Notes: a model not told the origin generated them from the letters alone. Positions 1-64,000 are shown, counted from the first letter of the stretch. The stretch: DNA of 64,000 nucleotides from Armatimonadota bacterium (GCA_046292385.1 JBKBRF010000017.1:1-64000), one strand, 5' to 3'. Made by a program: numbers and translations.

Positions 1-68
1 GGCAATGCGGCGGCAGCCATGCCTGTAACTCGGTGGAGACCTCGTAGCGCAACCGCCAGTCAGGCACG

Positions 69-100
69 AAAAAAGGTGGTGGCAGTAATCTGCCACCACC
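69..100 (-). terminator. Rho-independent terminator-like hairpin
   Basis: 11-bp stem ggtggtggcag/ctgccaccacc with a 4-nt loop, followed on the minus strand by T6; lies downstream of the minus-strand Lrp-DUF2917 pair. Confidence 0.7.
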
Positions 101-254
101 AACTGCGGAACTTGGGCTAGCTCGGCTGGAGCACGAGGTCCAGAACCTCATGAAGCGTCTCGAGGTGATGGACCAGGACACTTCCGAGTGACCAGTGAGC
201 CATCGCTAGACCACCCGTCCCTCGCCGTCCGCCATTGTTTCCGCCCCGGCGTGC

Positions 255-590
255 TCAGCGCTCCGCGACGGTGAGGGTGGCCGGGGTCAGCGCCTGCACC
301 ACCAACGCTCCGGCGCCGGCGGTCTCCAGCGACTCCCCGGCGCGGAGTCGGTGATCGGTGAGGTCGCCGGCCTGCGTTACCCAGAGCTCGCCGGAGAGGC
401 ACCGCACCCGCATCCCAGCCGGCTGCGGACGCCCGCTCCACCCGCGCCGCTCTCCGGATCGCGCCTGCACGCTCAGCACGGCCCCGCTTTCCAGCACCAT
501 CCGGATCGGGCTGGAGGCCCGCGCGTCGAGCGTGGTGTCGCGGGCGACCCGTGGAAACTCGGCTGCCACGCTCTGAAGGTGTACGATCAT
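255..590 (-). CDS. DUF2917 domain protein
   Basis: Motif RVRCLSGELWVTQAGDLTDHRLRAGES; start overlaps the Lrp stop. Confidence 0.75.
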   Translation of the reverse strand: MIVHLQSVAAEFPRVARDTTLDARASSPIRMVLESGAVLSVQARSGERRGWSGRPQPAGMRVRCLSGELWVTQAGDLTDHRLRAGESLETAGAGALVVQALTPATLTVAER

Positions 591-1147
591 CGCTGCCTCC
601 GTTCCGCGGTCAGCACGCCGCCGGGGCCGTTCACGTGAGCGGCCCCCGTGGCTGCCGGCTTCTGCACGGCGGCCGCCGCAGGGCTGCCCGCCCGGATCTC
701 ACGTCCGGTCGTCTCCCCGAAGGTGGAGAGCGCGACCGTGGTCATCGTGTTCTGCACGCCCGGCAGGTCGAGGATCTGGTCCAGCAGCTCCTGCAGCGCC
801 AGGGAGGAGGCGGAGCGGGTCTTCACCAGCAGGCACCACTCGCCCGCGACGCGGTGGCACTCTTCCACCACCGCGGTATCGGAGGTGAGCGCCAGGATGC
901 CCTCGCCGACTGCCATGCACTTGGAGTTGATGCGGACCCACACGAACGCCGTGAGCGGAAGCCCAAGCGCCTCCCAGTCCACGACCGCGCGGTAGCCCCG
1001 CAGCACTCCCGCCTGCTCGAGCCGCCGCACCCGCTCGTGGACGGCGGGGCGGGAGAGGTGCACCTCCCGCCCGAGCTGCTCGTGCGTGAGCCGCCCGTTC
1101 TCCTGCAGCAGCCGGACGATTTGAATGTCGATCGCGTCGAGCTTCAT
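587..1147 (-). CDS. Lrp/AsnC family transcriptional regulator
   Basis: MKLDAIDIQIVRLLQENGRLT...LSRPAVHERVRRLEQAGVLRGY HTH plus C-terminal ECHRVAGE ligand-binding domain; start reassigned to ATG 1147. Confidence 0.92.
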   Translation of the reverse strand: MKLDAIDIQIVRLLQENGRLTHEQLGREVHLSRPAVHERVRRLEQAGVLRGYRAVVDWEALGLPLTAFVWVRINSKCMAVGEGILALTSDTAVVEECHRVAGEWCLLVKTRSASSLALQELLDQILDLPGVQNTMTTVALSTFGETTGREIRAGSPAAAAVQKPAATGAAHVNGPGGVLTAERRQR

Positions 1148-1461
1148 GCCCCTCAACCCTCCGTCCGACGATATGACGGTAGTATATCTATGGGGCCGAC
1201 GAGTGTTCAGGGGTCGCTGGGAGTTCCGACGAAGCGTCATGTTCAGCTTCGCTTCACGAGACGCGAGCGCGAAGAGGCACCGACGGTTCGTCGGCGTACT
1301 GCAGAAGAGAATCGTTTCGGTTGTTCGGCTGCTCACCCAGACGACGGGCCAGTCCTCACGGGCGGAGGCGGTATCTGGAGCTCGGGAAAGCTTCTGATCC
1401 ACCTGTCGCCCCGGGATAGGCGAAGCAGGAGTTTCCATCCGATCGCGCCGCACAGTACGTC

Positions 1462-1959
1462 ATGCACGTTGAAGTCCTCGCCGCGGGAGTCGCCGAGAAG
1501 CCACCCATCGAGCGCCTTTATCACCTGTACCTCCATGACCTCTCCGAGTTCGTGGAGCTGGAGGTAGACGACAGTGGGCTGTTCCCAGGCAGTGGATCCC
1601 TGGACGTGTGGTGGCAGAGTGACGCGCTCTTCCCGTTTCTGATCCGTGTGGACCGGAGGATCGCCGGGTTCGCCTTCGTCTGCTCGGTTCCCTATGTCTC
1701 GCGGGGGCGCACCTACCGGCTCAACGACTTCTTCATCCTGCGTGGTTACCGCCAGCAGGGTGTGGGGCGCACCGCCGCCGGCGGTGTTTTCGAGCGTCTC
1801 CGGGGCGACTGGGAGGTTGGCTGGGCCCCGGCAAACTTGCCGGCCGCCGCGTTCTGGAGGCGGGTGGTGGCGCAATACGCCTTCGGCACCCAGCAGGATG
1901 GTCTCGTGATGCAGTCTTCCGAAGAGGGCCTGCCGGGGCTCTATTTCAACAACGCATGA
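1462..1959 (+). CDS. GNAT family N-acetyltransferase
   Basis: FFILRGYRQQGVGR acetyl-CoA motif A and NLPAAAFW. Confidence 0.85.
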   Translation: MHVEVLAAGVAEKPPIERLYHLYLHDLSEFVELEVDDSGLFPGSGSLDVWWQSDALFPFLIRVDRRIAGFAFVCSVPYVSRGRTYRLNDFFILRGYRQQGVGRTAAGGVFERLRGDWEVGWAPANLPAAAFWRRVVAQYAFGTQQDGLVMQSSEEGLPGLYFNNA

Positions 1960-1990
1960 GCCGGGACCCACCGGGCGGCTTCCGTCGGGC

Positions 1991-3505
1991 TCAGCGACCC
2001 TGGCCCGGGTGAGCGCTGGTATAGCGGAGGTTGTCCAGGTAGAAGACGCACGCCTTGCCGTTGTTGTCCTGCATGTTGAAGACGCCGAAGCGGTCCATCA
2101 CCGCTCCCTCGGCGCGGGCGCCCGGCTCGAGCGGCAGTGTGAGCGACTGCGCGCCGAGTCCTACCGTGAGCGCGCCGCTTCCGCCCGCGGCGGAAGGGTC
2201 ATAGCGGAGCGACCATTCGTAGCGGCGCCCATCCGGGTAGAAGAGCAGCTCCGGCCCACCGAACGCCGCGCCGCGCAGGCGGTAAGCCCCCGGCTCTCCC
2301 TCGCGGCGAGCGCGGGAGGTGCCGTACATCGGCGCGAAGAAGCGGCCGGCGGTGGAGAGGCTGTCGAGGTAGACTCCCACGAAGCTCTTCGGCGGCCAGC
2401 CCTGCTCCCGGGAGTTGAACCAGCCGAGGTGCATCCCGGAGTCGATGGAGAAGGCGGGGAACGCCAGGGTGCCGCTGGCGGAGAGCGGGTCATTCAGCGT
2501 GAGGGTGCCGACGTCGTCGCCGTAGTAGCCCTTGAGCTCCGGCTCCTGCACGCGCCAGGCCCGGCCACCCAGCTCGCCGCGCCCGCCGCCGGCATAGCGC
2601 GTGCGCGAGTAGCCGAAGTCGTTGGAGCCGTAGTGGGCGCGGTCGACCACCCGGGCGCGGTTACCCTGGCCTTCCCAGCGCGGATCGACGGAGAGATCGA
2701 TCCGCTCTCCGTTCACCACCAGGTCGTCGAAGTAGGCAGTCAGCTCGTTCCCCGGGAGCTGGCCGTTGAAGAAGCCGAAGCGGTCGATCCGCGCGCCCAG
2801 TTTCCGCAGCTCCGGCCGCAGCGGGTGGACCGTCTCCGCGCCATCGAAGACAAAGGTGATCGTCCCCGGCCCGGCCGGGTCGTATCGGAGCGACCAGGTG
2901 TGCCGCTGACCGTCCGGCGCCACGCGCAGGAGCTCACGGTGATCCAGCTCCCGCACGTTCCGCTCCTGGTCGCCGCCGCCCCGGTTCACGAAGGTGCCGC
3001 CGGCGGTCCAGAGCCGGGTGCCGTAGCTGATCTCCACCGTCGCCCCGTCCGGCTCGTTGTAGCCTTCCAGCCGGAAGCCGACGAAGTCGACAGGCCGCCA
3101 GCCCTGCTCCCGGTGGTTGAAGAAGCCGGCGAAGACGGTGCTGCCGTTCTCGTAGCCGACGGTGGTGGTCGACTGCGTGAGGGCGAGCGTGCCGCTGGCG
3201 CTGAAGGCGTCGTCGAAGGTGAGCGCCGGCAGCCGCCTGGCGTAGGAGGCCGGCGTGAGGCTCCGCCAGACCGTCCCGCCGATGCGGCCATAGCGGAGGC
3301 CCGCGGCGTCCCGGCGGTAGCCGAAGTCCTGCTGCTTCACCTTCGGCGGCAGGGAGATCCGGTTTCGCGCCGCGTCCCAGCCCGGATCGCGGTCGAACCG
3401 CTCCACCTTCTGCCAGAGCCGCCCTTCCCCGGCCGAAACTCCCGGGGTGGTGCCGCAGGCAACGCCGGTCGCGAGTAGTAAAGGGGCCAGTATCCAGAGC
3501 CGCAT
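1991..3505 (-). CDS. Putative lipoprotein with an internally duplicated domain
   Basis: Lipobox-like LLLATGVAC; two homologous halves (DFGY...SASGTL...FN.REQGW.P..FVG...WSLRYDP...DRFG.FN). Confidence 0.7.
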   Translation of the reverse strand: MRLWILAPLLLATGVACGTTPGVSAGEGRLWQKVERFDRDPGWDAARNRISLPPKVKQQDFGYRRDAAGLRYGRIGGTVWRSLTPASYARRLPALTFDDAFSASGTLALTQSTTTVGYENGSTVFAGFFNHREQGWRPVDFVGFRLEGYNEPDGATVEISYGTRLWTAGGTFVNRGGGDQERNVRELDHRELLRVAPDGQRHTWSLRYDPAGPGTITFVFDGAETVHPLRPELRKLGARIDRFGFFNGQLPGNELTAYFDDLVVNGERIDLSVDPRWEGQGNRARVVDRAHYGSNDFGYSRTRYAGGGRGELGGRAWRVQEPELKGYYGDDVGTLTLNDPLSASGTLAFPAFSIDSGMHLGWFNSREQGWPPKSFVGVYLDSLSTAGRFFAPMYGTSRARREGEPGAYRLRGAAFGGPELLFYPDGRRYEWSLRYDPSAAGGSGALTVGLGAQSLTLPLEPGARAEGAVMDRFGVFNMQDNNGKACVFYLDNLRYTSAHPGQGR

Positions 3506-3633
3506 CCGATCTCCTCGGCTGGGGAGCCACGATACTCCTCTGGGAGCGAGGCTCCTCCGCCGGGTTTCGCCAAACGACCTGCTGCTCGGCCGGCAGGCAG
3601 GAAGACGCGCCCTTCCAGGACAAACCCACCGGT

Positions 3634-4062
3634 ATGGAACCTCGTCTGACTCTCATCACCCTCGGCGTGCAGGACCTCGCCCGCGCCATCAAGTTCTACC
3701 GGGACGGACTCGGCTTCCCGATGTCGAGCGCCAGCCAGGACGATATCGCTTTCTTCCGCACCGGCGGCGTGGCGCTCGCGCTCTATCCGCGCCACCTGCT
3801 GGCGGAGGACGCCCAGGTGCCGGACTCCGCACCCGGCTTCAGCGGCATCACGCTGGCGCACAACGTCCGCGAACGGGAGGAGGTCGACGGGGTGCTGCAG
3901 GAAGCAGTCGAGGCCGGCGCGGAGCTGGTGAAGGCGGCGGAAGACACCTTCTGGGGCGGGCGCAGCGGCTACTTCCGGGACCCGGAGGGCCACCTGTGGG
4001 AGGTGGCGTGGAACCCCCACTCGCCGCTGGACGAGCGTGGGTTCATGACCCTGGCGGAGTAG
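3634..4062 (+). CDS. VOC/glyoxalase family protein
   Basis: LITLGVQDLARAIKFY...FWGGRSGYFRDPEGHLWEVAWNP. Confidence 0.9.
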   Translation: MEPRLTLITLGVQDLARAIKFYRDGLGFPMSSASQDDIAFFRTGGVALALYPRHLLAEDAQVPDSAPGFSGITLAHNVREREEVDGVLQEAVEAGAELVKAAEDTFWGGRSGYFRDPEGHLWEVAWNPHSPLDERGFMTLAE

Positions 4063-4072
4063 GAGGCAAGCG

Positions 4073-4507
4073 ATGGCAAAGCGCGTGCAGGTGGTCTTCG
4101 ACTGCCTCGACCCGGCCCGCCTCTCCCGGTTCTGGGCCGAGGCGCTGGGATACCGGCTCTCGCCCCCTCCGGAAGGCTTCGGCTCCTGGGAAGAGGCGCT
4201 CACCGCGTGGGGCGTGCCGCGCGAAGAGTGGAACTCCGCCTCCGCCGTGGAGGACCCGGAGGGAGCGGGCCCGCGGATCTACTTCCAGCGCGTCGAGACG
4301 CCGAAGCGTGAGAAGAACCGCGTCCACCTGGACGTCGACGCCAGCGGCGGCACCGGCACCCCGGCCGAGGAGCGCTGGCCCCGCATCCAGGCCGAGGTCG
4401 AGCGGCTGCGCGCCCTCGGCGCCGTCTCCATGCGAGAAGGGGAGCAGCTCGGGGTCCGCTGGGTGGTGATGCAGGATCCCGAAGGCAACGAGTTCTGCGT
4501 CCATTGA
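4073..4507 (+). CDS. VOC family (glyoxalase-like) protein
   Basis: VVFDCLDPARLSRFWAEALGY...KNRVHLDV...MQDPEGNEFC; SD aggagg. Confidence 0.9.
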   Translation: MAKRVQVVFDCLDPARLSRFWAEALGYRLSPPPEGFGSWEEALTAWGVPREEWNSASAVEDPEGAGPRIYFQRVETPKREKNRVHLDVDASGGTGTPAEERWPRIQAEVERLRALGAVSMREGEQLGVRWVVMQDPEGNEFCVH

Positions 4508-4510
4508 CTT

Positions 4511-4553
4511 TGGTTGCAGGTTGCCAGGTTGCAGGGTGCAGGTTCCAGGTTCC
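4511..4553. repeat. Heptamer tandem repeat (CAGGTTG/CAGGTTC)n
   Basis: About 6 imperfect copies immediately after a stop codon. Confidence 0.6.
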
Positions 4554-5004
4554 AGACCCCTGCCCGTAGCGAAGCGATCTGTGCTCGTGTCAGGCGTTTC
4601 GCGGCCAAAGCGGGCCATGGCCATCGATACCAGGCGGGGCATGAGGCATCCGGAGACACTGCCGTAAGGCAGGGTCGGAGGATGCCACCTGTGACCACCC
4701 CTGGTGTGGCAGGGGTGGTAGCTCGACGGCGGCCGATTCAGCCCGTGAACACGGCCTGGGTGGAGATCACGGCGGAGGCGCGGGAAGAGCTTGGCGCATT
4801 GCACTCCCGCAGCGGCCTGCTAGCGGAGGCGAAGCCGGAGCGTGAAAAGGCCGCGGAGGGCCACCGCCGCGGGAGGGCTGAAGCGGCCGACTAGGGCTCG
4901 GGGTGGGGGCGACGTGGACAACTCTGCCTCACGACATTAACGGTAGAAGTCTCACGCCGTCAGAAGCCAATCACGCGACCGGATCCAGGTATAGAAAGAC
5001 AGCC

Positions 5005-5670
5005 ATGACCACCGAAGAAATCCTGGCCCAGCTCCAGGCCCTCGGCAGCGAGAAGGGTCGTCAGCTCAACGCCCGGCACGGCGCGGGGGAGAACCAGTTC
5101 GGCGTCAAGATGGGCGACATCCGCGCGGTGGCGAAGCCGCTGAAGAAGAACCCGGAGCTGGCCGCCGAGCTGTGGTGCACCGGAATCTCGGACGCCATGC
5201 TCCTGGCGGTCCTGCTCATGGATCCGAAGCGGCTCTCCGTAGACGAGCTGGAAGCGATGGTCTCCGCCGCCACCTATCCGCAGCTGGCGGACTGGCTGAA
5301 CAGCTACGTGGTGAAGCAGCACCCCCGGAAGGAGCAGCTTCGGCAGCAGTGGATCGACTCGCCCGATCCGATGCTGGGGCGGTCGGCATGGAGCCTGACT
5401 GCCGCGCGAGTGGAGAAGGACCCCGCGGGACTGGACCTCGCCGCCTTGCTGGACCGGCTGGAGGCGGAGATGGGCAGCGCGCCGGCTCCCACGCAGTGGA
5501 CGATGAACTTCACCCTGGCGGCCATCGGCATCCATCACCCGGAGCACCGGGAGCGCGCCCTTGCGATCGGGGAGAAGCTGGGGCTCTACCGCGACTACCC
5601 CACGCCCAAAGGCTGCACCTCCCCCTTCGCCCCGATCTGGATCACTGAAATGGTCCGGCGCCAGGGCTGA
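5005..5670 (+). CDS. DNA alkylation repair protein (AlkD-like)
   Basis: FGVKMGDIRAVAK...QWTMNFTLAAIGI...YRDYPTPKGCTSPFAPIWI. Confidence 0.85.
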   Translation: MTTEEILAQLQALGSEKGRQLNARHGAGENQFGVKMGDIRAVAKPLKKNPELAAELWCTGISDAMLLAVLLMDPKRLSVDELEAMVSAATYPQLADWLNSYVVKQHPRKEQLRQQWIDSPDPMLGRSAWSLTAARVEKDPAGLDLAALLDRLEAEMGSAPAPTQWTMNFTLAAIGIHHPEHRERALAIGEKLGLYRDYPTPKGCTSPFAPIWITEMVRRQG

Positions 5671-5932
5671 TCCGGGCTCAGAGCGAATCGCGGCGGCAGA
5701 GCCCGCCGTTCAACAGGGGCCTGCCGCCGGCTCCGGGCCCCCGATGGTGTGTCCAGGTACTTCTTTCGGGATTGAGTGGGAGCAAGGGAGAGTGGGGGAG
5801 TGGGAGACCCACTCCCGGAAGCAGCTTCTCAAGCTCGCCCTCTCCCCCACTCTCCCTTGCCAAATCCACCCATCCCTCCCGGCCTGGCGGAGGGGTGGCG
5901 GGAAGTCACGGACACGTTTCCCAATGGAGTTC

Positions 5933-5986
5933 TGAGCCCGCGCAGGCGGGCTTCGCTCCGTGTAGCCTCGACTTTAGTCCGAGGCG
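5933..5986. repeat. REP-like palindromic element
   Basis: agcccgc-gcag-gcgggct hairpin plus cttcg...gtagcctcgactttagtccgagg; resembles the copies at 28815, 36793 and 46811. Confidence 0.55.
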
Positions 5987-6014
5987 AAAGCGGCCAATCA
6001 CTCCAGCGTACCCC

Positions 6015-6899
6015 TTAGCTCTTCTTGAGATGCCTCTCGAAGAACGCGAGGCGCGCCTGCTCCGCTCGCTCCGCGTCTTCGCCGCGGAAGCCGTGACCGG
6101 CGCCCTCCAGCGTCAGGAGCTCCGCCTCCACGGCGGAGGCCTTCAGCCGGTCGAGCATCCACTGTGCCTGCTCGTAGGCGACGTAGTTGTCTTTCGTCCC
6201 GTGGATCAGCAGGGTCGGCGCGGCGTTCGGGGTGACCCAGTAGAGGGGGCTGGAGCGGATGTGTCGTTCTCGAGCCTGCTCCAGGTTGCCACCCAGGAAG
6301 AGCGGCAGCACCTCCGCCGCGTCGACGCTCTTGCCGTACGACTGGGTGAAGTCGGACGGGCCGTAGTAGTTCACCACGCAGGTGACCCGGCTCGACTGCT
6401 CCGGGTGGCCGCCGGTGCCTTCGAACTCCTCCACGTCGGCCGTCACCCCCAGGAACTGGGCCAGGTGCCCGCCCGCGGAGTCGCCGGTGGCACCGATCCG
6501 GGCGGGGTCGAGGTGGTACTTCGCCGCGTTGGCGCGGAGCCAGCGCACCGCCGCCTTGACGTCGTGGACTGCCGCGGGGAACTGGTACCTGGGCGCCAGG
6601 CGGTAGCTCACCGTCGCCGCGACGTAGCCCTGCTCCGCCAGCCGCCGGATCAGCGCGTCGTGCCCGGAGCGGTTCCCCGCCCGGAACCCGCCGCCGTGGA
6701 TGCAGAGCACCGCGGGGAGCGGTCCCGCCCCCTCCGCCGGCCGCGCCAGGTTGAGCTGGAGGTGCTGCCCGTCCGGATTCGAGTACTCCAGGTTGTTCTC
6801 CACCACCACCGGGCGCGCCGGTGCCGCCGCCGCGGCCGGCTCCCGGCACGCCGCCACGGCGGCCGCGGCGGCGCCGGCGAGAAAGACTCTTCGCTGCAT
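6015..6899 (-). CDS. Alpha/beta hydrolase (esterase, BD-FAE-like), Tat signal
   Basis: IHGGGF, GDSAGGHLA, LIHGTKD, GAGHGF; N-terminal MQRRVFL. Confidence 0.9.
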   Translation of the reverse strand: MQRRVFLAGAAAAAVAACREPAAAAAPARPVVVENNLEYSNPDGQHLQLNLARPAEGAGPLPAVLCIHGGGFRAGNRSGHDALIRRLAEQGYVAATVSYRLAPRYQFPAAVHDVKAAVRWLRANAAKYHLDPARIGATGDSAGGHLAQFLGVTADVEEFEGTGGHPEQSSRVTCVVNYYGPSDFTQSYGKSVDAAEVLPLFLGGNLEQARERHIRSSPLYWVTPNAAPTLLIHGTKDNYVAYEQAQWMLDRLKASAVEAELLTLEGAGHGFRGEDAERAEQARLAFFERHLKKS

Positions 6900-7059
6900 C
6901 AAAGCCCTCCGATCCCTGGTCTTCGCCCAGGACCGGCGCGGCAGCGCGCCGGCAGACTGCTACCCCTCCTCTTCACCGCCGGGCCGGTCACCGCCTTCGA
7001 GATGCGCAGCGCTCGTCGGACTCCGCTCGCCGGTGCTCCCTGCCGCGGCCTCTGCCGCG

Positions 7060-7596
7060 TCACTCGATACCCAGTCGTTTCAATGCCGCGTCCAGGCCAG
7101 GGAAGTCGAGGCCGGACGTCCGGAAGGTGATGATCCCCTTCCGGTCGAGGACGAAAGTAGCGGGCACGGCGGTGACCTGGTAACGCTCCGCGGTGCCGTA
7201 GGAAGGAGGCTTCTCCAGATCCTGCTCCCGGTCCAGCCCCACCGGAAAGGTGACGCCGCTGTGGGAGAGATACGCGCGAACCGTCTCCCGCTCGTCGTTG
7301 AGGTTGACGCCGACGATCGCCAGGCCGCGATTCTGGTGTCGCTGGTAGAGCTTCTGAAGGTGAGGCAACTCCTCCCGGCACGGCGGTCAACCGACGCCCC
7401 AGAAGACGACCACCACCGCCTTCCGTCCGGAGAGCGCCTGCGAGAGCGAGATCTCCCCGCCGTCCGGGCGCGGCAGCACGAACGCAGGGGCGGGCTTCCC
7501 CACGGGAAGCAGCCTTCGGGTGGAGGCGCTCTCCGCACCGGCTGCGGTGGCCGCGAGCCAGATCGCCAGTAAGGCTGTGATGGCTCGAATTCGCAT
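7060..7596 (-). CDS. TlpA/redoxin family protein with in-frame UGA (putative selenocysteine, UxxC)
   Basis: Signal peptide, VGKPAPAFVL, then FWGVG-TGA(7387-7389)-PPCREELPHLQKLY...VGVN...VPATFVLDRKGII in one frame. Confidence 0.8.
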
Positions 7597-7610
7597 GGAG
7601 ATCACCGGCG

Positions 7611-7997
7611 CTAAGGTCGCAGCGTGCGCGGAAGCTTGCCGGAGGGCTGGAGGATCAGTACCGGCTGACCCCCCTTCTCCACCTCGAGGTGCGCCACCGC
7701 CGAGTCGCCTTCCAGGAGGAGTAGTCTCGGCCCGTGCTCGGGCGCGACGCTCAGGTTGACCTGTCGATCGTGATCCGGATCGTGCAGGGCGAGGGTAGCC
7801 GAGCCGGCCGATCGCGCTTCCAGGACCCCGCGAACCACTCCTTTCTCGTCCACCAGCTCGATCTTCCGGACGCGCAGCGTCTCGGCGCTCAGGGGCTGCT
7901 TCTGCTCCGGCACGGCGGGCTGAGCGTGCAGCGTGAGCCCGAGGAGCAGTCCGCAGCCGAGCAGCGCGGCGGTCCGTCCCAAGAGGTGCTTGCTCAT
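7611..7997 (-). CDS. Hypothetical exported protein
   Basis: Signal peptide, SD ggaggg, operonic position. Confidence 0.7.
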   Translation of the reverse strand: MSKHLLGRTAALLGCGLLLGLTLHAQPAVPEQKQPLSAETLRVRKIELVDEKGVVRGVLEARSAGSATLALHDPDHDRQVNLSVAPEHGPRLLLLEGDSAVAHLEVEKGGQPVLILQPSGKLPRTLRP

Positions 7998-8039
7998 CTC
8001 CCTCCCTCCCGTGAGGCGAGCGCACGATTGCGTCGCCGA

Positions 8040-9770
8040 TCACTCGCCGGTCTCCCGATCCAGCGCCTGCTCGATCTGCTCGCGGTGCCGGGACGGATAG
8101 GCGCGCTCGAGCTCGGCGGCTTTCCGGAGGGCCGCCAGCGCCTCCGGCCGCCGGCCCAAGTCCCGGCAAAGCTGGTAGAGCAGGAGCCACTCCCGGGAGA
8201 GCTCCCGCAGGCGCGCGCCGGTTGCCCGCTGCTGCTCCACCGACAGCTCCACCACCCGCCGCTGCCACTTCAGCGCCTGCTCCACGTCCCGTGCCTCCGT
8301 GCGGAAGTGGTGGGCCCGGGTGGCGGCCGCCCATTCCCGGATCGTCCATTCCGGCTCTTCGCCCCCCGGAGCCAGGGCCAGGAGCGGCAGGTAGTCCGGG
8401 GCTGCCGCGGCCGCGGGCCGGGCGACCGGGAAGCGGAGCGTGACCTGCCACGGCGCGCCTTCGTCCGCCGGGAGCGGGGGCTGCGCCCGGAACGTCAGGA
8501 TCAGCTCCCGGGGCGCGCGGCGTGGCTGCGGCTGCGGAATCACCCACCAGCTTGCGTGCAGGTCCGGAATGCCGAGGTCTTCCTCATGCGGTGCGCTCGG
8601 ATCCCGGGCCGCCCGGTACGGCCACCGGGGGACCGGCGGAAGGTAGGGGGTGCCGAGATCGTCTCGCAGCTCCACGCTCCAGTCCCGCTCGGGATCGCCG
8701 CTCCGGCTCACGGTGTAGAGCAGGAACACGTCCCCGTCCGGATTCAATTGCAGGTCCCGGACCGCGAATTCCCGGTCCGGTATCCGGCCCCTCGCCCGGA
8801 CCGTCCTGACCCGCTGCTGCCACTCCCGCCGCCTGGCTGCGAGATCCACGTAGCGCGTGGACGGGGGGAATTCGGGCCGGAACAGCTCCGACGGCAGCGC
8901 CACGTTGAACGTCGCCTCTCCCACCCGGTCGGTGATCCACGTGCTGCCGCTGAGACTCTGGCCCTCCCAACGGATCGGGAGATCGGTGGTCCGGTCCACG
9001 AGCATCCGGACACGTGCGACGCTCTCGCCGGAGAGCTCCAGGATCAGCTCGCGGGCGGGCCGGCCCTCGACCACCGGCTCGCCCACGATCCGGGTGCGCG
9101 AGCCGATGCCGGAGCGGACCTGGTCTCGAAGGATCGCCTGGAGCGTGAAGCCAGAGGAGGAGGCGAATGCCGCCGGGCGCTCCGCGTTCGAGACGGTGAC
9201 CCGCCGAAGCCCGGGCTGGTAGAGGTACCGCTTCCCCTCGCGGCAGATCTCGATCCGCCGGCCGCCGCCGCCCTCCACCCTCCAGGACGCCTCCTGATAC
9301 CACACCTCCTGCTCTTTCTCGCGCCGGGCATCCGCAGTCACCGACCAGAACGTGATGTGGGCAGACCGCGCGCCCGACATCGCGCGCTCGATCCGCTGCA
9401 CCGCCTGCGCCGCCGCGAGGTTCGGCTGCATCAGCAGCATCAACACGGCCGCTCCTACGGAAGCCGCCAGGGCGACCCCGCTCCGCAGCAGGAGGCGCCT
9501 TCCCCGACCGGCCGAGAGGGTGGGGTGGCTCTGCGTTCCGGAGGCGGCCAGGGACGAGAGAGCCGCGTCGACCCGCTGTGAGAACGCTGGGGTCGGCGGG
9601 AGCTCGGCGAGTGACCGGAGATCGGCCTGCAGCGCCTCGTAGTGCCGGAGCGCCTCGCTGCAGGCCGGGCAGGCGCGCAGGTGGCGTGCCAGCCGCCAGC
9701 GCCGAAGTCCGTGCAGCTCACCGGCGACAAGGGAGATGATCTGCTCTTCGTTCCGGCTGGTGCACGTCAT
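8040..9770 (-). CDS. Zinc-finger (ZAS) anti-sigma factor with TM helix and large extracytoplasmic region
   Basis: HLRACPAC motif, a TM segment, LolA-like/TPR-like C-terminus; directly downstream of the ECF sigma gene. Confidence 0.8.
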   Translation of the reverse strand: MTCTSRNEEQIISLVAGELHGLRRWRLARHLRACPACSEALRHYEALQADLRSLAELPPTPAFSQRVDAALSSLAASGTQSHPTLSAGRGRRLLLRSGVALAASVGAAVLMLLMQPNLAAAQAVQRIERAMSGARSAHITFWSVTADARREKEQEVWYQEASWRVEGGGGRRIEICREGKRYLYQPGLRRVTVSNAERPAAFASSSGFTLQAILRDQVRSGIGSRTRIVGEPVVEGRPARELILELSGESVARVRMLVDRTTDLPIRWEGQSLSGSTWITDRVGEATFNVALPSELFRPEFPPSTRYVDLAARRREWQQRVRTVRARGRIPDREFAVRDLQLNPDGDVFLLYTVSRSGDPERDWSVELRDDLGTPYLPPVPRWPYRAARDPSAPHEEDLGIPDLHASWWVIPQPQPRRAPRELILTFRAQPPLPADEGAPWQVTLRFPVARPAAAAAPDYLPLLALAPGGEEPEWTIREWAAATRAHHFRTEARDVEQALKWQRRVVELSVEQQRATGARLRELSREWLLLYQLCRDLGRRPEALAALRKAAELERAYPSRHREQIEQALDRETGE

Positions 9771-10314
9771 TCGCGTCCTCCTCCGCTGCTTCCAGGAAGC
9801 GCCGCATCCGCCGGCTCGCTTCCGAAACGCGCCACTTCACGGTCCCGATCGGCTCCCCGGTGATCTCCGCCGCTTCCCGGTAAGTGAGCCCCTGCGACAT
9901 CACCAGGAGCAGCGCCTCCCGGAACGAGGGCTCCAGCGCCTCGATGCCCTGCGTCAGGAGCAGGGATCGCACTACGTGCGCTGCCACCGGCGTCCCGGGG
10001 TCGCGAGGCTCCGGCTCGCAGCCCGGGGAGCAGGTAGCCGGGCGGCGGGCGGCGCTCCGCCGGCGGTCGCGCCAGAGGCGCGTGGCGATACCGAGGAGTC
10101 AGGTGAGCAGTCCGGAGCGGCCCTGGAAGGCCGCGTGGGAGCGATAGGCGGCAACGAACACCTCCTGCGCCAGGTCCTCCGCCTCCGCCCGGTTGCTGGT
10201 GAGGCGGTAGGTGAAACCGAGTACCCGGCCGGCGAAGCGGCGGTGGACCGCAGCGAACGCTTCGGGCTCTCCGGACCGTATCCGCCGTATCCACTCCGTC
10301 TCGTCCGGCTCCAT
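9718..10314 (-). pseudogene. ECF sigma factor interrupted by in-frame TGA at the conserved region-2 Trp
   Basis: AEDLAQEVFVAAY...GRSGLLT-TGA(10099-10101)-LLGIA continues in frame to GLTYREAAEITGEPIGTVKWRVSEA (region 4). Confidence 0.8.
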
Positions 10315-10660
10315 GCTCGATGTCCTCGCCAGTGAGTAGCCGCCGGAAGGCATTTGGTTGGTACCCGTTCGATTTCATCTTGGCGAGTTTCCCGGAGCGG
10401 GCCGCGTGCGCCCATTGACCGGCAACCGCGGGCTGGTGAAGCCGCCGGACCTGCGGATCGGCTGCCGCCGCGACCGCGGGAGCACGGCGGGAAAGTAGGG
10501 CTTCCCGAACGGGAAGGTGGACTCCACTCCCGGTGCTGAACCACTGGTTAATGAGGCCCGCCTCGCGATCTGTCCGGCCCCGCTCGGGAGCTTCTCCCCG
10601 GCCGCTGCGCCGCGCCGGACCGCCCTTCGCGGGTGCGGCCGTGCTGAGAGGAGAACCGCC

Positions 10661-11248
10661 ATGGAGAGGCCCTGGGAACCGGCGCTGCTGCGCGCCGCGC
10701 GGGCGCTCAACGCTCCGGGCGCCGGCGTCGAATGGGTGGTCGTCGGCTCCGTGGCGTCCGTCGTGCAGGGCTGCGAGATGACGCCGCGCGATCTCGACCT
10801 GATCTTTCCCTCGCTCGACGCCCTCCGGCGGGCGGTGGTGCTACTCTCGCAGGCGGAAGAGGTGCCGTCCCCGGAGATCGTCTCCCAGAGCTTCCCCGGC
10901 GGCTTCGAGTGGCACAAGGCGCAGTGGAGCCGGGACGGCTTCGTCACGGAAGCGGTCTTCATCGCCAGCGGGGGCGGCATTCCGGATTCCCCGGGCGGCG
11001 ACGGCATCTGGGAAGGCGGCAGGCACATCTGGAGCCGGCTGCGCCGGATATCATTCCACGGGGAGCGGATCCCGGTGGTGCCGCTGGAGATCCAGCTCGA
11101 GTCGCAGCTGCGCCGGGGCGTCGTCGACCGCGCCGAAGTGATCGGGGAGACGCTGCGCTTCCGGGGCTACGATCCCGAGCTGCTCCTGGAAGGCCTCTCC
11201 ACCGCCCACCTCGCCCTCTGGCAGCAGGGCATCCCCTCCGCCGAGTGA
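10661..11248 (+). CDS. Nucleotidyltransferase-like hypothetical protein
   Basis: WVVVGSVA...PRDLDL (GS...DxD) motif. Confidence 0.65.
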   Translation: MERPWEPALLRAARALNAPGAGVEWVVVGSVASVVQGCEMTPRDLDLIFPSLDALRRAVVLLSQAEEVPSPEIVSQSFPGGFEWHKAQWSRDGFVTEAVFIASGGGIPDSPGGDGIWEGGRHIWSRLRRISFHGERIPVVPLEIQLESQLRRGVVDRAEVIGETLRFRGYDPELLLEGLSTAHLALWQQGIPSAE

Positions 11249-11255
11249 GCCCGCT

Positions 11256-11729
11256 ATGTCCACCGCTTCTCCCACCGTCGTCACCTTCATCGCAGCCGGC
11301 TTCAACACTACCGATTCCAGGCCGGAATTCATCAACCCGGAGAACTTCGGGGACGATGTGGCGCGAGTGCTGATGGAGCGCCTGCGCGGGCAGGGAGTTT
11401 CGGTGGACCCGGAGCTGGGTCAGGAAGATTACGGCTGGTACTTCAGCTTCACCACCGGCGGAAGGGAGTACGACTTCCTGCTCGGCCTGCGAGATGGTGA
11501 GCTCTCGGAGTGGGTGGGCTGGCTGGAAAGTGGCGCCGGCTTCTTCGCCTCGCTCTTCGGGGCGCGGAAGCGGGGCGTGCAGCCGGAAGCAGTGCGGGCG
11601 CTCGACGCGGCACTCTCCGCTCTGCCCTCCGTCCGCGACGTGCGGTGGCACCTGCGCGCCGACTTCGACTCCGGCCGGGAGGAGCGAGGCATACCCGGTC
11701 CTCTGCCGGATCCAGGGGTCGGCGCCTGA
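11256..11729 (+). CDS. Hypothetical protein
   Basis: Good codon bias, operonic; QEDYGWYF motif. Confidence 0.7.
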   Translation: MSTASPTVVTFIAAGFNTTDSRPEFINPENFGDDVARVLMERLRGQGVSVDPELGQEDYGWYFSFTTGGREYDFLLGLRDGELSEWVGWLESGAGFFASLFGARKRGVQPEAVRALDAALSALPSVRDVRWHLRADFDSGREERGIPGPLPDPGVGA

Positions 11730-11750
11730 GGAAGATGGGAGATCTCGATC

Positions 11751-12656
11751 GTGTCCCTGCCTCCTGAATATGAACCGGCGGAGATCGCCGCGCTGGCGGC
11801 CCGGCATGGACTGAGCGTGGAGCCGGAGAGCCTGGAGCTGAACCAGGCGGGGCTCGACTTCCTGGTCGCCTTCGCGCGCGCCGGGGACGGCACCGACTGG
11901 GTGCTGCGGATTCCCCGCCGTCCGGACGCGGCGGAGAAGGCGGTGCTGGAGGCGCGGACGCTGGACCTGGTCCGTCCTTATCTCCCGGTGGCGGTCCCGG
12001 ACTGGCGCGTGCGGAGCGCCGGGCTGATCGCCTATCCCCGGCTGCCGGGGAAGCCGGGGCTCACGTACGATCCGCAGACAGGAGAGACCGTGTGGCACCT
12101 GGACCGGGAGTCGCCGGTCTTCGCCCGTAGCTTCGCCCGGGCGCTCGCCGCGCTCCACGCGGTGCCGGTCGAAGAGGCGCGCTCGGCCGGGCTTCCGGTG
12201 CTCGCGCCGGCGGAAGCCCGGGCGCAGTACCGGCGCGACATGGAGCAGGTCCGGACGGAGCTGGGTGTATCGCCGGAGCTCTGGGAGCGCTGGCAGGGCT
12301 GGCTCGCCGACGAGACGCTCTGGCCCGACTTCTCCGTGCTGATCCACGGCGACCTCTACGCCGCCCACGTGCTGGTCGATGACGAGTCCCGCGCCCTCGG
12401 CATCCTCGACTGGACCGAGGCCCGGGTGGGCGACCCGGCTGCCGACTTCATGTTCCACCTGATGGGCTTCGGCGAAGAAGGGTTCGACCGGCTGGTGCGG
12501 GAGTATGTCGCCGCCGGCGGCCGGGTGTGGCCCCGCCTGCGCGAGCACTGCGAGCAGATGCTCTCCGCGTTCGCGGTGAATTACGCCCTCTTCGCCCTCA
12601 CCACCGGGGACGAGCAGCACCTGGCCCTGGCTCGGCAGCAGTTGGGGGTCGCGTAA
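11751..12656 (+). CDS. mph: Macrolide 2'-phosphotransferase (Mph family)
   Basis: NQAGLDFLVAFA, WVLRIPRRPD, IHGDLYAAHVLVD, GILDWTEARVGDPAADF. Confidence 0.8.
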   Translation: MSLPPEYEPAEIAALAARHGLSVEPESLELNQAGLDFLVAFARAGDGTDWVLRIPRRPDAAEKAVLEARTLDLVRPYLPVAVPDWRVRSAGLIAYPRLPGKPGLTYDPQTGETVWHLDRESPVFARSFARALAALHAVPVEEARSAGLPVLAPAEARAQYRRDMEQVRTELGVSPELWERWQGWLADETLWPDFSVLIHGDLYAAHVLVDDESRALGILDWTEARVGDPAADFMFHLMGFGEEGFDRLVREYVAAGGRVWPRLREHCEQMLSAFAVNYALFALTTGDEQHLALARQQLGVA

Positions 12657-12698
12657 CCCTGCGCGCGGGCAACCCGTCGAACGGGCGGAGGAGACGCC

Positions 12699-13217
12699 AT
12701 GCCACTGCGATTCAACCGCCGCTCGCTCTGGGTGCTGGGGCTGGGAGCCGTCCCCGCCGCGGCCGCGCAGTCCGGTGGCGCTCCCGAACCCCGGAAGACG
12801 GCGCAGCCGGTGCCGCTGAAGCTGGACGGGCCGATCCGTGTCGACGTGAAGTCCCACCCGGTGCTCTGGAACGGCCACGCCTACCACCTGCTCCGGATCT
12901 GGGAGGCGCGGTTCCAGCGGTCAAGCGAAGGGCGGCTGACGGCGGTCCTCCAGCTCAGCACCATCACTTTCGACCAGGTGGAGTACGACGTCTCCGCCGC
13001 CGTCCTCGATGCTGCCGGGACGCTCCTTGGCACCGCGCGGGCTCCGGTGCAGGTGGAGCGGGTCTGGCTCGGCAAGGCGCTCACCACGTCCGGGAAGCTG
13101 GAGCTCGACTTCGGGATCTCCCTCGATTACGAGCGGGCGGCTGCGTTCTCGCTCGGGATCAGCCGGCGCCGGGTGCTAACGCCGGACGAGTGGCAGAACG
13201 AGGCGCCGCAGGCGTGA
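12699..13217 (+). CDS. Hypothetical exported protein (Tat-like signal)
   Basis: NRRSLWVLGLG signal; SD ggagg. Confidence 0.7.
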   Translation: MPLRFNRRSLWVLGLGAVPAAAAQSGGAPEPRKTAQPVPLKLDGPIRVDVKSHPVLWNGHAYHLLRIWEARFQRSSEGRLTAVLQLSTITFDQVEYDVSAAVLDAAGTLLGTARAPVQVERVWLGKALTTSGKLELDFGISLDYERAAAFSLGISRRRVLTPDEWQNEAPQA

Positions 13218-13740
13218 CGGCAAGCACCCACCCGTCGCCCCGCCGGAACAACTCCGCTGCGGACCAGGGTCGCACGGTTCCCGAAGTGGGATCGAATACC
13301 GCGAAGCCATCCCGCTCGCGGCGCTCCACCACGAGGAAGTGACCGGGTTGGACATAGGCCACGAAGGGCCGGGGCACCCGGTAGAGCGCTTCCGCGCTTT
13401 GCGCCTGGAGCCCGCGGGCAGAGAGGCCGTGGGCGCGGACTGCCTCCGCCAGATCGTGGAGGGAGCTTCCGCGGGGATCCACGCGGCACAACTGCTCCAG
13501 GTCGTCCGGAGCCCAAGGGCGTCCGTAGGCGTTGAGGACCGTGGCGATAGCGGCCGGACCGCAGGTGGCGGCGCTCCACTGGCGCACCTCCATCTGCGGC
13601 TCTACCGGCTGCTCCGGTACCGGTCCGAAGCACTGCCAGCCCTGCCACGCCAGCAGCGCGCAGAGCGCCAGGAGCAGCCCGGCGCCGGCGGGAAGTCGCC
13701 GGAGATCTACCAGCCCCGAGTTCATCGGTAGTCGTGCCAT
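13159..13740 (-). CDS. Stand-alone C39-like cysteine peptidase with N-terminal TM/signal
   Basis: QWSAATCGPAA, GHFLVV, VFDP (Q-C-H-D set). Confidence 0.8.
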   Translation of the reverse strand: MARLPMNSGLVDLRRLPAGAGLLLALCALLAWQGWQCFGPVPEQPVEPQMEVRQWSAATCGPAAIATVLNAYGRPWAPDDLEQLCRVDPRGSSLHDLAEAVRAHGLSARGLQAQSAEALYRVPRPFVAYVQPGHFLVVERRERDGFAVFDPTSGTVRPWSAAELFRRGDGWVLAVTPAAPRSATRPALAPGAG

Positions 13741-13749
13741 GGGGTCCGG

Positions 13750-15042
13750 CTACGCCGTCGTGGTGGACGCCACCGCCGGACCACGCCACGACTGCCGCAG
13801 CCACACCGCGTAGAGCGCCGCGAGCGGAACCACACGCCACGAGTGGTGGAGCAGCGAAACCGCGGAAGAGAAGTGGTACTGGGGATCCTGGTTGAAACCG
13901 AGGTCCGGCACGTCGTAGAAGACAAACGGCGACGGCAGCGCCAGCAGCACGACCACTGCGATCAGCAGTCGCGAGGGGGACCGCCACAGCCCCAGCACGA
14001 GGATCGGCAGCAGCAGCGTGAGGTGGTGCTCCCACACGTCCTTGTAGATCAGGAAGTAGAGACAGGTCCAGAGAGCGGCGAGGAGCCACACCGGCGCCTC
14101 CCCCGGAAGCTCTTTGGAGGCGCGACCGGCGGCTCCCGCGCACCGGGCGCGGAGCCGCAGCACGACGGGACGCAGTGTGACCCACAGCGCGGGCAGGAGC
14201 AGCAGGGCCGTGAGCAGGCCGCGCACCGGCTTGAAGAGCGGGCCGGGGCCGGTGAATTGGTAGATCAGCCCGCTCAGGCCGATGTTGCCGGCGTGCCACT
14301 GCGGGAGCGGGTCGACGTTCACCCGCACGAAGAGTGCCCAATCGTGTGGGAAGAACAGAAAGTAGACCCCGTTCAGCAGGATGAGCGCGCCGCACACCGC
14401 CAGCCCCATCCACCCCCGGCGGTCCCGCGCGAAGAGCGGCGCCCACAGCAGCGACGCCGGCTTCCACAGCACGCTGGCGATCCACCAGCCCAGCCCCGTC
14501 CGCGAGCGGCCCTCTTCCAGCGCGAGTACGGACCAGAAGAGCAGCGAGCCGAGCAAGAACGTGAACTGGCCGATCCACAGCTCCAGGAAGTAGGGCGTGA
14601 AGCCGAGCCAGACCGCGCCCAGCACCGCGCCCCGCAGGCCCCCTCCGCTGCGGCGATAGGTGAGCCGGACGTTGTGGAGCAGACACGCTTCGCAGATCGT
14701 CAGCCAGAGCACGTACGCCGCCGTCGGTGGAACCAGGCTCAGGAGCGCCCCGATCGTATAGGCCGCCACCGGCAGGTAGCGGAACGGGTAGGCGTACGGA
14801 ATGACGGTCTCGCCGGGGCCGAACCGGAAGATCGAGTCGCCGTGGAGCGCGCTGTAGCCCGCCTGGTAGAGCGCGAAGAAATCGGCTCCCGGTCCGAAGC
14901 GGTGGACCGAATCGTTGAAGAGCGGGACCATCCAGCCGGTGCGCAGCGAGAGCCAGAAGAAAAGATGAACCAGGCCGGCGGCCAGCCAGATCCAGAGCTC
15001 CGGGCGCAGGCGGACTCGGGGAACGGCAGCGGCGAGGCTCAT
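13750..15042 (-). CDS. GT87-like (GT-C) membrane glycosyltransferase
   Basis: ADFFALY, PFRYLP, GQF, WKP, WEHH; multiple TM helices. Confidence 0.75.
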   Translation of the reverse strand: MSLAAAVPRVRLRPELWIWLAAGLVHLFFWLSLRTGWMVPLFNDSVHRFGPGADFFALYQAGYSALHGDSIFRFGPGETVIPYAYPFRYLPVAAYTIGALLSLVPPTAAYVLWLTICEACLLHNVRLTYRRSGGGLRGAVLGAVWLGFTPYFLELWIGQFTFLLGSLLFWSVLALEEGRSRTGLGWWIASVLWKPASLLWAPLFARDRRGWMGLAVCGALILLNGVYFLFFPHDWALFVRVNVDPLPQWHAGNIGLSGLIYQFTGPGPLFKPVRGLLTALLLLPALWVTLRPVVLRLRARCAGAAGRASKELPGEAPVWLLAALWTCLYFLIYKDVWEHHLTLLLPILVLGLWRSPSRLLIAVVVLLALPSPFVFYDVPDLGFNQDPQYHFSSAVSLLHHSWRVVPLAALYAVWLRQSWRGPAVASTTTA

Positions 15043-16214
15043 CGCGCCCGCCCGGACTGCGCGCGGAAGCGAGCCGCGTACTCGCTCGTGAGCTTCAGGT
15101 AGAGGTCTCCGTGCTCCACCGACGGCTCGATCTCCGTCCCGTCGTGCCACTGGTTGAAGCTGCGCACCAGCACCCAGTCCGGCCGCAGTGCGAGGGCCGC
15201 TTCCCAGCCTCGGCGGTAGAAGTCTCCGGAGTTCCGGCCGATCACCGCCCCGTTTCGTACCAACCGGCTCTCGTCGTAGCCCGGACTCACCGTCGCCACG
15301 GCGATGCGGTCCCATTGGTGCGCGCGCTCCGCCGCCGGCCGGAGCACCCCTTCCCAGCGAGTCTTCCACTCCGCCGGGGGCACCCCCGCCAGCGCCGGCG
15401 CGGGATTGTTCCGGTGCGTGCCGTCGAAGACCATCGCTTCGGAGAGCCCGTCCCCGTCCGCCACCGCCAGCACTCCCGGTGGCACTGCCCGATTAAGACC
15501 TTCCAGAACGCCAGCCCACTGCTCCGGATCGAGCTGCCGGACCGCCCGCTCGTACAGGAACAGGACAGGCCGATCCTCCACCTTCAGGTAGGCGGGCGAC
15601 TTCGCCAGGACTTCCAGCTCATCCGCCAGCCACTGCAGCGCCGCCGCGGGAGTAGTACCCTGCGGAAGCTGCTCCACGTAGAGACAGACGCGGAGACCTT
15701 CCCGCTGCGCTAGCGGCAGCAGTTTGCGGATTGCGGTGCCGGTGAAGTCCTTGGGGCCCCACCAGGAGCAGGCGATCGCGTCGACTCCCGCCGATTTGAG
15801 CTGCTTAAAGTGTCGGGTGACGGCGGCGGGGTCGGTGCTGTCGTAGAGGCCCGCCTGCGGCGTGTGCGCGAATTCGGGACTCCGGCGCGCGCTCGAGTCG
15901 ATCTTCCCCACGTGCCGCGCCTGGCCCGAGACCTTCGGGAGACCATACCAGGGATAGTAAAGCGCCAGTACCAACCGAGGCGGCGCCTCTAGCTTTCGCG
16001 CGGCCCGGGCCAGCACCACCTCCCGACCACCCGGCTTCGATGCCTGCGCGGCCGCATCGGCGCCCCCGAGTAGTAGCGTCGCCATCGCTCCTGCGACGAG
16101 CAGAGCAGCGACGGCGCGGCCACATCTTCGGTAATTCGCCTCTCTATAGCTGGGGCAACCGGCGCCATCGCCGGCGGGAGAACTGCTCTGATACTGCATC
16201 GGCATGTCTCTCAA
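15039..16214 (-). CDS. GH99-like glycoside hydrolase (start uncertain)
   Basis: LALYYPWYG, GLYDSTD, SWWG, PGYDES, SFNQWHDGTEIEPS. Confidence 0.75.
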   Translation of the reverse strand: MRDMPMQYQSSSPAGDGAGCPSYREANYRRCGRAVAALLVAGAMATLLLGGADAAAQASKPGGREVVLARAARKLEAPPRLVLALYYPWYGLPKVSGQARHVGKIDSSARRSPEFAHTPQAGLYDSTDPAAVTRHFKQLKSAGVDAIACSWWGPKDFTGTAIRKLLPLAQREGLRVCLYVEQLPQGTTPAAALQWLADELEVLAKSPAYLKVEDRPVLFLYERAVRQLDPEQWAGVLEGLNRAVPPGVLAVADGDGLSEAMVFDGTHRNNPAPALAGVPPAEWKTRWEGVLRPAAERAHQWDRIAVATVSPGYDESRLVRNGAVIGRNSGDFYRRGWEAALALRPDWVLVRSFNQWHDGTEIEPSVEHGDLYLKLTSEYAARFRAQSGRAR

Positions 16215-16236
16215 TGGTGTGCTTTAGCGGCGCCGG

Positions 16237-16626
16237 TCAGAGTTCCTGGTAGCGGGTGAAGAGCCACTTGCCGCCGGATTTCTTCCAGGTTTCCTGGTAA
16301 CGCCCGGAAAGCTGCTTCGGATGCCCGTTGGCATCGGTGTAATGGGTGGTGACCTGGGTGCGAAGCTGGGCTGCGTCGCCTTTGATCGCGAGCTTCTCGA
16401 TCTTGAGTGACACCCGCATTGAAGGGTCCCGATCGAACGCCCGGTAGTAGACGTTCATCATCCAGTCTCGGTTCAGCACCTTCCCGGACTTGTCCTTACC
16501 AACGAAGGACGGGTGCAGAAATGCTTCGACAGCCGGCCCGTCGTGCTTGTTGATGGTACTCACAAAGGCTTCACGACGGCTTCCAACCTGCCTCGCGCCA
16601 CCAGAACCCTGTGCGTGCGAAACCAC
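16237..16626 (-). CDS. NTF2-like/DUF4440 protein (N-terminus possibly eroded)
   Basis: FLHPSFVG...GRYQETWKKSGGKW; upstream in-frame stops. Confidence 0.65.
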   Translation of the reverse strand: MVSHAQGSGGARQVGSRREAFVSTINKHDGPAVEAFLHPSFVGKDKSGKVLNRDWMMNVYYRAFDRDPSMRVSLKIEKLAIKGDAAQLRTQVTTHYTDANGHPKQLSGRYQETWKKSGGKWLFTRYQEL

Positions 16627-16779
16627 GGCACATTAGTTCAGTCAATGCAGCCAAGCAAACTGCGGAAACCGACTCATGGTATCAGATCTTCCGATGCCAG
16701 GCTGTTGCCTAGACCAATACTATTGCACGGTGAGTGTTGTATCCGTTGCATGGAGAGAGGCGTCGATGAGATTCTGCCG

Positions 16780-17544
16780 CTAGGAATAGGGGTCCAAGAT
16801 CGCTCCACAACTCGCGGGATCGAAGCCGCTAGGCCAGACGGTAATCTTGTCATATTTGCAATGCCGCAGATTTGCGTCAGAGAGTTCTGCATCAGTCAGG
16901 TCTGCGCCGTGCAAGTTCGCAAACATCAGGTTGGCGCCTCTCAGGTTAGCACCGCGCAGGCAGGCGCGTTGAAGCTGAGCACCACAAAGTGCGGCATCGA
17001 CTAGTACAGCGCCGGCCAGGTTGACCCCTGACAGATCGCTACCTTCCACTGTTAAGATCGTTCTTGTATTCGATCTATCCCGGATGTGAATGCAGGGCTT
17101 GTCGTTGTAAAAAACCGCGCCGGAACGCTCTACATCGAAATCAGCAGGCCAATACGTCTGATGATTGTAGAGTGCCCCTGTCAGATTGGCGTTCTCAAGA
17201 TTAGCACCGTTCAGGTTCGAGTACCGCAGATCACTGCCTGTAAGCGTCGACCCACTAAGGTCGGTCCCTGTAAGATCCGCTCCAATAAGGATGACCTTGT
17301 CCAGCTGTGCTATCGGGATACTGGACCCAGAAAAACAGGCACCCGTCGCATCAGCAGATGACATCCTGCACCCTCGCAGGTTCGAGTAGACCAGAGTTGC
17401 CCCTCGTAGGCTAGCACAACTGAGGTCAGCGTCTTGAAGGTCGACAGCAATGAGAAAGACATGCTGTAGGTCGTAACTGACATTTCGAGACCTTTCAATG
17501 GTCGCGAGGGTGTTTCCCGACAATTTTGATCTGATACTCAGCAT
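16780..17544 (-). CDS. Pentapeptide repeat protein
   Basis: A(D/N)Lxx repeats in two blocks, each ending Y...T.WP..FD....GA. Confidence 0.85.
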   Translation of the reverse strand: MLSIRSKLSGNTLATIERSRNVSYDLQHVFLIAVDLQDADLSCASLRGATLVYSNLRGCRMSSADATGACFSGSSIPIAQLDKVILIGADLTGTDLSGSTLTGSDLRYSNLNGANLENANLTGALYNHQTYWPADFDVERSGAVFYNDKPCIHIRDRSNTRTILTVEGSDLSGVNLAGAVLVDAALCGAQLQRACLRGANLRGANLMFANLHGADLTDAELSDANLRHCKYDKITVWPSGFDPASCGAILDPYS

Positions 17545-17576
17545 TCCCTCAGCTCCGGATCAGGTGAGACTCGGCT

Positions 17577-17891
17577 CTAGTGGTATTGAACCACCGAATC
17601 TGTGTGAAGGCAGTCGAAGCAGAAGAACACATAGATCATCCCTGCGTCTCCAAAGACAAATCCCTTATCGGGATCCAGTTCGGAGAATTCTACTGAATCG
17701 ATCTGTCCTACAAACGACATCAATTGGGAGCAGTGGGAGCAGGACGGCGTCTCGTCGGCCTGGATCCATTCGGGCACTCCTCCAAGCTTCGTGCGCAGGC
17801 CGATGGAGTGAGGGTACGGTAATGGCTCGGTTGTACTACCGACTCCAGCTCGTTGGAGACGTACGCGGTATTCGGTGAGAGTGTCCGCCAT
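17577..17891 (-). CDS. DUF1963/YwqG-like protein (possible immunity protein)
   Basis: KLGGVPEWIQ..ETPSC..C...MSFVGQIDS...FGDAGMIYVFFC; SD aaggag. Confidence 0.75.
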   Translation of the reverse strand: MADTLTEYRVRLQRAGVGSTTEPLPYPHSIGLRTKLGGVPEWIQADETPSCSHCSQLMSFVGQIDSVEFSELDPDKGFVFGDAGMIYVFFCFDCLHTDSVVQYH

Positions 17892-18208
17892 TATGACTCC
17901 TTAAGATCGGTTGAGGAAGCCTCGGTTAGAGTCCTACTATAGCAGTTGGTGACTGCTAAGGGTCCTGGCGAGTAAACCGTAATGTTCTGCGACGGTGGTA
18001 GGCTCGAAAAAGCTGCCAAGTTACTCGCTGGGACCCTTACGGGGCATTTCTACGGGATGATCCCAGTTACCCATCGTTGTAGATCCGCAGACCCGGTCCG
18101 CAGACGCAGGTTCAGAGTCTGTGTTTCATCTCTAGTTCCAGGTTACGGTGACTTCAGTAGTTCTCCATGGGTTCTTCCGACACGGGTCAGGGTGCATAAC
18201 GTATCGCA

Positions 18209-21200
18209 CTACTGCTTGTAGTGCTGAAATGGGAGATTCTCAAGTCCGAATTCCTCCATCATTTCCATTACCTTTGACCATATTTCATCGTGGGTAGCAT
18301 TCGGATTGGCGTCTCTGAAGCGCTTCCACTCGCTGTTCCACCAACCCCCACGACCGCTGCCGCGCCCGCCACCGTGTAGTACCTTGTGCCATTCGCGAGG
18401 AAGTTGGACGGTGAAGTGATCGATATCGATGCCTCGACCTGCAAACCAGGACCTCTGAAACTGCGGGAAAACGTGATGCAGCGGGTCGCAATTGTTGTGA
18501 ACCCATAGTCCGCCCGCGTAGTAAGTATGGGTATTCTCTACCTCAAAATTGTAGACGATGAACTCGCCCTTGCGGGACGAGGTGCGCGCCACTCTCACTG
18601 AATGGCCACTGGCATCCCGTAGGAGGTCGCTCCGGGCTAGTCTCCTTGCGGCGACGAAGCCTTTGCCCTCGACCCAGAATGGGTGTTCGCCCGTGGCTTC
18701 GATGACATGGCCATCCTCCATCGTGATGGTGAATAGCTCGTCGGCCTGTCGTTTGAACGTCCGTACGACCGCCTGGTAACTCTGCTCGCCCGATGCCGGG
18801 TCCGCAGAGAGAACCTCATCACCCGCCTTGATCTTCTCGATCGGCTTCTGGCCCCGATCAGTGATGATGAGTGTTCCCGCTGGGAAACAACTGGTGCGTC
18901 CAACCCGTGTCAGAGTGCCTATATCACCAATGGAACCCAGTGCCGGTGCGACCGAGATCACCCCTGTAATTGTGCGGGCTACGCGTTCGCCGGTGCTGAG
19001 CCGACAGCCGAATACGTTGTACCCTGCCGCCCCAGTGATCAGATCATAGCCCGGCATCAGGGCTCCGAAGGTCCCCTCGAAGGTGTTCATCGCCAGGCGC
19101 ACGCCGTCCGGCTCCACCAGGGACATCCGGCTGGAGTAGAGATTGTCGAACGCCGGGCTGCCGTCGTCGTCGTAGATCGGGGAGAGGCCGGAGGGGTCCC
19201 GGAGGTTGACCGGGTTGTTGCCGACGTAGGCGTAGAGGTTGACGCCGGCGGCGAGACCGGCCGGGTCCGGGCTCATGAAGCGGCCCCACTCCGGCGCGTA
19301 GTAGCGCGCGCGGTAGAAGTAGAGGCCAGTGCCGTCGTTCTCGCGGCCGGTGTACTGGTACGGGCTCGTCGTGCCGTTGGCGCCGCTCTCCCCGAAGGGG
19401 CCGTACTGGTAGCTCCGGACTACGGAGCCGGAGCCGTTGGTCACCGTGCGGACGCTCCGCTGGTGGTCGGTGGTGAAGTACTCTCCGTTGCGCGCCAGCG
19501 GCGTGTCGATTCCCGTGCCGTGGAGCGTCTGGGCGGTGCCGCTGCCGGTGATCTCGCTGACCAGGTTTTGGCCATCGTAGAGGAACGAGGTGCCGGCGCC
19601 GTTCACCGTCTTCGCGGTGCGGCGGCCGGCCACGTCGTAGCCGAACGTGGCGGTCAGGTTGGGGCGGGTGAGCGAAGTGAGCCGCCCGCGCACGTCCCAC
19701 CCGTAGGTGTCGTTCCCGTACGAGGTCACGCGCCCGTTGGCGTCCAGCCCCACCGGCGCGCCGTTCACCGCCGTCATCCGGTTGGCGACGTCGTAGGTGT
19801 AGCCGGTGGTGGTGCCGTTCAGCGTTTGGGAGAGGCGGTTGCCCAGCCAGTCGTAGGTCCAGGAGTACGCCGCCCCGGGACCCGTCGCGCTGGTGAGCCG
19901 GTAGAGGTCGTCGTAGCCGTAGGTCCAGGTGCTCCCGTTCGCGGTGTGCTGCGTGATGTTGCCCACGCCGTCCCGGGTGTAGCTGTGGCTATCCAGGGTA
20001 GTGCCGCTGCGTACCGCGGTGAGGGTCTGCAGGCGCCCAGCGTTGTCGTAGACCCGGTTGACGCTGACTCCGTTGGGCAGGTTGTCCTGGGTACGGCGGC
20101 CGGCGCCGTCATACACGAAGAATGCGGTGAGCCCGTTCTGCGTGATGGAGCTCAACTGGTCGGTCGGGCTGTAACCGTAGGTGACCGTCCCCTGGCCCGG
20201 CACCTGCAGGCTCGTGCGGCGGCCCAGGTTGTCCAGGGCCCAGGAGACGGTGCCGTGCGGTCCCGCCTCCGCGGTCACCCGGCCGAGCGGATCCCGGGTG
20301 TAGGTGTAGCTGCCGCCCACGCTATCCACGAGGCTGGAGAGCAGGTGCGTGGTGGCGTCGTAGTTCAGCGTGATCGTCGACTCGACCGTCCCGTTGGCCC
20401 GCTTGTAGGTGACTCCAGTTAGCCGGTCTCCCGTGCCGAAGCTGTAGACCGCCTTCTGCCCCAGGTGGTCGGTCTTGGAGGTCGGGTTCCCATTTGCGTC
20501 CCAGGTCACCAGCGTGGACTGGTTCAGCGGGTTGGTGGCGCGGGTGACGCGCCCCATGCTGTCGTAACCCCAGCTCCACGTTCGCCCGGCCGCGTCCAGG
20601 ATCTGGGTGAGATCGCCCTCGTTGTTGTAAGTGAAGCTGGTGGTGGCGGAGGCGGTGCCGCGGAATTGCTTGACCGAGGTCACCTGGTCCATCGCGTTGT
20701 AGGTCGCCTCGGCGCGCTTGCCGTTCGCATCCTGCACCGCGATGAGGCGCCAGAACGAGTCGTAGGTGAAGACGCTCTGCTCGTTTCGCAGGTTGGTCGC
20801 GGTCAGCACCTGTCCGTTGGCGCCGTGCGTGTAGGTGACCTTGCGGCTGGTCGGGTCGGTCACGGAGAGCAGGTCGCCGTCGGTGTCCCACGCAAAGGTG
20901 GTGGTCTGGTTGCGGGCGTCGGTTACGGCAGTGACGTTCCCGGTGTTGTAGTCGACCGTCGCCTGCCAGACCCGGTTCAGCGGGTCGGTCACCGAGGTGA
21001 CCCGGTGCCACTTCGAGTCGTAGGTGGCCTGGGTGGTCACGGTGCCGCCGGTGGCGGTGGGACTGGTGACGGAGAGCAGGTTGCCCGTGGCGTGGTCCCA
21101 GTTGAACTGGGCCGTGCGGTTCTGATCGTCGGTGATCGAGGTGACCAGCCGGGTCGAGCCGCCCCGGGTAAAGGTCGTCGCCCGCCCGAGCGGGTCGATG

Positions 21201-22357
21201 ATCTTGTTGATGCTGTAGCCCGGCGTCGCCTGGTTCCAGGTGAACTCGTACTTGGTGACGTTGCCGCGGGAGTCGGTCACCGTGGTGGTGCCGGACTGGC
21301 CGGGCGCCGGCGGGTAGCTGGCGGTGATGTAGCCGTTGTCGGGGAACGTCTGCTTGATTACCCGGCCCTGACTATCGTATTGGTTCCAGATCCGGTTCAC
21401 GCCGTTCCGGCTGATCCCTAGAATCAGCGGGAGGGTTTGGCCGTCGTTTCGGGTGTACTGTGTCCAGCCATAACCGGTCGACACACCCATCGGATCGGTC
21501 ACGCTGTAGAGGGTCCGGTTCAGGTTGTAAACAAACGACCAAGTCTTGGTCGGGTAACTCGAACCCTTGATCGTCACTTTCTCCAGCAGGCCGTCGAAGC
21601 TGCCGTGATCATCATTGGGGCCGAAGGAGTTCTGGTAGTATTGGAGCGTAACGCTTCCCTGGCTGACTCCATTAGTCCACTGCTGGAGGCTGGTCGGATA
21701 GTAGGGAACCAGAGCATTCGTGTATCCGATTTGAACAAAGTTACCGAACCGGTCGACGATCTTTCGCAGTACGCCGTAGTTGGCGAATTCAAAGGTCGCG
21801 CCGGATTTCCACTTCAGGTAGTACTTGGTGGCCGCATTCGGACTGTTGTCCACCGTGAGCGTAGCGCCCAACAACTCGGGATCGGTCGTACACTTGTAGT
21901 AGGAATAGCCACTCGGATAAGTTACCTGCGTGTCGAACACGAAGTGGCGATGCCCGGGGGTGCGGAGCTCGAATCTGTTCGGATTGCCGTTCCACTTGCG
22001 GATCAGGAATTGCGTGGAGAGCGTGGTCCCCACGCCGAGCGGTCCCTCCGTGGCATTCTGGGACTGCATCTGCCAACCGAGCGTGATCGGGATCCGTCCC
22101 GGGAGCTGCGCCAGGATTTCGTTCGTCTGGAACGCCCCGCTCGCCACGTCCACCGGGTCCCCGAAGCTCTGGCCGCCCGTCCCGAGGTACGGCGCGTTGC
22201 AGGTGCACCCCGTCGTGGCGTAGCTTCCGACCAGCCCCCGCATCAGGCGGCCGCGGACCTCGATCAGGTCGGTAGGGGCCAGCAAGCTGACCAGACCCAG
22301 CAGCAGGAGGACTACCAGTCCCAGGTGCAGGTTCTTGCTCGGAGATCGGCCAGCCAT
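18209..22357 (-). CDS. RHS/YD-repeat polymorphic toxin with HINT domain and DUF2380-like C-terminal toxin
   Basis: GDPVDVASG (DUF6531-like), YD repeats, YAYVGNNPVNLRDPSGL, SCFPAGT...VYNFEVENTHTYY...VHN HINT, HHVFPQ...H..LH...WN.EW..F tip. Confidence 0.93.
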   Translation of the reverse strand: MAGRSPSKNLHLGLVVLLLLGLVSLLAPTDLIEVRGRLMRGLVGSYATTGCTCNAPYLGTGGQSFGDPVDVASGAFQTNEILAQLPGRIPITLGWQMQSQNATEGPLGVGTTLSTQFLIRKWNGNPNRFELRTPGHRHFVFDTQVTYPSGYSYYKCTTDPELLGATLTVDNSPNAATKYYLKWKSGATFEFANYGVLRKIVDRFGNFVQIGYTNALVPYYPTSLQQWTNGVSQGSVTLQYYQNSFGPNDDHGSFDGLLEKVTIKGSSYPTKTWSFVYNLNRTLYSVTDPMGVSTGYGWTQYTRNDGQTLPLILGISRNGVNRIWNQYDSQGRVIKQTFPDNGYITASYPPAPGQSGTTTVTDSRGNVTKYEFTWNQATPGYSINKIIDPLGRATTFTRGGSTRLVTSITDDQNRTAQFNWDHATGNLLSVTSPTATGGTVTTQATYDSKWHRVTSVTDPLNRVWQATVDYNTGNVTAVTDARNQTTTFAWDTDGDLLSVTDPTSRKVTYTHGANGQVLTATNLRNEQSVFTYDSFWRLIAVQDANGKRAEATYNAMDQVTSVKQFRGTASATTSFTYNNEGDLTQILDAAGRTWSWGYDSMGRVTRATNPLNQSTLVTWDANGNPTSKTDHLGQKAVYSFGTGDRLTGVTYKRANGTVESTITLNYDATTHLLSSLVDSVGGSYTYTRDPLGRVTAEAGPHGTVSWALDNLGRRTSLQVPGQGTVTYGYSPTDQLSSITQNGLTAFFVYDGAGRRTQDNLPNGVSVNRVYDNAGRLQTLTAVRSGTTLDSHSYTRDGVGNITQHTANGSTWTYGYDDLYRLTSATGPGAAYSWTYDWLGNRLSQTLNGTTTGYTYDVANRMTAVNGAPVGLDANGRVTSYGNDTYGWDVRGRLTSLTRPNLTATFGYDVAGRRTAKTVNGAGTSFLYDGQNLVSEITGSGTAQTLHGTGIDTPLARNGEYFTTDHQRSVRTVTNGSGSVVRSYQYGPFGESGANGTTSPYQYTGRENDGTGLYFYRARYYAPEWGRFMSPDPAGLAAGVNLYAYVGNNPVNLRDPSGLSPIYDDDGSPAFDNLYSSRMSLVEPDGVRLAMNTFEGTFGALMPGYDLITGAAGYNVFGCRLSTGERVARTITGVISVAPALGSIGDIGTLTRVGRTSCFPAGTLIITDRGQKPIEKIKAGDEVLSADPASGEQSYQAVVRTFKRQADELFTITMEDGHVIEATGEHPFWVEGKGFVAARRLARSDLLRDASGHSVRVARTSSRKGEFIVYNFEVENTHTYYAGGLWVHNNCDPLHHVFPQFQRSWFAGRGIDIDHFTVQLPREWHKVLHGGGRGSGRGGWWNSEWKRFRDANPNATHDEIWSKVMEMMEEFGLENLPFQHYKQ

Positions 22358-22749
22358 GGGGTACCTCGGGGGCGGAATCGGTGCGAATGCTTTTACTTTC
22401 GCAAGGTTTCAGTGAACGTTGCCAGCGGACGTTTGACGCCAATCGCTCCTTTCCCTCCAGTCAGAAACATTATTTTTTATCTCTTGTAACTTGACGTATG
22501 TTCACTCTGCGTGGAGGGATGCGAGTGGTTGCTCGGTCGTGAGGCGGGAGGGCTCCTGCGGCCGGGCGGCTAACCGCCTTCCGAAGGGGGGGCCCTCGAT
22601 GCCGTTCCCTCTTGCCCAAAAGCCGGGGGAGCCAGGGCAATTCTCCGGCCAGCGATCGACTCGCCGGCTCCAGAGGCTCGGAATTCATCCCTCATCGTTC
22701 ATCCCGCATCCCTCCCGAAGGGGCCTGTCGGAAACAGGAGACTTAGCGC

Positions 22750-23511
22750 ATGGACCTGACCGGTAAAGTAGTGATCGTGACGGGCGCGGCCTCGGGGATC
22801 GGGGCGGAGATCGTGCGGCTGTTCCTGGAGGCGGGGGCGCGCCTGGTGGCGGTCGATCTCGACCCGCGGCTGCAAGCCTCCACGGAGGAGCTGACGGCAC
22901 GCTATCCGGAGCGGCTGCGGTGTGTGGTCGGCGACGTCTCGCAGGAGGCGACCGCGCTGGCGTACACGCGAGAGGCGCTGGAGGCGTTCGGGCGGATCGA
23001 CGTGATGATCAACAACGCGGCGGTGGCGTGCGTCAAGCCGATCGCGGACCACACCCCGGAAGAGTGGGACCGGGTGATGAACGTCAACGTCAAGTCGCTC
23101 TACTGGTCCGCCCGCTGCGTCGTCCCGGAGATGAAGAAGAGCGGCGGCGGGCTGTTCCTCAACACCGGCTCGATCTCGTCCGTGGTCGGGATGCCGCTGC
23201 AGGGCGCCTACGCTCCGTCCAAGGGCGCCGTCATCCAGATCACGCGGCAGATGGCGGTGGAGTACGCGGCGGACGGCATCCGCGCCAACGCGGTCTGCCC
23301 GGGCACGGTCGACACCCCGCTGGTGCGCAAGGCCGCGGAAGACTCCGGCGACGCGGCGGCGTTCATGGACTCGCTGGAGAGCGGTCACCCGATCGGCCGG
23401 ATCGCCAGCGCGGAAGAAGTGGCGCGCTTCTACCTCTTCCTCGCCTCCGACCACGCCCGGTTCTTCACCGGCGCCGTCCTGATGATCGACGGCGGCTACA
23501 CCGCCCAGTAG
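22750..23511 (+). CDS. SDR family oxidoreductase
   Basis: TGAASGIG, NNAA, YAPSK, NAVCPG. Confidence 0.93.
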   Translation: MDLTGKVVIVTGAASGIGAEIVRLFLEAGARLVAVDLDPRLQASTEELTARYPERLRCVVGDVSQEATALAYTREALEAFGRIDVMINNAAVACVKPIADHTPEEWDRVMNVNVKSLYWSARCVVPEMKKSGGGLFLNTGSISSVVGMPLQGAYAPSKGAVIQITRQMAVEYAADGIRANAVCPGTVDTPLVRKAAEDSGDAAAFMDSLESGHPIGRIASAEEVARFYLFLASDHARFFTGAVLMIDGGYTAQ

Positions 23512-23589
23512 CGTCGCCCGTCTGAGGCGGAGCGAGACGGTTCGTGTGCGGGCGGTTCGGCTTTTGCCCCCCGTTCGGGGGGTGAACCT

Positions 23590-24681
23590 TTAGCCTTCTG
23601 CCTTTAGCCTTTGGAAGATCCACCCGTACGCCGCCTCCCGCGTCTCCTGCGGCCAGTCGTGGCCGGCGTCCGGGTAGAGGGCGGAGAGACGGTCCGCGGC
23701 GCCGTAGAGGCGGTAGACCGGCTCCGCGGCGCTCATCACCTCTCGCACGCCCTGGACGTCGAAGTTGCTGTCGTGGAGCGGGGCGCAGGCTAGGAAGGCG
23801 CGGGGCGCGAGCGTGGCGACGACCTCGTGGAAGTCGAACGGCATCTTTTCCGGCGTGGGGAAATCGGTGCGGATGCGCGGCATGTAGGCGGGACCGGTCC
23901 AGCCGGTCAGATTGCCGCCGTAGTACCGCGGGAAGGCGGTAAAGCCGCAGCTGGAGGCGAGCGCGCGGATGCGGCGGTCGAACGCCGCGGTGAAGAGCGT
24001 GTTGTGCCCTCCGAGGGAATGGCCGAGACAGGCAATTCGCTTTCCGTCGACCTCCGGCAGCGACTGGAGCAGGTCGGTCGCGCGCATGTTGTCCCAGATC
24101 GCCTTCATGCTGCCGCTCTGCCAGCCGCGGGCATAGACGTCGATCTTGTGGTCGGCGAAGCTCGGGTAATCGGGGGCCAGCACCACGAACCCGCGCTCCG
24201 CGAGCTCCTTTCCGTAGTGCAGGCTCGGCGCGCCGCCGAGGCCGACCGGCTCCGATTTGCCGATCGGCACCGTCTGGTGCAGGCAGAGCGCGGCGGGGGC
24301 GCGGCCGCGGCGCTCCTTCGGGAGTAGCAGGTAGGCCGGGACCCGCTCTCCCGGCGCCGAGGCAAAGCTGAGCTTCCGGCGGAGATAGCTCGGTGTCTCT
24401 TCTTCACCCTCGACACGAACGTCGAGCGGAACCCGGTGCTCCTTTCCCGGGAGCGGGCCCATCACCCGCTGCATGTTCAGCAGGATCTGCGCCCGGCGCT
24501 TCTCCCAGTCCGCCTTCGTCGTGATCCGGCGCTCGGGACCGTCGGGGATCTCCTTCAGCCGGAGGAGGTCGGAGCGGTCGGGGTAGACGGGCGTCTCCGC
24601 CCGGGCCTCGGAGGCGGCGAAGAGCGCGGCACCGGCGAACAGGAGCTGGCGGCGGCTTACGGATGGAGGCTGGCGGATCAC
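23590..24681 (-). CDS. Alpha/beta hydrolase (dienelactone hydrolase-like), Tat signal
   Basis: SRRQLL, CLHQT, GHSLGG. Confidence 0.85.
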   Translation of the reverse strand: MIRQPPSVSRRQLLFAGAALFAASEARAETPVYPDRSDLLRLKEIPDGPERRITTKADWEKRRAQILLNMQRVMGPLPGKEHRVPLDVRVEGEEETPSYLRRKLSFASAPGERVPAYLLLPKERRGRAPAALCLHQTVPIGKSEPVGLGGAPSLHYGKELAERGFVVLAPDYPSFADHKIDVYARGWQSGSMKAIWDNMRATDLLQSLPEVDGKRIACLGHSLGGHNTLFTAAFDRRIRALASSCGFTAFPRYYGGNLTGWTGPAYMPRIRTDFPTPEKMPFDFHEVVATLAPRAFLACAPLHDSNFDVQGVREVMSAAEPVYRLYGAADRLSALYPDAGHDWPQETREAAYGWIFQRLKAEG

Positions 24682-24699
24682 TCTGCGTCTCCCGTGCGA

Positions 24700-25137
24700 T
24701 CAGGATGCTTCGAGCTCCTCGAGCAGCTCCCGCACCTTCCGCTCGATCTCCGGCAGCGCTTCGTCCGCCGGGACCTCGTCTACGTCGCTCACGTGCCAGA
24801 ACCGGATCCGATTCTCCCACTCCGCGAAGTGGCGGACCACCATCGGCCGGTGCTCCGCTTCCTTGAGGGCGATGATCAGCCCGGCTCCCTGCAGGTCGGC
24901 ATCGGTGAGTGTCTGGCACTCCGGGCCGCACTGCTCCAGCGGAATGCCGCGCGCCTCCAGCGCCTGGCGCGCCAGCGGGGAGAGCCCCTTCTGCTGCGGC
25001 TTCAGGTTTAGCCCGCGGGAGAAGGCGCGCCAGGAGAGGCCGCGCTCCGCCGCGTGGTGGTTGAACACCGCCTCCGCGAAGCGGCTGCGGTAGAAGTTTC
25101 CGGTGCAGAGGAAGAGAACGGTGCGGGTCTGGGTCAA
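24700..25137 (-). CDS. Low molecular weight protein-tyrosine phosphatase family
   Basis: VLFLCTGNFYRSRFAEA P-loop; TTG start inferred. Confidence 0.85.
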   Translation of the reverse strand: MTQTRTVLFLCTGNFYRSRFAEAVFNHHAAERGLSWRAFSRGLNLKPQQKGLSPLARQALEARGIPLEQCGPECQTLTDADLQGAGLIIALKEAEHRPMVVRHFAEWENRIRFWHVSDVDEVPADEALPEIERKVRELLEELEAS

Positions 25138-25148
25138 CGGTCTGGCCT

Positions 25149-25829
25149 CTAGAGATAGTCTGCGAACGCGCGGCGGAATGCCTCCTTCCCACCGGTCGGC
25201 AGCCAGTCGCCGTGGGTGAGGAGCAGGCGGTCGAAGTCCCAGCTCTCGATCCGGCGGAGCGACGCCTGGGCGGCGGCGCGGTCCCGGACGGAGAGATCGA
25301 ACGAGCGGGAGCGGGAGACCTTTCCGAGCACCCCGAGCGCGCGGGCCCACAGACGGGTGCTCCAGGAGCGGTCCGCCGGGATGTTGAAGCAGAGGTCGGT
25401 CAGGATCAGGGTCCGGGTGGGGCGGTGGTAGAAGACCACCTCGTCGTAGAGGCGGCTGCCGCGGAAGACGTGCTGGTCCAGCACCTCGGCCCACCCCGGC
25501 TCCGGCTCGTCCCGCAGCAGCTCCGGCGCGAGCGCCTTCAGCTTCGGAAGCGAGCCGGGAACGGCGTAGACGCGCGCCCGCGGGTAAGCGCGGGCGTGCT
25601 CCGGCAGGTCCTCGTAGTGCATCCCGCTGGGGGAGATAAGGTACTCGACCGGTCCCAGCGCGTCGAGCTCCGCGCGCAGCTCCGGCGTCAGCGTCACCGG
25701 CGAGTGGAGGAAGAGGCCGCCCGCCGGCAGGCGGACCACCGTCATCCGCGCTCCGAACTCGAACCCCGCCTTCGAGGCCGGCGCGTCGGCGATCCAGAGG
25801 TCGGTCGCCAGGTTTCGCAGCGATGGCAT
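25149..25829 (-). CDS. DUF4336 family (MBL-like) protein
   Basis: RMTVVRL..GGLFLHSPV, EVVFYHRPTRTLILTDL, WDFDRLLLTHG. Confidence 0.85.
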   Translation of the reverse strand: MPSLRNLATDLWIADAPASKAGFEFGARMTVVRLPAGGLFLHSPVTLTPELRAELDALGPVEYLISPSGMHYEDLPEHARAYPRARVYAVPGSLPKLKALAPELLRDEPEPGWAEVLDQHVFRGSRLYDEVVFYHRPTRTLILTDLCFNIPADRSWSTRLWARALGVLGKVSRSRSFDLSVRDRAAAQASLRRIESWDFDRLLLTHGDWLPTGGKEAFRRAFADYL

Positions 25830-25933
25830 CGGTGGTCGCTCCTCTTTCCAACCTGGATAAGTATGGCGTGCCGCACGGGAAAGAGGCAGGCGCTCGGAGG
25901 GCGGGGGACGCGCCGGTCCGTGCGAGGCGCGGC

Positions 25934-25962
25934 TTGACGTGCCTGGGGAGCGGCGATACCCT
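25934..25962 (+). promoter_or_regulatory. Putative sigma70 promoter for the dehydrogenase E1 gene
   Basis: TTGACG-N17-TACCCT. Confidence 0.45.
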
Positions 25963-26099
25963 TAGAATGGCAACCGTGTCGATATTGCGCGGCGACCCTC
26001 CGCCTGCGGGCGAGGGCCCCGACCCCTTTTCCGGCGAGACCCGACCTCCGGGGTCCCGCCTTCGGCCGTGTTCTTGCGGTGCGGCCGCCCCGAGGCATC

Positions 26100-28358
26100 A
26101 TGATCACCGATTCCCAGTTGGAGCAGCTCGCGAGGCCCTCTCTGGCCGAACAAGTGCGGGCGGGAAAGTACACCCGTGAGGAGCTGGCGGACTACCTGCG
26201 CACGATGTGTGAGATCCGCGAGTTCGAAGACGGGCTCTACAACCTCTACCGTGCGGGCAAGCTGCGCGGCGCCACCCACATGTCCGCGGGCCAGGAAGCG
26301 GTCCCCACCGGCGCCGTCGCCGCCATCACCCGCAAAGACCTGATCGCCAGCACCCACCGCGGCCACGGCCACTGCGGCGCGATGGGGAACCTCTGGGCGG
26401 ACAACTCCGAGGAGCGCCAGGCGCACTGGAACGCGATGATGGCCGAGCTGTTCGGCCGCTCCACCGGTTACTGCCGGGGCCGCGGCGGCTCCATGCACAT
26501 CGCGGACGTGGAGAAGGGCAACCTGGGCGCCACCGGCATCGTGGCGGGGAACCTCCCGGTCGCCACCGGCGCGGCGCTGGCGGAGAACCTGAAGGGCAGC
26601 GACAGCGTGGTGCTCTGCTTCTTCGGAGACGGCGCCACCAACACCGGCGCGTTCCACGAAGCGCTGAACATGGGCGCCTCGCTCTTTTGCGGGCTGCCGG
26701 TGATCTACATCTGCGAGAACAACATGTACGGCATGTCCGTGCCGTTCAACCAGAGCTCGATCGAGGGTCTGCACTGCGCCTCCAAGATCGACAACATCGC
26801 CGCGCGCGCCGCCGCCTACCCGATGCCGGGCGTGATCGTCGACGGGCAGGACGTGCTGGCGGTGAGGACGGCGGTGGAAGAGGCGGTGGAGCGCGCCCGC
26901 ACCGGCGGCGGCCCCACCCTGATCGAGGCCCGGACCTACCGCTACTACGGCCACAGCCTGAGCGACGCCCGCGCCTACCGCACCCGCGACGAAGAGCGGC
27001 AGTGGCGCGACCGGGACCCGATCGACGTCTTCGCGCGGAAGCTGGTCGACAGCGAGCTCTTCACCCAGGAAGAGGTCGACGCGATCAAGGCGGAAGCGAA
27101 GGCGACGATCGACGAGTCGATCCGCTTCGCCCTCGACAGCCCGCTCCCCGATCCGTCCGAGCTGCACGACAACGTCTACGTCGATCCGGACCCGGTGACG
27201 GTCGCCGCGCAGGTGAAGACGGAGCAGGAGCTCTGGAAGCGGGTGAAGCCGGCGGAGCAGGCGTTCTACCGGACGTTCCACGAGGCGACCGCCCAGGATC
27301 CGACGAACGTGCTCCCCAAGGTCGGCAAGGCGGAGCAGGAAGCGCTGCAGGCGGAGCACGGCATTCGCATCATCCCGATGGTCGAAGCGCTGCAGGAAGC
27401 GCACCGCGAGGAGATGCAGCGGGACGAGCGTGTGATCGTGCTGGGGGAAGACATCGGCATCTACGGCGGCGCTTACGGCGCCACCCGGGGCCTCTTCCAG
27501 GAGTTCGGCGCTCGCCGCGTGATCGATACCGCCATCTCCGAGGCGGCCGTGGTCGGCGCCGCCTGCGGGGCGGCGATGCGGGACCTCCGCCCGATCGCGG
27601 AGATCATGTACATCGACTTCATCACGATCGCCAGCAACCAGCTCGTCCACAACATCGCCTACAACCGCTACCAGTTCGGCGGCAAGATCAAGGTGCCGTG
27701 CGTGATCCGCACGGAAGGCGGTGTCGGCCGCTCCTTCGCGGCGACCCACAGCGAGAGCCTGGAAAGCTGGTTCATGCACATCCCCGGCCTCTACGTGGTG
27801 ATGCCGAGCACCCCGTACGACGCCAAGGGGCTCCTGAAGAGCTCGATCCGGGACGAGAACCCGGTCCTCTTCATCGAGCACAAGGAGATGTACGCCAAGG
27901 TGACCGGCCCCGTGCCGGAAGAGGAGTACCTGATCCCGCTCGGTGTGGCCGACGTGAAGCGACCCGGCAAGGACGTCACGATCGTCGCCTACAGCCGGAT
28001 GGTCCACTTCGCGCTCGCCGCCGCCGCCGCCCTGGAGCGGGACGGCATCTCCGCCGAGGTGATCGACCCCCGCACCCTCAACCCGCTCGACCTCCCCACG
28101 ATCGCCGAGTCGGTCCGCAAGACCGGCCGGCTGGTGATGGTGCAGGAGTGCTACCCGCGCGCCAGCGTGGGCGAGGACATCATCCGCCGGGTGATGGAAT
28201 ACCGGTTCGACAACGGCCGCACCGGCTTCAGCTACCTCGACGGCCCGCCGACCCTCCTCGCCGCCGCGGACACCCCCGTTCCGATGAGCGCGCCGCTGGA
28301 GGAAGCCGCGGTCCCGACCGTCGCCGGCATCGTCGAGGCCTGCCGCCGCCTGGCGTAG
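26100..28358 (+). CDS. 2-oxoacid (pyruvate/acetoin-type) dehydrogenase E1, fused alpha/beta subunits
   Basis: GQEAV, GRGGSMH, FGDGATN (TPP motif), YRYYGHS; beta part GEDIG, DTAISEA, HSESLE. Confidence 0.92.
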   Translation: MITDSQLEQLARPSLAEQVRAGKYTREELADYLRTMCEIREFEDGLYNLYRAGKLRGATHMSAGQEAVPTGAVAAITRKDLIASTHRGHGHCGAMGNLWADNSEERQAHWNAMMAELFGRSTGYCRGRGGSMHIADVEKGNLGATGIVAGNLPVATGAALAENLKGSDSVVLCFFGDGATNTGAFHEALNMGASLFCGLPVIYICENNMYGMSVPFNQSSIEGLHCASKIDNIAARAAAYPMPGVIVDGQDVLAVRTAVEEAVERARTGGGPTLIEARTYRYYGHSLSDARAYRTRDEERQWRDRDPIDVFARKLVDSELFTQEEVDAIKAEAKATIDESIRFALDSPLPDPSELHDNVYVDPDPVTVAAQVKTEQELWKRVKPAEQAFYRTFHEATAQDPTNVLPKVGKAEQEALQAEHGIRIIPMVEALQEAHREEMQRDERVIVLGEDIGIYGGAYGATRGLFQEFGARRVIDTAISEAAVVGAACGAAMRDLRPIAEIMYIDFITIASNQLVHNIAYNRYQFGGKIKVPCVIRTEGGVGRSFAATHSESLESWFMHIPGLYVVMPSTPYDAKGLLKSSIRDENPVLFIEHKEMYAKVTGPVPEEEYLIPLGVADVKRPGKDVTIVAYSRMVHFALAAAAALERDGISAEVIDPRTLNPLDLPTIAESVRKTGRLVMVQECYPRASVGEDIIRRVMEYRFDNGRTGFSYLDGPPTLLAAADTPVPMSAPLEEAAVPTVAGIVEACRRLA

Positions 28359-28465
28359 GCCGAAACGTAGCCGGTATTTGCCGGCGGGTACAGATCAGGG
28401 CGAGTGGGAGAGGCTGCAGCGCGCGGCCGGTCCCACTCGCCCCTTTTGCATGGAATGACACGCGG

Positions 28466-28804
28466 ATGGCAACCTACCGCGGAACCGTGCGAGGTGGAGC
28501 AATCGAGCTGGACGAGCCGATTCCCTTCAGCGAGGGACAGCGGATCACCGTTCAGGTCGACCTTCCAGCCGAGGAACTATCCGCTCGAGTCGAGGCGGCG
28601 CTCCGCGAGGAGTTCCCGCGTGACACGATCGACCTGGAGCCGGGGTACGGTGGGCGCGTCCGCGCGAAGATCGTGTCGCGCCGATTCAACGGCATGAGTG
28701 AGCGGGAGAAGCAGGCGTTCGTATGGGATCTGCTGCGCGCCCGCCTGGGAACCGAGAGCCAGGGCGTCACCTACGTGCTCGCCTACGGCACCGATGAGTT
28801 GTAG
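28466..28804 (+). CDS. Small protein: DUF104/antitoxin-like N-terminus plus BolA-like C-terminus
   Basis: YRGTVRGGAIELDEPIPFSEGQRITVQV followed by IVSRRFNGMSEREKQAFVWDLL. Confidence 0.65.
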   Translation: MATYRGTVRGGAIELDEPIPFSEGQRITVQVDLPAEELSARVEAALREEFPRDTIDLEPGYGGRVRAKIVSRRFNGMSEREKQAFVWDLLRARLGTESQGVTYVLAYGTDEL

Positions 28805-28814
28805 CTCGGCACCA

Positions 28815-28958
28815 GGCGGTTGAAACCGCGGCAACCACCGCACGAAGTTTTATCCCCCGGACGGGGGACCCCCTTCGGGGACTGAGAGGGACCTCTCTCA
28901 GGCGTCCGGAGGACGCGTGGCCGAAGGCCGTCCAGCGAGGGAATTCATTCCCTCGCCG
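28815..28958 (+). repeat. REP-like composite palindromic element
   Basis: ggcggttgaaaccgc...gcgtccggaggacgcgtggccgaaggccgtccagcgagg; inverted homolog at 46811-46931. Confidence 0.8.
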
Positions 28959-29028
28959 ACTGGCGCACACCCCGCTCGTTGGGCGATGCCACCGTTACTG
29001 CCCTCGACCTCCCAAACGCGTGATGCGC

Positions 29029-30459
29029 CTATGTGGACGTGGCCGCGACCGCTTCAGGATCCTGCACAGCTCCGAGGCCCTCGCTGACGGGGATGCCGCG
29101 GCCGAGGCGGGCGGCGATCTCTTCCATGAGCCGCAGGCCGCGGTCGACCAGCGCCTGGTGGCGGAGGTCCTTCTTCTTGATCTTCGGCTCGATCGGCGGG
29201 AGCAGACCGAGGTTGGAGTTCATCGGCTGGAAGTTGTCGCTCGGTCCGTGGGCGATGTACTCCGTGAGCGCACCGATCATCGTCTCCGGCGGCAGCACCA
29301 CCGGCTCCTCGCCGCGGAGCAATCGGGCCGCGTTGAGGCCGGCGAGGATGCCGGTGGCGGCGCTCTCGGTGTAGCCTTCCACGCCGGTCATCTGGCCCGC
29401 GAAGAAGAGCGGCGCGCGGCGGCCGGCGCGGGCGCGGACCTCCTCCCGCAGCGCCATGGAGGGCTCCAGCAGCTCCGGCGAGTGGAGGTAGGTGTTGCGG
29501 TGCATGACGCCGAGGCGGACGAACTCCGCCTTCTCCAGGCCGGGGAGCATCCGGAAGATCCGCTGCTGCTCCCCCCACTTCAGGCGGGTCTGGAAGCCGA
29601 CCATGCTGTAGAGCGTCGCCGCCTGGTTCTCCTGGCGCAGCTGGACCACCGCGAACGGGCGCTTGCCGGTGCGCGGGTCGAAGAGCCCGATCGGCTTCAT
29701 GGGGCCGTACGCCAGGGTCAGCTCTCCGCGGCGCGCCAGCTCTTCCACCGGCAGGCAGCCTTCGAACAGCTTCATCGGCTCGAAGTCATGCACCGGCGTC
29801 AGCTCCGCGGCGAGCACCTCGTTCCGGAAGCGGTGGTACTCCTCTTCGTTCAGCGGGCAGTTCAGGTAGCCGCCGGCGCCGCCCTCTTCCTGGCCCTTGC
29901 CCCAGCGGGACGCCTCGAAGACGATCGAGCGGTCGATCGAGTCGGCCTCGATGATCGGGGAGGCGGCATCGTAGAAGTAGAGCTCTTGCGTGCCGGTGAT
30001 CCGCTGGATCTGCGCCGCCAGCGCGTCCGAGGTGAGCGGGCCGGTCGCCACCACCACCGGCACGTCGTCCGGGATCTCCGTCATCTCGTCCCGGACCAGG
30101 GTGATGTTCGGGTGCTCCTCGATGGCGCGGGTGATCTCGTGGGCGAAGACGGCGCGGTCGACCGAGAGCGCACCGCCGGAGGGGACGGCGCTGCGGTCCG
30201 CGGCGGCAATCACCAGCGAGCCGAGCATCCGCATCTCCTGCTTCTGCATGCCCGCCGCGGTGTGCGGCAGGTTGTTCTTCAGCGAGTTGCTGCAGACCAG
30301 CTCGGCGAGGTCGCCGGTCTTGTGCGCGGGGGTCGGCCGTACCGGCCGCATCTCGTAGAGCGCCACGCGCGCGCCCGCCATGGCGGCGGACCACGCCGCG
30401 TCGGTGCCGGCCAGCCCGCCGCCGATCACCACCACCTCGGTACCATCAGGAATCTTCAT
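29029..30459 (-). CDS. trmFO: Methylenetetrahydrofolate--tRNA-(uracil-5)-methyltransferase
   Basis: GGGLAG, AELVCSNSL, FYDAASP, VGFQTRLKWGEQ, GVMHRNTY, AGQMTGVEGY, FQPMN. Confidence 0.96.
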   Translation of the reverse strand: MKIPDGTEVVVIGGGLAGTDAAWSAAMAGARVALYEMRPVRPTPAHKTGDLAELVCSNSLKNNLPHTAAGMQKQEMRMLGSLVIAAADRSAVPSGGALSVDRAVFAHEITRAIEEHPNITLVRDEMTEIPDDVPVVVATGPLTSDALAAQIQRITGTQELYFYDAASPIIEADSIDRSIVFEASRWGKGQEEGGAGGYLNCPLNEEEYHRFRNEVLAAELTPVHDFEPMKLFEGCLPVEELARRGELTLAYGPMKPIGLFDPRTGKRPFAVVQLRQENQAATLYSMVGFQTRLKWGEQQRIFRMLPGLEKAEFVRLGVMHRNTYLHSPELLEPSMALREEVRARAGRRAPLFFAGQMTGVEGYTESAATGILAGLNAARLLRGEEPVVLPPETMIGALTEYIAHGPSDNFQPMNSNLGLLPPIEPKIKKKDLRHQALVDRGLRLMEEIAARLGRGIPVSEGLGAVQDPEAVAATST

Positions 30460-30507
30460 AGCGGTCCTATGGTACCACCCGGGCCGGCTGCGGTAAAGGA
30501 ACGGCGA

Positions 30508-31659
30508 CTACCGGTGCTCGGACGGGTGCTGGGGCGTGGCGGCCGGCCGTGGGAGCGGTTTCGCCTTCACGATCCGGGGCTGCCAGCCCTGCTCGATCTC
30601 GATCTCGGCGACCAGGTAGCCTCCCGCCCCGGCGGCGCGGGACTGTTCGATCTGCGCCTGGCGCTGCGCGGGGGTGACGTCCCAGCCCTGCAGCACCGCC
30701 ACCAGCCGCTCCGCGGGAACGGCGGCGCCTTTTCGCAGCGGCGGCATCTTCTGGAACGAGCCGAGGGCGTGCCGTACCCACGCTGCCTCCGGTCCGTAGC
30801 GGGGGAGGTCCTTCTTGAAGGCCCGGTAGGGGAGCAGAGCGGCGATCCGCTTCGCCTCCTTCGCCACCGGCATCAACTGCTCGGTGTAGGCGGTCCAGCA
30901 CGCCCCGGTGAAGCAGGAGACGCCGTCACACGCTTCCCCTTCGGCCATCTCGTGTTCTTCGCACTCGGTGGTCCAGACCGGGATGATCTCACTGCCGGGG
31001 GAGAGCTTCCGCACCTCCGCCACGAAGCGGGCCGCGGCGTCCGCCGGAAGCTCCGTGGCCGTGCGAACGGGGCCGTAGTCCGGCGTCCACCGGCAGAGCG
31101 GGTTGCCGCAGCCGCAGGCGGAGGGCGCCGCCTGGAGGTCGTTCAGGAAGATGCCCTTCGGCGTGGGGAGGTCCCGCAGCAGCTCTCCCACCCGGTGGAG
31201 GTGCGCGGCAAAGGCCTCGCGGTAGCGGATCGGCACCCAGGGGTAGTTCTTGACCACCTCCCCGGCCTCCGGCTGCCGCACGCGCGGGAAGTGCCGGCGC
31301 CACTGCGAGTGGCCCTGGAGGCTCGCCATCCACTGCGGGTTGGTATCCGCCAGCTCCGGACAGCGTCCCACCTCGACCCAATAGTAGAGCTCGAGCCCGG
31401 CGGAAGTGACCCGCGCCGCCGCCCGCCGCAGCGACTCCCGCTCGCCTCGCGCCAGGGGCAGCGCCACGCCCGCAGCGCCCTCGCGCCGTATCCGCGCGAG
31501 CTGGTCCTCCTTCGCCTGGTCAACCGGGAGCAGCACGGCGCACAGCTCGCCGGGACGTGGGGGAGACGTGCCGGATGGCTTCGCTTCCGAGCGCATGCCG
31601 GGCGGGACGGCGGTGCCCGCCAGCAGTGCTGCGGCGGCGATCAGCGAGCGCGCGATCAT
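30508..31659 (-). CDS. Hypothetical exported protein with Cys cluster
   Basis: Signal peptide; SACGCGNPLCRW and CDGVSCFTGAC motifs. Confidence 0.7.
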   Translation of the reverse strand: MIARSLIAAAALLAGTAVPPGMRSEAKPSGTSPPRPGELCAVLLPVDQAKEDQLARIRREGAAGVALPLARGERESLRRAAARVTSAGLELYYWVEVGRCPELADTNPQWMASLQGHSQWRRHFPRVRQPEAGEVVKNYPWVPIRYREAFAAHLHRVGELLRDLPTPKGIFLNDLQAAPSACGCGNPLCRWTPDYGPVRTATELPADAAARFVAEVRKLSPGSEIIPVWTTECEEHEMAEGEACDGVSCFTGACWTAYTEQLMPVAKEAKRIAALLPYRAFKKDLPRYGPEAAWVRHALGSFQKMPPLRKGAAVPAERLVAVLQGWDVTPAQRQAQIEQSRAAGAGGYLVAEIEIEQGWQPRIVKAKPLPRPAATPQHPSEHR

Positions 31660-31672
31660 TATGTGGACCCTT

Positions 31673-33733
31673 TCAGCGGGAGCGGACCAGCCGGACGGCA
31701 TGTCCGCCGCCCGCGGCGAGCGCGGCCTGGATCGTGTCGGCGGCGGTGACGGTGCGTTTGGAGGTGATCAGCTTCGTCGCCTCCCTCGCGCTCGGATCGT
31801 CGGCCCAGATCTCCGCCGTCCAGCTCCCGCCGCCGAGGAAGGCGAGCGGAATGGAGACCTGTCGCGGGGTGTCGTCATTCATGGTGCCGACGTACCACTC
31901 CTCCCCCTGGCGGCGCGCAATCACGATGAAGTCGCCGACCTGCGCGTTCAGCACGCGGGTCTCGTCCCAGTTCGCGGGGACCCGAACCATGAAGTCCAGC
32001 CCCGGCTGACCGCGGTAGGCGGCGGGGTAGTCCGCCATCATCGACATGTGGTTCTGGTAGACCACGTACATCGCCAGCTGGTGCGCGCGGGTGCCCTGCA
32101 CGGGGGGAGCGAGGTTGCGGAAGCGGTAGTCCCGGGTGAAGACGTTCCGCATCCCGCCCTGGTGGTAATCGAGCGGCCCGGCGAGCATGCGGACGAACGC
32201 CGCGTTGACGTTGTGCTCCGGCGGAGTGCCCAATCCGCCCGGCTGCTCCCATTTGTTGTACTCCTGGTTCAGCACCCCTTCGTAGGAGAGCACGTTCGGC
32301 CAGGTCCGCTCCATCCCGGTCGGCTTGTAGGAGCCGTGGAGCGTGACCGTGAGGTGGTGCTTCGCGGCCTTTTCCGCCATCTCGTGGTAGAAGCGGACCA
32401 TCTCCTGGTCGTCGCGGTCCATGAAGTCGACCATCACGCCCTCGATGCCCCACTCCTCGTACTTGCGGAACGCTTCGTCGATCTGCGGCTGGAGGGCCTT
32501 CCAGTGCATCCAGAGCCGCAGCCGCACCCCCTTCTCCCGGGCGTAGCGGAGTAGCTCCGGCAGGTCGATCGACGGGGCGGCTGTCGTGACGTCGGTCGGT
32601 CCCACCGGCGCGATCGGTCCCCCGTACCAGGCGATGTCGAGGCCGTCGAGGGAGTGGTAAGGGATCCCCTGCTCCGCGCAGAAGTCGATGTAGTGCTTCA
32701 TCGTGGCGGTGTTGACACCCGGCTTGAAGTCGACGCCTTCGAGTACGTAGCCGTTCCACCAGGGGAAGGTGGTCTTGCCCGGCTTGATCCAGGAGGTGTC
32801 CTGGATCGCCGGCGGGTCGCTGAGGTGGAAGACGAGATGCGACTCGACGAGGCGTCCCGGGTGGTCCGCGATCATCAGCACCCGCCACGGTGAGGCGTGG
32901 GGAGTCTTGCCCAGGACCTTCGCTCCGTCGCGCCGGCCCGGCAGGGGGGACAGCTTCGTGGTCAGCGTTCCCGGCCGGCCTGCGCTCCCGGAGAGGTACA
33001 TGCCGGCGTAGTCGGTCAGGTTCGCCTCGGTCACCGCGAGCCAGGACCGCGGGGAGCCGCCGCGCCCGCGCTCCAGCAGCAGGGGCAGGCCGACCAGCCG
33101 CTGCGGACCGATCTCCGATACCGGCCGCGTCTCGTAGTACTTCTCGTAGGAAGTGGTGTAGCTGTCCAGAGGGAGGAGCCGCGCCGGCGGATCGCCGGGA
33201 AAGGTGAGCTCGGTCCGCTCCTCCGTCAAGACGAAGTCGGCGAGCGGCTTCTGCACCGGGAGCCGGTAGCGGAACGCGACGCCGTCGTTGAACGCGCGGA
33301 ACGCCAGCTCGAGCTTCCGGCCGGGCGCGGCCGTCTCCTCCAGCGAGACGACCAGCTCCCGGTGCTGATCACGCGCTCGGGAGGCCTTTCCGACCGGGAT
33401 GCGATAGGTCTCGTCCTGGGTCCTCCGGCGGGTGCGGACGATGCGCAGGTGGTCGCCCAGCAGTCCCGAGCCGGCGAGCTCCAGCGCGAGGCGTCCGGTG
33501 GCGACCGGCTCGCCGCGATAGGTCACTTCGAGCTCGGGCCGGCCTTCCGCTCCCAGCCGGAACGCCAGGCGGATCTGTCGATCGGGAGAGGTCAGCTCCA
33601 GCGGCACCGCGGGCTGCTCCGCCGCGGAAAGCGGCGCGAGAGAGGCGGCGAGCGCGAGAAGCAGGAGGCAGGGCGGCAAAATTCCGCAAGGGGGCGTGGG
33701 CACGGTCCGGTGCTCCTTTAACCAGGCATTCAT
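31673..33733 (-). CDS. Glycoside hydrolase family 97
   Basis: FRAFNDGVAFRY, SWIKPGK, VDFMDRDDQ, RTWPN..EGV, RMLAGPLDY, TRAHQLAMYVVY. Confidence 0.92.
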   Translation of the reverse strand: MNAWLKEHRTVPTPPCGILPPCLLLLALAASLAPLSAAEQPAVPLELTSPDRQIRLAFRLGAEGRPELEVTYRGEPVATGRLALELAGSGLLGDHLRIVRTRRRTQDETYRIPVGKASRARDQHRELVVSLEETAAPGRKLELAFRAFNDGVAFRYRLPVQKPLADFVLTEERTELTFPGDPPARLLPLDSYTTSYEKYYETRPVSEIGPQRLVGLPLLLERGRGGSPRSWLAVTEANLTDYAGMYLSGSAGRPGTLTTKLSPLPGRRDGAKVLGKTPHASPWRVLMIADHPGRLVESHLVFHLSDPPAIQDTSWIKPGKTTFPWWNGYVLEGVDFKPGVNTATMKHYIDFCAEQGIPYHSLDGLDIAWYGGPIAPVGPTDVTTAAPSIDLPELLRYAREKGVRLRLWMHWKALQPQIDEAFRKYEEWGIEGVMVDFMDRDDQEMVRFYHEMAEKAAKHHLTVTLHGSYKPTGMERTWPNVLSYEGVLNQEYNKWEQPGGLGTPPEHNVNAAFVRMLAGPLDYHQGGMRNVFTRDYRFRNLAPPVQGTRAHQLAMYVVYQNHMSMMADYPAAYRGQPGLDFMVRVPANWDETRVLNAQVGDFIVIARRQGEEWYVGTMNDDTPRQVSIPLAFLGGGSWTAEIWADDPSAREATKLITSKRTVTAADTIQAALAAGGGHAVRLVRSR

Positions 33734-33805
33734 TCGCGGGGGACCCCAGACTATGGTAAAGAAGGGAGGGTGAGCGATCTTCCCCCGCCCTCGTCCTTCC
33801 ACGTC

Positions 33806-35146
33806 ATGAGCTTCCCACTTCGTTTCGTTCGCTTCGGCGTCCCCGGCCTGCTCTTCCTGCTGGCGATTCCGCTGGTGGCGCAGGAGCGCCGGTCCCGGCC
33901 GCCCGCGGTACCGCCGGCCGTGGCGCACCAGCCGCTGGCGATTCCCGACCGGGTGATCCTGACCTGGAACGGCGACCCTGCCCACTCGCAGGCGGTGACG
34001 TGGCGGACCGATACCTCCGTGGAGCGGGCCATCGCGCAGCTCGCGGAGGCGACCCACGGGCCGGAGTTCCAGAAGAGCGCGCGGACGGTCGAGGCGACCA
34101 CCCAGCCGTTCACCAGCGACCTCGGCCCGGCACACTACCACAGCGTCACCTTCGCCGGGCTGGCGCCCTCCACGCTCTACACCTACCGCGTGGGCGACGG
34201 CACCAACTGGAGCGAGTGGTTCCAGTTCCGCACCGCCTCCGAGGAGCCGGAGCCGTTCTCGTTCATCTACTTCGGCGACGCGCAGAACGACCTGAAGTCG
34301 CTCTGGTCGCGCGTCATCCGCCAGGCGTACTCCGACGACCCGAAGGCGCGGTTCCTGCTGCACGCGGGCGACCTGATCAACGTCGCCCCGCGCGACGCCG
34401 AATGGGGCGACTGGCACTACGCCGGCGGCTGGGTGAACGGCATGATCCCCAGCGTGCCGACCCCGGGCAACCACGAATACGGCCGCGGCCGGGACCTGAA
34501 GCCGCTCCTGGCGCCGCACTGGCGGCCCACCTTCACGCTGCCGGAGCATGGCCCGAAGGGGCTGGAGGAGACGGTCTACTACCTCGACTACCAGGGGGTG
34601 CGGATCATCTCGCTCAACTCCAACGAGCGGCAGGAGGAGCAGATCCCCTGGCTGGAGCGAGTGCTGGCCGAGAACCCGAACCGGTGGACGATCCTCACCT
34701 TCCACCACCCGCTCTTCAACGCCGCGAAGGGACGGGAGAACGAGAAGCTCCGCAACCTGTGGCAGCCGGTCTTCGACCGGTACCGGGTCGACCTGGTGCT
34801 GCAGGGACACGACCACACCTACGCCCGCAGCAACCTGATGTCCGGTGCCAACGTCCGCGACCCCGAGGCGGGGACCGTCTACGTCGTCTCGGTGAGCGGA
34901 CCGAAGCTCTACAACGTGGAGCGGGAGCCGTGGATGAAGCGGGTGGCGGAAGACACGCAGCTGTACCAGGTGATCTCGATCGACGGCGGCCGGCTCCGCT
35001 ACCAGGCCCGCACCGCCACCGGCGAGCTGTACGACGCCTTCGACTTGCTGAAGCGCGACGGCGAGCCGAACGAGCTGATCAACCGCATCCCGAAGCGGAT
35101 GCCGGAGCGCCTCCGCCCGCCGGCTCCTGCCGCTACTGCTCGTTGA
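33806..35146 (+). CDS. Purple acid phosphatase-like metallophosphoesterase with FN3-like N-domain
   Basis: FGDAQ, HAGDL, GNHEY, FHHP, QGHDHTY. Confidence 0.9.
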   Translation: MSFPLRFVRFGVPGLLFLLAIPLVAQERRSRPPAVPPAVAHQPLAIPDRVILTWNGDPAHSQAVTWRTDTSVERAIAQLAEATHGPEFQKSARTVEATTQPFTSDLGPAHYHSVTFAGLAPSTLYTYRVGDGTNWSEWFQFRTASEEPEPFSFIYFGDAQNDLKSLWSRVIRQAYSDDPKARFLLHAGDLINVAPRDAEWGDWHYAGGWVNGMIPSVPTPGNHEYGRGRDLKPLLAPHWRPTFTLPEHGPKGLEETVYYLDYQGVRIISLNSNERQEEQIPWLERVLAENPNRWTILTFHHPLFNAAKGRENEKLRNLWQPVFDRYRVDLVLQGHDHTYARSNLMSGANVRDPEAGTVYVVSVSGPKLYNVEREPWMKRVAEDTQLYQVISIDGGRLRYQARTATGELYDAFDLLKRDGEPNELINRIPKRMPERLRPPAPAATAR

Positions 35147-36380
35147 TCGGGCGGCCGGGTGGGGGCGGGCCGGGGTCGGTCCAGCTCCAGGTGGGGCGGT
35201 AGCGGATCGCCAGGTGGGGCGTCTCCATCGCCGTGCCGCCGCCGTGGCGGGAGTGGAGCAGGGCGTCGAGCGCGCCGCTCGTCAGGAGGGTCCGCTCCAC
35301 CGGCCAGCTCGGGCGCCCGGTGTGGATCATCTCCTCGATCCCGTTCAGCAGCAGCGTGAAGTGGTAGAACGGGCGCGCCTCCTGCGTCCAGAAGAGCGTC
35401 GCTTCCGGCTCCTTCCCTTCCTCTCTCCAGGCGATCGACCACTCTCCCACGGCCGGGTTCAGGGTGAAGACGCTCGCCTTGAAGCCGTCCCGGTACTCCA
35501 GCAGGAAGACGGTCGGGTTCGGCACCGCCTTCTCCAGGTCGTCGACGGGGCGGGAGAGCCGTCCCAGCGCCTGCTGCAGCAGCGCGCGGTCGTATCTCCC
35601 CTGCCGGCCCGCCTCCCACACGGCGGGCCCTTCCAGGCACTGCACGCGCCGGATGCCGCTCTCCCCGCCCTTCCGCTGCTCCGCTACGCACTGCAGCATC
35701 TCCATCGCGTGGAAGCCGTAGCCGTAGAGCGTGTGGTAGGAGACGGCGACCGCCTCCCGCAGCGGGGCTCCCTTTCGGGGCGCGACGGGCGGGCGGCGCC
35801 AGGTGAGCGGGACGGATGAGCCGGCCATCAACGGGAATCCCAGCTCCCGCGCCGTGTCGTACATCTCCCGGCTCTCTTCCCAGGAGTGGGAGAGGTGCTT
35901 GTCCGTAAAGACCGACACCGAGCGCTTCGACTTTCGGAAGACCTCCACCGTCTCGTCGAAGAACCGCTTGCGCGGGTAGAGCTCGTGGCCCTGCGGGCTG
36001 TGCGGGTACTTCCCGTGCTCGCCGACGAGGATCACGCCGTCGACGGCCAGCCGGTCGCCTCCGAGCGTGAGGGTCTCGCGGATGTTCGGGTAGATCGGGA
36101 AGCCGTACTCCCGGGCAAACTTACGGCTCAGGTCGTTCTCCGGGAACTGGTCCACGTAGAGCGCGGCGAGCTGGAGGTCGGGCTTGCGGCCTTTGAAGTC
36201 GAGCGTCTTCGTCTGGAAGAGGCGGCTCAGGATGACGTCGGCGTGGGAGTTGTGGTGGTAGACGGTCACCACGCCCGCCACGCGCCTGGGGCGCCGCGGG
36301 GCGGCGGAGGCGGCGGCGCCGAGCAGGGCCGCGGGGGCGCCGAGGAGCAGGGCGCGGCGGTGGAGGGTGGAGGGGTTCAT
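35133..36380 (-). CDS. Conserved hypothetical protein (oxidoreductase-like), Tat signal
   Basis: HRRALLLG; SHADVI, AVDGVILVGEHGKYP, MAGSSVP, YGFHAME. Confidence 0.75.
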   Translation of the reverse strand: MNPSTLHRRALLLGAPAALLGAAASAAPRRPRRVAGVVTVYHHNSHADVILSRLFQTKTLDFKGRKPDLQLAALYVDQFPENDLSRKFAREYGFPIYPNIRETLTLGGDRLAVDGVILVGEHGKYPHSPQGHELYPRKRFFDETVEVFRKSKRSVSVFTDKHLSHSWEESREMYDTARELGFPLMAGSSVPLTWRRPPVAPRKGAPLREAVAVSYHTLYGYGFHAMEMLQCVAEQRKGGESGIRRVQCLEGPAVWEAGRQGRYDRALLQQALGRLSRPVDDLEKAVPNPTVFLLEYRDGFKASVFTLNPAVGEWSIAWREEGKEPEATLFWTQEARPFYHFTLLLNGIEEMIHTGRPSWPVERTLLTSGALDALLHSRHGGGTAMETPHLAIRYRPTWSWTDPGPPPPGRPINEQ

Positions 36381-36792
36381 GGTGGATTCAGGTGCGGAAG
36401 ACGGACCCGGTTTCCCTGCTCCGCTCGGGCTGCAGCGTTTCGCCGGGGTGCAGCGCCGGGACCGTGGGTCCGACCCCGCGCCCTCGTTCCGGGATTCAGC
36501 CCTCCCGCGACGGGTGCCCTCCGCTGGCCCTTTCACACTTCGCTTCGCTCCGTTAGCGGGCCGCTGCGGGAGTGCTCCTCGACGCGCGCTTCCCGCGCCA
36601 TATTCGTGATCTACACGTCGGCTGTGCTCACGGGCTGAATCCCGGCCCTTCGAGCGATCCCCCCTTGGCCAAGGGGGGATCACAGGTGGCGTCCTCCAGC
36701 GGCGCCTGCGGCTCCGCTTCCAGACGCCCCGGGTTTCTGGCTGCACTGACGATGGCGAGTAGGGGTTCTCCCGACGACCAAACCAGGTCATC

Positions 36793-36843
36793 TGAGTCCC
36801 CGCAGGGGGACTTCGTGCCGTTGTTGCTGCGGTTTCAACCGCC
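36793..36843 (-). repeat. REP-like element (short copy)
   Basis: agtcccc-gcag-ggggact-tcg...gcggtttcaaccgcc, shared with 46811-46931. Confidence 0.7.
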
Positions 36844-36963
36844 CGACAGGCTGATCCACTGCCCCTCGGATGTTTCGACCATCCGGCAGGTGTGGGAGGC
36901 AAGCGGACGGGTGGGGGTGAACGTGGAGGGGTTCCCCATTCCTCCCGCTTCGAGTCCCTCCTC

Positions 36964-38007
36964 GTGAACCCGATCCAGACCCGTCTCCTCGATTACCAGG
37001 CGGAAGGCGACCGCGCTCTCCGCACCGCCGCCGGGCTGCTGCGCGCGGGCGGCCTCGTCGCCTTTCCTACGGAGACCGTCTACGGCCTCGGCGCCCTGGG
37101 CCTGAACCCTCATTCGGTGCGCCGGATCTTCGAGGCGAAGGAGCGGCCGGAGGCGGACCCGCTGATCCTGCACGTGGCGCTTCCGGAGTGGGCGCGGCTG
37201 CTGGCGGGAGAGATCCCCCACGCGTTCGAGCGGCTGGCCGCCGCCTTCTGGCCGGGCCCGCTCACGCTGGTGCTCCCGAAGAACCGGGACGTGCCGGACC
37301 TGGTGACCGCCGGCCTCGACTCGGTGGCGGTCCGGATGCCCTCCCACCCGGTGGCGCTGCGGCTGCTGCGGGAGGTGGGGGAGCCGCTCGCGGCCCCGAG
37401 CGCCAACCTGTTCGGGCACACCAGCCCCACCACGGCGGCGCACGTGCTCGCCGACCTGAACGGCCGGATCAACGCGGTGCTCGATGCCGGTCCGACCGAC
37501 GTGGGCGTGGAGTCGACGGTCGTCGACGTGCGCGGCGACACGCCGGTGCTCCTCCGGCCCGGTGGTATCTCCCGCGAAGAGCTGGAGCGGGTGCTCGGCC
37601 GGCCGGTCGAGCTGCACCGCGGCGGGGAAGTAGAGCTTCGCTCTCCCGGCCTGCTCGCCCGCCACTACAGCCCGCGGGCGGAGCTGCGTCTCTTCGCCGG
37701 GGATGACGACTCGGCGGTGCTCGCCGCCATACAGCGCGACCTCGCCGGCGAGGCTTCCCCGGACCAGGCGGTGCTCGCCTATCAGGAGGACGTGCCGGTG
37801 TTCCAGTCGCTGCCGGTGCGAGTGATCGAGCTGCCGTCCCGCACAGAGCCGGAGCGGGTGGCACAGCGCCTCTACGCCGCCCTCCGCGAGGCGGACGAAG
37901 CCGGCGCCCGGCTCCTCTACGCGCGCCTGCTGCCCCCCGGCGGCCTCGCCGAAGCGGTGAACGACCGGCTCCTCCGCGCCGCCTCCGGCGTCCTTCGAAC
38001 GGTCTGA
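36964..38007 (+). CDS. sua5: L-threonylcarbamoyladenylate synthase (Sua5-type TsaC)
   Basis: VAFPTETVYGLGA, FWPGPLTLV, AAPSAN, GVESTVVD, SPGLLARHYSP plus SUA5 domain. Confidence 0.93.
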   Translation: MNPIQTRLLDYQAEGDRALRTAAGLLRAGGLVAFPTETVYGLGALGLNPHSVRRIFEAKERPEADPLILHVALPEWARLLAGEIPHAFERLAAAFWPGPLTLVLPKNRDVPDLVTAGLDSVAVRMPSHPVALRLLREVGEPLAAPSANLFGHTSPTTAAHVLADLNGRINAVLDAGPTDVGVESTVVDVRGDTPVLLRPGGISREELERVLGRPVELHRGGEVELRSPGLLARHYSPRAELRLFAGDDDSAVLAAIQRDLAGEASPDQAVLAYQEDVPVFQSLPVRVIELPSRTEPERVAQRLYAALREADEAGARLLYARLLPPGGLAEAVNDRLLRAASGVLRTV

Positions 38008-38117
38008 GACGGGCCGTCGACCGCTCTGCCACCCGTTCGCCGCACGGGCGGGCAGGGGAGCGTGGTCCTGCCGGTTAACGTTAGGAAGTCCTCTCTTTGC
38101 TCCAGTGGAGGCTTCCG

Positions 38118-38906
38118 ATGCGATTTCGCCTGCCGCTTCCGGCGACTCTCCTGGTCGCCCTCGCCTGCGCCGCGGTTCCCGCGCTCTCCGCCGCGCGGCC
38201 CGCGCCGATCCGCGCCGCCGCCACTCCGCAGATCTTTGGGATCTCCCCGGCGCGGGGAGAGCAGGGCGCCTCGCTGACGCTCGTCCTCCAGGGGACCCGC
38301 TTCGAGCACGGCGCGACCGTTAGCCTGGGAGAGGGGATCAGCGTGACGGAAGCGGTGGTGAGCGGGCGGGGAGTCCGGGCGCTGCTCGACCATATCCTGA
38401 CCCTGCGGATCGAGATCGCCGCGGACGCGGAGCCCGGCCCGCGGGATGTGACGGTCACCAACCCCGGCGGCGAGACCGCCGTCGCTCCCGCGGCCTTCGA
38501 GGTGGTCGCTCCACCCCCGGTGCCGCGGCCGGACCTGGCGGGCACCTGGAAGAAGGTGAAGGTCCGGAGCATCCCGGGCCGGCGGGGCGCGGAGGGCAGC
38601 ACCCTCTTCACCGGTACGCTGCAGGTCGCCAACTCCGGTGCCGCGGCGGCGCGCTCGTTCGTGGTGCGGTTCGTCGCGGCGGAGACCGCCGACGGTGAGG
38701 GCGCCCTCCCGCTCGGCAAGCCGAAGAAGGTGGCGCACCGCCTGAAGCCCGGCGCCCGCCACACCGTGAAGCTGAAGGCCCGGCTGCCGCGGAGCGCGCT
38801 CGATCCTACCGGGAAATACCTGCTGGCGCTCCTCGATTCCACCGATCGGGTGGAAGAGGGCGACGAGCAGAACAACGCCGTCGCCTTCGCCCTGCCGGTG
38901 CCGTAG
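38118..38906 (+). CDS. Exported protein with Ig-like (IPT) and CARDB-like domains
   Basis: Signal peptide; GPRDVTVTNPGG; VANSG...YLLALLDSTDRVEEGDEQNN. Confidence 0.75.
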   Translation: MRFRLPLPATLLVALACAAVPALSAARPAPIRAAATPQIFGISPARGEQGASLTLVLQGTRFEHGATVSLGEGISVTEAVVSGRGVRALLDHILTLRIEIAADAEPGPRDVTVTNPGGETAVAPAAFEVVAPPPVPRPDLAGTWKKVKVRSIPGRRGAEGSTLFTGTLQVANSGAAAARSFVVRFVAAETADGEGALPLGKPKKVAHRLKPGARHTVKLKARLPRSALDPTGKYLLALLDSTDRVEEGDEQNNAVAFALPVP

Positions 38907-38965
38907 CAGGTCTCCGAAGGCTCGCGCTCCTCTCGCGCCGGTGCTGAGACCCGGAAAAAAGCCTC

Positions 38966-39035
38966 TTGCGCCTCTGATATCGTGATGATATCATTCTGTC
39001 GTCGTGGTGACATCAGGGGCGAGGGCGGCCATACT
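38966..39035 (+). promoter_or_regulatory. Tandem sigma70 promoters overlapped by 11-bp phased TGATATCA-like operator boxes
   Basis: TTGCGC-N17-TATCAT (38966-38994, extended TGn) and GTGACA-N17-CATACT (39007-39035); boxes at 38975, 38986, 38997 and 39008. Confidence 0.7.
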
Positions 39036-39041
39036 GAGCGT

Positions 39042-39242
39042 ATGAGTGACTCGGCACCCCCCAAGAAACGGACGATGACGGCGGTCACCTATCCGAACCG
39101 CCTGCTGCACTACGACGACGACGAGGGAATGGCGCTGCTGCGCGAGATCGCGCGCCGGCACGGGCTCTCCCTCGCGGCGGCGCTGCGGATGCTCGTGAGA
39201 GAGGCCGCGGAGCGCCGCGGGATACGGAAGAAAACGGAATAG
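39042..39242 (+). CDS. Ribbon-helix-helix (CopG-like) DNA-binding protein
   Basis: 66 aa; beta segment, helix ALLREIARRH, GLS turn, helix LAAALRMLVREAA. Confidence 0.75.
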   Translation: MSDSAPPKKRTMTAVTYPNRLLHYDDDEGMALLREIARRHGLSLAAALRMLVREAAERRGIRKKTE

Positions 39243-39278
39243 GAGCCTATCCCTAGCGAGATCGGCTCTAGACTTTCG

Positions 39279-39348
39279 GCGCGGGCCGAAGTGCCTGGGT
39301 TCTCGTCTGCTAAACGAACCACCCCCAGGCGCACGTGCTTGCCCGCGC
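39279..39348 (+). ncRNA. Y-RNA-like A1 (Ro-binding stem; loop CUGCUAA)
   Basis: gcgcgggc-cg...cttgcccgcgc terminal stem, gtgcctggg/cccaggcgc upper stem. Confidence 0.75.
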
Positions 39349-39355
39349 ATCCTTT

Positions 39356-39477
39356 CCAGACGTAGCTCAACGGCAGAGCATCAGGTAAACCCTTCGGCGG
39401 TGACTTGCCCGGAGACGGGCCGGATGTTGAAGGTTAACGGCCCTTGAGGGGTGCAGGTTCGAATCCTGCCGTCTGGT
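39356..39477 (+). ncRNA. tRNA-shaped Y-RNA-like B1 (Ro helix replaces anticodon arm)
   Basis: Acceptor ccagacg/cgtctgg, D arm tagctc-aacggca-gagc, T arm gcagg-ttcgaat-cctgc; insert cttgcccg-gaga-cgggccg. Confidence 0.8.
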
Positions 39478-39584
39478 GTGAGATGGGCCGCTGCGAATCG
39501 GTTATCGGAGTTCAAGCCTTCCCGTCCCGACCTGTCGGGACGAGCCCACCGGGGGCACCCGATCGCGCTGCTTGCCTGTCTCGC
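39478..39584 (+). ncRNA. YrlA-like Y RNA C1
   Basis: gtgagatgggc-cg...cttgcctgtctcgc stem; interior T-loop-like ttcaagc hairpin, closed acceptor-like cgtcccga/tcgggacg, D-like agccc..gggc. Confidence 0.7.
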
Positions 39585-39588
39585 TTTG

Positions 39589-39656
39589 GAAGCGGGCCGG
39601 AGTGCCTGGGTTATCCTGTCACGATGAACCCCAGGCGCATGCAGCTTGCCTGCTTC
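39589..39656 (+). ncRNA. Y-RNA-like A2 (loop CUGUCAC)
   Basis: gaagcgggccggagtgcctgggttatc...cccaggcgc...cttgcctgcttc. Confidence 0.75.
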
Positions 39657-39689
39657 ACTCCTGGGGCTCTCCACGGAGCGGCCCCGGTT

Positions 39690-39812
39690 TCGGACGTAGC
39701 TCAGAGGTAGAGCACCAGGAAACCCCTTCGCTGCTCACTTGCCCGGAGACGGGCCGAAAGCTGAAGGTTACCTATACCCTGGCGGCCGCGGGTTCGAGTC
39801 CCGCCGTCCGGA
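39690..39812 (+). ncRNA. tRNA-shaped Y-RNA-like B2
   Basis: Acceptor tcggacg/cgtccgg, D arm tagctc-agaggta-gagc, T arm gcggg-ttcgagt-cccgc; insert acttgcccg-gaga-cgggccg identical to B1. Confidence 0.8.
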
Positions 39813-39840
39813 GTGTTCGCTCTCCTGGGAGCGGACTTTA

Positions 39841-39933
39841 GAGATGGGCCGCTGCGGCTCGCTTATCGGCACACAGGTGGGCTCGAGACCCACCACCCTT
39901 CGGGGTTGGCGAGCCGCGTCACTTGTCCATCTC
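39841..39933 (+). ncRNA. Y-RNA-like C2 (reduced YrlA-like)
   Basis: gagatgggc-cg...cttgtccatctc stem; ggtggg-ctcgaga-cccacc and accc-ttcg-gggt hairpins. Confidence 0.7.
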
Positions 39934-39939
39934 AGGTTA

Positions 39940-40100
39940 GAACCGACCCCGTGGGCAAAACGGGCTGCGCCTGGCTGTGAGGTGCGGATTTGTCGTCGCG
40001 GCGGAACGTCCGATATTCGTCCATATCGACCGTCCCGCCGCTCCTAATCTCCGCCCCTCTCGCTCAGGCTCGCCGTACCTTTGCCTACGCGGACCGGTTC
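39940..40100 (+). ncRNA. Unassigned long irregular hairpin RNA
   Basis: Nested pairings gaaccg/cggttc, cgtgggcaaa/tttgcctacg, gcctgg/tcaggc, gcgga/tccgc, gcggcgg/ccgccgc, cgatat/atatcg. Confidence 0.5.
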
Positions 40101-40103
40101 CTG

Positions 40104-40171
40104 GAAGCGGGCCGGAGTGCCTGGGTTATCTTAGGGAGATAACACCCAGGCGCGCGGAGCTTGCCCGCTTC
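40104..40171 (+). ncRNA. Y-RNA-like A3 (loop UUAGGGA)
   Basis: gaagcgggccggagtgcctgggttatc...gataac.cccaggcgc...cttgcccgcttc. Confidence 0.75.
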
Positions 40172-40233
40172 ACCTGTCGGGGTGCGGGGGACAACGGGGT
40201 CTCCCGCACCCTCCGGCCGAGGAGGGCCGTGCC

Positions 40234-41868
40234 ATGACCCAGTACCTGAAGAACGTTTTTTCCGCGCGTCAGACGCCGCAGTCGGAGCCGATCCCCGGCT
40301 CCGGGCAGGTGCCGAACAGCGCGGGCGGGTTCGCCTGGCAGGTCGACGATTGGGCCCGCCTCGATCGCTTCCTGATCCTCGGCAGCGAGGGTGGGTCGTA
40401 CTACGCCTCCGAGCGGAAGCTGACGCTGGAGAACGCGGACGCCGTGGTCCGCTGCCTGGAGGCGGACGGCGAGCGGCTGGTCCGCCGGGTGGTCGAGATC
40501 AGCGAGTCCGGCCGGGCGCCGAAGAACGACCCGGCGATCTTCGCCCTGGCGCTGGCGTGCTCCTTCGGCGACGAGCGGGCGCGCGCGGCGGCGTTCGCGG
40601 CGGTGCCGCGGGTCTGCCGGATCGGGACGCACCTGTTCCACTTCGCGGAGTTCGTAAACGGGATGCGCGGCTGGGGACGCGGGCTGCGGCGCGCCGTGGC
40701 GGCCTGGTACCAGGAGAAGCCGGTGGGGGCGCTTGCGCTGCAGGCGGTGAAGTACCAGCAGCGGGACCGGTGGAGCCACCGGGACCTGCTCCGGCTGGCG
40801 CACCCGGTGCCGGCGGACGAGGACCGCACCGCCCTCTACCGCTGGGTGACCCGCGGGTGGGAGCCGGAGCGGGCGGACCGGTTCGGCCGCGAGGGCGAGC
40901 TGGCGCTGGTCGGCGGCTTCGAGGCGGTGAAGGCGGCCGCCACGGCGGCGGAAGTGGCGGAGTGCATCCGCACCTACCGGCTGCCGCGGGAGGCGGTCCC
41001 GACGCAGTGGCTGACCGACCGCGAGGTGTGGCGGGCGCTGCTGGAGGAGATGCCGATGACCGCGCTGATCCGGAACCTGGCGACGCTGACCCGCGTGGGG
41101 CTGGTGACGCCCGGCTCCGTGGGGACCCGGAAGGTGGTGGAGCAGCTCGGCGACCGGGAGCGGCTCCGGAAGGCGCGCGTGCACCCGATCCAGGTGCTCT
41201 CCGCGCTGAAGACCTACGCCTCCGGCAAGGGCGTGCGCTCCGACCAGAGCTGGGCGCCGGTGCCGCAGGTGGTCGACGCGCTCGACGCGGCGTTCTACGC
41301 GGCGTTCCGGAACGTGGAGCCGACCGGCAAGCGGTGGCTGCTGGCGCTCGACGTCTCCGGCTCGATGGAGTGCGGAGTGATCGCCGGGTGCCCGGGGCTG
41401 ACGCCGCGGGTCGCATCCGCCGCCATGGCGCTGGTCACGGCGGCGGTGGAGAAGCAGTACACGGCGGTAGCGTTCGCCTCCGAGGGGACCTTCGGGTGCC
41501 GGAGCGGGAGCGGGCTGCGGCCCCTGGCGCTCTCCTCGCGACAGCGCCTGGACGACGTGGTGAAGCTGACGCAGGCGCTGCCGTTCGGCGGCACCGACTG
41601 CGCGCTGCCGATGCTCTACGCGCTGGAGCGGAGGCTCGAGGTCGACTGCTTCGTGGTCTACACCGACTCGGAGACGTGGGCCGGAAGCGTCCACCCGGCG
41701 CAGGCGCTGCGGCAGTACCGGGAGTGGATGGGGATCCCGGCCCGGCTGATCGTGGTCGGCATGGTCTCCAACGGGTTTAGCATCGCGGACCCGAACGACC
41801 CCGGCATGCTTGACGTGGTCGGCTTCGACACCGCCACGCCGCAGCTGATGACGGACTTCGCCCGCTGA
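40234..41868 (+). CDS. rsr: Ro60/Rsr TROVE-domain RNA-binding protein
   Basis: NSAGGF, RLDRFLILGSEGGSYY, KYQQRDRWSHRDLLRLAHP, MPMTALIRNL, vWA MIDAS DVSGSM, GGTDC, YTDSET, DVVGFD; SD ggagg. Confidence 0.96.
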   Translation: MTQYLKNVFSARQTPQSEPIPGSGQVPNSAGGFAWQVDDWARLDRFLILGSEGGSYYASERKLTLENADAVVRCLEADGERLVRRVVEISESGRAPKNDPAIFALALACSFGDERARAAAFAAVPRVCRIGTHLFHFAEFVNGMRGWGRGLRRAVAAWYQEKPVGALALQAVKYQQRDRWSHRDLLRLAHPVPADEDRTALYRWVTRGWEPERADRFGREGELALVGGFEAVKAAATAAEVAECIRTYRLPREAVPTQWLTDREVWRALLEEMPMTALIRNLATLTRVGLVTPGSVGTRKVVEQLGDRERLRKARVHPIQVLSALKTYASGKGVRSDQSWAPVPQVVDALDAAFYAAFRNVEPTGKRWLLALDVSGSMECGVIAGCPGLTPRVASAAMALVTAAVEKQYTAVAFASEGTFGCRSGSGLRPLALSSRQRLDDVVKLTQALPFGGTDCALPMLYALERRLEVDCFVVYTDSETWAGSVHPAQALRQYREWMGIPARLIVVGMVSNGFSIADPNDPGMLDVVGFDTATPQLMTDFAR

Positions 41869-41961
41869 GGGATGAAGGATGAGGGATGAAGGATGAGCTC
41901 GAGCCGGTGCTCAGCGGGCTCATCCTCTTCCTTTAGCCTTTTGACTTTAGCCTTCTGCCTT
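41866..41961. repeat. Heptamer tandem repeats (GGATGAA/GGATGAG and CTTTAGC-like) between convergent genes
   Basis: gagggatgaaggatgagggatgaaggatgag and ctttagccttttgactttagccttctgcctt. Confidence 0.6.
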
Positions 41962-42773
41962 CACATCCCCACTCCCGTGTAGTGCTTCAGGCCCCAGCGC
42001 CAGGCGAGGCGGGAGAGGAGGTAGACGGTGACTAGCCAGAAGGCGAGCATTCCGAGGCCGAAGCCGACCTCGTCCGGCGGTACCCGGCCGAGGAAGAGAT
42101 CGGCGGCGAAGGAGAGGGTGTAGCGGAACGGCAGGTAGCGCGCCGCCTCTTCCACGGCGCCGGGGAGCAGGGCGAGCGGCACCACCTCGCCCGAGAGAAA
42201 GCTCGCCGGCATGTAGTAGAAGAGGAAGAGGCTCCGCACCTCGGTGAACCGCAGCGCCAGCAGGCCGAGCGTGTAGACCAGGCAGAACGAGAGCAGGTGT
42301 CCCCCCGCCACCGCCAGCCAGAACGCCCACCCGAGGTGGTAGCCCTCCCAGCGCACGTACTGGTGGAAGACGAGCAGCCACACCCCGAAGACCGGGATGA
42401 ACAGCACCGCTCGCAGCAGCCGCCAGGAGATGCTCCCCGCGAAGTGATACGCCATGTAGCTGAACGGCCGCGTCAGCATGGCGGAGAAGCGCCCCTCCCG
42501 GATCTCGAACTCGATGTCCCACTGCGCGTGGCTGATCATCAGGTTCTTCAGGCAGAGGATCACCAGGTAGTAGGTGACCATCTGGCCGGGCGAGAGGCCC
42601 TGGATGGTGGCCCGCCCGCCGTAGCTCGCCAGCCAGACCAGCGGCAGCAGGATCGCGGGGACCGCGTCGGTCAGCATCCAGATCACCGCCTGCCCGCGGT
42701 AGGTCAGGCTATCCGCCATGTAGACGGAGAAGACGGTGAGGAACTTCCGCAGGCCGCGGGCGGGGGAGGTCAT
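41961..42773 (-). CDS. ABC-2 family (DUF990-type) permease
   Basis: EIREGRFSAMLTRP, FLSGEVVPLALLP, LPFRY. Confidence 0.88.
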   Translation of the reverse strand: MTSPARGLRKFLTVFSVYMADSLTYRGQAVIWMLTDAVPAILLPLVWLASYGGRATIQGLSPGQMVTYYLVILCLKNLMISHAQWDIEFEIREGRFSAMLTRPFSYMAYHFAGSISWRLLRAVLFIPVFGVWLLVFHQYVRWEGYHLGWAFWLAVAGGHLLSFCLVYTLGLLALRFTEVRSLFLFYYMPASFLSGEVVPLALLPGAVEEAARYLPFRYTLSFAADLFLGRVPPDEVGFGLGMLAFWLVTVYLLSRLAWRWGLKHYTGVGM

Positions 42774-42880
42774 GCGCACGATTCCGGAGCGTCTGCGGGC
42801 GGGCAGCGCACCTCGATTCTATCCCTCGGGTCCGGCCCGTTAGCGGTGCCCGTCTGAAAGGCGAGCGAGGAGAGAGCGGG

Positions 42881-43489
42881 ATGGGGTCGTGGTCGGACGA
42901 AGAGATCCTGGCGGGGATGCGCGACCCGGCCCGGCGGGAGCGCGCCTTTCGCGAGCTGCAGGGCCGCTACGTGCCGTGTCTGCTGGGGCTGCTGGCGCGG
43001 ATGTGCCATGGCGACCGCGAGACCGCGGAAGACGTGCTGGTCCGCGCGCTCTACAAGGCCTACCGCGCGCTGGCGGAAGAGGGGACTCGCTGCCGCGCCC
43101 TCTCGAGCTGGCTTTACACCGTCGCCTCCCGCACCGCGCTGGACGAGCTCGCCCGGATCCGGTCTGCGGAGCCGCCGGGAGGGACGCTCCCCCTGGCGGA
43201 AGAGCTGACGCGCCAGCCCGCGCCGGAGGCGGAGGGCCGCCTCCCTCCGGAGATCGGCCCGGCGCTGGATGCGGTGCTGGAGCGGCTCGACCGGGAGGAC
43301 GCGCGCTACCGCGTGCTGCTGGAGATGGAGCACGTGGGCGCGTGCGACCGGGGCGAGATGGCGGAGGCGACCGGTATTCCGCGCAAGCAACTCGCGCAGT
43401 ATCTGAAGCGAGCCCGGGAGCGGTTCGCGCGGCTGGCCCGGGAGTATCCGGCGCTCGCCTCGCTGGCCGCGGAAGAGGAGGGGGAGTGA
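42881..43489 (+). CDS. ECF-like RNA polymerase sigma factor
   Basis: AEDVLVRALYKAY, SSWLYTVASRTALDELAR, region 4 EMAEATGIPRKQLAQYLKRAR. Confidence 0.75.
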   Translation: MGSWSDEEILAGMRDPARRERAFRELQGRYVPCLLGLLARMCHGDRETAEDVLVRALYKAYRALAEEGTRCRALSSWLYTVASRTALDELARIRSAEPPGGTLPLAEELTRQPAPEAEGRLPPEIGPALDAVLERLDREDARYRVLLEMEHVGACDRGEMAEATGIPRKQLAQYLKRARERFARLAREYPALASLAAEEEGE

Positions 43490-44145
43490 TGGCAGAGCGA
43501 CCCGAGAGCGACGAGCGCCCGACCCCGGTGGGTGAGGAGGCCGTCGGGGCCCGGCTGGCGGGGCTGCTGCTCGTCCGCCGCGCGGAGCTTTCGCCGGAGA
43601 CGGTCGCCGCGCTGGACCGCCTCGCTCCCCCGGCAGAGCCCGGCCCGGCGCTCCGCCGCCGCCTGCGGGAGCTCTCCGCGCGAGCGGAGCTCGACCTCCG
43701 CTTCGAGCAGGAGCACGCCTCCGGGAGAAGGTCGCCCTCCCTCGGCGCCTACCTGGTCTTCCTTCGCACGCAGGCGGGGCTTACCGCGGGGGAGGCGGCG
43801 CGGAAGCTCCGGATCGACCTCCAGCTCCTCGGCGACCTGGAGCGCGACACCCTCCGGCCCGCCCAGGTCCCCGCGCGGAAGCTGGCTGCCCTGGTGCGGC
43901 GGCTGCAGGGCACGCTGGAGATGACGGAGCGCCTGCTGCAGGGCCTGGTCCGCGCCCCGCGCCAGCTCGCCCGCCCCGCGCCCGGGCGCCTCTACCGCAC
44001 CCGCCCCGGCGCCACCCCGTCTGAAGCGGCAGCCGCCTCCCGAGAGGCGCGCGGCGAGCCGGTGGAGTGGATCGACAACCCGGAGTATGCGGAAGAACTG
44101 GAAGTCGTGGAAGAGCTCGCGCGAAAGCTTCGGGAAGCGTGGTGA
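43489..44145 (+). CDS. XRE-type HTH protein
   Basis: SLGAYLVFLRTQAGLTAGEAARKLRIDLQLLGDLERD; ATG overlaps the sigma stop. Confidence 0.7.
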   Translation: MAERPESDERPTPVGEEAVGARLAGLLLVRRAELSPETVAALDRLAPPAEPGPALRRRLRELSARAELDLRFEQEHASGRRSPSLGAYLVFLRTQAGLTAGEAARKLRIDLQLLGDLERDTLRPAQVPARKLAALVRRLQGTLEMTERLLQGLVRAPRQLARPAPGRLYRTRPGATPSEAAAASREARGEPVEWIDNPEYAEELEVVEELARKLREAW

Positions 44146-44232
44146 GGGCAAGTTTGAGAGCTGAAAGAAGAGAGATGAAAGAACGGTCGGCGACGCACGA
44201 TGCCGCGACCTACTCCCCGGAGACAGACTCTT

Positions 44233-44757
44233 TCATCTCCCTTCTCTCATCTTCAAGGCTTGCACCCGCCAGTAGACGGCGGCTACGCTGACCTCGTACT
44301 TGCGGGCGAGGCGGTGCGGCTGCGGGTGCCGCTCCCAGTCCGGCGCGAAGAGGGCGCGCGGGAGCAGCAGCTCTCCCGCGAAGGCGTTCGCCTCCGCTTC
44401 GAGCAGGTCGGTCCGCTCCCACGGGTCGCCGGGCGGCTCCGGGAGCCGGTCCGCAGCTCCGCGCAGGAAGGAGAGGTCGCGCACCGGGTGCTGGTGATGG
44501 CGCAGCGCCAGGTGGCCGAGCTCGTGCGCCAGCGTGAAGCGGAGCCGCTCCCGCGGGAGCGACCGGTTCACCGCCAGGTGCGGCACCTCGCCCTCCCACC
44601 ACGATTCCCCCTCCACCTCCGGCGGGAAGTCGAGCAGCTCCACCTGCACCCCCTCCAGCACGAGCAGGTACTCCACCTCCACCGGCGCCGCGGTCACGCG
44701 GTGCCGGCGCAGGTACTTCCCGGCCATCTTCCGGGCGAAGTCGAGACGAGGACGCAT
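44233..44757 (-). CDS. ImmA/IrrE family metallo-endopeptidase
   Basis: RLRFTLAHELGH, EAEANAFAGELLLP, LARKYEVS. Confidence 0.9.
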   Translation of the reverse strand: MRPRLDFARKMAGKYLRRHRVTAAPVEVEYLLVLEGVQVELLDFPPEVEGESWWEGEVPHLAVNRSLPRERLRFTLAHELGHLALRHHQHPVRDLSFLRGAADRLPEPPGDPWERTDLLEAEANAFAGELLLPRALFAPDWERHPQPHRLARKYEVSVAAVYWRVQALKMREGR

Positions 44758-44778
44758 GGAAAGGCTAAAGGCAAAAGG

Positions 44779-44901
44779 CTAGAGTTCCGAACCCCCGCAT
44801 CCGGAGAGCCGGGTTTCTTGGTTCTACCTTTGGATGGGAAGGCGAAAGGTAGAAAGTCAAAACTCTAGAGTTCCGAACCCCCGCATCCGGAGAGCCGGGT
44901 T
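44779..44901. repeat. 37-bp perfect direct repeat x2 flanked by heptamer arrays
   Basis: ctagagttccgaacccccgcatccggagagccgggtt at 44779-44815 and 44865-44901. Confidence 0.85.
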
Positions 44902-45011
44902 CCCACTTTAGCCTTTAGCCTTTTGACTTTTGCCTTTAGGGATGCCTCTGCACTCCGTCCTTCAACGAGCGTTAGCGTTCTCCGTCCTCTTCTCGCAGGG
45001 AGGCGGTGGCG

Positions 45012-45992
45012 ATGGCGCAGATTGTGGCGGAGGGGCTGGCGAAGACGTTCTACGTCTCGGAGCGGGAGCCGGGCTTCTGGGGGGCGGCGCGGGGGTTGGT
45101 GCGGCGGCGGCAGCGGAAGGTCTGCGCGCTGGACGGCATCTCGTTCCGGATCGAGCCGGGCGAGCTGGTGGGGTACATCGGGCCGAACGGCGCGGGGAAG
45201 TCGACCACCATCAAGGTGCTCGCCGGGATCCTGGTGCCCGACTCCGGCCGGTGCGAGGTGATGGGCCGGGTGCCCTGGCGCCAGCGGATCGAGCACGTCT
45301 CCCGGATCGGCGTCGTGTTCGGGCAGCGGACGCAGCTCTGGTGGGACCTGCCGGTGGTTGAGTCGCTCGAGCTGCTCCGGGACATCTACCGGGTGCCGCC
45401 CGCGCTCTACCGCCGCACGCTGAACGAGCTGGTGGAGCTGCTCGACCTCGCGCCGCTCCTCGATACGCCGGTGCGCCAGCTCAGCCTGGGCCAGCGGATG
45501 CGGTGCGACCTCGCCGCGGCGCTGGTCCACGCGCCCGAGCTTCTTTTCCTGGACGAGCCGACGATCGGCCTCGACGCCGTCTCCAAGCTGGCGGTGCGTG
45601 ACTTCGTCCGGCGCCTCAACCGGGAGCGGGGCGTCACGGTGCTGCTCACCACGCACGACATGGACGATATCGAGGCGCTCTGCACCCGCGTGATGGTGAT
45701 CGGGGGCGGCGCGCTGCTGACCGACGGCACGCTGGAAGAGCTCCGCGCGCGGGTGACCCGGGAGCGGTGGTTGATCGTCGACCTGGAAGATGGCTCCGGG
45801 GAGCTGCACGACCCCGCGGCGCAGGAGATGCGGCGGGAGGGCCAGCGGGTGAGCCTGCGCTTCGACCCTTCGGAGGTCGCTCCCGCCGAGCTGATCTGCC
45901 GCATCGCGGCCCGGTACCGGGTGCGGGACCTCTTCGTCCAGAACCCGCCGATCGAAGAGATCATCGCACGGCTCTACGGAGCGCCGGCGTGA
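45012..45992 (+). CDS. ABC transporter ATP-binding protein
   Basis: GPNGAGKST, VFGQRTQLWWDLP, LSLGQRMR, LFLDEPT. Confidence 0.95.
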   Translation: MAQIVAEGLAKTFYVSEREPGFWGAARGLVRRRQRKVCALDGISFRIEPGELVGYIGPNGAGKSTTIKVLAGILVPDSGRCEVMGRVPWRQRIEHVSRIGVVFGQRTQLWWDLPVVESLELLRDIYRVPPALYRRTLNELVELLDLAPLLDTPVRQLSLGQRMRCDLAAALVHAPELLFLDEPTIGLDAVSKLAVRDFVRRLNRERGVTVLLTTHDMDDIEALCTRVMVIGGGALLTDGTLEELRARVTRERWLIVDLEDGSGELHDPAAQEMRREGQRVSLRFDPSEVAPAELICRIAARYRVRDLFVQNPPIEEIIARLYGAPA

Positions 45993-46780
45993 AGGGGTAC
46001 GGGTCGGTCTTTCAGGCGCGCTTCCGCCTCCTGCTCCAGTACCGCGCCGCCGCCACGGCCGGCTTCGCCACCCAGCTCTTCTGGGGGCTGATCCGCGTCA
46101 TGATCTTCGACGCCTTCTACCGCCAGGGCGGGGGCGAGCAGCCGCTCAGCTTCCCGGAGGTGGTGACCTACGTCTGGCTGGGCCAGGCGACTCTGGCGCT
46201 GACGCTGGGCGGGGCGGAGGCGGAGATCCGGGCGATGGTCCGCTGCGGGACGGTCGCCTACGAGCTGGTGCGCCCACTCGATCTCTACGGGTTCTGGTAC
46301 TGCCGCACGTTGGCCGGGCGCGTGGCGCCGATGCTGCTGCGCGGCGTGCCGCTCTACCTGGCGGCACTGCTGTTCTTCGGGCTCGGCCCGCCTGCCGGTC
46401 CGGAGGCGGCGCTCGGGTTCGCCGCCTCTCTCGCCGCCGCGGTGCTGCTGGCCGGGGCGGTCTTCATGCTGATGAACGTCTCGCTCTTCTGGACCGTCTC
46501 CGGCGAGGGGGTGGCCCGCTTCGGCCCGGCGCTCATCTACGTCTGCTCCGGGCTGCTGGTGCCGCTGCCGCTCTTCCCGGAGTGGGCGCGCGCCGCGCTC
46601 GGCTTCCTGCCGTTCCGCGGCCTGGCGGACGTGCCGTACCGGATCTACCTGGGTCACCTGCCGGCGGAGGCGGTTCCCGGCCTGCTGCTGCACCAGCTCG
46701 CCTGGACGGCGGCCCTGGTACTCTTCGGACGGTATCTACTCGCCCGCGCGGCCCGGCGCCTGGTGGTGCAGGGAGGCTGA
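45989..46780 (+). CDS. ABC-2 family permease
   Basis: QYRAA, YVWLGQ, GTVAYELVRP, SGLLVPLPLFP, LVVQGG end. Confidence 0.9.
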   Translation: MKGYGSVFQARFRLLLQYRAAATAGFATQLFWGLIRVMIFDAFYRQGGGEQPLSFPEVVTYVWLGQATLALTLGGAEAEIRAMVRCGTVAYELVRPLDLYGFWYCRTLAGRVAPMLLRGVPLYLAALLFFGLGPPAGPEAALGFAASLAAAVLLAGAVFMLMNVSLFWTVSGEGVARFGPALIYVCSGLLVPLPLFPEWARAALGFLPFRGLADVPYRIYLGHLPAEAVPGLLLHQLAWTAALVLFGRYLLARAARRLVVQGG

Positions 46781-46810
46781 GCGGTGCTGAAGCTCGGCAT
46801 CCGTGGGGCC

Positions 46811-46931
46811 GCGAGGCATTGAGATACCTCGCTGGACGGCCTGCGGCCACGCGTCCTCCGGACGCCCGAATCGAGCCCTCTCAGTCCGCGAAGGCGGACT
46901 TCGCGCCGTCGTTGCCGCGGTTTCAACCGCC
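46811..46931 (-). repeat. REP-like composite element inside the ABC operon
   Basis: Inverted homolog of 28815-28958. Confidence 0.8.
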
Positions 46932-46954
46932 CGGTCTTCCATCAAACAACCGTC

Positions 46955-47758
46955 ATGCTCAACTCCCTTCACCTCTACCTCCGCTACCTCGCTCTCTCCG
47001 TCCGGGGGCAGATGCAGTACCGCGCCTCCTTCCTGATGTTGACGGCGGGACACTTCCTGCTCACCGGAACGGAGTTCCTGGGCGTCTGGGCGTTGATGGA
47101 GCGCTTCGGCGGGCTCCGGGGCTGGCGGCTGCCGGAGGTGGCGGTGCTGTACGGCGCGATCAACGTCTCGTTCGCGCTGGCGGAGGGGGTGGGGCGGGGA
47201 TTCGACATCTTTTCTCAGCAGGTAAAGTCGGGCGACTTCGACCGGCTCCTGCTGCGGCCGCGGAGCACCGCGTTCCAGGTGGCGGCTTCGGAGGCGCAGC
47301 TCTTCCGGGTGGGGCGGCTGGCACAGGGGGCGCTGATCCTGGCGTGGGGGCTCGCGTCGGCGCCGATCGACTGGAGCCCCGCCGCGGCGCTGCTGGTGCC
47401 GGCGATGGTCCTCGGCGGCGCCTGCCTCTTCTACGGGCTCTTCGTGCTCCAGGCGACGCTGGCGTTCTGGACCGTCGATTCGCTGGAGGTCTTCAACACG
47501 GTCACCTATGGCGGCATCGAGACGGCGCAGTACCCGCTGGAGATCTACCGGCCCTGGTTCCGCCGCTTCTTCACCGTGGTGGTGCCGCTCGCCTGTGCCA
47601 ACTACCTGCCGGTCCACGCGCTGCTCGGCCGCCCGGATCCGTTCGGAGCTCCGCCGCTCCTCCAGTGGGCCGCGCCCGCGGGCGGGCTCCTGTTCCTGCT
47701 CGTATGCCTCCGGGTCTGGAAAACCGGAGAGCGCCGCTATTGCTCCACCGGAAGCTGA
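46955..47758 (+). CDS. ABC-2 family permease
   Basis: QMQYRASF, GDFDRLLLRP, QYPLEIY, YCSTGS end. Confidence 0.9.
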   Translation: MLNSLHLYLRYLALSVRGQMQYRASFLMLTAGHFLLTGTEFLGVWALMERFGGLRGWRLPEVAVLYGAINVSFALAEGVGRGFDIFSQQVKSGDFDRLLLRPRSTAFQVAASEAQLFRVGRLAQGALILAWGLASAPIDWSPAAALLVPAMVLGGACLFYGLFVLQATLAFWTVDSLEVFNTVTYGGIETAQYPLEIYRPWFRRFFTVVVPLACANYLPVHALLGRPDPFGAPPLLQWAAPAGGLLFLLVCLRVWKTGERRYCSTGS

Positions 47759-47935
47759 CCCGGCGCGCCGCGTGTGATTAAGATTCGTGCGTTGAATGTT
47801 TGCTGCACCAAGGGAACGCGGTGGGGGGGAGGCGAACGTGGGAAGGGCGGGGCACGCCGAGGCGAAGAGCTCCCCGCCCGCGCACGATCCGGAGCCGGCG
47901 ACCCGCGGGAGCCGCAGCAGAGCCCGAATTGACGA

Positions 47936-50053
47936 ATGGTTGAGACGAACCCGCAAACGCTGGCGCTGGTAAGAATGGCCGTGGCCCGTGTCGCCTCCGA
48001 TCCGGAGGACGAGCAGCGCTATCTGGAGCTGAACTGGGCGCTGGACCGGGCGGTGGAGCGCGATTTCCGCTACCGGGAGCTGCTGGCGATCTTCGAGGAA
48101 GGCGCCGCCACCGCCGCGGAGGATGTCTCCTGGGCCTGGTGGCTCGCCGCCGGCCTGGGGGGGAACCTGACCGGGGACTCGGAGCGGGCCACCCACCTGC
48201 TGGAGCAGGCGCGGCGGGAGCTGGAGGCGCAGGGCCGCGACCACACCGCCATCGGCTCCTTCACCTGCGGAGAGCTGGCCCGGGCCTACTACCACTGCGG
48301 CGGCGCCCCGGCGGAGGAGGCGGCCACCCGCGGCCTGCAGCTCGCCCGCTCCGCCAACTCGCCCCTGGCGGAGGGCTACGCCCATCACTACCTGGGGCTA
48401 ATCCTGGTCCGGCGGCGGGAGTACGACTACGCCCGGCGCCACATCCTGGCCGCGCGCGAGCTGTTCGAGCGGATGAAGCAGCGCCACGGCCGCGCGCGCG
48501 TGCTCGATTCTCTGGCCAGCCTGGAGATGGACCTGGGGCACTACGAAGTCGCCCGCCAGCTCCTGGAGGAGAGCCTGGGGGTGAAGAGCGAGTTCCGCGA
48601 CCTCCGCGGCCAGGCGCTCACCTGCTCCAACCTGGGGCGGCTCTACACCGGCCTGGCGGACTACTCCCAGGCGCTCCACTACCTGGACCGCGCCCGGGAG
48701 CTGAGCACCCGCGTGGGAGACGAGCGGACCGCCACTCTGCTGCGGATCCGCCTGGGCGAGCTGCACCTGCGGCACAACCACGCGGAGCTGGCGCGAGTGG
48801 AGCTGGAAGCCGCCTTCCGCATGGCGCGAGACCGCCACGACGAGATGCTGGTGGCGACCGCCTGCTTCGCCCTGGCGGAGGCGGAGCGCCGCCTGGGGCA
48901 CTATCCCGACGCGCTGCACTCGATCCGGCTGGCGGAGCGGTTCTTCGGGAAGAGCGACGACGTGGTGATGCGGGACCGCGTGGCGCTGCGCCGCGCCCTG
49001 CTGGAGGGGGTCGACTTCGAATCGTCACGGGTCGAGGGTCCGCTCAACCGGCTGCGGGCCTGCGACGCCTCCGGCGCGCTGGCCGACGCGCTCTTCGAAG
49101 CGGCCAGCTTCTTTCACGAGCGAGGGCGCGTGCAGCAGGTGGCGGCGCTCTACGCCGAAGCGCTCGACGCCGCCGAGCCGGCGCAGGCGATCCAGCTTGC
49201 GGAGCAGATGCGCAGCCGGGCCGAAAGCGTGGAGGGGCGCGCGTGGGTCGACGCGATGCTGAACGTCAAGCACCACAAAGACGAGCTGGAGCAGGCGTAC
49301 GGGGAGCTGCGCCGCGCCGAATCGCTGCGGGACGCGCTGACGCAGATGATCGTTCACGACCTCAAGAATCCGCTCACCGCGATCACTCCCTGGCTCCAGA
49401 CGATCCAGATGGGCGGTCTCTCGGAAGACGAGACCGAGTCGGTGCTGCAGACGGTGATCGATGAGTGCGACTACCTGCTCCGCACCATCGAGGACCTGAA
49501 CGACGTCGGGAAGATGCAGCACGAGCGCACGCTCGACCTCTCCCTGGAGCGGCTCGACCTGACCGAGCTGATGAACGAAGTGGCCCGCCGGCTGCAGACC
49601 CGCGCCCGCGATGCCGGCATGACGATCCGGTGCGACTGCCCCCGGGCCTCGCTGCTGCCGGTCCGAGGGGATCGCTCCAAGCTCCGCCGCGTGCTGGAGA
49701 ATCTGGTCGCCAACGCGATCAAGTACGGCCGGCCCGCCGAGGGCTCCGGCCTGCCGGCGGAGGTGGAGATCCGGGCGCGCGTGGAGCCGCCGCCGCCGGA
49801 CGGGGGCTCTCCCTCCGTACGGGTCGAGGTGTGCGACTTCGGTCCCGGGATCCCGCTGGCGGAGGCGGAGCGAGTCTTCGAGCCGTACTACCAGGCCGAA
49901 GCCGGCCGCAAGCGCAAGGCCGGGGTCGGCCTGGGCCTCGCCTTCTCCCGCATGGTGGTCCAGGCGCACGGCGGCGCCCTCTGGACCGAGCCGAATCCTC
50001 ACGGCGGCAGCGTCTTCGCCTTCCGCCTCCCCGCCGAGGACCTCTCGAGCTGA
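47936..50053 (+). CDS. Cytoplasmic TPR-containing sensor histidine kinase
   Basis: TPR-like helices, no obvious TM; HDLKNPL H-box, ENLVANAIKY, DFGPGI, GVGLGL. Confidence 0.9.
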   Translation: MVETNPQTLALVRMAVARVASDPEDEQRYLELNWALDRAVERDFRYRELLAIFEEGAATAAEDVSWAWWLAAGLGGNLTGDSERATHLLEQARRELEAQGRDHTAIGSFTCGELARAYYHCGGAPAEEAATRGLQLARSANSPLAEGYAHHYLGLILVRRREYDYARRHILAARELFERMKQRHGRARVLDSLASLEMDLGHYEVARQLLEESLGVKSEFRDLRGQALTCSNLGRLYTGLADYSQALHYLDRARELSTRVGDERTATLLRIRLGELHLRHNHAELARVELEAAFRMARDRHDEMLVATACFALAEAERRLGHYPDALHSIRLAERFFGKSDDVVMRDRVALRRALLEGVDFESSRVEGPLNRLRACDASGALADALFEAASFFHERGRVQQVAALYAEALDAAEPAQAIQLAEQMRSRAESVEGRAWVDAMLNVKHHKDELEQAYGELRRAESLRDALTQMIVHDLKNPLTAITPWLQTIQMGGLSEDETESVLQTVIDECDYLLRTIEDLNDVGKMQHERTLDLSLERLDLTELMNEVARRLQTRARDAGMTIRCDCPRASLLPVRGDRSKLRRVLENLVANAIKYGRPAEGSGLPAEVEIRARVEPPPPDGGSPSVRVEVCDFGPGIPLAEAERVFEPYYQAEAGRKRKAGVGLGLAFSRMVVQAHGGALWTEPNPHGGSVFAFRLPAEDLSS

Positions 50054-50174
50054 TTCGCGCCCCGCTGCGCGCCTCGCGAGCTCCGCACCCGTCCGCCGCC
50101 CCGGCCCGGCTTCCCCGGCCCGGACCGCCAACCGAGCAGCCGCCTGTAAAAAAAGCGCTCCTCATTCAATCGAT

Positions 50175-50190
50175 TGGCACGGCTCTTGCT
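50175..50190 (+). promoter_or_regulatory. Sigma54 (-24/-12) promoter
   Basis: TGGCACG-gctc-TTGCT matches the consensus TGGCACG-N4-TTGCW. Confidence 0.75.
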
Positions 50191-50514
50191 TACTCATTCA
50201 TCCGGTTGACAGAATGGCCCATTCGGTGGACGAGCAGGCAGGCCTGCGGATCGCGCCGAAAACGCCAGAATGAAGTAGGAGCGCACGATTGGCCGGTCGG
50301 ACAGCGAGAACTGTCCGGTTGACCAAACGGCCGGCCCCACGCAGAGGGTAACCTGAACGGGTAGCCCACCCTCCGTGAGCTGCGAAGCTTGAAGCGATTT
50401 GGGAGCCCCGATTCCGGAGCTCCCGGCGAGCGAGTGCCCGTAGTACGGCGCGCGCCCCGCACTCTGTGAACGAGCCGCCGGCGGAGACCCTGCCGGCCAA
50501 GAAATGGTGAGAAG

Positions 50515-52533
50515 ATGCATCGATCCCTGAGCATCCTGGGGGTTGGGCTGGGGCTGACGGCACTGGCGGCGGGAACCTCCGGTGTCCGAGCGGGAGCTTC
50601 CGCTTCGGTCACTCTCCCGCCGGCGCTGAAGGCGAAGCTGGCGTCCAACCTTTACCGCGCCGAGGCGCGGGCGGGACGGCGAACCTACATTGTTCAGTTC
50701 CGCGACGCGAAGCGCGGCCTGGAGCTGGTACGACGGAGCGGGGCTACCGTGGAGCACGCGTTCAGCGTGCTGCCGATGGCGAGCGTGACCGCGGCTCCCG
50801 ACGAGCTGAACCGGCTCCTGGCTTCCTCCGAGGTGACGAACGTCAGCTCGGACGCCACCGTGAAGAAGTCGATGGAGTTCGCGATCCCCGCCGTGCGGGC
50901 CGACATGCCGCACAAGGTCGGCTTGAAGGGCAGCGGCGTCACGGTGGCAGTGATCGATAGCGGCATCGCCAATCACTGGGACATCCGCGAGGATCGCTCC
51001 GGGCAGCGCCAGAGCCGGGTGCTCGCCGGAGTGGACTTTGTCAAAGGTGGGTCCAGCACGGCGATGGGCAACGACGAGTGCGGTCACGGCACGATGGTTG
51101 CCGGGATCGCGTGCGGCGACGCCACCTCCAGCACCATGAACACCGATCGTGCCTGGAACACCCGGCACTTCTTCGGCGTGGCGCCGGCTACCAGCATCCT
51201 CAACCTGCGCGTGCTGGACAAGCACGGGCAGGGCACGGTGACCAACGCCATCAAGGCGCTGGAGTGGTGTATCCAGAACAAGACGAAGTACAACATCCGC
51301 GTCGTCAACATGTCGCTCGGCCATCCGCCGTTCCAGAGCTATCTGGAAGACCCGCTCTGCCAGATGACGGAGCAGGCGTGGAAGGCGGGCCTGGTGGTGG
51401 TGTGCGCGGCGGGGAACCGCGGCCGGGCGGTGGCGAACGACCAGAACGGCGGTGCCCGGTACGGCACGATCAACAGCCCCGGCAATAGCCCGTACGTGAT
51501 CACGGTGGGCGCCACGCGGGACAGCGGGACGGTCACCACGGATGACGACTGGGTCGCATCCTACAGCAGCCGCGGGCCGACGCGCATCGACCACATCGTG
51601 AAGCCGGACCTGGTGGCGCCCGGCAACCGGATCATCAGCCTGCGGCACCCCGGCAGCGAGTTGGAGCGCGTGGCAGGCGGCACCAACCTGATCGAGAACT
51701 GGTACTACTGGCAGCGGAAGAACGACAAGGACGTGAACGGCACGTCCAAGGACTACTTCCACCTGTCCGGGTCCAGCATGGCGGCGGCGGTGGTTTCCGG
51801 CGCGGCCGCGCTGATGGTCGGCCTCGATCCGTCGCTGACGCCGGACACGGTGAAGGCGCGCCTGATGCTTACGGCCCGCAGCGAGTGGCGCGCGGACGGC
51901 CAGTCGCCGGACATCTTCAGCCGCGGCGCGGGGCTGCTCGACGTAGACCGTGCCCTCCGCTGCCGGGTGGTGGCGACGCGGCCGGCCCTCTCTCCTTACG
52001 TCTCGCGGCACGAGAGCACGCTGACGTTCTACTACGGGCGAGGCCTGGGTGGAGAGGAGACGTTCTGGAGCGGCCTGGGTGTCCAGGCGCACCAGGCGCT
52101 CTGGAGCGACGACACGCCGAAGTCGTCCACCGGCACCTACCCCGGCTCGGGCGGGACCAGCACCTATCCGGATATGTCGTACTACGATCCCAAGAAGTAC
52201 ACGTACAATCCGGACGACTACAAGTCGCAGGCGCTCTGGAGCGATCAGGCGCTCTGGAGCGACGACGCCCCGCGTGCCCAGGCGGACACGGCGCAGGCGC
52301 TCTGGAGTGACCAGGCGCTCTGGTCCGACGGTCCTGCCGCGCAGGCGGAAGCGCAGGCGTTGTGGAGTGATCAGGCGCTCTGGTCGGACAGCCCGGCCGA
52401 CGCCATGCAAGAGCTCCAGAACTGGGCGCAGCAGGCGCTCTGGTCGGACGATAAACCTCGCAGCGATAGCGGGGAGCTCACCCAAGCACTCTGGTCGGAC
52501 GTGTTCCGAGTGTCCGTTCTGGGGGACGAATGA
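50515..52533 (+). CDS. Secreted S8 subtilase with nine C-terminal QALWSD repeats
   Basis: Signal peptide, propeptide; VAVIDSG, GHGTMVAG, AAGN, LSGSSMAA. Confidence 0.92.
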   Translation: MHRSLSILGVGLGLTALAAGTSGVRAGASASVTLPPALKAKLASNLYRAEARAGRRTYIVQFRDAKRGLELVRRSGATVEHAFSVLPMASVTAAPDELNRLLASSEVTNVSSDATVKKSMEFAIPAVRADMPHKVGLKGSGVTVAVIDSGIANHWDIREDRSGQRQSRVLAGVDFVKGGSSTAMGNDECGHGTMVAGIACGDATSSTMNTDRAWNTRHFFGVAPATSILNLRVLDKHGQGTVTNAIKALEWCIQNKTKYNIRVVNMSLGHPPFQSYLEDPLCQMTEQAWKAGLVVVCAAGNRGRAVANDQNGGARYGTINSPGNSPYVITVGATRDSGTVTTDDDWVASYSSRGPTRIDHIVKPDLVAPGNRIISLRHPGSELERVAGGTNLIENWYYWQRKNDKDVNGTSKDYFHLSGSSMAAAVVSGAAALMVGLDPSLTPDTVKARLMLTARSEWRADGQSPDIFSRGAGLLDVDRALRCRVVATRPALSPYVSRHESTLTFYYGRGLGGEETFWSGLGVQAHQALWSDDTPKSSTGTYPGSGGTSTYPDMSYYDPKKYTYNPDDYKSQALWSDQALWSDDAPRAQADTAQALWSDQALWSDGPAAQAEAQALWSDQALWSDSPADAMQELQNWAQQALWSDDKPRSDSGELTQALWSDVFRVSVLGDE

Positions 52534-52586
52534 AAATGCGAAAACGAGTTGCATCCCATCGTGGCGTCCGCTCGACACTACTTCCG

Positions 52587-52715
52587 ATGCTGAAGTATCT
52601 GGTCGTAGGACTCCTCCTCGCCGGCGTGGCCCTCGCTCCGGTCACGGCCCACGCGGCTGGCTGCGCCGGGGACTCGCCGAAGCCTCAAAAAACACAGGTT
52701 CTCTGGAGCGACTAA
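52587..52715 (+). CDS. Small secreted peptide ending QVLWSD
   Basis: 42 aa MLKYLVVGLLLAGVALAPVTAHA-AGCAGDSPKPQKTQVLWSD; alternative start 52530. Confidence 0.7.
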   Translation: MLKYLVVGLLLAGVALAPVTAHAAGCAGDSPKPQKTQVLWSD

Positions 52716-52743
52716 CCGCTTTCAGGGTTCCGGAACGCGCACC

Positions 52744-52779
52744 GGACAGCCCGGCCTCCACCTGGAGGCCGGGCTGTCC
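52744..52779. terminator. Strong hairpin between convergent genes
   Basis: ggacagcccggcctcca/tggaggccgggctgtcc. Confidence 0.6.
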
Positions 52780-52871
52780 TGCGTACGGCTGCGGAGCTCA
52801 GTGGGAGAGTGAGAGAGTGGGATCCGGGGCCGGCCGTGTGGCGCCGGTCTCCCGGATCCCCGGCGCACCGT

Positions 52872-53555
52872 TTAGAGCTGTTTGAGGTGGAAGTCTTTGA
52901 ACTGCACCTTCATCGGCGGGCCCTGGTGGAGCTGCAGCGCGAGGATGCCCTCCGCCGCGCGGCCGTCGGTATCCTCGTCCGTCGTCTCGGCCGTCACCAC
53001 GCCGTTGATCTCGTGGCGGAGCTGGTTGCCGCGAGCGACGAGGTGGTACTCGTTCCACTCCCCTTTCCGCACCGCCGCCTTGATCTTCTCCGGGTCTCCC
53101 ACGGTGCCCACCACCTTCGGCTTGCCGTCTTCTCCGATGACGGTCCGCTGTCCCGGCTCGGCCAGGACGCCGCGTCCGCGCTCCTCGTAGATCAGGCCGT
53201 TCCAGCGGTCGCCGGCTTCGAAGTCGGCCTGGTAGCCTGCCACCACCCAGTTGCCCAGGTGCTTGCTGCGGTACTGGATGCCGGAGTTGCCGCCTTCGAT
53301 GCGGAACTTCACCCGGAGGTCGAAGTCCTTCAGCGTGCCGCCCTTCCAGATCAGGAAGGTGTTCTGCGGCGTGGGGCGGTCCGGCGTGGTGGTGCCGGTC
53401 AGGGCGCCGTCCTGCACGGACCAGAACTTCGGATCACCGTCCCAGCCGGTCAGGTCCTTCCCGTTGAAGAGGCTGCGGGAATCGGGCTGGGCGGCAGCCA
53501 CGGTCGCGGCCGCGAGGGCGACCAGCGCGGTAAGGGAAATCAGGCGATGAGCCAT
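52872..53555 (-). CDS. DUF1080 (3-keto-disaccharide hydrolase) family protein
   Basis: LFNGKDLTGW, NSGIQYRS, GYQADF, GEWNEY, LQLHQG. Confidence 0.9.
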   Translation of the reverse strand: MAHRLISLTALVALAAATVAAAQPDSRSLFNGKDLTGWDGDPKFWSVQDGALTGTTTPDRPTPQNTFLIWKGGTLKDFDLRVKFRIEGGNSGIQYRSKHLGNWVVAGYQADFEAGDRWNGLIYEERGRGVLAEPGQRTVIGEDGKPKVVGTVGDPEKIKAAVRKGEWNEYHLVARGNQLRHEINGVVTAETTDEDTDGRAAEGILALQLHQGPPMKVQFKDFHLKQL

Positions 53556-53631
53556 CCGGACGTCTCCTGCGGAAGCCGCGAGCGCCGACGGTCCGGCGCC
53601 GCACTACCGAATTTCCGCCGCCGTGCCCCGC

Positions 53632-54816
53632 TCACCTGCCCGCAGTGGCCTCGGCCAGCTCCGCGGCGGCGAGCGCGCGCTCGTCCGGGCCGCGCCTCGC
53701 GCTCGCCGGCGCGCCGCTGCCGCGCTCGCGCACCACTCGGATGAAGTGATCCGTGAAGATCGCGTTCCGCATCACGATCTCGCGCGGCATGTGGCAGCTT
53801 ACGCAGTTCCCCCGCGGCTGCTCCGGGCAGACCGCCAGGTGCGGCTGGCCGCCGTGGCAGCCGGAGCAGACTTTCTTGTAGTGCTCCGGGTCCTTGCTGC
53901 TGTTTCCGTGCGGCTGGTGGCAGGAGACACAGGAGAGGCCGCCCGGGGTCTCCGTGTAGCACTCGCTGCGCACCAGGCGCGCCGGGGCAAAGCGGATCAT
54001 CACCGGCGCGTCCGGGTCGGTTCCCGGCGGCGGCTCCAGGCGATGACAGGTGGCGCAGAACCGCACGTTCTCTGCGCCGGAGCCGGAGCCGGGATTGGGA
54101 ATGCTCCCCTTCGCCTGTCCGAGACGAGCCAGGCGGATGTGCTCGGCGCCGCCGCCGTGGCAGCGCTCGCACTGCACCCCTGCTTCGATGCGCGAGAGGT
54201 CCGGCCCATCCTTCTGCTGCAGCACGCCGGTGGCATGGCAGTCGAAGCAGGCATTGATCTCGTCCGGCGGCAGCGGGCGGCCGGCGGCGCTGCGGGAGCG
54301 GAGTGAGGGGTCATTCAGGAGGAAGCCGACAGTAAAGTCCCAGCCGGCGTTCCGATAGTAGGTGACGGGTGCCTCGACCCACTCACCGTTGGGGGTCTGC
54401 CCCACCGGGGTCATTGCCAGGGTTCCCGACCCGAACGCCCACTGCGTCGGGTTCCAGAGCGGGTTCCCGTTTAGCTGTCCTTCCACGCCGAAGACGCCGT
54501 CCTTCTGCGCTGCTCGCGTGAGCATCGGCAGCTCCGGATCGGAAAGCCACTTCGGCTCCGGGAGCGGAGAAGTGGCGGCGAACTGCTCCATCGTCGCCAG
54601 GGTGTGGGCGTGGTGACTCTCCGCGTGCTCGTCCACCAGGGCCGCGTGGCACTCCGCGCAGGCCTGGGAGCCGGCGAATCCTGGAACGAAGGCGCGCGGC
54701 GGCTGCGGCTCCGGACGCAGCGCCAGCGCAGCGACCCACGCCCCATACCCCGCGAGGGCCAGGGGAAGCAGCGCCAGCAGCCATCGCAGAGAACGGCCGC
54801 GAAGGAAGACGGGCAT
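53632..54816 (-). CDS. Multiheme c-type cytochrome
   Basis: Seven CxxCH motifs; N-terminal TM; C-terminal CVSCHMP...FTDHFI. Confidence 0.85.
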   Translation of the reverse strand: MPVFLRGRSLRWLLALLPLALAGYGAWVAALALRPEPQPPRAFVPGFAGSQACAECHAALVDEHAESHHAHTLATMEQFAATSPLPEPKWLSDPELPMLTRAAQKDGVFGVEGQLNGNPLWNPTQWAFGSGTLAMTPVGQTPNGEWVEAPVTYYRNAGWDFTVGFLLNDPSLRSRSAAGRPLPPDEINACFDCHATGVLQQKDGPDLSRIEAGVQCERCHGGGAEHIRLARLGQAKGSIPNPGSGSGAENVRFCATCHRLEPPPGTDPDAPVMIRFAPARLVRSECYTETPGGLSCVSCHQPHGNSSKDPEHYKKVCSGCHGGQPHLAVCPEQPRGNCVSCHMPREIVMRNAIFTDHFIRVVRERGSGAPASARRGPDERALAAAELAEATAGR

Positions 54817-54934
54817 TACAGTCGAAAAGGCTAAGCAGACCGAGGAAGCCGGGGGAATGTTCCCTGCCGGACACCGGCAGTCGGTCCGCACGATTGGCAG
54901 CAGTAGCTTCGCCGCCGGCGAGCTCGATTCCTGA

Positions 54935-56161
54935 ATGAGGACGATGTCGAGAAACGGACAGCAGTCTCGCCGCCGCAGCGCCCGGAAGCTCGCGTTCGGG
55001 GTGCTCCTGCTCCTCGCCCTGGCCATTCCCCTCGATCTGTTCGTGACCGGGCGGGACGCAAGGGCGCGCTGGATCAGCGCGCTGCCGCCTGGCGCGGTGC
55101 GTCAGCTCGGTCGCAGCTTCCCGCAGGATCCACCGGTCCTTTTCGCTCTGGCGCGCTCCCAGCGGAACCAGGGCGACAGCGCCGCTGCCGTGGAGACCCT
55201 CCGCCGCGCGACGGAGCTCGATCCCACCTTCCAGCTGGGCCGGGGCGAGTATGCCGACACGTTGATCGACGTCGGACGCACGGCGGAGGCGCGATCGATC
55301 TCCCGCGAGTGCCTGATGAACCATCCCGAGGTGCTTCCCGCGCTGGTGGCGGAAGGGAGACTCTACGCGTCCCGAAACGAATGGCGTGAGGCCGCCCGCT
55401 CCGCGGCGGAGGCGCTCCAGGTGGCGCCCACCTCTCCGGATGCGTGGCTGCTTCAAGCCCGCGTCGACGCGGGGCAGAACCGGTGGCAGGAGGCCGCGGC
55501 CGCCGCGTCCCGCGTGTCGGGTATCGGCAGCCGGCAGTGGGAGGCGCGAGTGATCCGGGCGGAGGCGGCGATGGAGCTCGGGGACTTCACGCAAGCCGTG
55601 GAGCACGCCGAAGCGGCAGTAGCGCTCCGGCCGGTCGAGCACCGGGCCCAGACTTGCCTGGCGCGGGCGCTGCTGCAGGTGGGGGAGCCGGGCGCGCTGG
55701 AGCGTGCGAGGGGGGTCGCGGCGGAGGCGGTTCGGCTGGCCCCGCTGGACCGGCAGGCGCTCCTCGCCGCCGCGAGTGTGGAAGTGGCGCAATCTCGCTG
55801 GGATACCGCGCGAGAGCAGCTCGAGACGATCCTGCAGGGCTGGCCGGACGCGAACGACGCTCGCCTGCTGCTCTCGCGAGTGGCGAAGGCCAGCGGAGAT
55901 CTCGCCGCCGCCCGCCGCTGGACCACGGAGCACCTGCGCTGGGAAAAGTTCCTGGGTGAGCGGGACATGCTGCTCGAGCGGGTGCGCGCGGTTCCCTACG
56001 ACCCGCAGCCGTGGGTCGATCTCGCCGTGAGATACCAGGAATTCGGGATGTGGACGGAGGCCCGCCGCGCGGCGGGCGAAGCGCTCAAGAAGACGCGGGA
56101 TCCGGGCGCGCTTGCATTGATGCATTCTTTACTGGGGGGGAAGGAGAAACCATCCCCCTGA
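54935..56161 (+). CDS. Membrane-anchored TPR protein
   Basis: N-terminal TM followed by TPR-like repeats. Confidence 0.8.
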   Translation: MRTMSRNGQQSRRRSARKLAFGVLLLLALAIPLDLFVTGRDARARWISALPPGAVRQLGRSFPQDPPVLFALARSQRNQGDSAAAVETLRRATELDPTFQLGRGEYADTLIDVGRTAEARSISRECLMNHPEVLPALVAEGRLYASRNEWREAARSAAEALQVAPTSPDAWLLQARVDAGQNRWQEAAAAASRVSGIGSRQWEARVIRAEAAMELGDFTQAVEHAEAAVALRPVEHRAQTCLARALLQVGEPGALERARGVAAEAVRLAPLDRQALLAAASVEVAQSRWDTAREQLETILQGWPDANDARLLLSRVAKASGDLAAARRWTTEHLRWEKFLGERDMLLERVRAVPYDPQPWVDLAVRYQEFGMWTEARRAAGEALKKTRDPGALALMHSLLGGKEKPSP

Positions 56162-56214
56162 TCGAACCCTCTTTTTAAGTACCGTTTAAGAAGACGGGAA
56201 GGAGGTGAGCAGGC

Positions 56215-56469
56215 GTGCAGCAAGAGGTCAGCAAGACGACCATGATCGCGGCAGTCGTTGTCGCGGTCCTGGTGCTGGGTGGTCTGGGTTGGTGGATCAC
56301 GTTTGGGTCGAGCATGGCAACACCCCCGCCCCCGCGTACAAACCAGCCTCCGGGTGGGTACGAGGCTACCGCGAGTGGTCCGGCCGCCAAGATGCGAGGG
56401 ATGAGCCCGGGCGTCACCCCAGGCGCCAACGGAGCGGCCGGCGGCTACAACGGCGTGCCGGGCCAGTGA
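56215..56469 (+). CDS. Small single-TM hypothetical protein
   Basis: SD aggaggt, TM helix, Pro/Gly-rich tail. Confidence 0.65.
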   Translation: MQQEVSKTTMIAAVVVAVLVLGGLGWWITFGSSMATPPPPRTNQPPGGYEATASGPAAKMRGMSPGVTPGANGAAGGYNGVPGQ

Positions 56470-56492
56470 CGGCCTTCGGAAGGAGATGAAGA

Positions 56493-57401
56493 ATGGAACG
56501 GGTTAAGAAACCGTTTAAGAAACGGGTCTCGGGCCCTTCGGGCTTTACCCTGATCGAGCTTCTCGTGGTCATCGCGATTATAGCCATCCTTGCGGCGATT
56601 CTCTTCCCCGTCTTCGCCCAGGCCCGAGAAGCCGCGCGGAAGGCGAGCTGTCAGAGCAACCTGAAGCAGCTCGGTGCCGCGATGCTGATGTACAGCTCCG
56701 ACTACGACGAGAAGCTGCCTCACGCGGGCTGGAACAGCGGCGGCGACGTGGGTGGTCTCCTGATCCCGACTACAGCAAGCTGTATGGCAACCGGGGCCAC
56801 GGTGGTTTGGAACGGGCAGATCGTGCCGTACGTCAAGAACCACGGCGTTTACAAGTGCCCCAGCGATCCGATCAACCGGGCGGTGAGCTACCTGTACAAT
56901 CAAGAGCTCTCCTGGCGGGCGGGCGGTGGCGATCCGCGCGCCAATCCCACGAAGGTTCCGGCGATCCCCTCGCCGGCAGAGGCGTTCCTCCTGGTTGACG
57001 GGGGGATCCAGCCCACGGGACCCGGGATGTACGGACTGGCCGCCAACACCCCGCGAGACCAGTGGGTACGGATCGACATCCAGTGCGGCGACTACACCGA
57101 GCCGCGCTCCTGGGACCGCCTGGTCGATCGCCATCGCGCGGGCCGCACCCACGGCGGGGGCGCCAACTGGCTCTTCGCGGACGGCCACGTGAAGTGGGCC
57201 AAGCTGCAAACGCACCAGCTCGGGACGGGGGCCGGCGACTGTCGCACCGGCTTCAGCCAGCCGAACGGTCATCGGACCAGCAGCGTGCCGATCTACTGGG
57301 CCAGCAACGTCGATAAGCCGTGCGGCCCGGACAACGGCGTAACCGATCCGTGGCAGCTCTGGGAGGACTGGGAGGAGCCGTCGCCGAACCCGGCGCAGTA
57401 A
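56493..57401 (+). CDS. Prepilin-type N-terminal cleavage / DUF1559 protein with H-X9-DG motif
   Basis: [58 protein letters not shown]. Confidence 0.93.
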
Positions 57402-57430
57402 GTCCCGGTCCAGGCCTCGAGCCTGAGCCA

Positions 57431-57472
57431 GAGAACGGCCGCGGGGAAGCAGCACTCCCCGCGGCCGTTCTC
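57431..57472. terminator. Hairpin between convergent genes
   Basis: gagaacggccgcgggga/tccccgcggccgttctc. Confidence 0.6.
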
Positions 57473-57499
57473 GTTCTCGGAGGTGGAGCCGCTCCGCCG

Positions 57500-59182
57500 C
57501 TATTCCGGCTCCTGAATAGTGAGGTACTGGTCCCCGGCTACGTTTCGCAGCCGGGTCCGCTTGCCGGAAGGCCAGTCGATCTCGACGCGGTCCGCTGCCG
57601 GGGCGCCTCCGAGCCCGACGAGGACGCGCGGATCGTTAGAGGAAAGCAGGCTCCCGGACGGCTGCGCTTCCAGGCGCTGCGTTCGACCGCCCGTCGTAAC
57701 CCGAATGCGTGCGCCGATGCCGTCCCGGTTGCTCCGTGTCCCGCGCAGCCGGATCCCCAGCCAGTGGCCGGTCGACTCCAGGCAGTTCCGGAGCAGCAGC
57801 GGCTGTCCTTCCAGATCGATGACCAGCGCGTCCACGCGGCCATCGTCGTCGAAGTCGCCGAACGCCGCTCCGCGCCCCACGATCTCGCGGAGGCCCGGCA
57901 GAGCGGCAGCCGAGACATCGTGGAACTTACCCTGCTGGTTGCGCAGCAGCAGCAGCGGCTGACGATACCGCTCGACCGAGCGGAGCTGCTCGACGTTGTC
58001 CTCTACGTGTCCGTTCACCACCAGGAGGTCTCTCCAACCATCATGGTCGAAGTCGAGGAACCTCGCTCCGAAGCCGACCAGCGGGTGGGTGGGACCGCCT
58101 ACTCCGGCGGAGTAGCTTTCTTCGCTAAAGACGCTGCCGTCGCTGCGGTAGAGGGCCGTCGCCTGGGCGCTGAAGGTGGTGACCAGCAGGTCGCTCCGGC
58201 CGTCGTTGTCGTAGTCGCCCCAATCGACTCCCATCCCCCCCTGGCGCCGGCCGTTCGCATCGTAGGCGGTGCCACTCTCGATGCCGATGTTCTTGAAACC
58301 GACGGCACCCCCGGCCGCGCCCTGATTGAGGAAGAGGTCCCCGGCAATCATGTCGTTCGCCAGGTACAGGTCGGGCCAGCCGTCGTCGTTGAAGTCCTGG
58401 AACATCGCGCCCCAGGTCCGGCCGTGGGCGGTGTGCAGTCCCGAGGCGCGAGTCGCCTCCCGGAAACGACCCCCGCCCAGGCCCCGGTAGAAGCGGCCGA
58501 TCTCCGGCTGATACAACTCCGGCCCGCAGACGGCCGATACGTCGCCATGGCGGCAGTACCGCTGGTCACGCGCCGGATCGAAGCGGGCGAACGCGCCGAT
58601 GTACAGGTCGAGCAGTCCGTCCCGATCGACGTCTCCGAACGCGATGCTCTGGCCCCAGGTGGGGAAAGTGACTCCGGAGGAGCGCGTGACGTTGACGAAC
58701 CGCCCCTCCCGATTCTCGAGCATCGCCCCGCAGCGGTATCCGGAGAGGCAGAGATCCGGGTCTCCGTCGTTATCCCAGTCCGCCGCGCCCACGCCGATCC
58801 AGAACCCGGGGAGCGACAGCCCTGTCTCCGCGGTCACGTCGGTGAACCGGCCCCGGTCGTTTCGGAACAGCGCGGGGAGGCCCCGTCCGACCAGGAGTGC
58901 GTCGAGGTCGCCGTCGCTATCGTAGTCGAGCCAGGCGCAGCCGGAGCCGTTCGTCTCCAGAATGTCGCGCGGGCGCTCGGTCGGCTCGTTGGCGGAATAC
59001 CGGATGCCGCGCTCCGCCGCCTCGTCCACGAAGACCCGCTCGCCGCCTTCCACTGCGCGCGCGGGGGTGGGCGCGGGCGCGGCGGTGCCGTGGGTGCGGC
59101 AGCCCCCGCCCCACAGCAGGGCTGCGGGGACGGAGAGCGCCGCCAGGACCCGGCCTTTAGTGGAAGTGAGACTCGATTTCAC
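57500..59182 (-). CDS. CRTAC1 family (FG-GAP repeats + ASPIC/UnbV) protein
   Basis: DYDSDGDLD-type repeats, GRGAAFGDFDDDG, SNRDGIGARI. Confidence 0.9.
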   Translation of the reverse strand: MKSSLTSTKGRVLAALSVPAALLWGGGCRTHGTAAPAPTPARAVEGGERVFVDEAAERGIRYSANEPTERPRDILETNGSGCAWLDYDSDGDLDALLVGRGLPALFRNDRGRFTDVTAETGLSLPGFWIGVGAADWDNDGDPDLCLSGYRCGAMLENREGRFVNVTRSSGVTFPTWGQSIAFGDVDRDGLLDLYIGAFARFDPARDQRYCRHGDVSAVCGPELYQPEIGRFYRGLGGGRFREATRASGLHTAHGRTWGAMFQDFNDDGWPDLYLANDMIAGDLFLNQGAAGGAVGFKNIGIESGTAYDANGRRQGGMGVDWGDYDNDGRSDLLVTTFSAQATALYRSDGSVFSEESYSAGVGGPTHPLVGFGARFLDFDHDGWRDLLVVNGHVEDNVEQLRSVERYRQPLLLLRNQQGKFHDVSAAALPGLREIVGRGAAFGDFDDDGRVDALVIDLEGQPLLLRNCLESTGHWLGIRLRGTRSNRDGIGARIRVTTGGRTQRLEAQPSGSLLSSNDPRVLVGLGGAPAADRVEIDWPSGKRTRLRNVAGDQYLTIQEPE

Positions 59183-60359
59183 TGAGCAGCCTGGAGGCGT
59201 CGGTATCGGCAGGATTACGGCGGATCGCGGAGAGCACGGCCTTGTGCGCCGGCTCCCAGAGCTCCATGTCGCGGTAGAGGCGGGCGAGGGCGACCCAATG
59301 CTTCGCCTCGTCCGGTTGAAGCGCCACGCGGTCGTGCAGCTTGACGCGCTGCTGCTCGAAGCGGTCCCATTTCTGGAACTCGGCGTCCACCTGCTTCGCC
59401 TCCGCGCTGCGTCCGAGCGCGCGCAGGGAGCGGGCGAGCGCGTAGCGGGCGGAGTTCAAAGACGGGTCGGCGCGCAAGGCGAACCGGAATTGCTGCTCCG
59501 CTTCCAGGTGCTTTCCCTCGGACTGGAGCACGGTGCCGAGGCCGGTATAGGCGCGCCCGGAGGTTTCACCCAGGGAGGTGGCGCGCTCGAATGCCGCCCG
59601 CGCGCGCTCCCGTTGGGCCGCGCCCCCCAGGAGGAGCGCCTGCCCGAGCTGGGTGTGGGTGTTGGGGTCCTTCGGCGCGGCGGCGACCGCCGCTTCGGCG
59701 TGCCGCTCCGCCTCGGCGAGCTTGCCGAGCTGCATTGCGGCTTCCGAAGCGAGCACCAGCGCCGCCGCGCTCCCCGGGTCGAGCGCCGCGGCGTGCTCGA
59801 AGTCGGCCAGCGCCTTTCCGTAGTCTCGCTGCCGCAGGACGGCGTCTCCGCGCAGGAGCCAGGCCTGCACGTTCTTCGGGTCCGACTGGATCGCGGCGTC
59901 GGCCGCCTGGAACTGCCGGCGCCACGCCTCCTGACCCTGGTAGAGCATGGCGAGGCCGAGGTAGGCGTCGGTGCTGGCGGGATCGTCCTGGATCGCCTGC
60001 CGCAGGTGCAGCAGCGCCTCCTGGTCCCGCCCGATCGAGACGAGGAGCGATCCCAGCGTGGCGCGCGCGCGGCTGAACTTGGGATCGATCTTGAGCGCCT
60101 CTTCCAGGGCGGCGAAGCCCTGGTCCGCCTGTCCCAGCTCCAGCTTCTTTCGCGCCAGGTAGTACTGCACCAGCGGATCGTCTTTCCGCGCGGCTTCCTT
60201 CTCAAGCTGCTGCACCGACATCCGCGCGAGCTGCGGCTCCCGCGGCGTGGGGTTGAACCAGATGCGCTGGATGCCCAGGGCGACGAGGCACAGCGCCAGG
60301 CCGCCGGTCAGCAGCGACAGGCGTTTGCGTTGGGACGGGTTCAGTGCAGCAGGTCGCAT
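59157..60359 (-). CDS. Membrane-anchored TPR protein
   Basis: N-terminal TM plus multiple TPRs; start could be up to 60410. Confidence 0.8.
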   Translation of the reverse strand: MRPAALNPSQRKRLSLLTGGLALCLVALGIQRIWFNPTPREPQLARMSVQQLEKEAARKDDPLVQYYLARKKLELGQADQGFAALEEALKIDPKFSRARATLGSLLVSIGRDQEALLHLRQAIQDDPASTDAYLGLAMLYQGQEAWRRQFQAADAAIQSDPKNVQAWLLRGDAVLRQRDYGKALADFEHAAALDPGSAAALVLASEAAMQLGKLAEAERHAEAAVAAAPKDPNTHTQLGQALLLGGAAQRERARAAFERATSLGETSGRAYTGLGTVLQSEGKHLEAEQQFRFALRADPSLNSARYALARSLRALGRSAEAKQVDAEFQKWDRFEQQRVKLHDRVALQPDEAKHWVALARLYRDMELWEPAHKAVLSAIRRNPADTDASRLLSEIESHFH

Positions 60360-60766
60360 AGACTTCAGCGAGACGGGGGCAGAGCGATGCAGTGAGGTTA
60401 ACTTGGACACGCTGGCAGACAGTTCCCTCCGCCCCGCACTTCCACCGCAGGACGAAGCTCGGGTGCTACCGAACCTAGCTATTCAAAGGCGGAGGGATCG
60501 GCGAACCGGCCGATCCGGAGTCGTTCGCCGGAACCGCGATCGGAAATGAAGCTGCCAGTCGTTCTCCTCACTGCGGGAGCGCCGGTGTTGTCCGTCCTCC
60601 CCGACCGGCCGCCGGCGCGGCCCCTCCGCCGGACGGATCGACGCTTTGCCCACGCGTCACGACCACCGCGGTGGGCTGCCACCCCCGGCCCCGGCCCCGG
60701 CCCCGCGCGACCGCGGCTTGCCGCCGCGCGGACGGCGGCGGGAGGTCGGAGGAAGAGGGAACTGCT

Positions 60767-61792
60767 ATGAGCGGGACAGTGCTGTCCGAATCGGAGCACC
60801 GCAGCGCGCCTCGGCGCGGCGGCCGGAAGCTGAAGCTGCTGTTGGCGGCGCTGGCGGTCCTCGCGGCGGCCGGGACCGGGACCTGGTACGTAGCGTTCCG
60901 GCTGCCGGCGGAGCGTGCCCGGGCGGCGTTCGAGACGGCGGCGCGCGGAGTGGAGCAGCAGCAGTCCGGCGACCTGGAGGCGGCCATCCGCTCGTTTCAA
61001 GCGGCCACCCGGCTCGATGCGGACAACTCACGCGCGTGGCTGCTGCTGGGCCAGGCGCATCGTGAGCGGGCGTCCGACTCCGCCGAGGGTCTGAAGGCGC
61101 TGGAGAGGGCGAGCGCGCTCGCCCCCACGGAGGCGCCGGTGGTCCGGGAATACGGCTTTGCGCTGCGGCAGACGGGCCGTTTCGAGAAAGCCCGGGACGT
61201 GCTGCGCCGCGTGGTGGCGCTCGATCCGACCGACGCCGCCGCCCGGGTGGAGCTCGCCCAGGCTCATCTGGGTCTCGACGGCTCACCGGAGAACCTGGAG
61301 GCGGCGATCAGCGAATTGAGAACGGGCCTGGACCTGGAGCCCGGCAACGCGCGAGCCCGCTACTTCCTGGCGCGGACTCTGTTCCAGCGCGAGCAGCTGC
61401 CGGAGGCGGAGCGAGAGTTCAAGCTCACGCTTTCGCTGCTTGCCGCCGGAGCCCGGCAGAGTCCCGGAATCATGGATGGCTTTCTGAACAACTCGGCGCG
61501 CTGGCTGAGCTTCGTCAAGAGCGCCCACCACTACCTGGGGCAGATCGCCTACCGCAGCCGGCGGGACGCCGAGGCGGCACGCTACCGCGCAGTGCACGAA
61601 GACATCAAGCGGTACCTCGAAGTGACGAGGGAGCCGTTTCGCATGCTGACGGTGGACGCGAACGATCCGGCCGCCAGGGCGGCGCTGAGTAAGATCTACG
61701 TGCGCTTTGGCTTCCCCAGGAGCGGTCCGGACGGCGCCGCCGCGGCCCGCCGGTGGATTCCCTCGGTGGCGGAGCCGAAGGGCGATGAGTAG
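60767..61792 (+). CDS. Membrane-anchored TPR protein
   Basis: N-terminal TM plus TPRs. Confidence 0.8.
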   Translation: MSGTVLSESEHRSAPRRGGRKLKLLLAALAVLAAAGTGTWYVAFRLPAERARAAFETAARGVEQQQSGDLEAAIRSFQAATRLDADNSRAWLLLGQAHRERASDSAEGLKALERASALAPTEAPVVREYGFALRQTGRFEKARDVLRRVVALDPTDAAARVELAQAHLGLDGSPENLEAAISELRTGLDLEPGNARARYFLARTLFQREQLPEAEREFKLTLSLLAAGARQSPGIMDGFLNNSARWLSFVKSAHHYLGQIAYRSRRDAEAARYRAVHEDIKRYLEVTREPFRMLTVDANDPAARAALSKIYVRFGFPRSGPDGAAAARRWIPSVAEPKGDE

Positions 61793-63476
61793 GCTCCGCA
61801 CCGGCTGGCTGCTGGCGTGGGCTCTGGCCGCCCTGGCGCTGGCGGGCTGCGAGTGGACGCGCGCCGCCGCCCCGAGCGCGGATCCGGGGTCCGCCCCGGA
61901 GCTCTCCGTGCCCTTTGAAGAGGTCTCGGCGGCGGCGGGAGTGGAGCTCGTGCAGGGCCATCCGGACCGCCTGCTCGACATCCGGGAGGTGACGGGCAGC
62001 GGCGCCGGCTTCCTCGACTTCGATGCGGACGGAGACCTCGACCTGGTCCTGCTGGCAACGGATCGCTGCGCGCTCTACCGGAACGAGGGGAGCGGTCGCT
62101 TTCAGGACGTTAGCGCGACCGCGGGACTCCCGCAGAAGGGGCAGTGGACCGCCTGCGCTGCCGGGGACTACGACGCCGACGGGTTTCCGGACCTGTTCCT
62201 GAACGGCTTCGATTGCGTGGCGCTTCTGCACAATGAAGGGGGGAAGCGGTTCCGAGACGTCACCGCCGCGGCCGGGTTGACGATCCCCAGCCTTCCGGAG
62301 CCCCACTTCGGCGTTAGCGCCGGCTGGGCCGATTACGATCGTGACGGGCAGCTGGACCTGTACGTGGGACGTTACGTCCGCTTCGGACCCAAGTCGCCGC
62401 GGTTCTGCCCCTCGCGGACGGGGGGGCTCGTAACCTGTGGCCCCGCGTACTACCAGCCGCAAATCGGCGCGCTCTACCGCAACGTGGGGGGCGGCCGGTT
62501 CGAGGAAGTCACCGAGTCCACCGGAGCGCATCGCGTAGACGGAAAGACGTGGGGCGTGCGGTGGCTCGACTTCGACGACGACGGGTGGGACGATCTGTAC
62601 CTGGCGAACGACGAAGTGGCGGGCAACCTGCTCCGGAACGTGGCTGGCAAGCGCTTCGAGGACGTGGCGGTTGCAGCCGGGGCCGCTTACGATCGGGACG
62701 GCCGCGTACATGGTGGGATGGGGGTCGACTCCGGCGACTTCGACGGGGACGGACGGCTCGACCTGATCGTCACCACGTTCGTGCGGGAGTCGTATAGCCT
62801 CTATCGCAACCTGGACGGGCGTACTTTCACCGACGTTGCCCCCGTTACCGACCTCGCCCAGCCGACGCATGCGCCGTCGGGCTGGGGGACCAAGCTGTTC
62901 GACTACGACAACGACGGTCGGCTCGACGTGATGTTCGTCAACGGCCACGCCACCGATACCGACACCAATCCGCAGGTCCGCGCCGACCTCGAGCAGTCGA
63001 TGCAGCTCTTCCGCAACGAAGGGAAGCGGTTCCAGAGTGTTCCCCTGGGAGCCCTGGCGAAGCCGATCGTGGGGCGCGGCGCGGCATTCGGGGACTACGA
63101 TAACGACGGCTTCTGCGACGTGGCCGTCATCGACATGGAAGGCCGCGCGCTCCTCCTCCGGAACCGCGGCGCCTCCGCCCCGGGCGGGGCCCACTGGATC
63201 GGCTTCCGGCTGGAGGGCGGAAACGGGAACCGGGACGCCCTGGGCGCGCGGGTCACGCTGCAGGCGGGCGGACGGAGCCAGGTGGCGGAGGTCCGCACCT
63301 GCGGGAGCGTCTTCTCCACGCACGACCCGCGGGTCCGGTTCGGCCTCGGCCCCTCCGCGGAGGTGCAGGAAGTGTCGGTGCGGTGGCCGGACGGAAAGCT
63401 GGAGCGCTTCACCGGGCTCGCGGCGGATCGGTATCACACGCTGACGCAGGGAAGGGGCGCGGCGGCGAAGCCGTGA
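61785..63476 (+). CDS. CRTAC1 family (FG-GAP + ASPIC/UnbV) lipoprotein
   Basis: Lipobox LAGC; DFDADGDLD repeats; GNRDALGARV. Confidence 0.9.
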   Translation: MSRLRTGWLLAWALAALALAGCEWTRAAAPSADPGSAPELSVPFEEVSAAAGVELVQGHPDRLLDIREVTGSGAGFLDFDADGDLDLVLLATDRCALYRNEGSGRFQDVSATAGLPQKGQWTACAAGDYDADGFPDLFLNGFDCVALLHNEGGKRFRDVTAAAGLTIPSLPEPHFGVSAGWADYDRDGQLDLYVGRYVRFGPKSPRFCPSRTGGLVTCGPAYYQPQIGALYRNVGGGRFEEVTESTGAHRVDGKTWGVRWLDFDDDGWDDLYLANDEVAGNLLRNVAGKRFEDVAVAAGAAYDRDGRVHGGMGVDSGDFDGDGRLDLIVTTFVRESYSLYRNLDGRTFTDVAPVTDLAQPTHAPSGWGTKLFDYDNDGRLDVMFVNGHATDTDTNPQVRADLEQSMQLFRNEGKRFQSVPLGALAKPIVGRGAAFGDYDNDGFCDVAVIDMEGRALLLRNRGASAPGGAHWIGFRLEGGNGNRDALGARVTLQAGGRSQVAEVRTCGSVFSTHDPRVRFGLGPSAEVQEVSVRWPDGKLERFTGLAADRYHTLTQGRGAAAKP

Positions 63477-63564
63477 ACTTGCTCTGCGGAGCGGTGCGTG
63501 AAGCCGGACCGCTCCGCGGCCCGCGCGACCGGCGCGGCCGCGGCCCCGGAAGCGGTCGCCCCTG

Positions 63565-64000
63565 ATGAACCTCTGGACCCTCGTCCTGCTCTGCTGCGTC
63601 CTTCTCTCGGCTGCCGGCGTCGCCGGCCCGGCCGACGCGCGCGACGGCGACGGTGCGATCCGCCCCGTCGCGCTGACCTGCGAGTACGCGGTGAACCCGC
63701 TCGGAGTCGACTCTCCCGCGCCCGCGCTCGGCTGGCAGCTCCGCGCGGCCGACCCGAAGGCGCGCGGCCTGTCGCAGTCCGCCTACCAGGTCCAGGTCGC
63801 CACCTCCCCCGCGCAGCTCCGCGCCGGCAAAGCCGACGTGTGGGACAGCGGCCGGGTGGAGTCCGCGGAGAGCGTGCAGGTGCCGTACGGCGGCCGGCCG
63901 CTCCGCTCCGGCGAGCGGGTCTACTGGCGGGTGCGGGCCTGGGACACGGCGGGAGCGCCTTCGCCCTGGAGCGAAGCGGCCTGGTGGGAGATGGGGCTGC
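63565..64000 (+). CDS. Alpha-L-rhamnosidase (GH78)-type N-terminal domain, truncated by window end
   Basis: LTCEYAVNPLGVD, QSAYQVQV, WDSGRV, YWRVRAWD, WSEAAWWEMGL. Confidence 0.8.
   Translation, partial: MNLWTLVLLCCVLLSAAGVAGPADARDGDGAIRPVALTCEYAVNPLGVDSPAPALGWQLRAADPKARGLSQSAYQVQVATSPAQLRAGKADVWDSGRVESAESVQVPYGGRPLRSGERVYWRVRAWDTAGAPSPWSEAAWWEMGL

Follow-up and report, generated by a model that had tools for sequence, protein, structure and literature searches.

What is the function of a short tryptophan-containing peptide that an exported protease carries nine times in its tail, that reappears at the very end of the small ORF directly downstream, and that lies in the neighbourhood of a soluble histidine kinase? 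The question is raised by positions 47936 to 52779 of a 64,000-nt stretch of DNA from a member of the Armatimonadota (hereafter the window), for which the initial annotation had proposed that the protease releases the peptides and the kinase senses them. We favour a modified reading, to which we give a probability of about 0.45 and which is drawn from sequence comparison: the locus would be a cassette belonging to a signalling system that is widespread and built on Trp hexapeptides, with a MASE9-like membrane sensor acting in trans as the reader and the kinase as a regulator.

An exported subtilase with a repeated hexapeptide tail

The S8 subtilase (672 aa; 50515..52533, plus strand) consists of a signal peptide, a propeptide-like domain, a catalytic domain and a low-confidence tail, and is predicted to be exported. 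The catalytic triad D148/H191/S421 and the oxyanion residue N301 are intact, and the catalytic part adopts a subtilisin fold in the AlphaFold model, with ProN-Tk-SP (3afg) as its best fold match. Its homologues are annotated as AprX, and it shares propeptide, catalytic domain and intact triad with AprX-like and Tk-SP-type S8A subtilases, but a C-terminal Trp-repeat tail here replaces their folded accessory domain. In a model built from a 13-sequence alignment this tail (residues 522-672) has a pLDDT under 50 and is not placed on the catalytic domain with any confidence.

The nine QALWSD units that had been described in the tail (52093..52500, plus strand) are all located in this ORF, as three tandem pairs and three singles separated by variable spacers, with starts at 52093, 52228, 52246, 52294, 52312, 52354, 52372, 52432 and 52483 and the final unit stopping at 52500. 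The accompanying statement that they use varied synonymous codons holds for Ser (agc three times, agt twice, tcc once and tcg three times) but not for the remaining five codons, which show little variation. A 6-mer occurring even twice was present in 48 of 20,000 shuffled tails, and the nine-fold repeat is not a product of chance. The spacers are irregular and no constant cleavage motif precedes the unit. Behind the last unit, 52501..52533 (plus strand) holds a C-terminal signature of the family ending G-[D/E]; an end of the form G[DE]x0-3 occurs in 217/257 tailed S8s.

Across homologous sequences the Trp-unit tail appears as a family-wide trait, at least three units being present in 113/120 S8 homologues among the matches listed. 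Each tailed protease has its own unit allele: among 184 tails from the loci examined, the median share of a tail taken by its commonest unit is 65%, and that commonest unit exists in 115 different alleles. The number of copies reaches about 30, near-perfect, at one locus (L058). Such tails would suit an assembly or surface-binding element, be it an aromatic zipper, a fibre or a small folded domain that the mini-genes described below seed or cap, but we consider this decidedly improbable: copy number and spacers vary freely across the family, alleles differ from locus to locus, and the single units that occur on other protein ends and in genes of 7-11 codons cannot form a domain alone.

Covariation in the S1 pocket was considered as evidence that the protease cleaves its own tail. 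The residue after the oxyanion Asn is linked to P1 preference, and a basic residue at this position (R302 here) accompanies an acidic sixth residue of the unit (23/77 vs 4/180). This line was dropped, because the sister rows of 12 of the 17 basic-residue clades are likewise acidic, so that the covariation mostly reflects ancestry.

The unit outside the protease

Sharing 4 nt with the S8 stop region is a 61-aa ORF (52530..52715, plus strand) that has the structure previously ascribed to it, namely a signal-peptide-like segment (hydrophobic core at residues 24-38, mean KD 2.59) and, beyond an A-H-A site, 19 residues ending in QVLWSD-stop. Q-x-L-W-S-D-stop occurs a single time in 14.1 million positions of the genome, at the end of this mini-gene, and that end is not there by chance. 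A 16-bp perfect hairpin between the convergent genes (52744..52779; z -5.92, 0/200 shuffles) is a probable terminator, and Rfam returned no riboswitch or other RNA in 47,700-53,000 or at six related loci. A fixed frameshift or read-through that would fuse S8 and mini-gene was ruled out, because their relative frames vary across loci.

Conservation of the small ORF downstream of the S8, which the initial annotation required of its model, was found: an ORF with Q-[VIM]-L-W-[STG]-D follows the S8 at all four loci where the protease adjoins the kinase, the counterparts of the window mini-gene being those of L044, L046 and L077. The motif stands directly before the stop in three of these four, the ORF of L046 leaving the contig end, and two of the four ORFs have a hydrophobic leader, with none in those of L044 and L077. 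In the wider family a motif-stop ORF lies within 450 nt after 7/100 tailed S8s (window included), against 0/100 reverse strands and 1/332 other genes; the figures for a second locus set are 3/77 S8s against 1/77 reverse strands, one of the three being a duplicate of L044 and another probably chance. The majority of tailed S8s are without a mini-gene. Searched genome-wide as possible support, the motif-stop pattern gave 25 matches vs 14 control matches over 401 genomes, mostly chance outside the family, and was set aside.

These small genes differ in build. Two ORFs at L310 consist of a signal peptide and SAVWGS-stop only; L078 and L079 have four 11-codon ORFs each, which end in R[VI]IWGD-stop and have no leader; a 51-aa ORF at L080 carries four units; and on contig C46 of the window's own genome a 9-codon ORF ends in QALWTD-stop and is accompanied by a ribosome-site-like sequence and an inverted repeat, both recognized by eye. 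Several mini-genes are thus without a signal peptide, which a model with an extracellular ligand must account for.

The unit is also borne by small exported Ig-like proteins, directly after the signal site. One, on C38 of the same genome, presents HFVWGE beside a tail of HILWGE; another, at L046, starts with QALWSD beside a QALWSD tail and directly follows the TPR kinase gene. In both Ig-like carriers with known context (2/2) the unit therefore resembles the neighbouring tail. Among 10 short Ig-like homologues (at most 126 aa, among 150 matches listed) eight start with a unit after an A-x-A site, one ends in QALWAD-stop and one seems truncated, a share that is biased because the search profile itself contained the motif; three other stand-alone Ig-like ORFs, taken from genomes, have no unit. 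The look-alikes returned by the ESM Atlas, Ig-like and TPR, were all generic and under 0.9.

A free unit is more similar to the tail of its own locus than permuted pairing would give (0/20,000 permutations, 15 pairs), in a test that treats kin as independent and in which 7/15 pairs are individually unremarkable. The free C-terminal units mostly differ from the adjacent tail at position 2, with QV, QI or QM vs QA; a general rule of Ala in the tail and a bulky residue in the free peptide was abandoned, as it is reversed at L310.

Because the unit is also found without the protease, on mini-genes and Ig-like carriers, it seems that the short peptide is itself the functional unit. Its ends are set naturally, by a signal-peptidase site before the first residue in the Ig-like carriers and by the stop codon after the sixth in the mini-genes, and since both limits mark off the same hexamer, that unit is probably the hexapeptide. 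We regard it as very probable that the unit functions as a short ligand, of whatever kind. With the ends of the ligand so defined, a synthetic hexapeptide is directly testable on two named candidate receptors, the MASE9-like sensor and the TPR kinase; a positive result would reveal peptide signals that pass between cells and feed into the c-di-GMP and kinase pathways of soil phyla that are abundant but little studied, and perhaps a histidine kinase equipped with a Rap-like sensor.

Membrane sensors as the usual neighbours

Three paralogous S8s of the same genome (on C30, C38 and C44) each precede a membrane sensor, and these sensors share an N-terminal domain and have a kinase or HD-GYP output. 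The best match of this domain to Pfam MASE9 is 23 bits, under the cut-off of 24.3, so we call it MASE9-like, and the counts given here rest on a profile built from it. With flanks of 3 kb on both sides, a MASE9-like gene lies within 3 kb of 26/40 and 26/46 S8s in two sets (52/86), counts that treat kin as independent and include a few duplicates and tandem S8s. About 40% of S8s have no such neighbour, the window S8 among them, and no MASE9-like gene occurs in 42,000-60,000 of the window. By gene neighbourhood, the MASE9-like membrane sensor nonetheless appears to be the habitual partner of the tailed S8 family.

Galperin and Chou (10.1101/2021.11.05.467447) describe MASE9 (PF20972) as a promiscuous sensor whose ligand is probably bound inside the membrane; the accessible part of that paper names no ligand, and the words 'protease' and 'peptidase' are absent from it. 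The family studied here resembles that description in that paralogous S8s precede genes in which a MASE9-like domain is joined to an HD-GYP, GAF-GGDEF or kinase output, and differs in its matches below the Pfam cut-off and in the window locus, where no MASE9-like gene is found.

The genome holds five MASE9-like sensors, two of them without an S8. The sensor on C27 is unpaired, and that on C21 faces two peptide genes, one with NAIWED inside a 38-aa precursor and the other encoding MHVIWDD, at a locus that includes an RRE-M50-HlyD gene and has no S8 in the 14 kb examined. Since C21 pairs the two without an S8, motif and MASE9-like sensor associate independently of the protease.

This locus bears on the view that the unit is no diffusible signal and has the S8 as its target or partner, as a docking motif, an inhibitor or a tethered ligand. 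The motif would then bring the protease to the membrane sensor or control its maturation, and mini-genes and Ig-like carriers would be competitors or inhibitors. The irregular spacers and the absence of a constant cleavage motif before the unit are in keeping with such a role, as is the presentation of the unit on a folded scaffold by the Ig-like carriers; the position-2 difference of the free units would fit a tuned competitor, and the conservation of the G[DE] end hints at a second site of docking. However, the motif peptides of C21 occur with a sensor and an exporter and no S8, the signal peptide with a bare hexapeptide at L310 reads more easily as a signal, and the model does not confidently fold the tail onto the catalytic domain. 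We therefore think it unlikely that the motif serves the protease only.

The soluble TPR kinase

The upstream gene (47936..50053, plus strand) encodes an orphan histidine kinase of 705 aa, which Pfam, an AlphaFold model, fold matching and a 41-sequence alignment agree in describing as a soluble TPR-HisKA-HATPase protein. This accords with the TPR kinase free of transmembrane segments that had been annotated: the Pfam domains are TPR_12, HisKA and HATPase_c, the highest 19-residue KD is 1.08, the TPR superhelix spans about residues 1-450 and the phospho-His is residue 474. No response regulator gene adjoins it.

It may be that in the clade of the window S8 the receptor was exchanged, so that this kinase, not a membrane sensor, reads peptides of the form Q-phi-LW[ST]D. 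The peptides would be re-imported by an Opp-type permease, or made intracellularly from leaderless mini-genes, and would bind in the TPR groove as Phr does in Rap and set kinase activity, perhaps with feedback on a sigma-54 promoter. For the first route the genome offers candidates in five OppA-family SBP_bac_5 binding-protein genes elsewhere, and for the second the peptide ORFs of L044 and L077 are without a hydrophobic leader.

The fold gives some encouragement. In the AlphaFold model (pLDDT 89) the TPR part finds its best match among 48,161 chains in Rap phi105 with bound peptide (Z 30.0, rmsd 3.8, 338 aligned), which upholds the parallel with Rap-type receptors that had been drawn, and further RRNPPA matches are Rap pLS20, RapI, RapH, NprR and AimR. 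The residues E113, Y152 and D191, which by the TPR consensus occupy putative groove-facing positions of helix A, do not vary among the 41 kinase sequences aligned. On the other hand, TPR proteins outside RRNPP come close (APPBP2 Z 25.5, MalT 25.4, LGN 24.7), 14% of residues are identical to Rap, and an Asn, the customary residue at the groove helix position, occurs in just 1/6 repeats checked. In sequence searches RapI alone of the RRNPPA receptors is reached, at E 0.005, and LGN/Pins is far closer at 1e-15 to 1e-7.

The distribution of the kinase is likewise double-edged. It is single-copy in 7/7 family genomes, with a weak match in 1/394 others (8/401 in total). The synteny with the S8 that had been predicted is real in that the gene order recurs in three other lineages, but it is patchy in the family genomes: the kinase gene stands immediately before the S8 cassette in G000, G004 and G005 but not in G001, G002, G003 or G006. 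A fourth neighbourhood, on metagenome contig L077, was reached via the S8. In the S8 tree the four kinase-adjacent proteases belong to a single clade (eight rows, support 92), those of the other loci being 66% identical or less to the window S8. Because they share this clade while the flanking genes differ among the four loci, the link between kinase and S8 is old and probably selected; the ABC-2 operon that lies upstream does not keep its place next to the kinase.

All four loci have the peptide ORF and none has a MASE9-like gene in the DNA fetched, as an exchange of receptors would predict, although downstream room is short at L046 (176 nt) and L077 (1.9 kb). Against such an exchange, the kinase adjoins the S8 in only three of the seven genomes that keep it, a sigma-54 site stands between the two genes, and G006 (94% complete) retains the kinase intact (112/117 conserved positions) with no tailed S8 found there. 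The last genome does not discriminate between the receptors, because two MASE9-like sensors are kept in it too. With the membrane sensor as the habitual partner, and with this record of adjacency and retention, the initial assignment of the kinase as peptide receptor is not supported, and we judge it unlikely for the window clade as well.

Comparison with known peptide-signalling systems

The locus resembles the RRNPPA systems (Rap-Phr, NprR-NprX, AimR-AimP) in its small exported propeptide with the candidate signal at the C-terminus, as these are described in the accessible parts of PMC9765709 and PMC11343458, in repeated copies of a 6-mer, and in a soluble TPR superhelix closest in fold to Rap phi105. 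Subtilisin-type maturation of a Phr peptide figures in the accessible part of PMC11343458 as a reference title. In contrast to RRNPPA receptors, which have an N-terminal HTH or Rap helix bundle, the kinase has N-terminal TPRs and a C-terminal HisKA-HATPase. The usual rule, according to the accessible part of PMC9765709, is that propeptide and receptor genes are direct neighbours, in either order, whereas here the peptide gene is 2.5 kb off and the S8 gene intervenes at all four kinase-adjacent loci. The protease itself, moreover, bears most of the peptide copies, and the homologues are from Armatimonadota and Acidobacteriota, RRNPPA having been described, in the sections accessible, from Firmicutes.

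A likeness to ComQXPA had also been noted. The Trp is third from the C-terminus of a small precursor, which is the ComX position (PMC13731918, accessible part), and a histidine kinase is nearby; but ComQXPA has the membrane kinase ComP and the regulator ComA in an operon, here the kinase is soluble with no adjacent regulator, and the motif is also internal and N-terminal. The parallel fails because ComQ is missing: the three PF00348 genes of the genome are on C1, C5 and C13; C17 lacks one, and no ComX-like ORF has one as a neighbour. A ComQ-like pair from Chloroflexi is reported in 10.64898/2026.08.29.745113, in the accessible part of which MASE and Armatimonadota are unmentioned. The system would thus work like Phr or ComX signalling, but by domain and gene order and by its lack of ComQ it belongs to neither. 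We found no description of this protease-peptide-sensor system in the literature covered, outside which most subscription journals lie. Three elements are new here: the Ig-like carriers, the way the ends of the unit are bracketed, and the S8 clade that is linked to the kinase and conserves the peptide ORF.

Expression and proposed mechanism

Between kinase and S8, 50174-50190 (plus strand) is a perfect match to the sigma-54 (-24/-12) consensus; neither this site nor the hairpin behind the mini-gene was part of the initial annotation. The 7-Mb genome has 5 perfect sites in all, and three of them precede genes of the system (the window S8, the C38 S8 and the C21 sensor). The orthologous S8 of G005 is preceded by a site with 1 mismatch, G001 has sites before an S8 and before a C21-type sensor, and none was found at L046 or L077; overall, a site lies upstream of 5/89 S8s vs 2/367 other genes. 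A single rpoN is encoded in the genome, as is a single NtrC-type activator (C52) that has no kinase gene beside it, and rpoN was not found in G004. A link between kinase and activator was sought in their distribution and is without support there, because rpoN, present in 148/201 genomes, does not track the kinase, present in 8/401.

In the mechanism that we propose, sigma-54 would drive S8 and mini-gene, as the site and the layout suggest, and the unit, x-phi-phi-W-[G/S/A/T]-x, would be a short exported ligand, supplied in many copies on the unfolded S8 tail and singly by the mini-genes. Outside the cell, the hexapeptide would be exposed or set free by signal peptidase and probably by the S8 as well; its most likely readers would be MASE9-like sensors in the membrane that are coupled to kinases or to the turnover of c-di-GMP. 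At the window locus this reading would take place in trans, for example by the unpaired sensor on C27. The TPR kinase, an old and probably selected neighbour, would more likely be a regulator of the cassette than a receptor of the peptide and might, speculatively, act through the single NtrC-type activator.

A bolder scenario, which we find doubtful, is that in one Armatimonadota clade a Rap-like TPR kinase replaced the membrane sensor, the S8 became its own multi-copy pheromone precursor, the mini-genes supply a position-2 variant acting as agonist or antagonist, and the loop closes via the NtrC-type activator on the sigma-54 promoter. If true, peptide sensing by an intracellular kinase would be found outside Firmicutes, and the same peptide class would be the missing ligand of MASE9.

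A weak hint of transcription comes from one rhizosphere RNA library, of a single study, with contigs over 50235-51901 and 52260-52740, which as contigs cannot prove transcription or a start site; the second spans the mini-gene with 19 differences and no gap. Other studies contribute three DNA runs, from soil or roots, that contain near-identical pieces of the locus.

Sensors and Trp units apart from the subtilase

In the source genome of the window, a version of the system lacking the exported S8 subtilase (G000:C21:97047-103018, locus L246) comprises motif peptides, an RRE-M50-HlyD gene and a divergent MASE9-like HD-GYP sensor preceded by a sigma-54 site; this version also occurs at loci L247 and L257. 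Four family genomes (L245, L253, L254 and L260) retain an unpaired MASE9-like HD-GYP-GAF-GGDEF sensor (G000:C27:64117-67131, L245), each time accompanied by the same small gene in divergent orientation; the C27 sensor is a candidate receptor in trans. In two relatives, long arrays of SM[IL]WTD-type Trp units, truncated by contig ends, precede MASE9-like sensors (L258:1-99 in G003; L259:2614-2913 in G002).

Two predicted exported Ig-like proteins, at L013:8562-8942 (G000:C38) and L046:2448-2837, start with the Trp unit of the adjoining S8 tail; Pfam returned no family for either. Free-standing units were also seen. A nine-codon ORF ending QALWTD-stop (G000:C46:31033-31062, minus strand, L210) is accompanied by an inverted repeat and a ribosome-site-like sequence, with a polysaccharide export operon divergent to it and a REC-HD-GYP gene nearby. 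Arrays of four leaderless 11-codon ORFs with R[VI]IWGD ends (L078:4155-4451; L079:7683-8027) are each followed by a stand-alone response regulator.

Genes upstream of the kinase

An ABC-2 operon of three membrane genes and one ATPase (window 41961-42779 and 45006-47758) ends 178 nt upstream of the TPR kinase, an adjacency that is not conserved. Genes for an ECF-like sigma factor and an HTH protein occupy 42881-44757, together with an IrrE/M78 peptidase gene in convergent orientation. Two plus-strand tRNA-like RNAs of ~122 nt (39356-39477 and 39690-39812) match the Rfam tRNA model at 50 bits, and ARAGORN called a tRNA at neither. The two RNAs, lying immediately 5' of a TROVE/Ro60 gene (40234-41868), are probably its Y-RNA-like partners.
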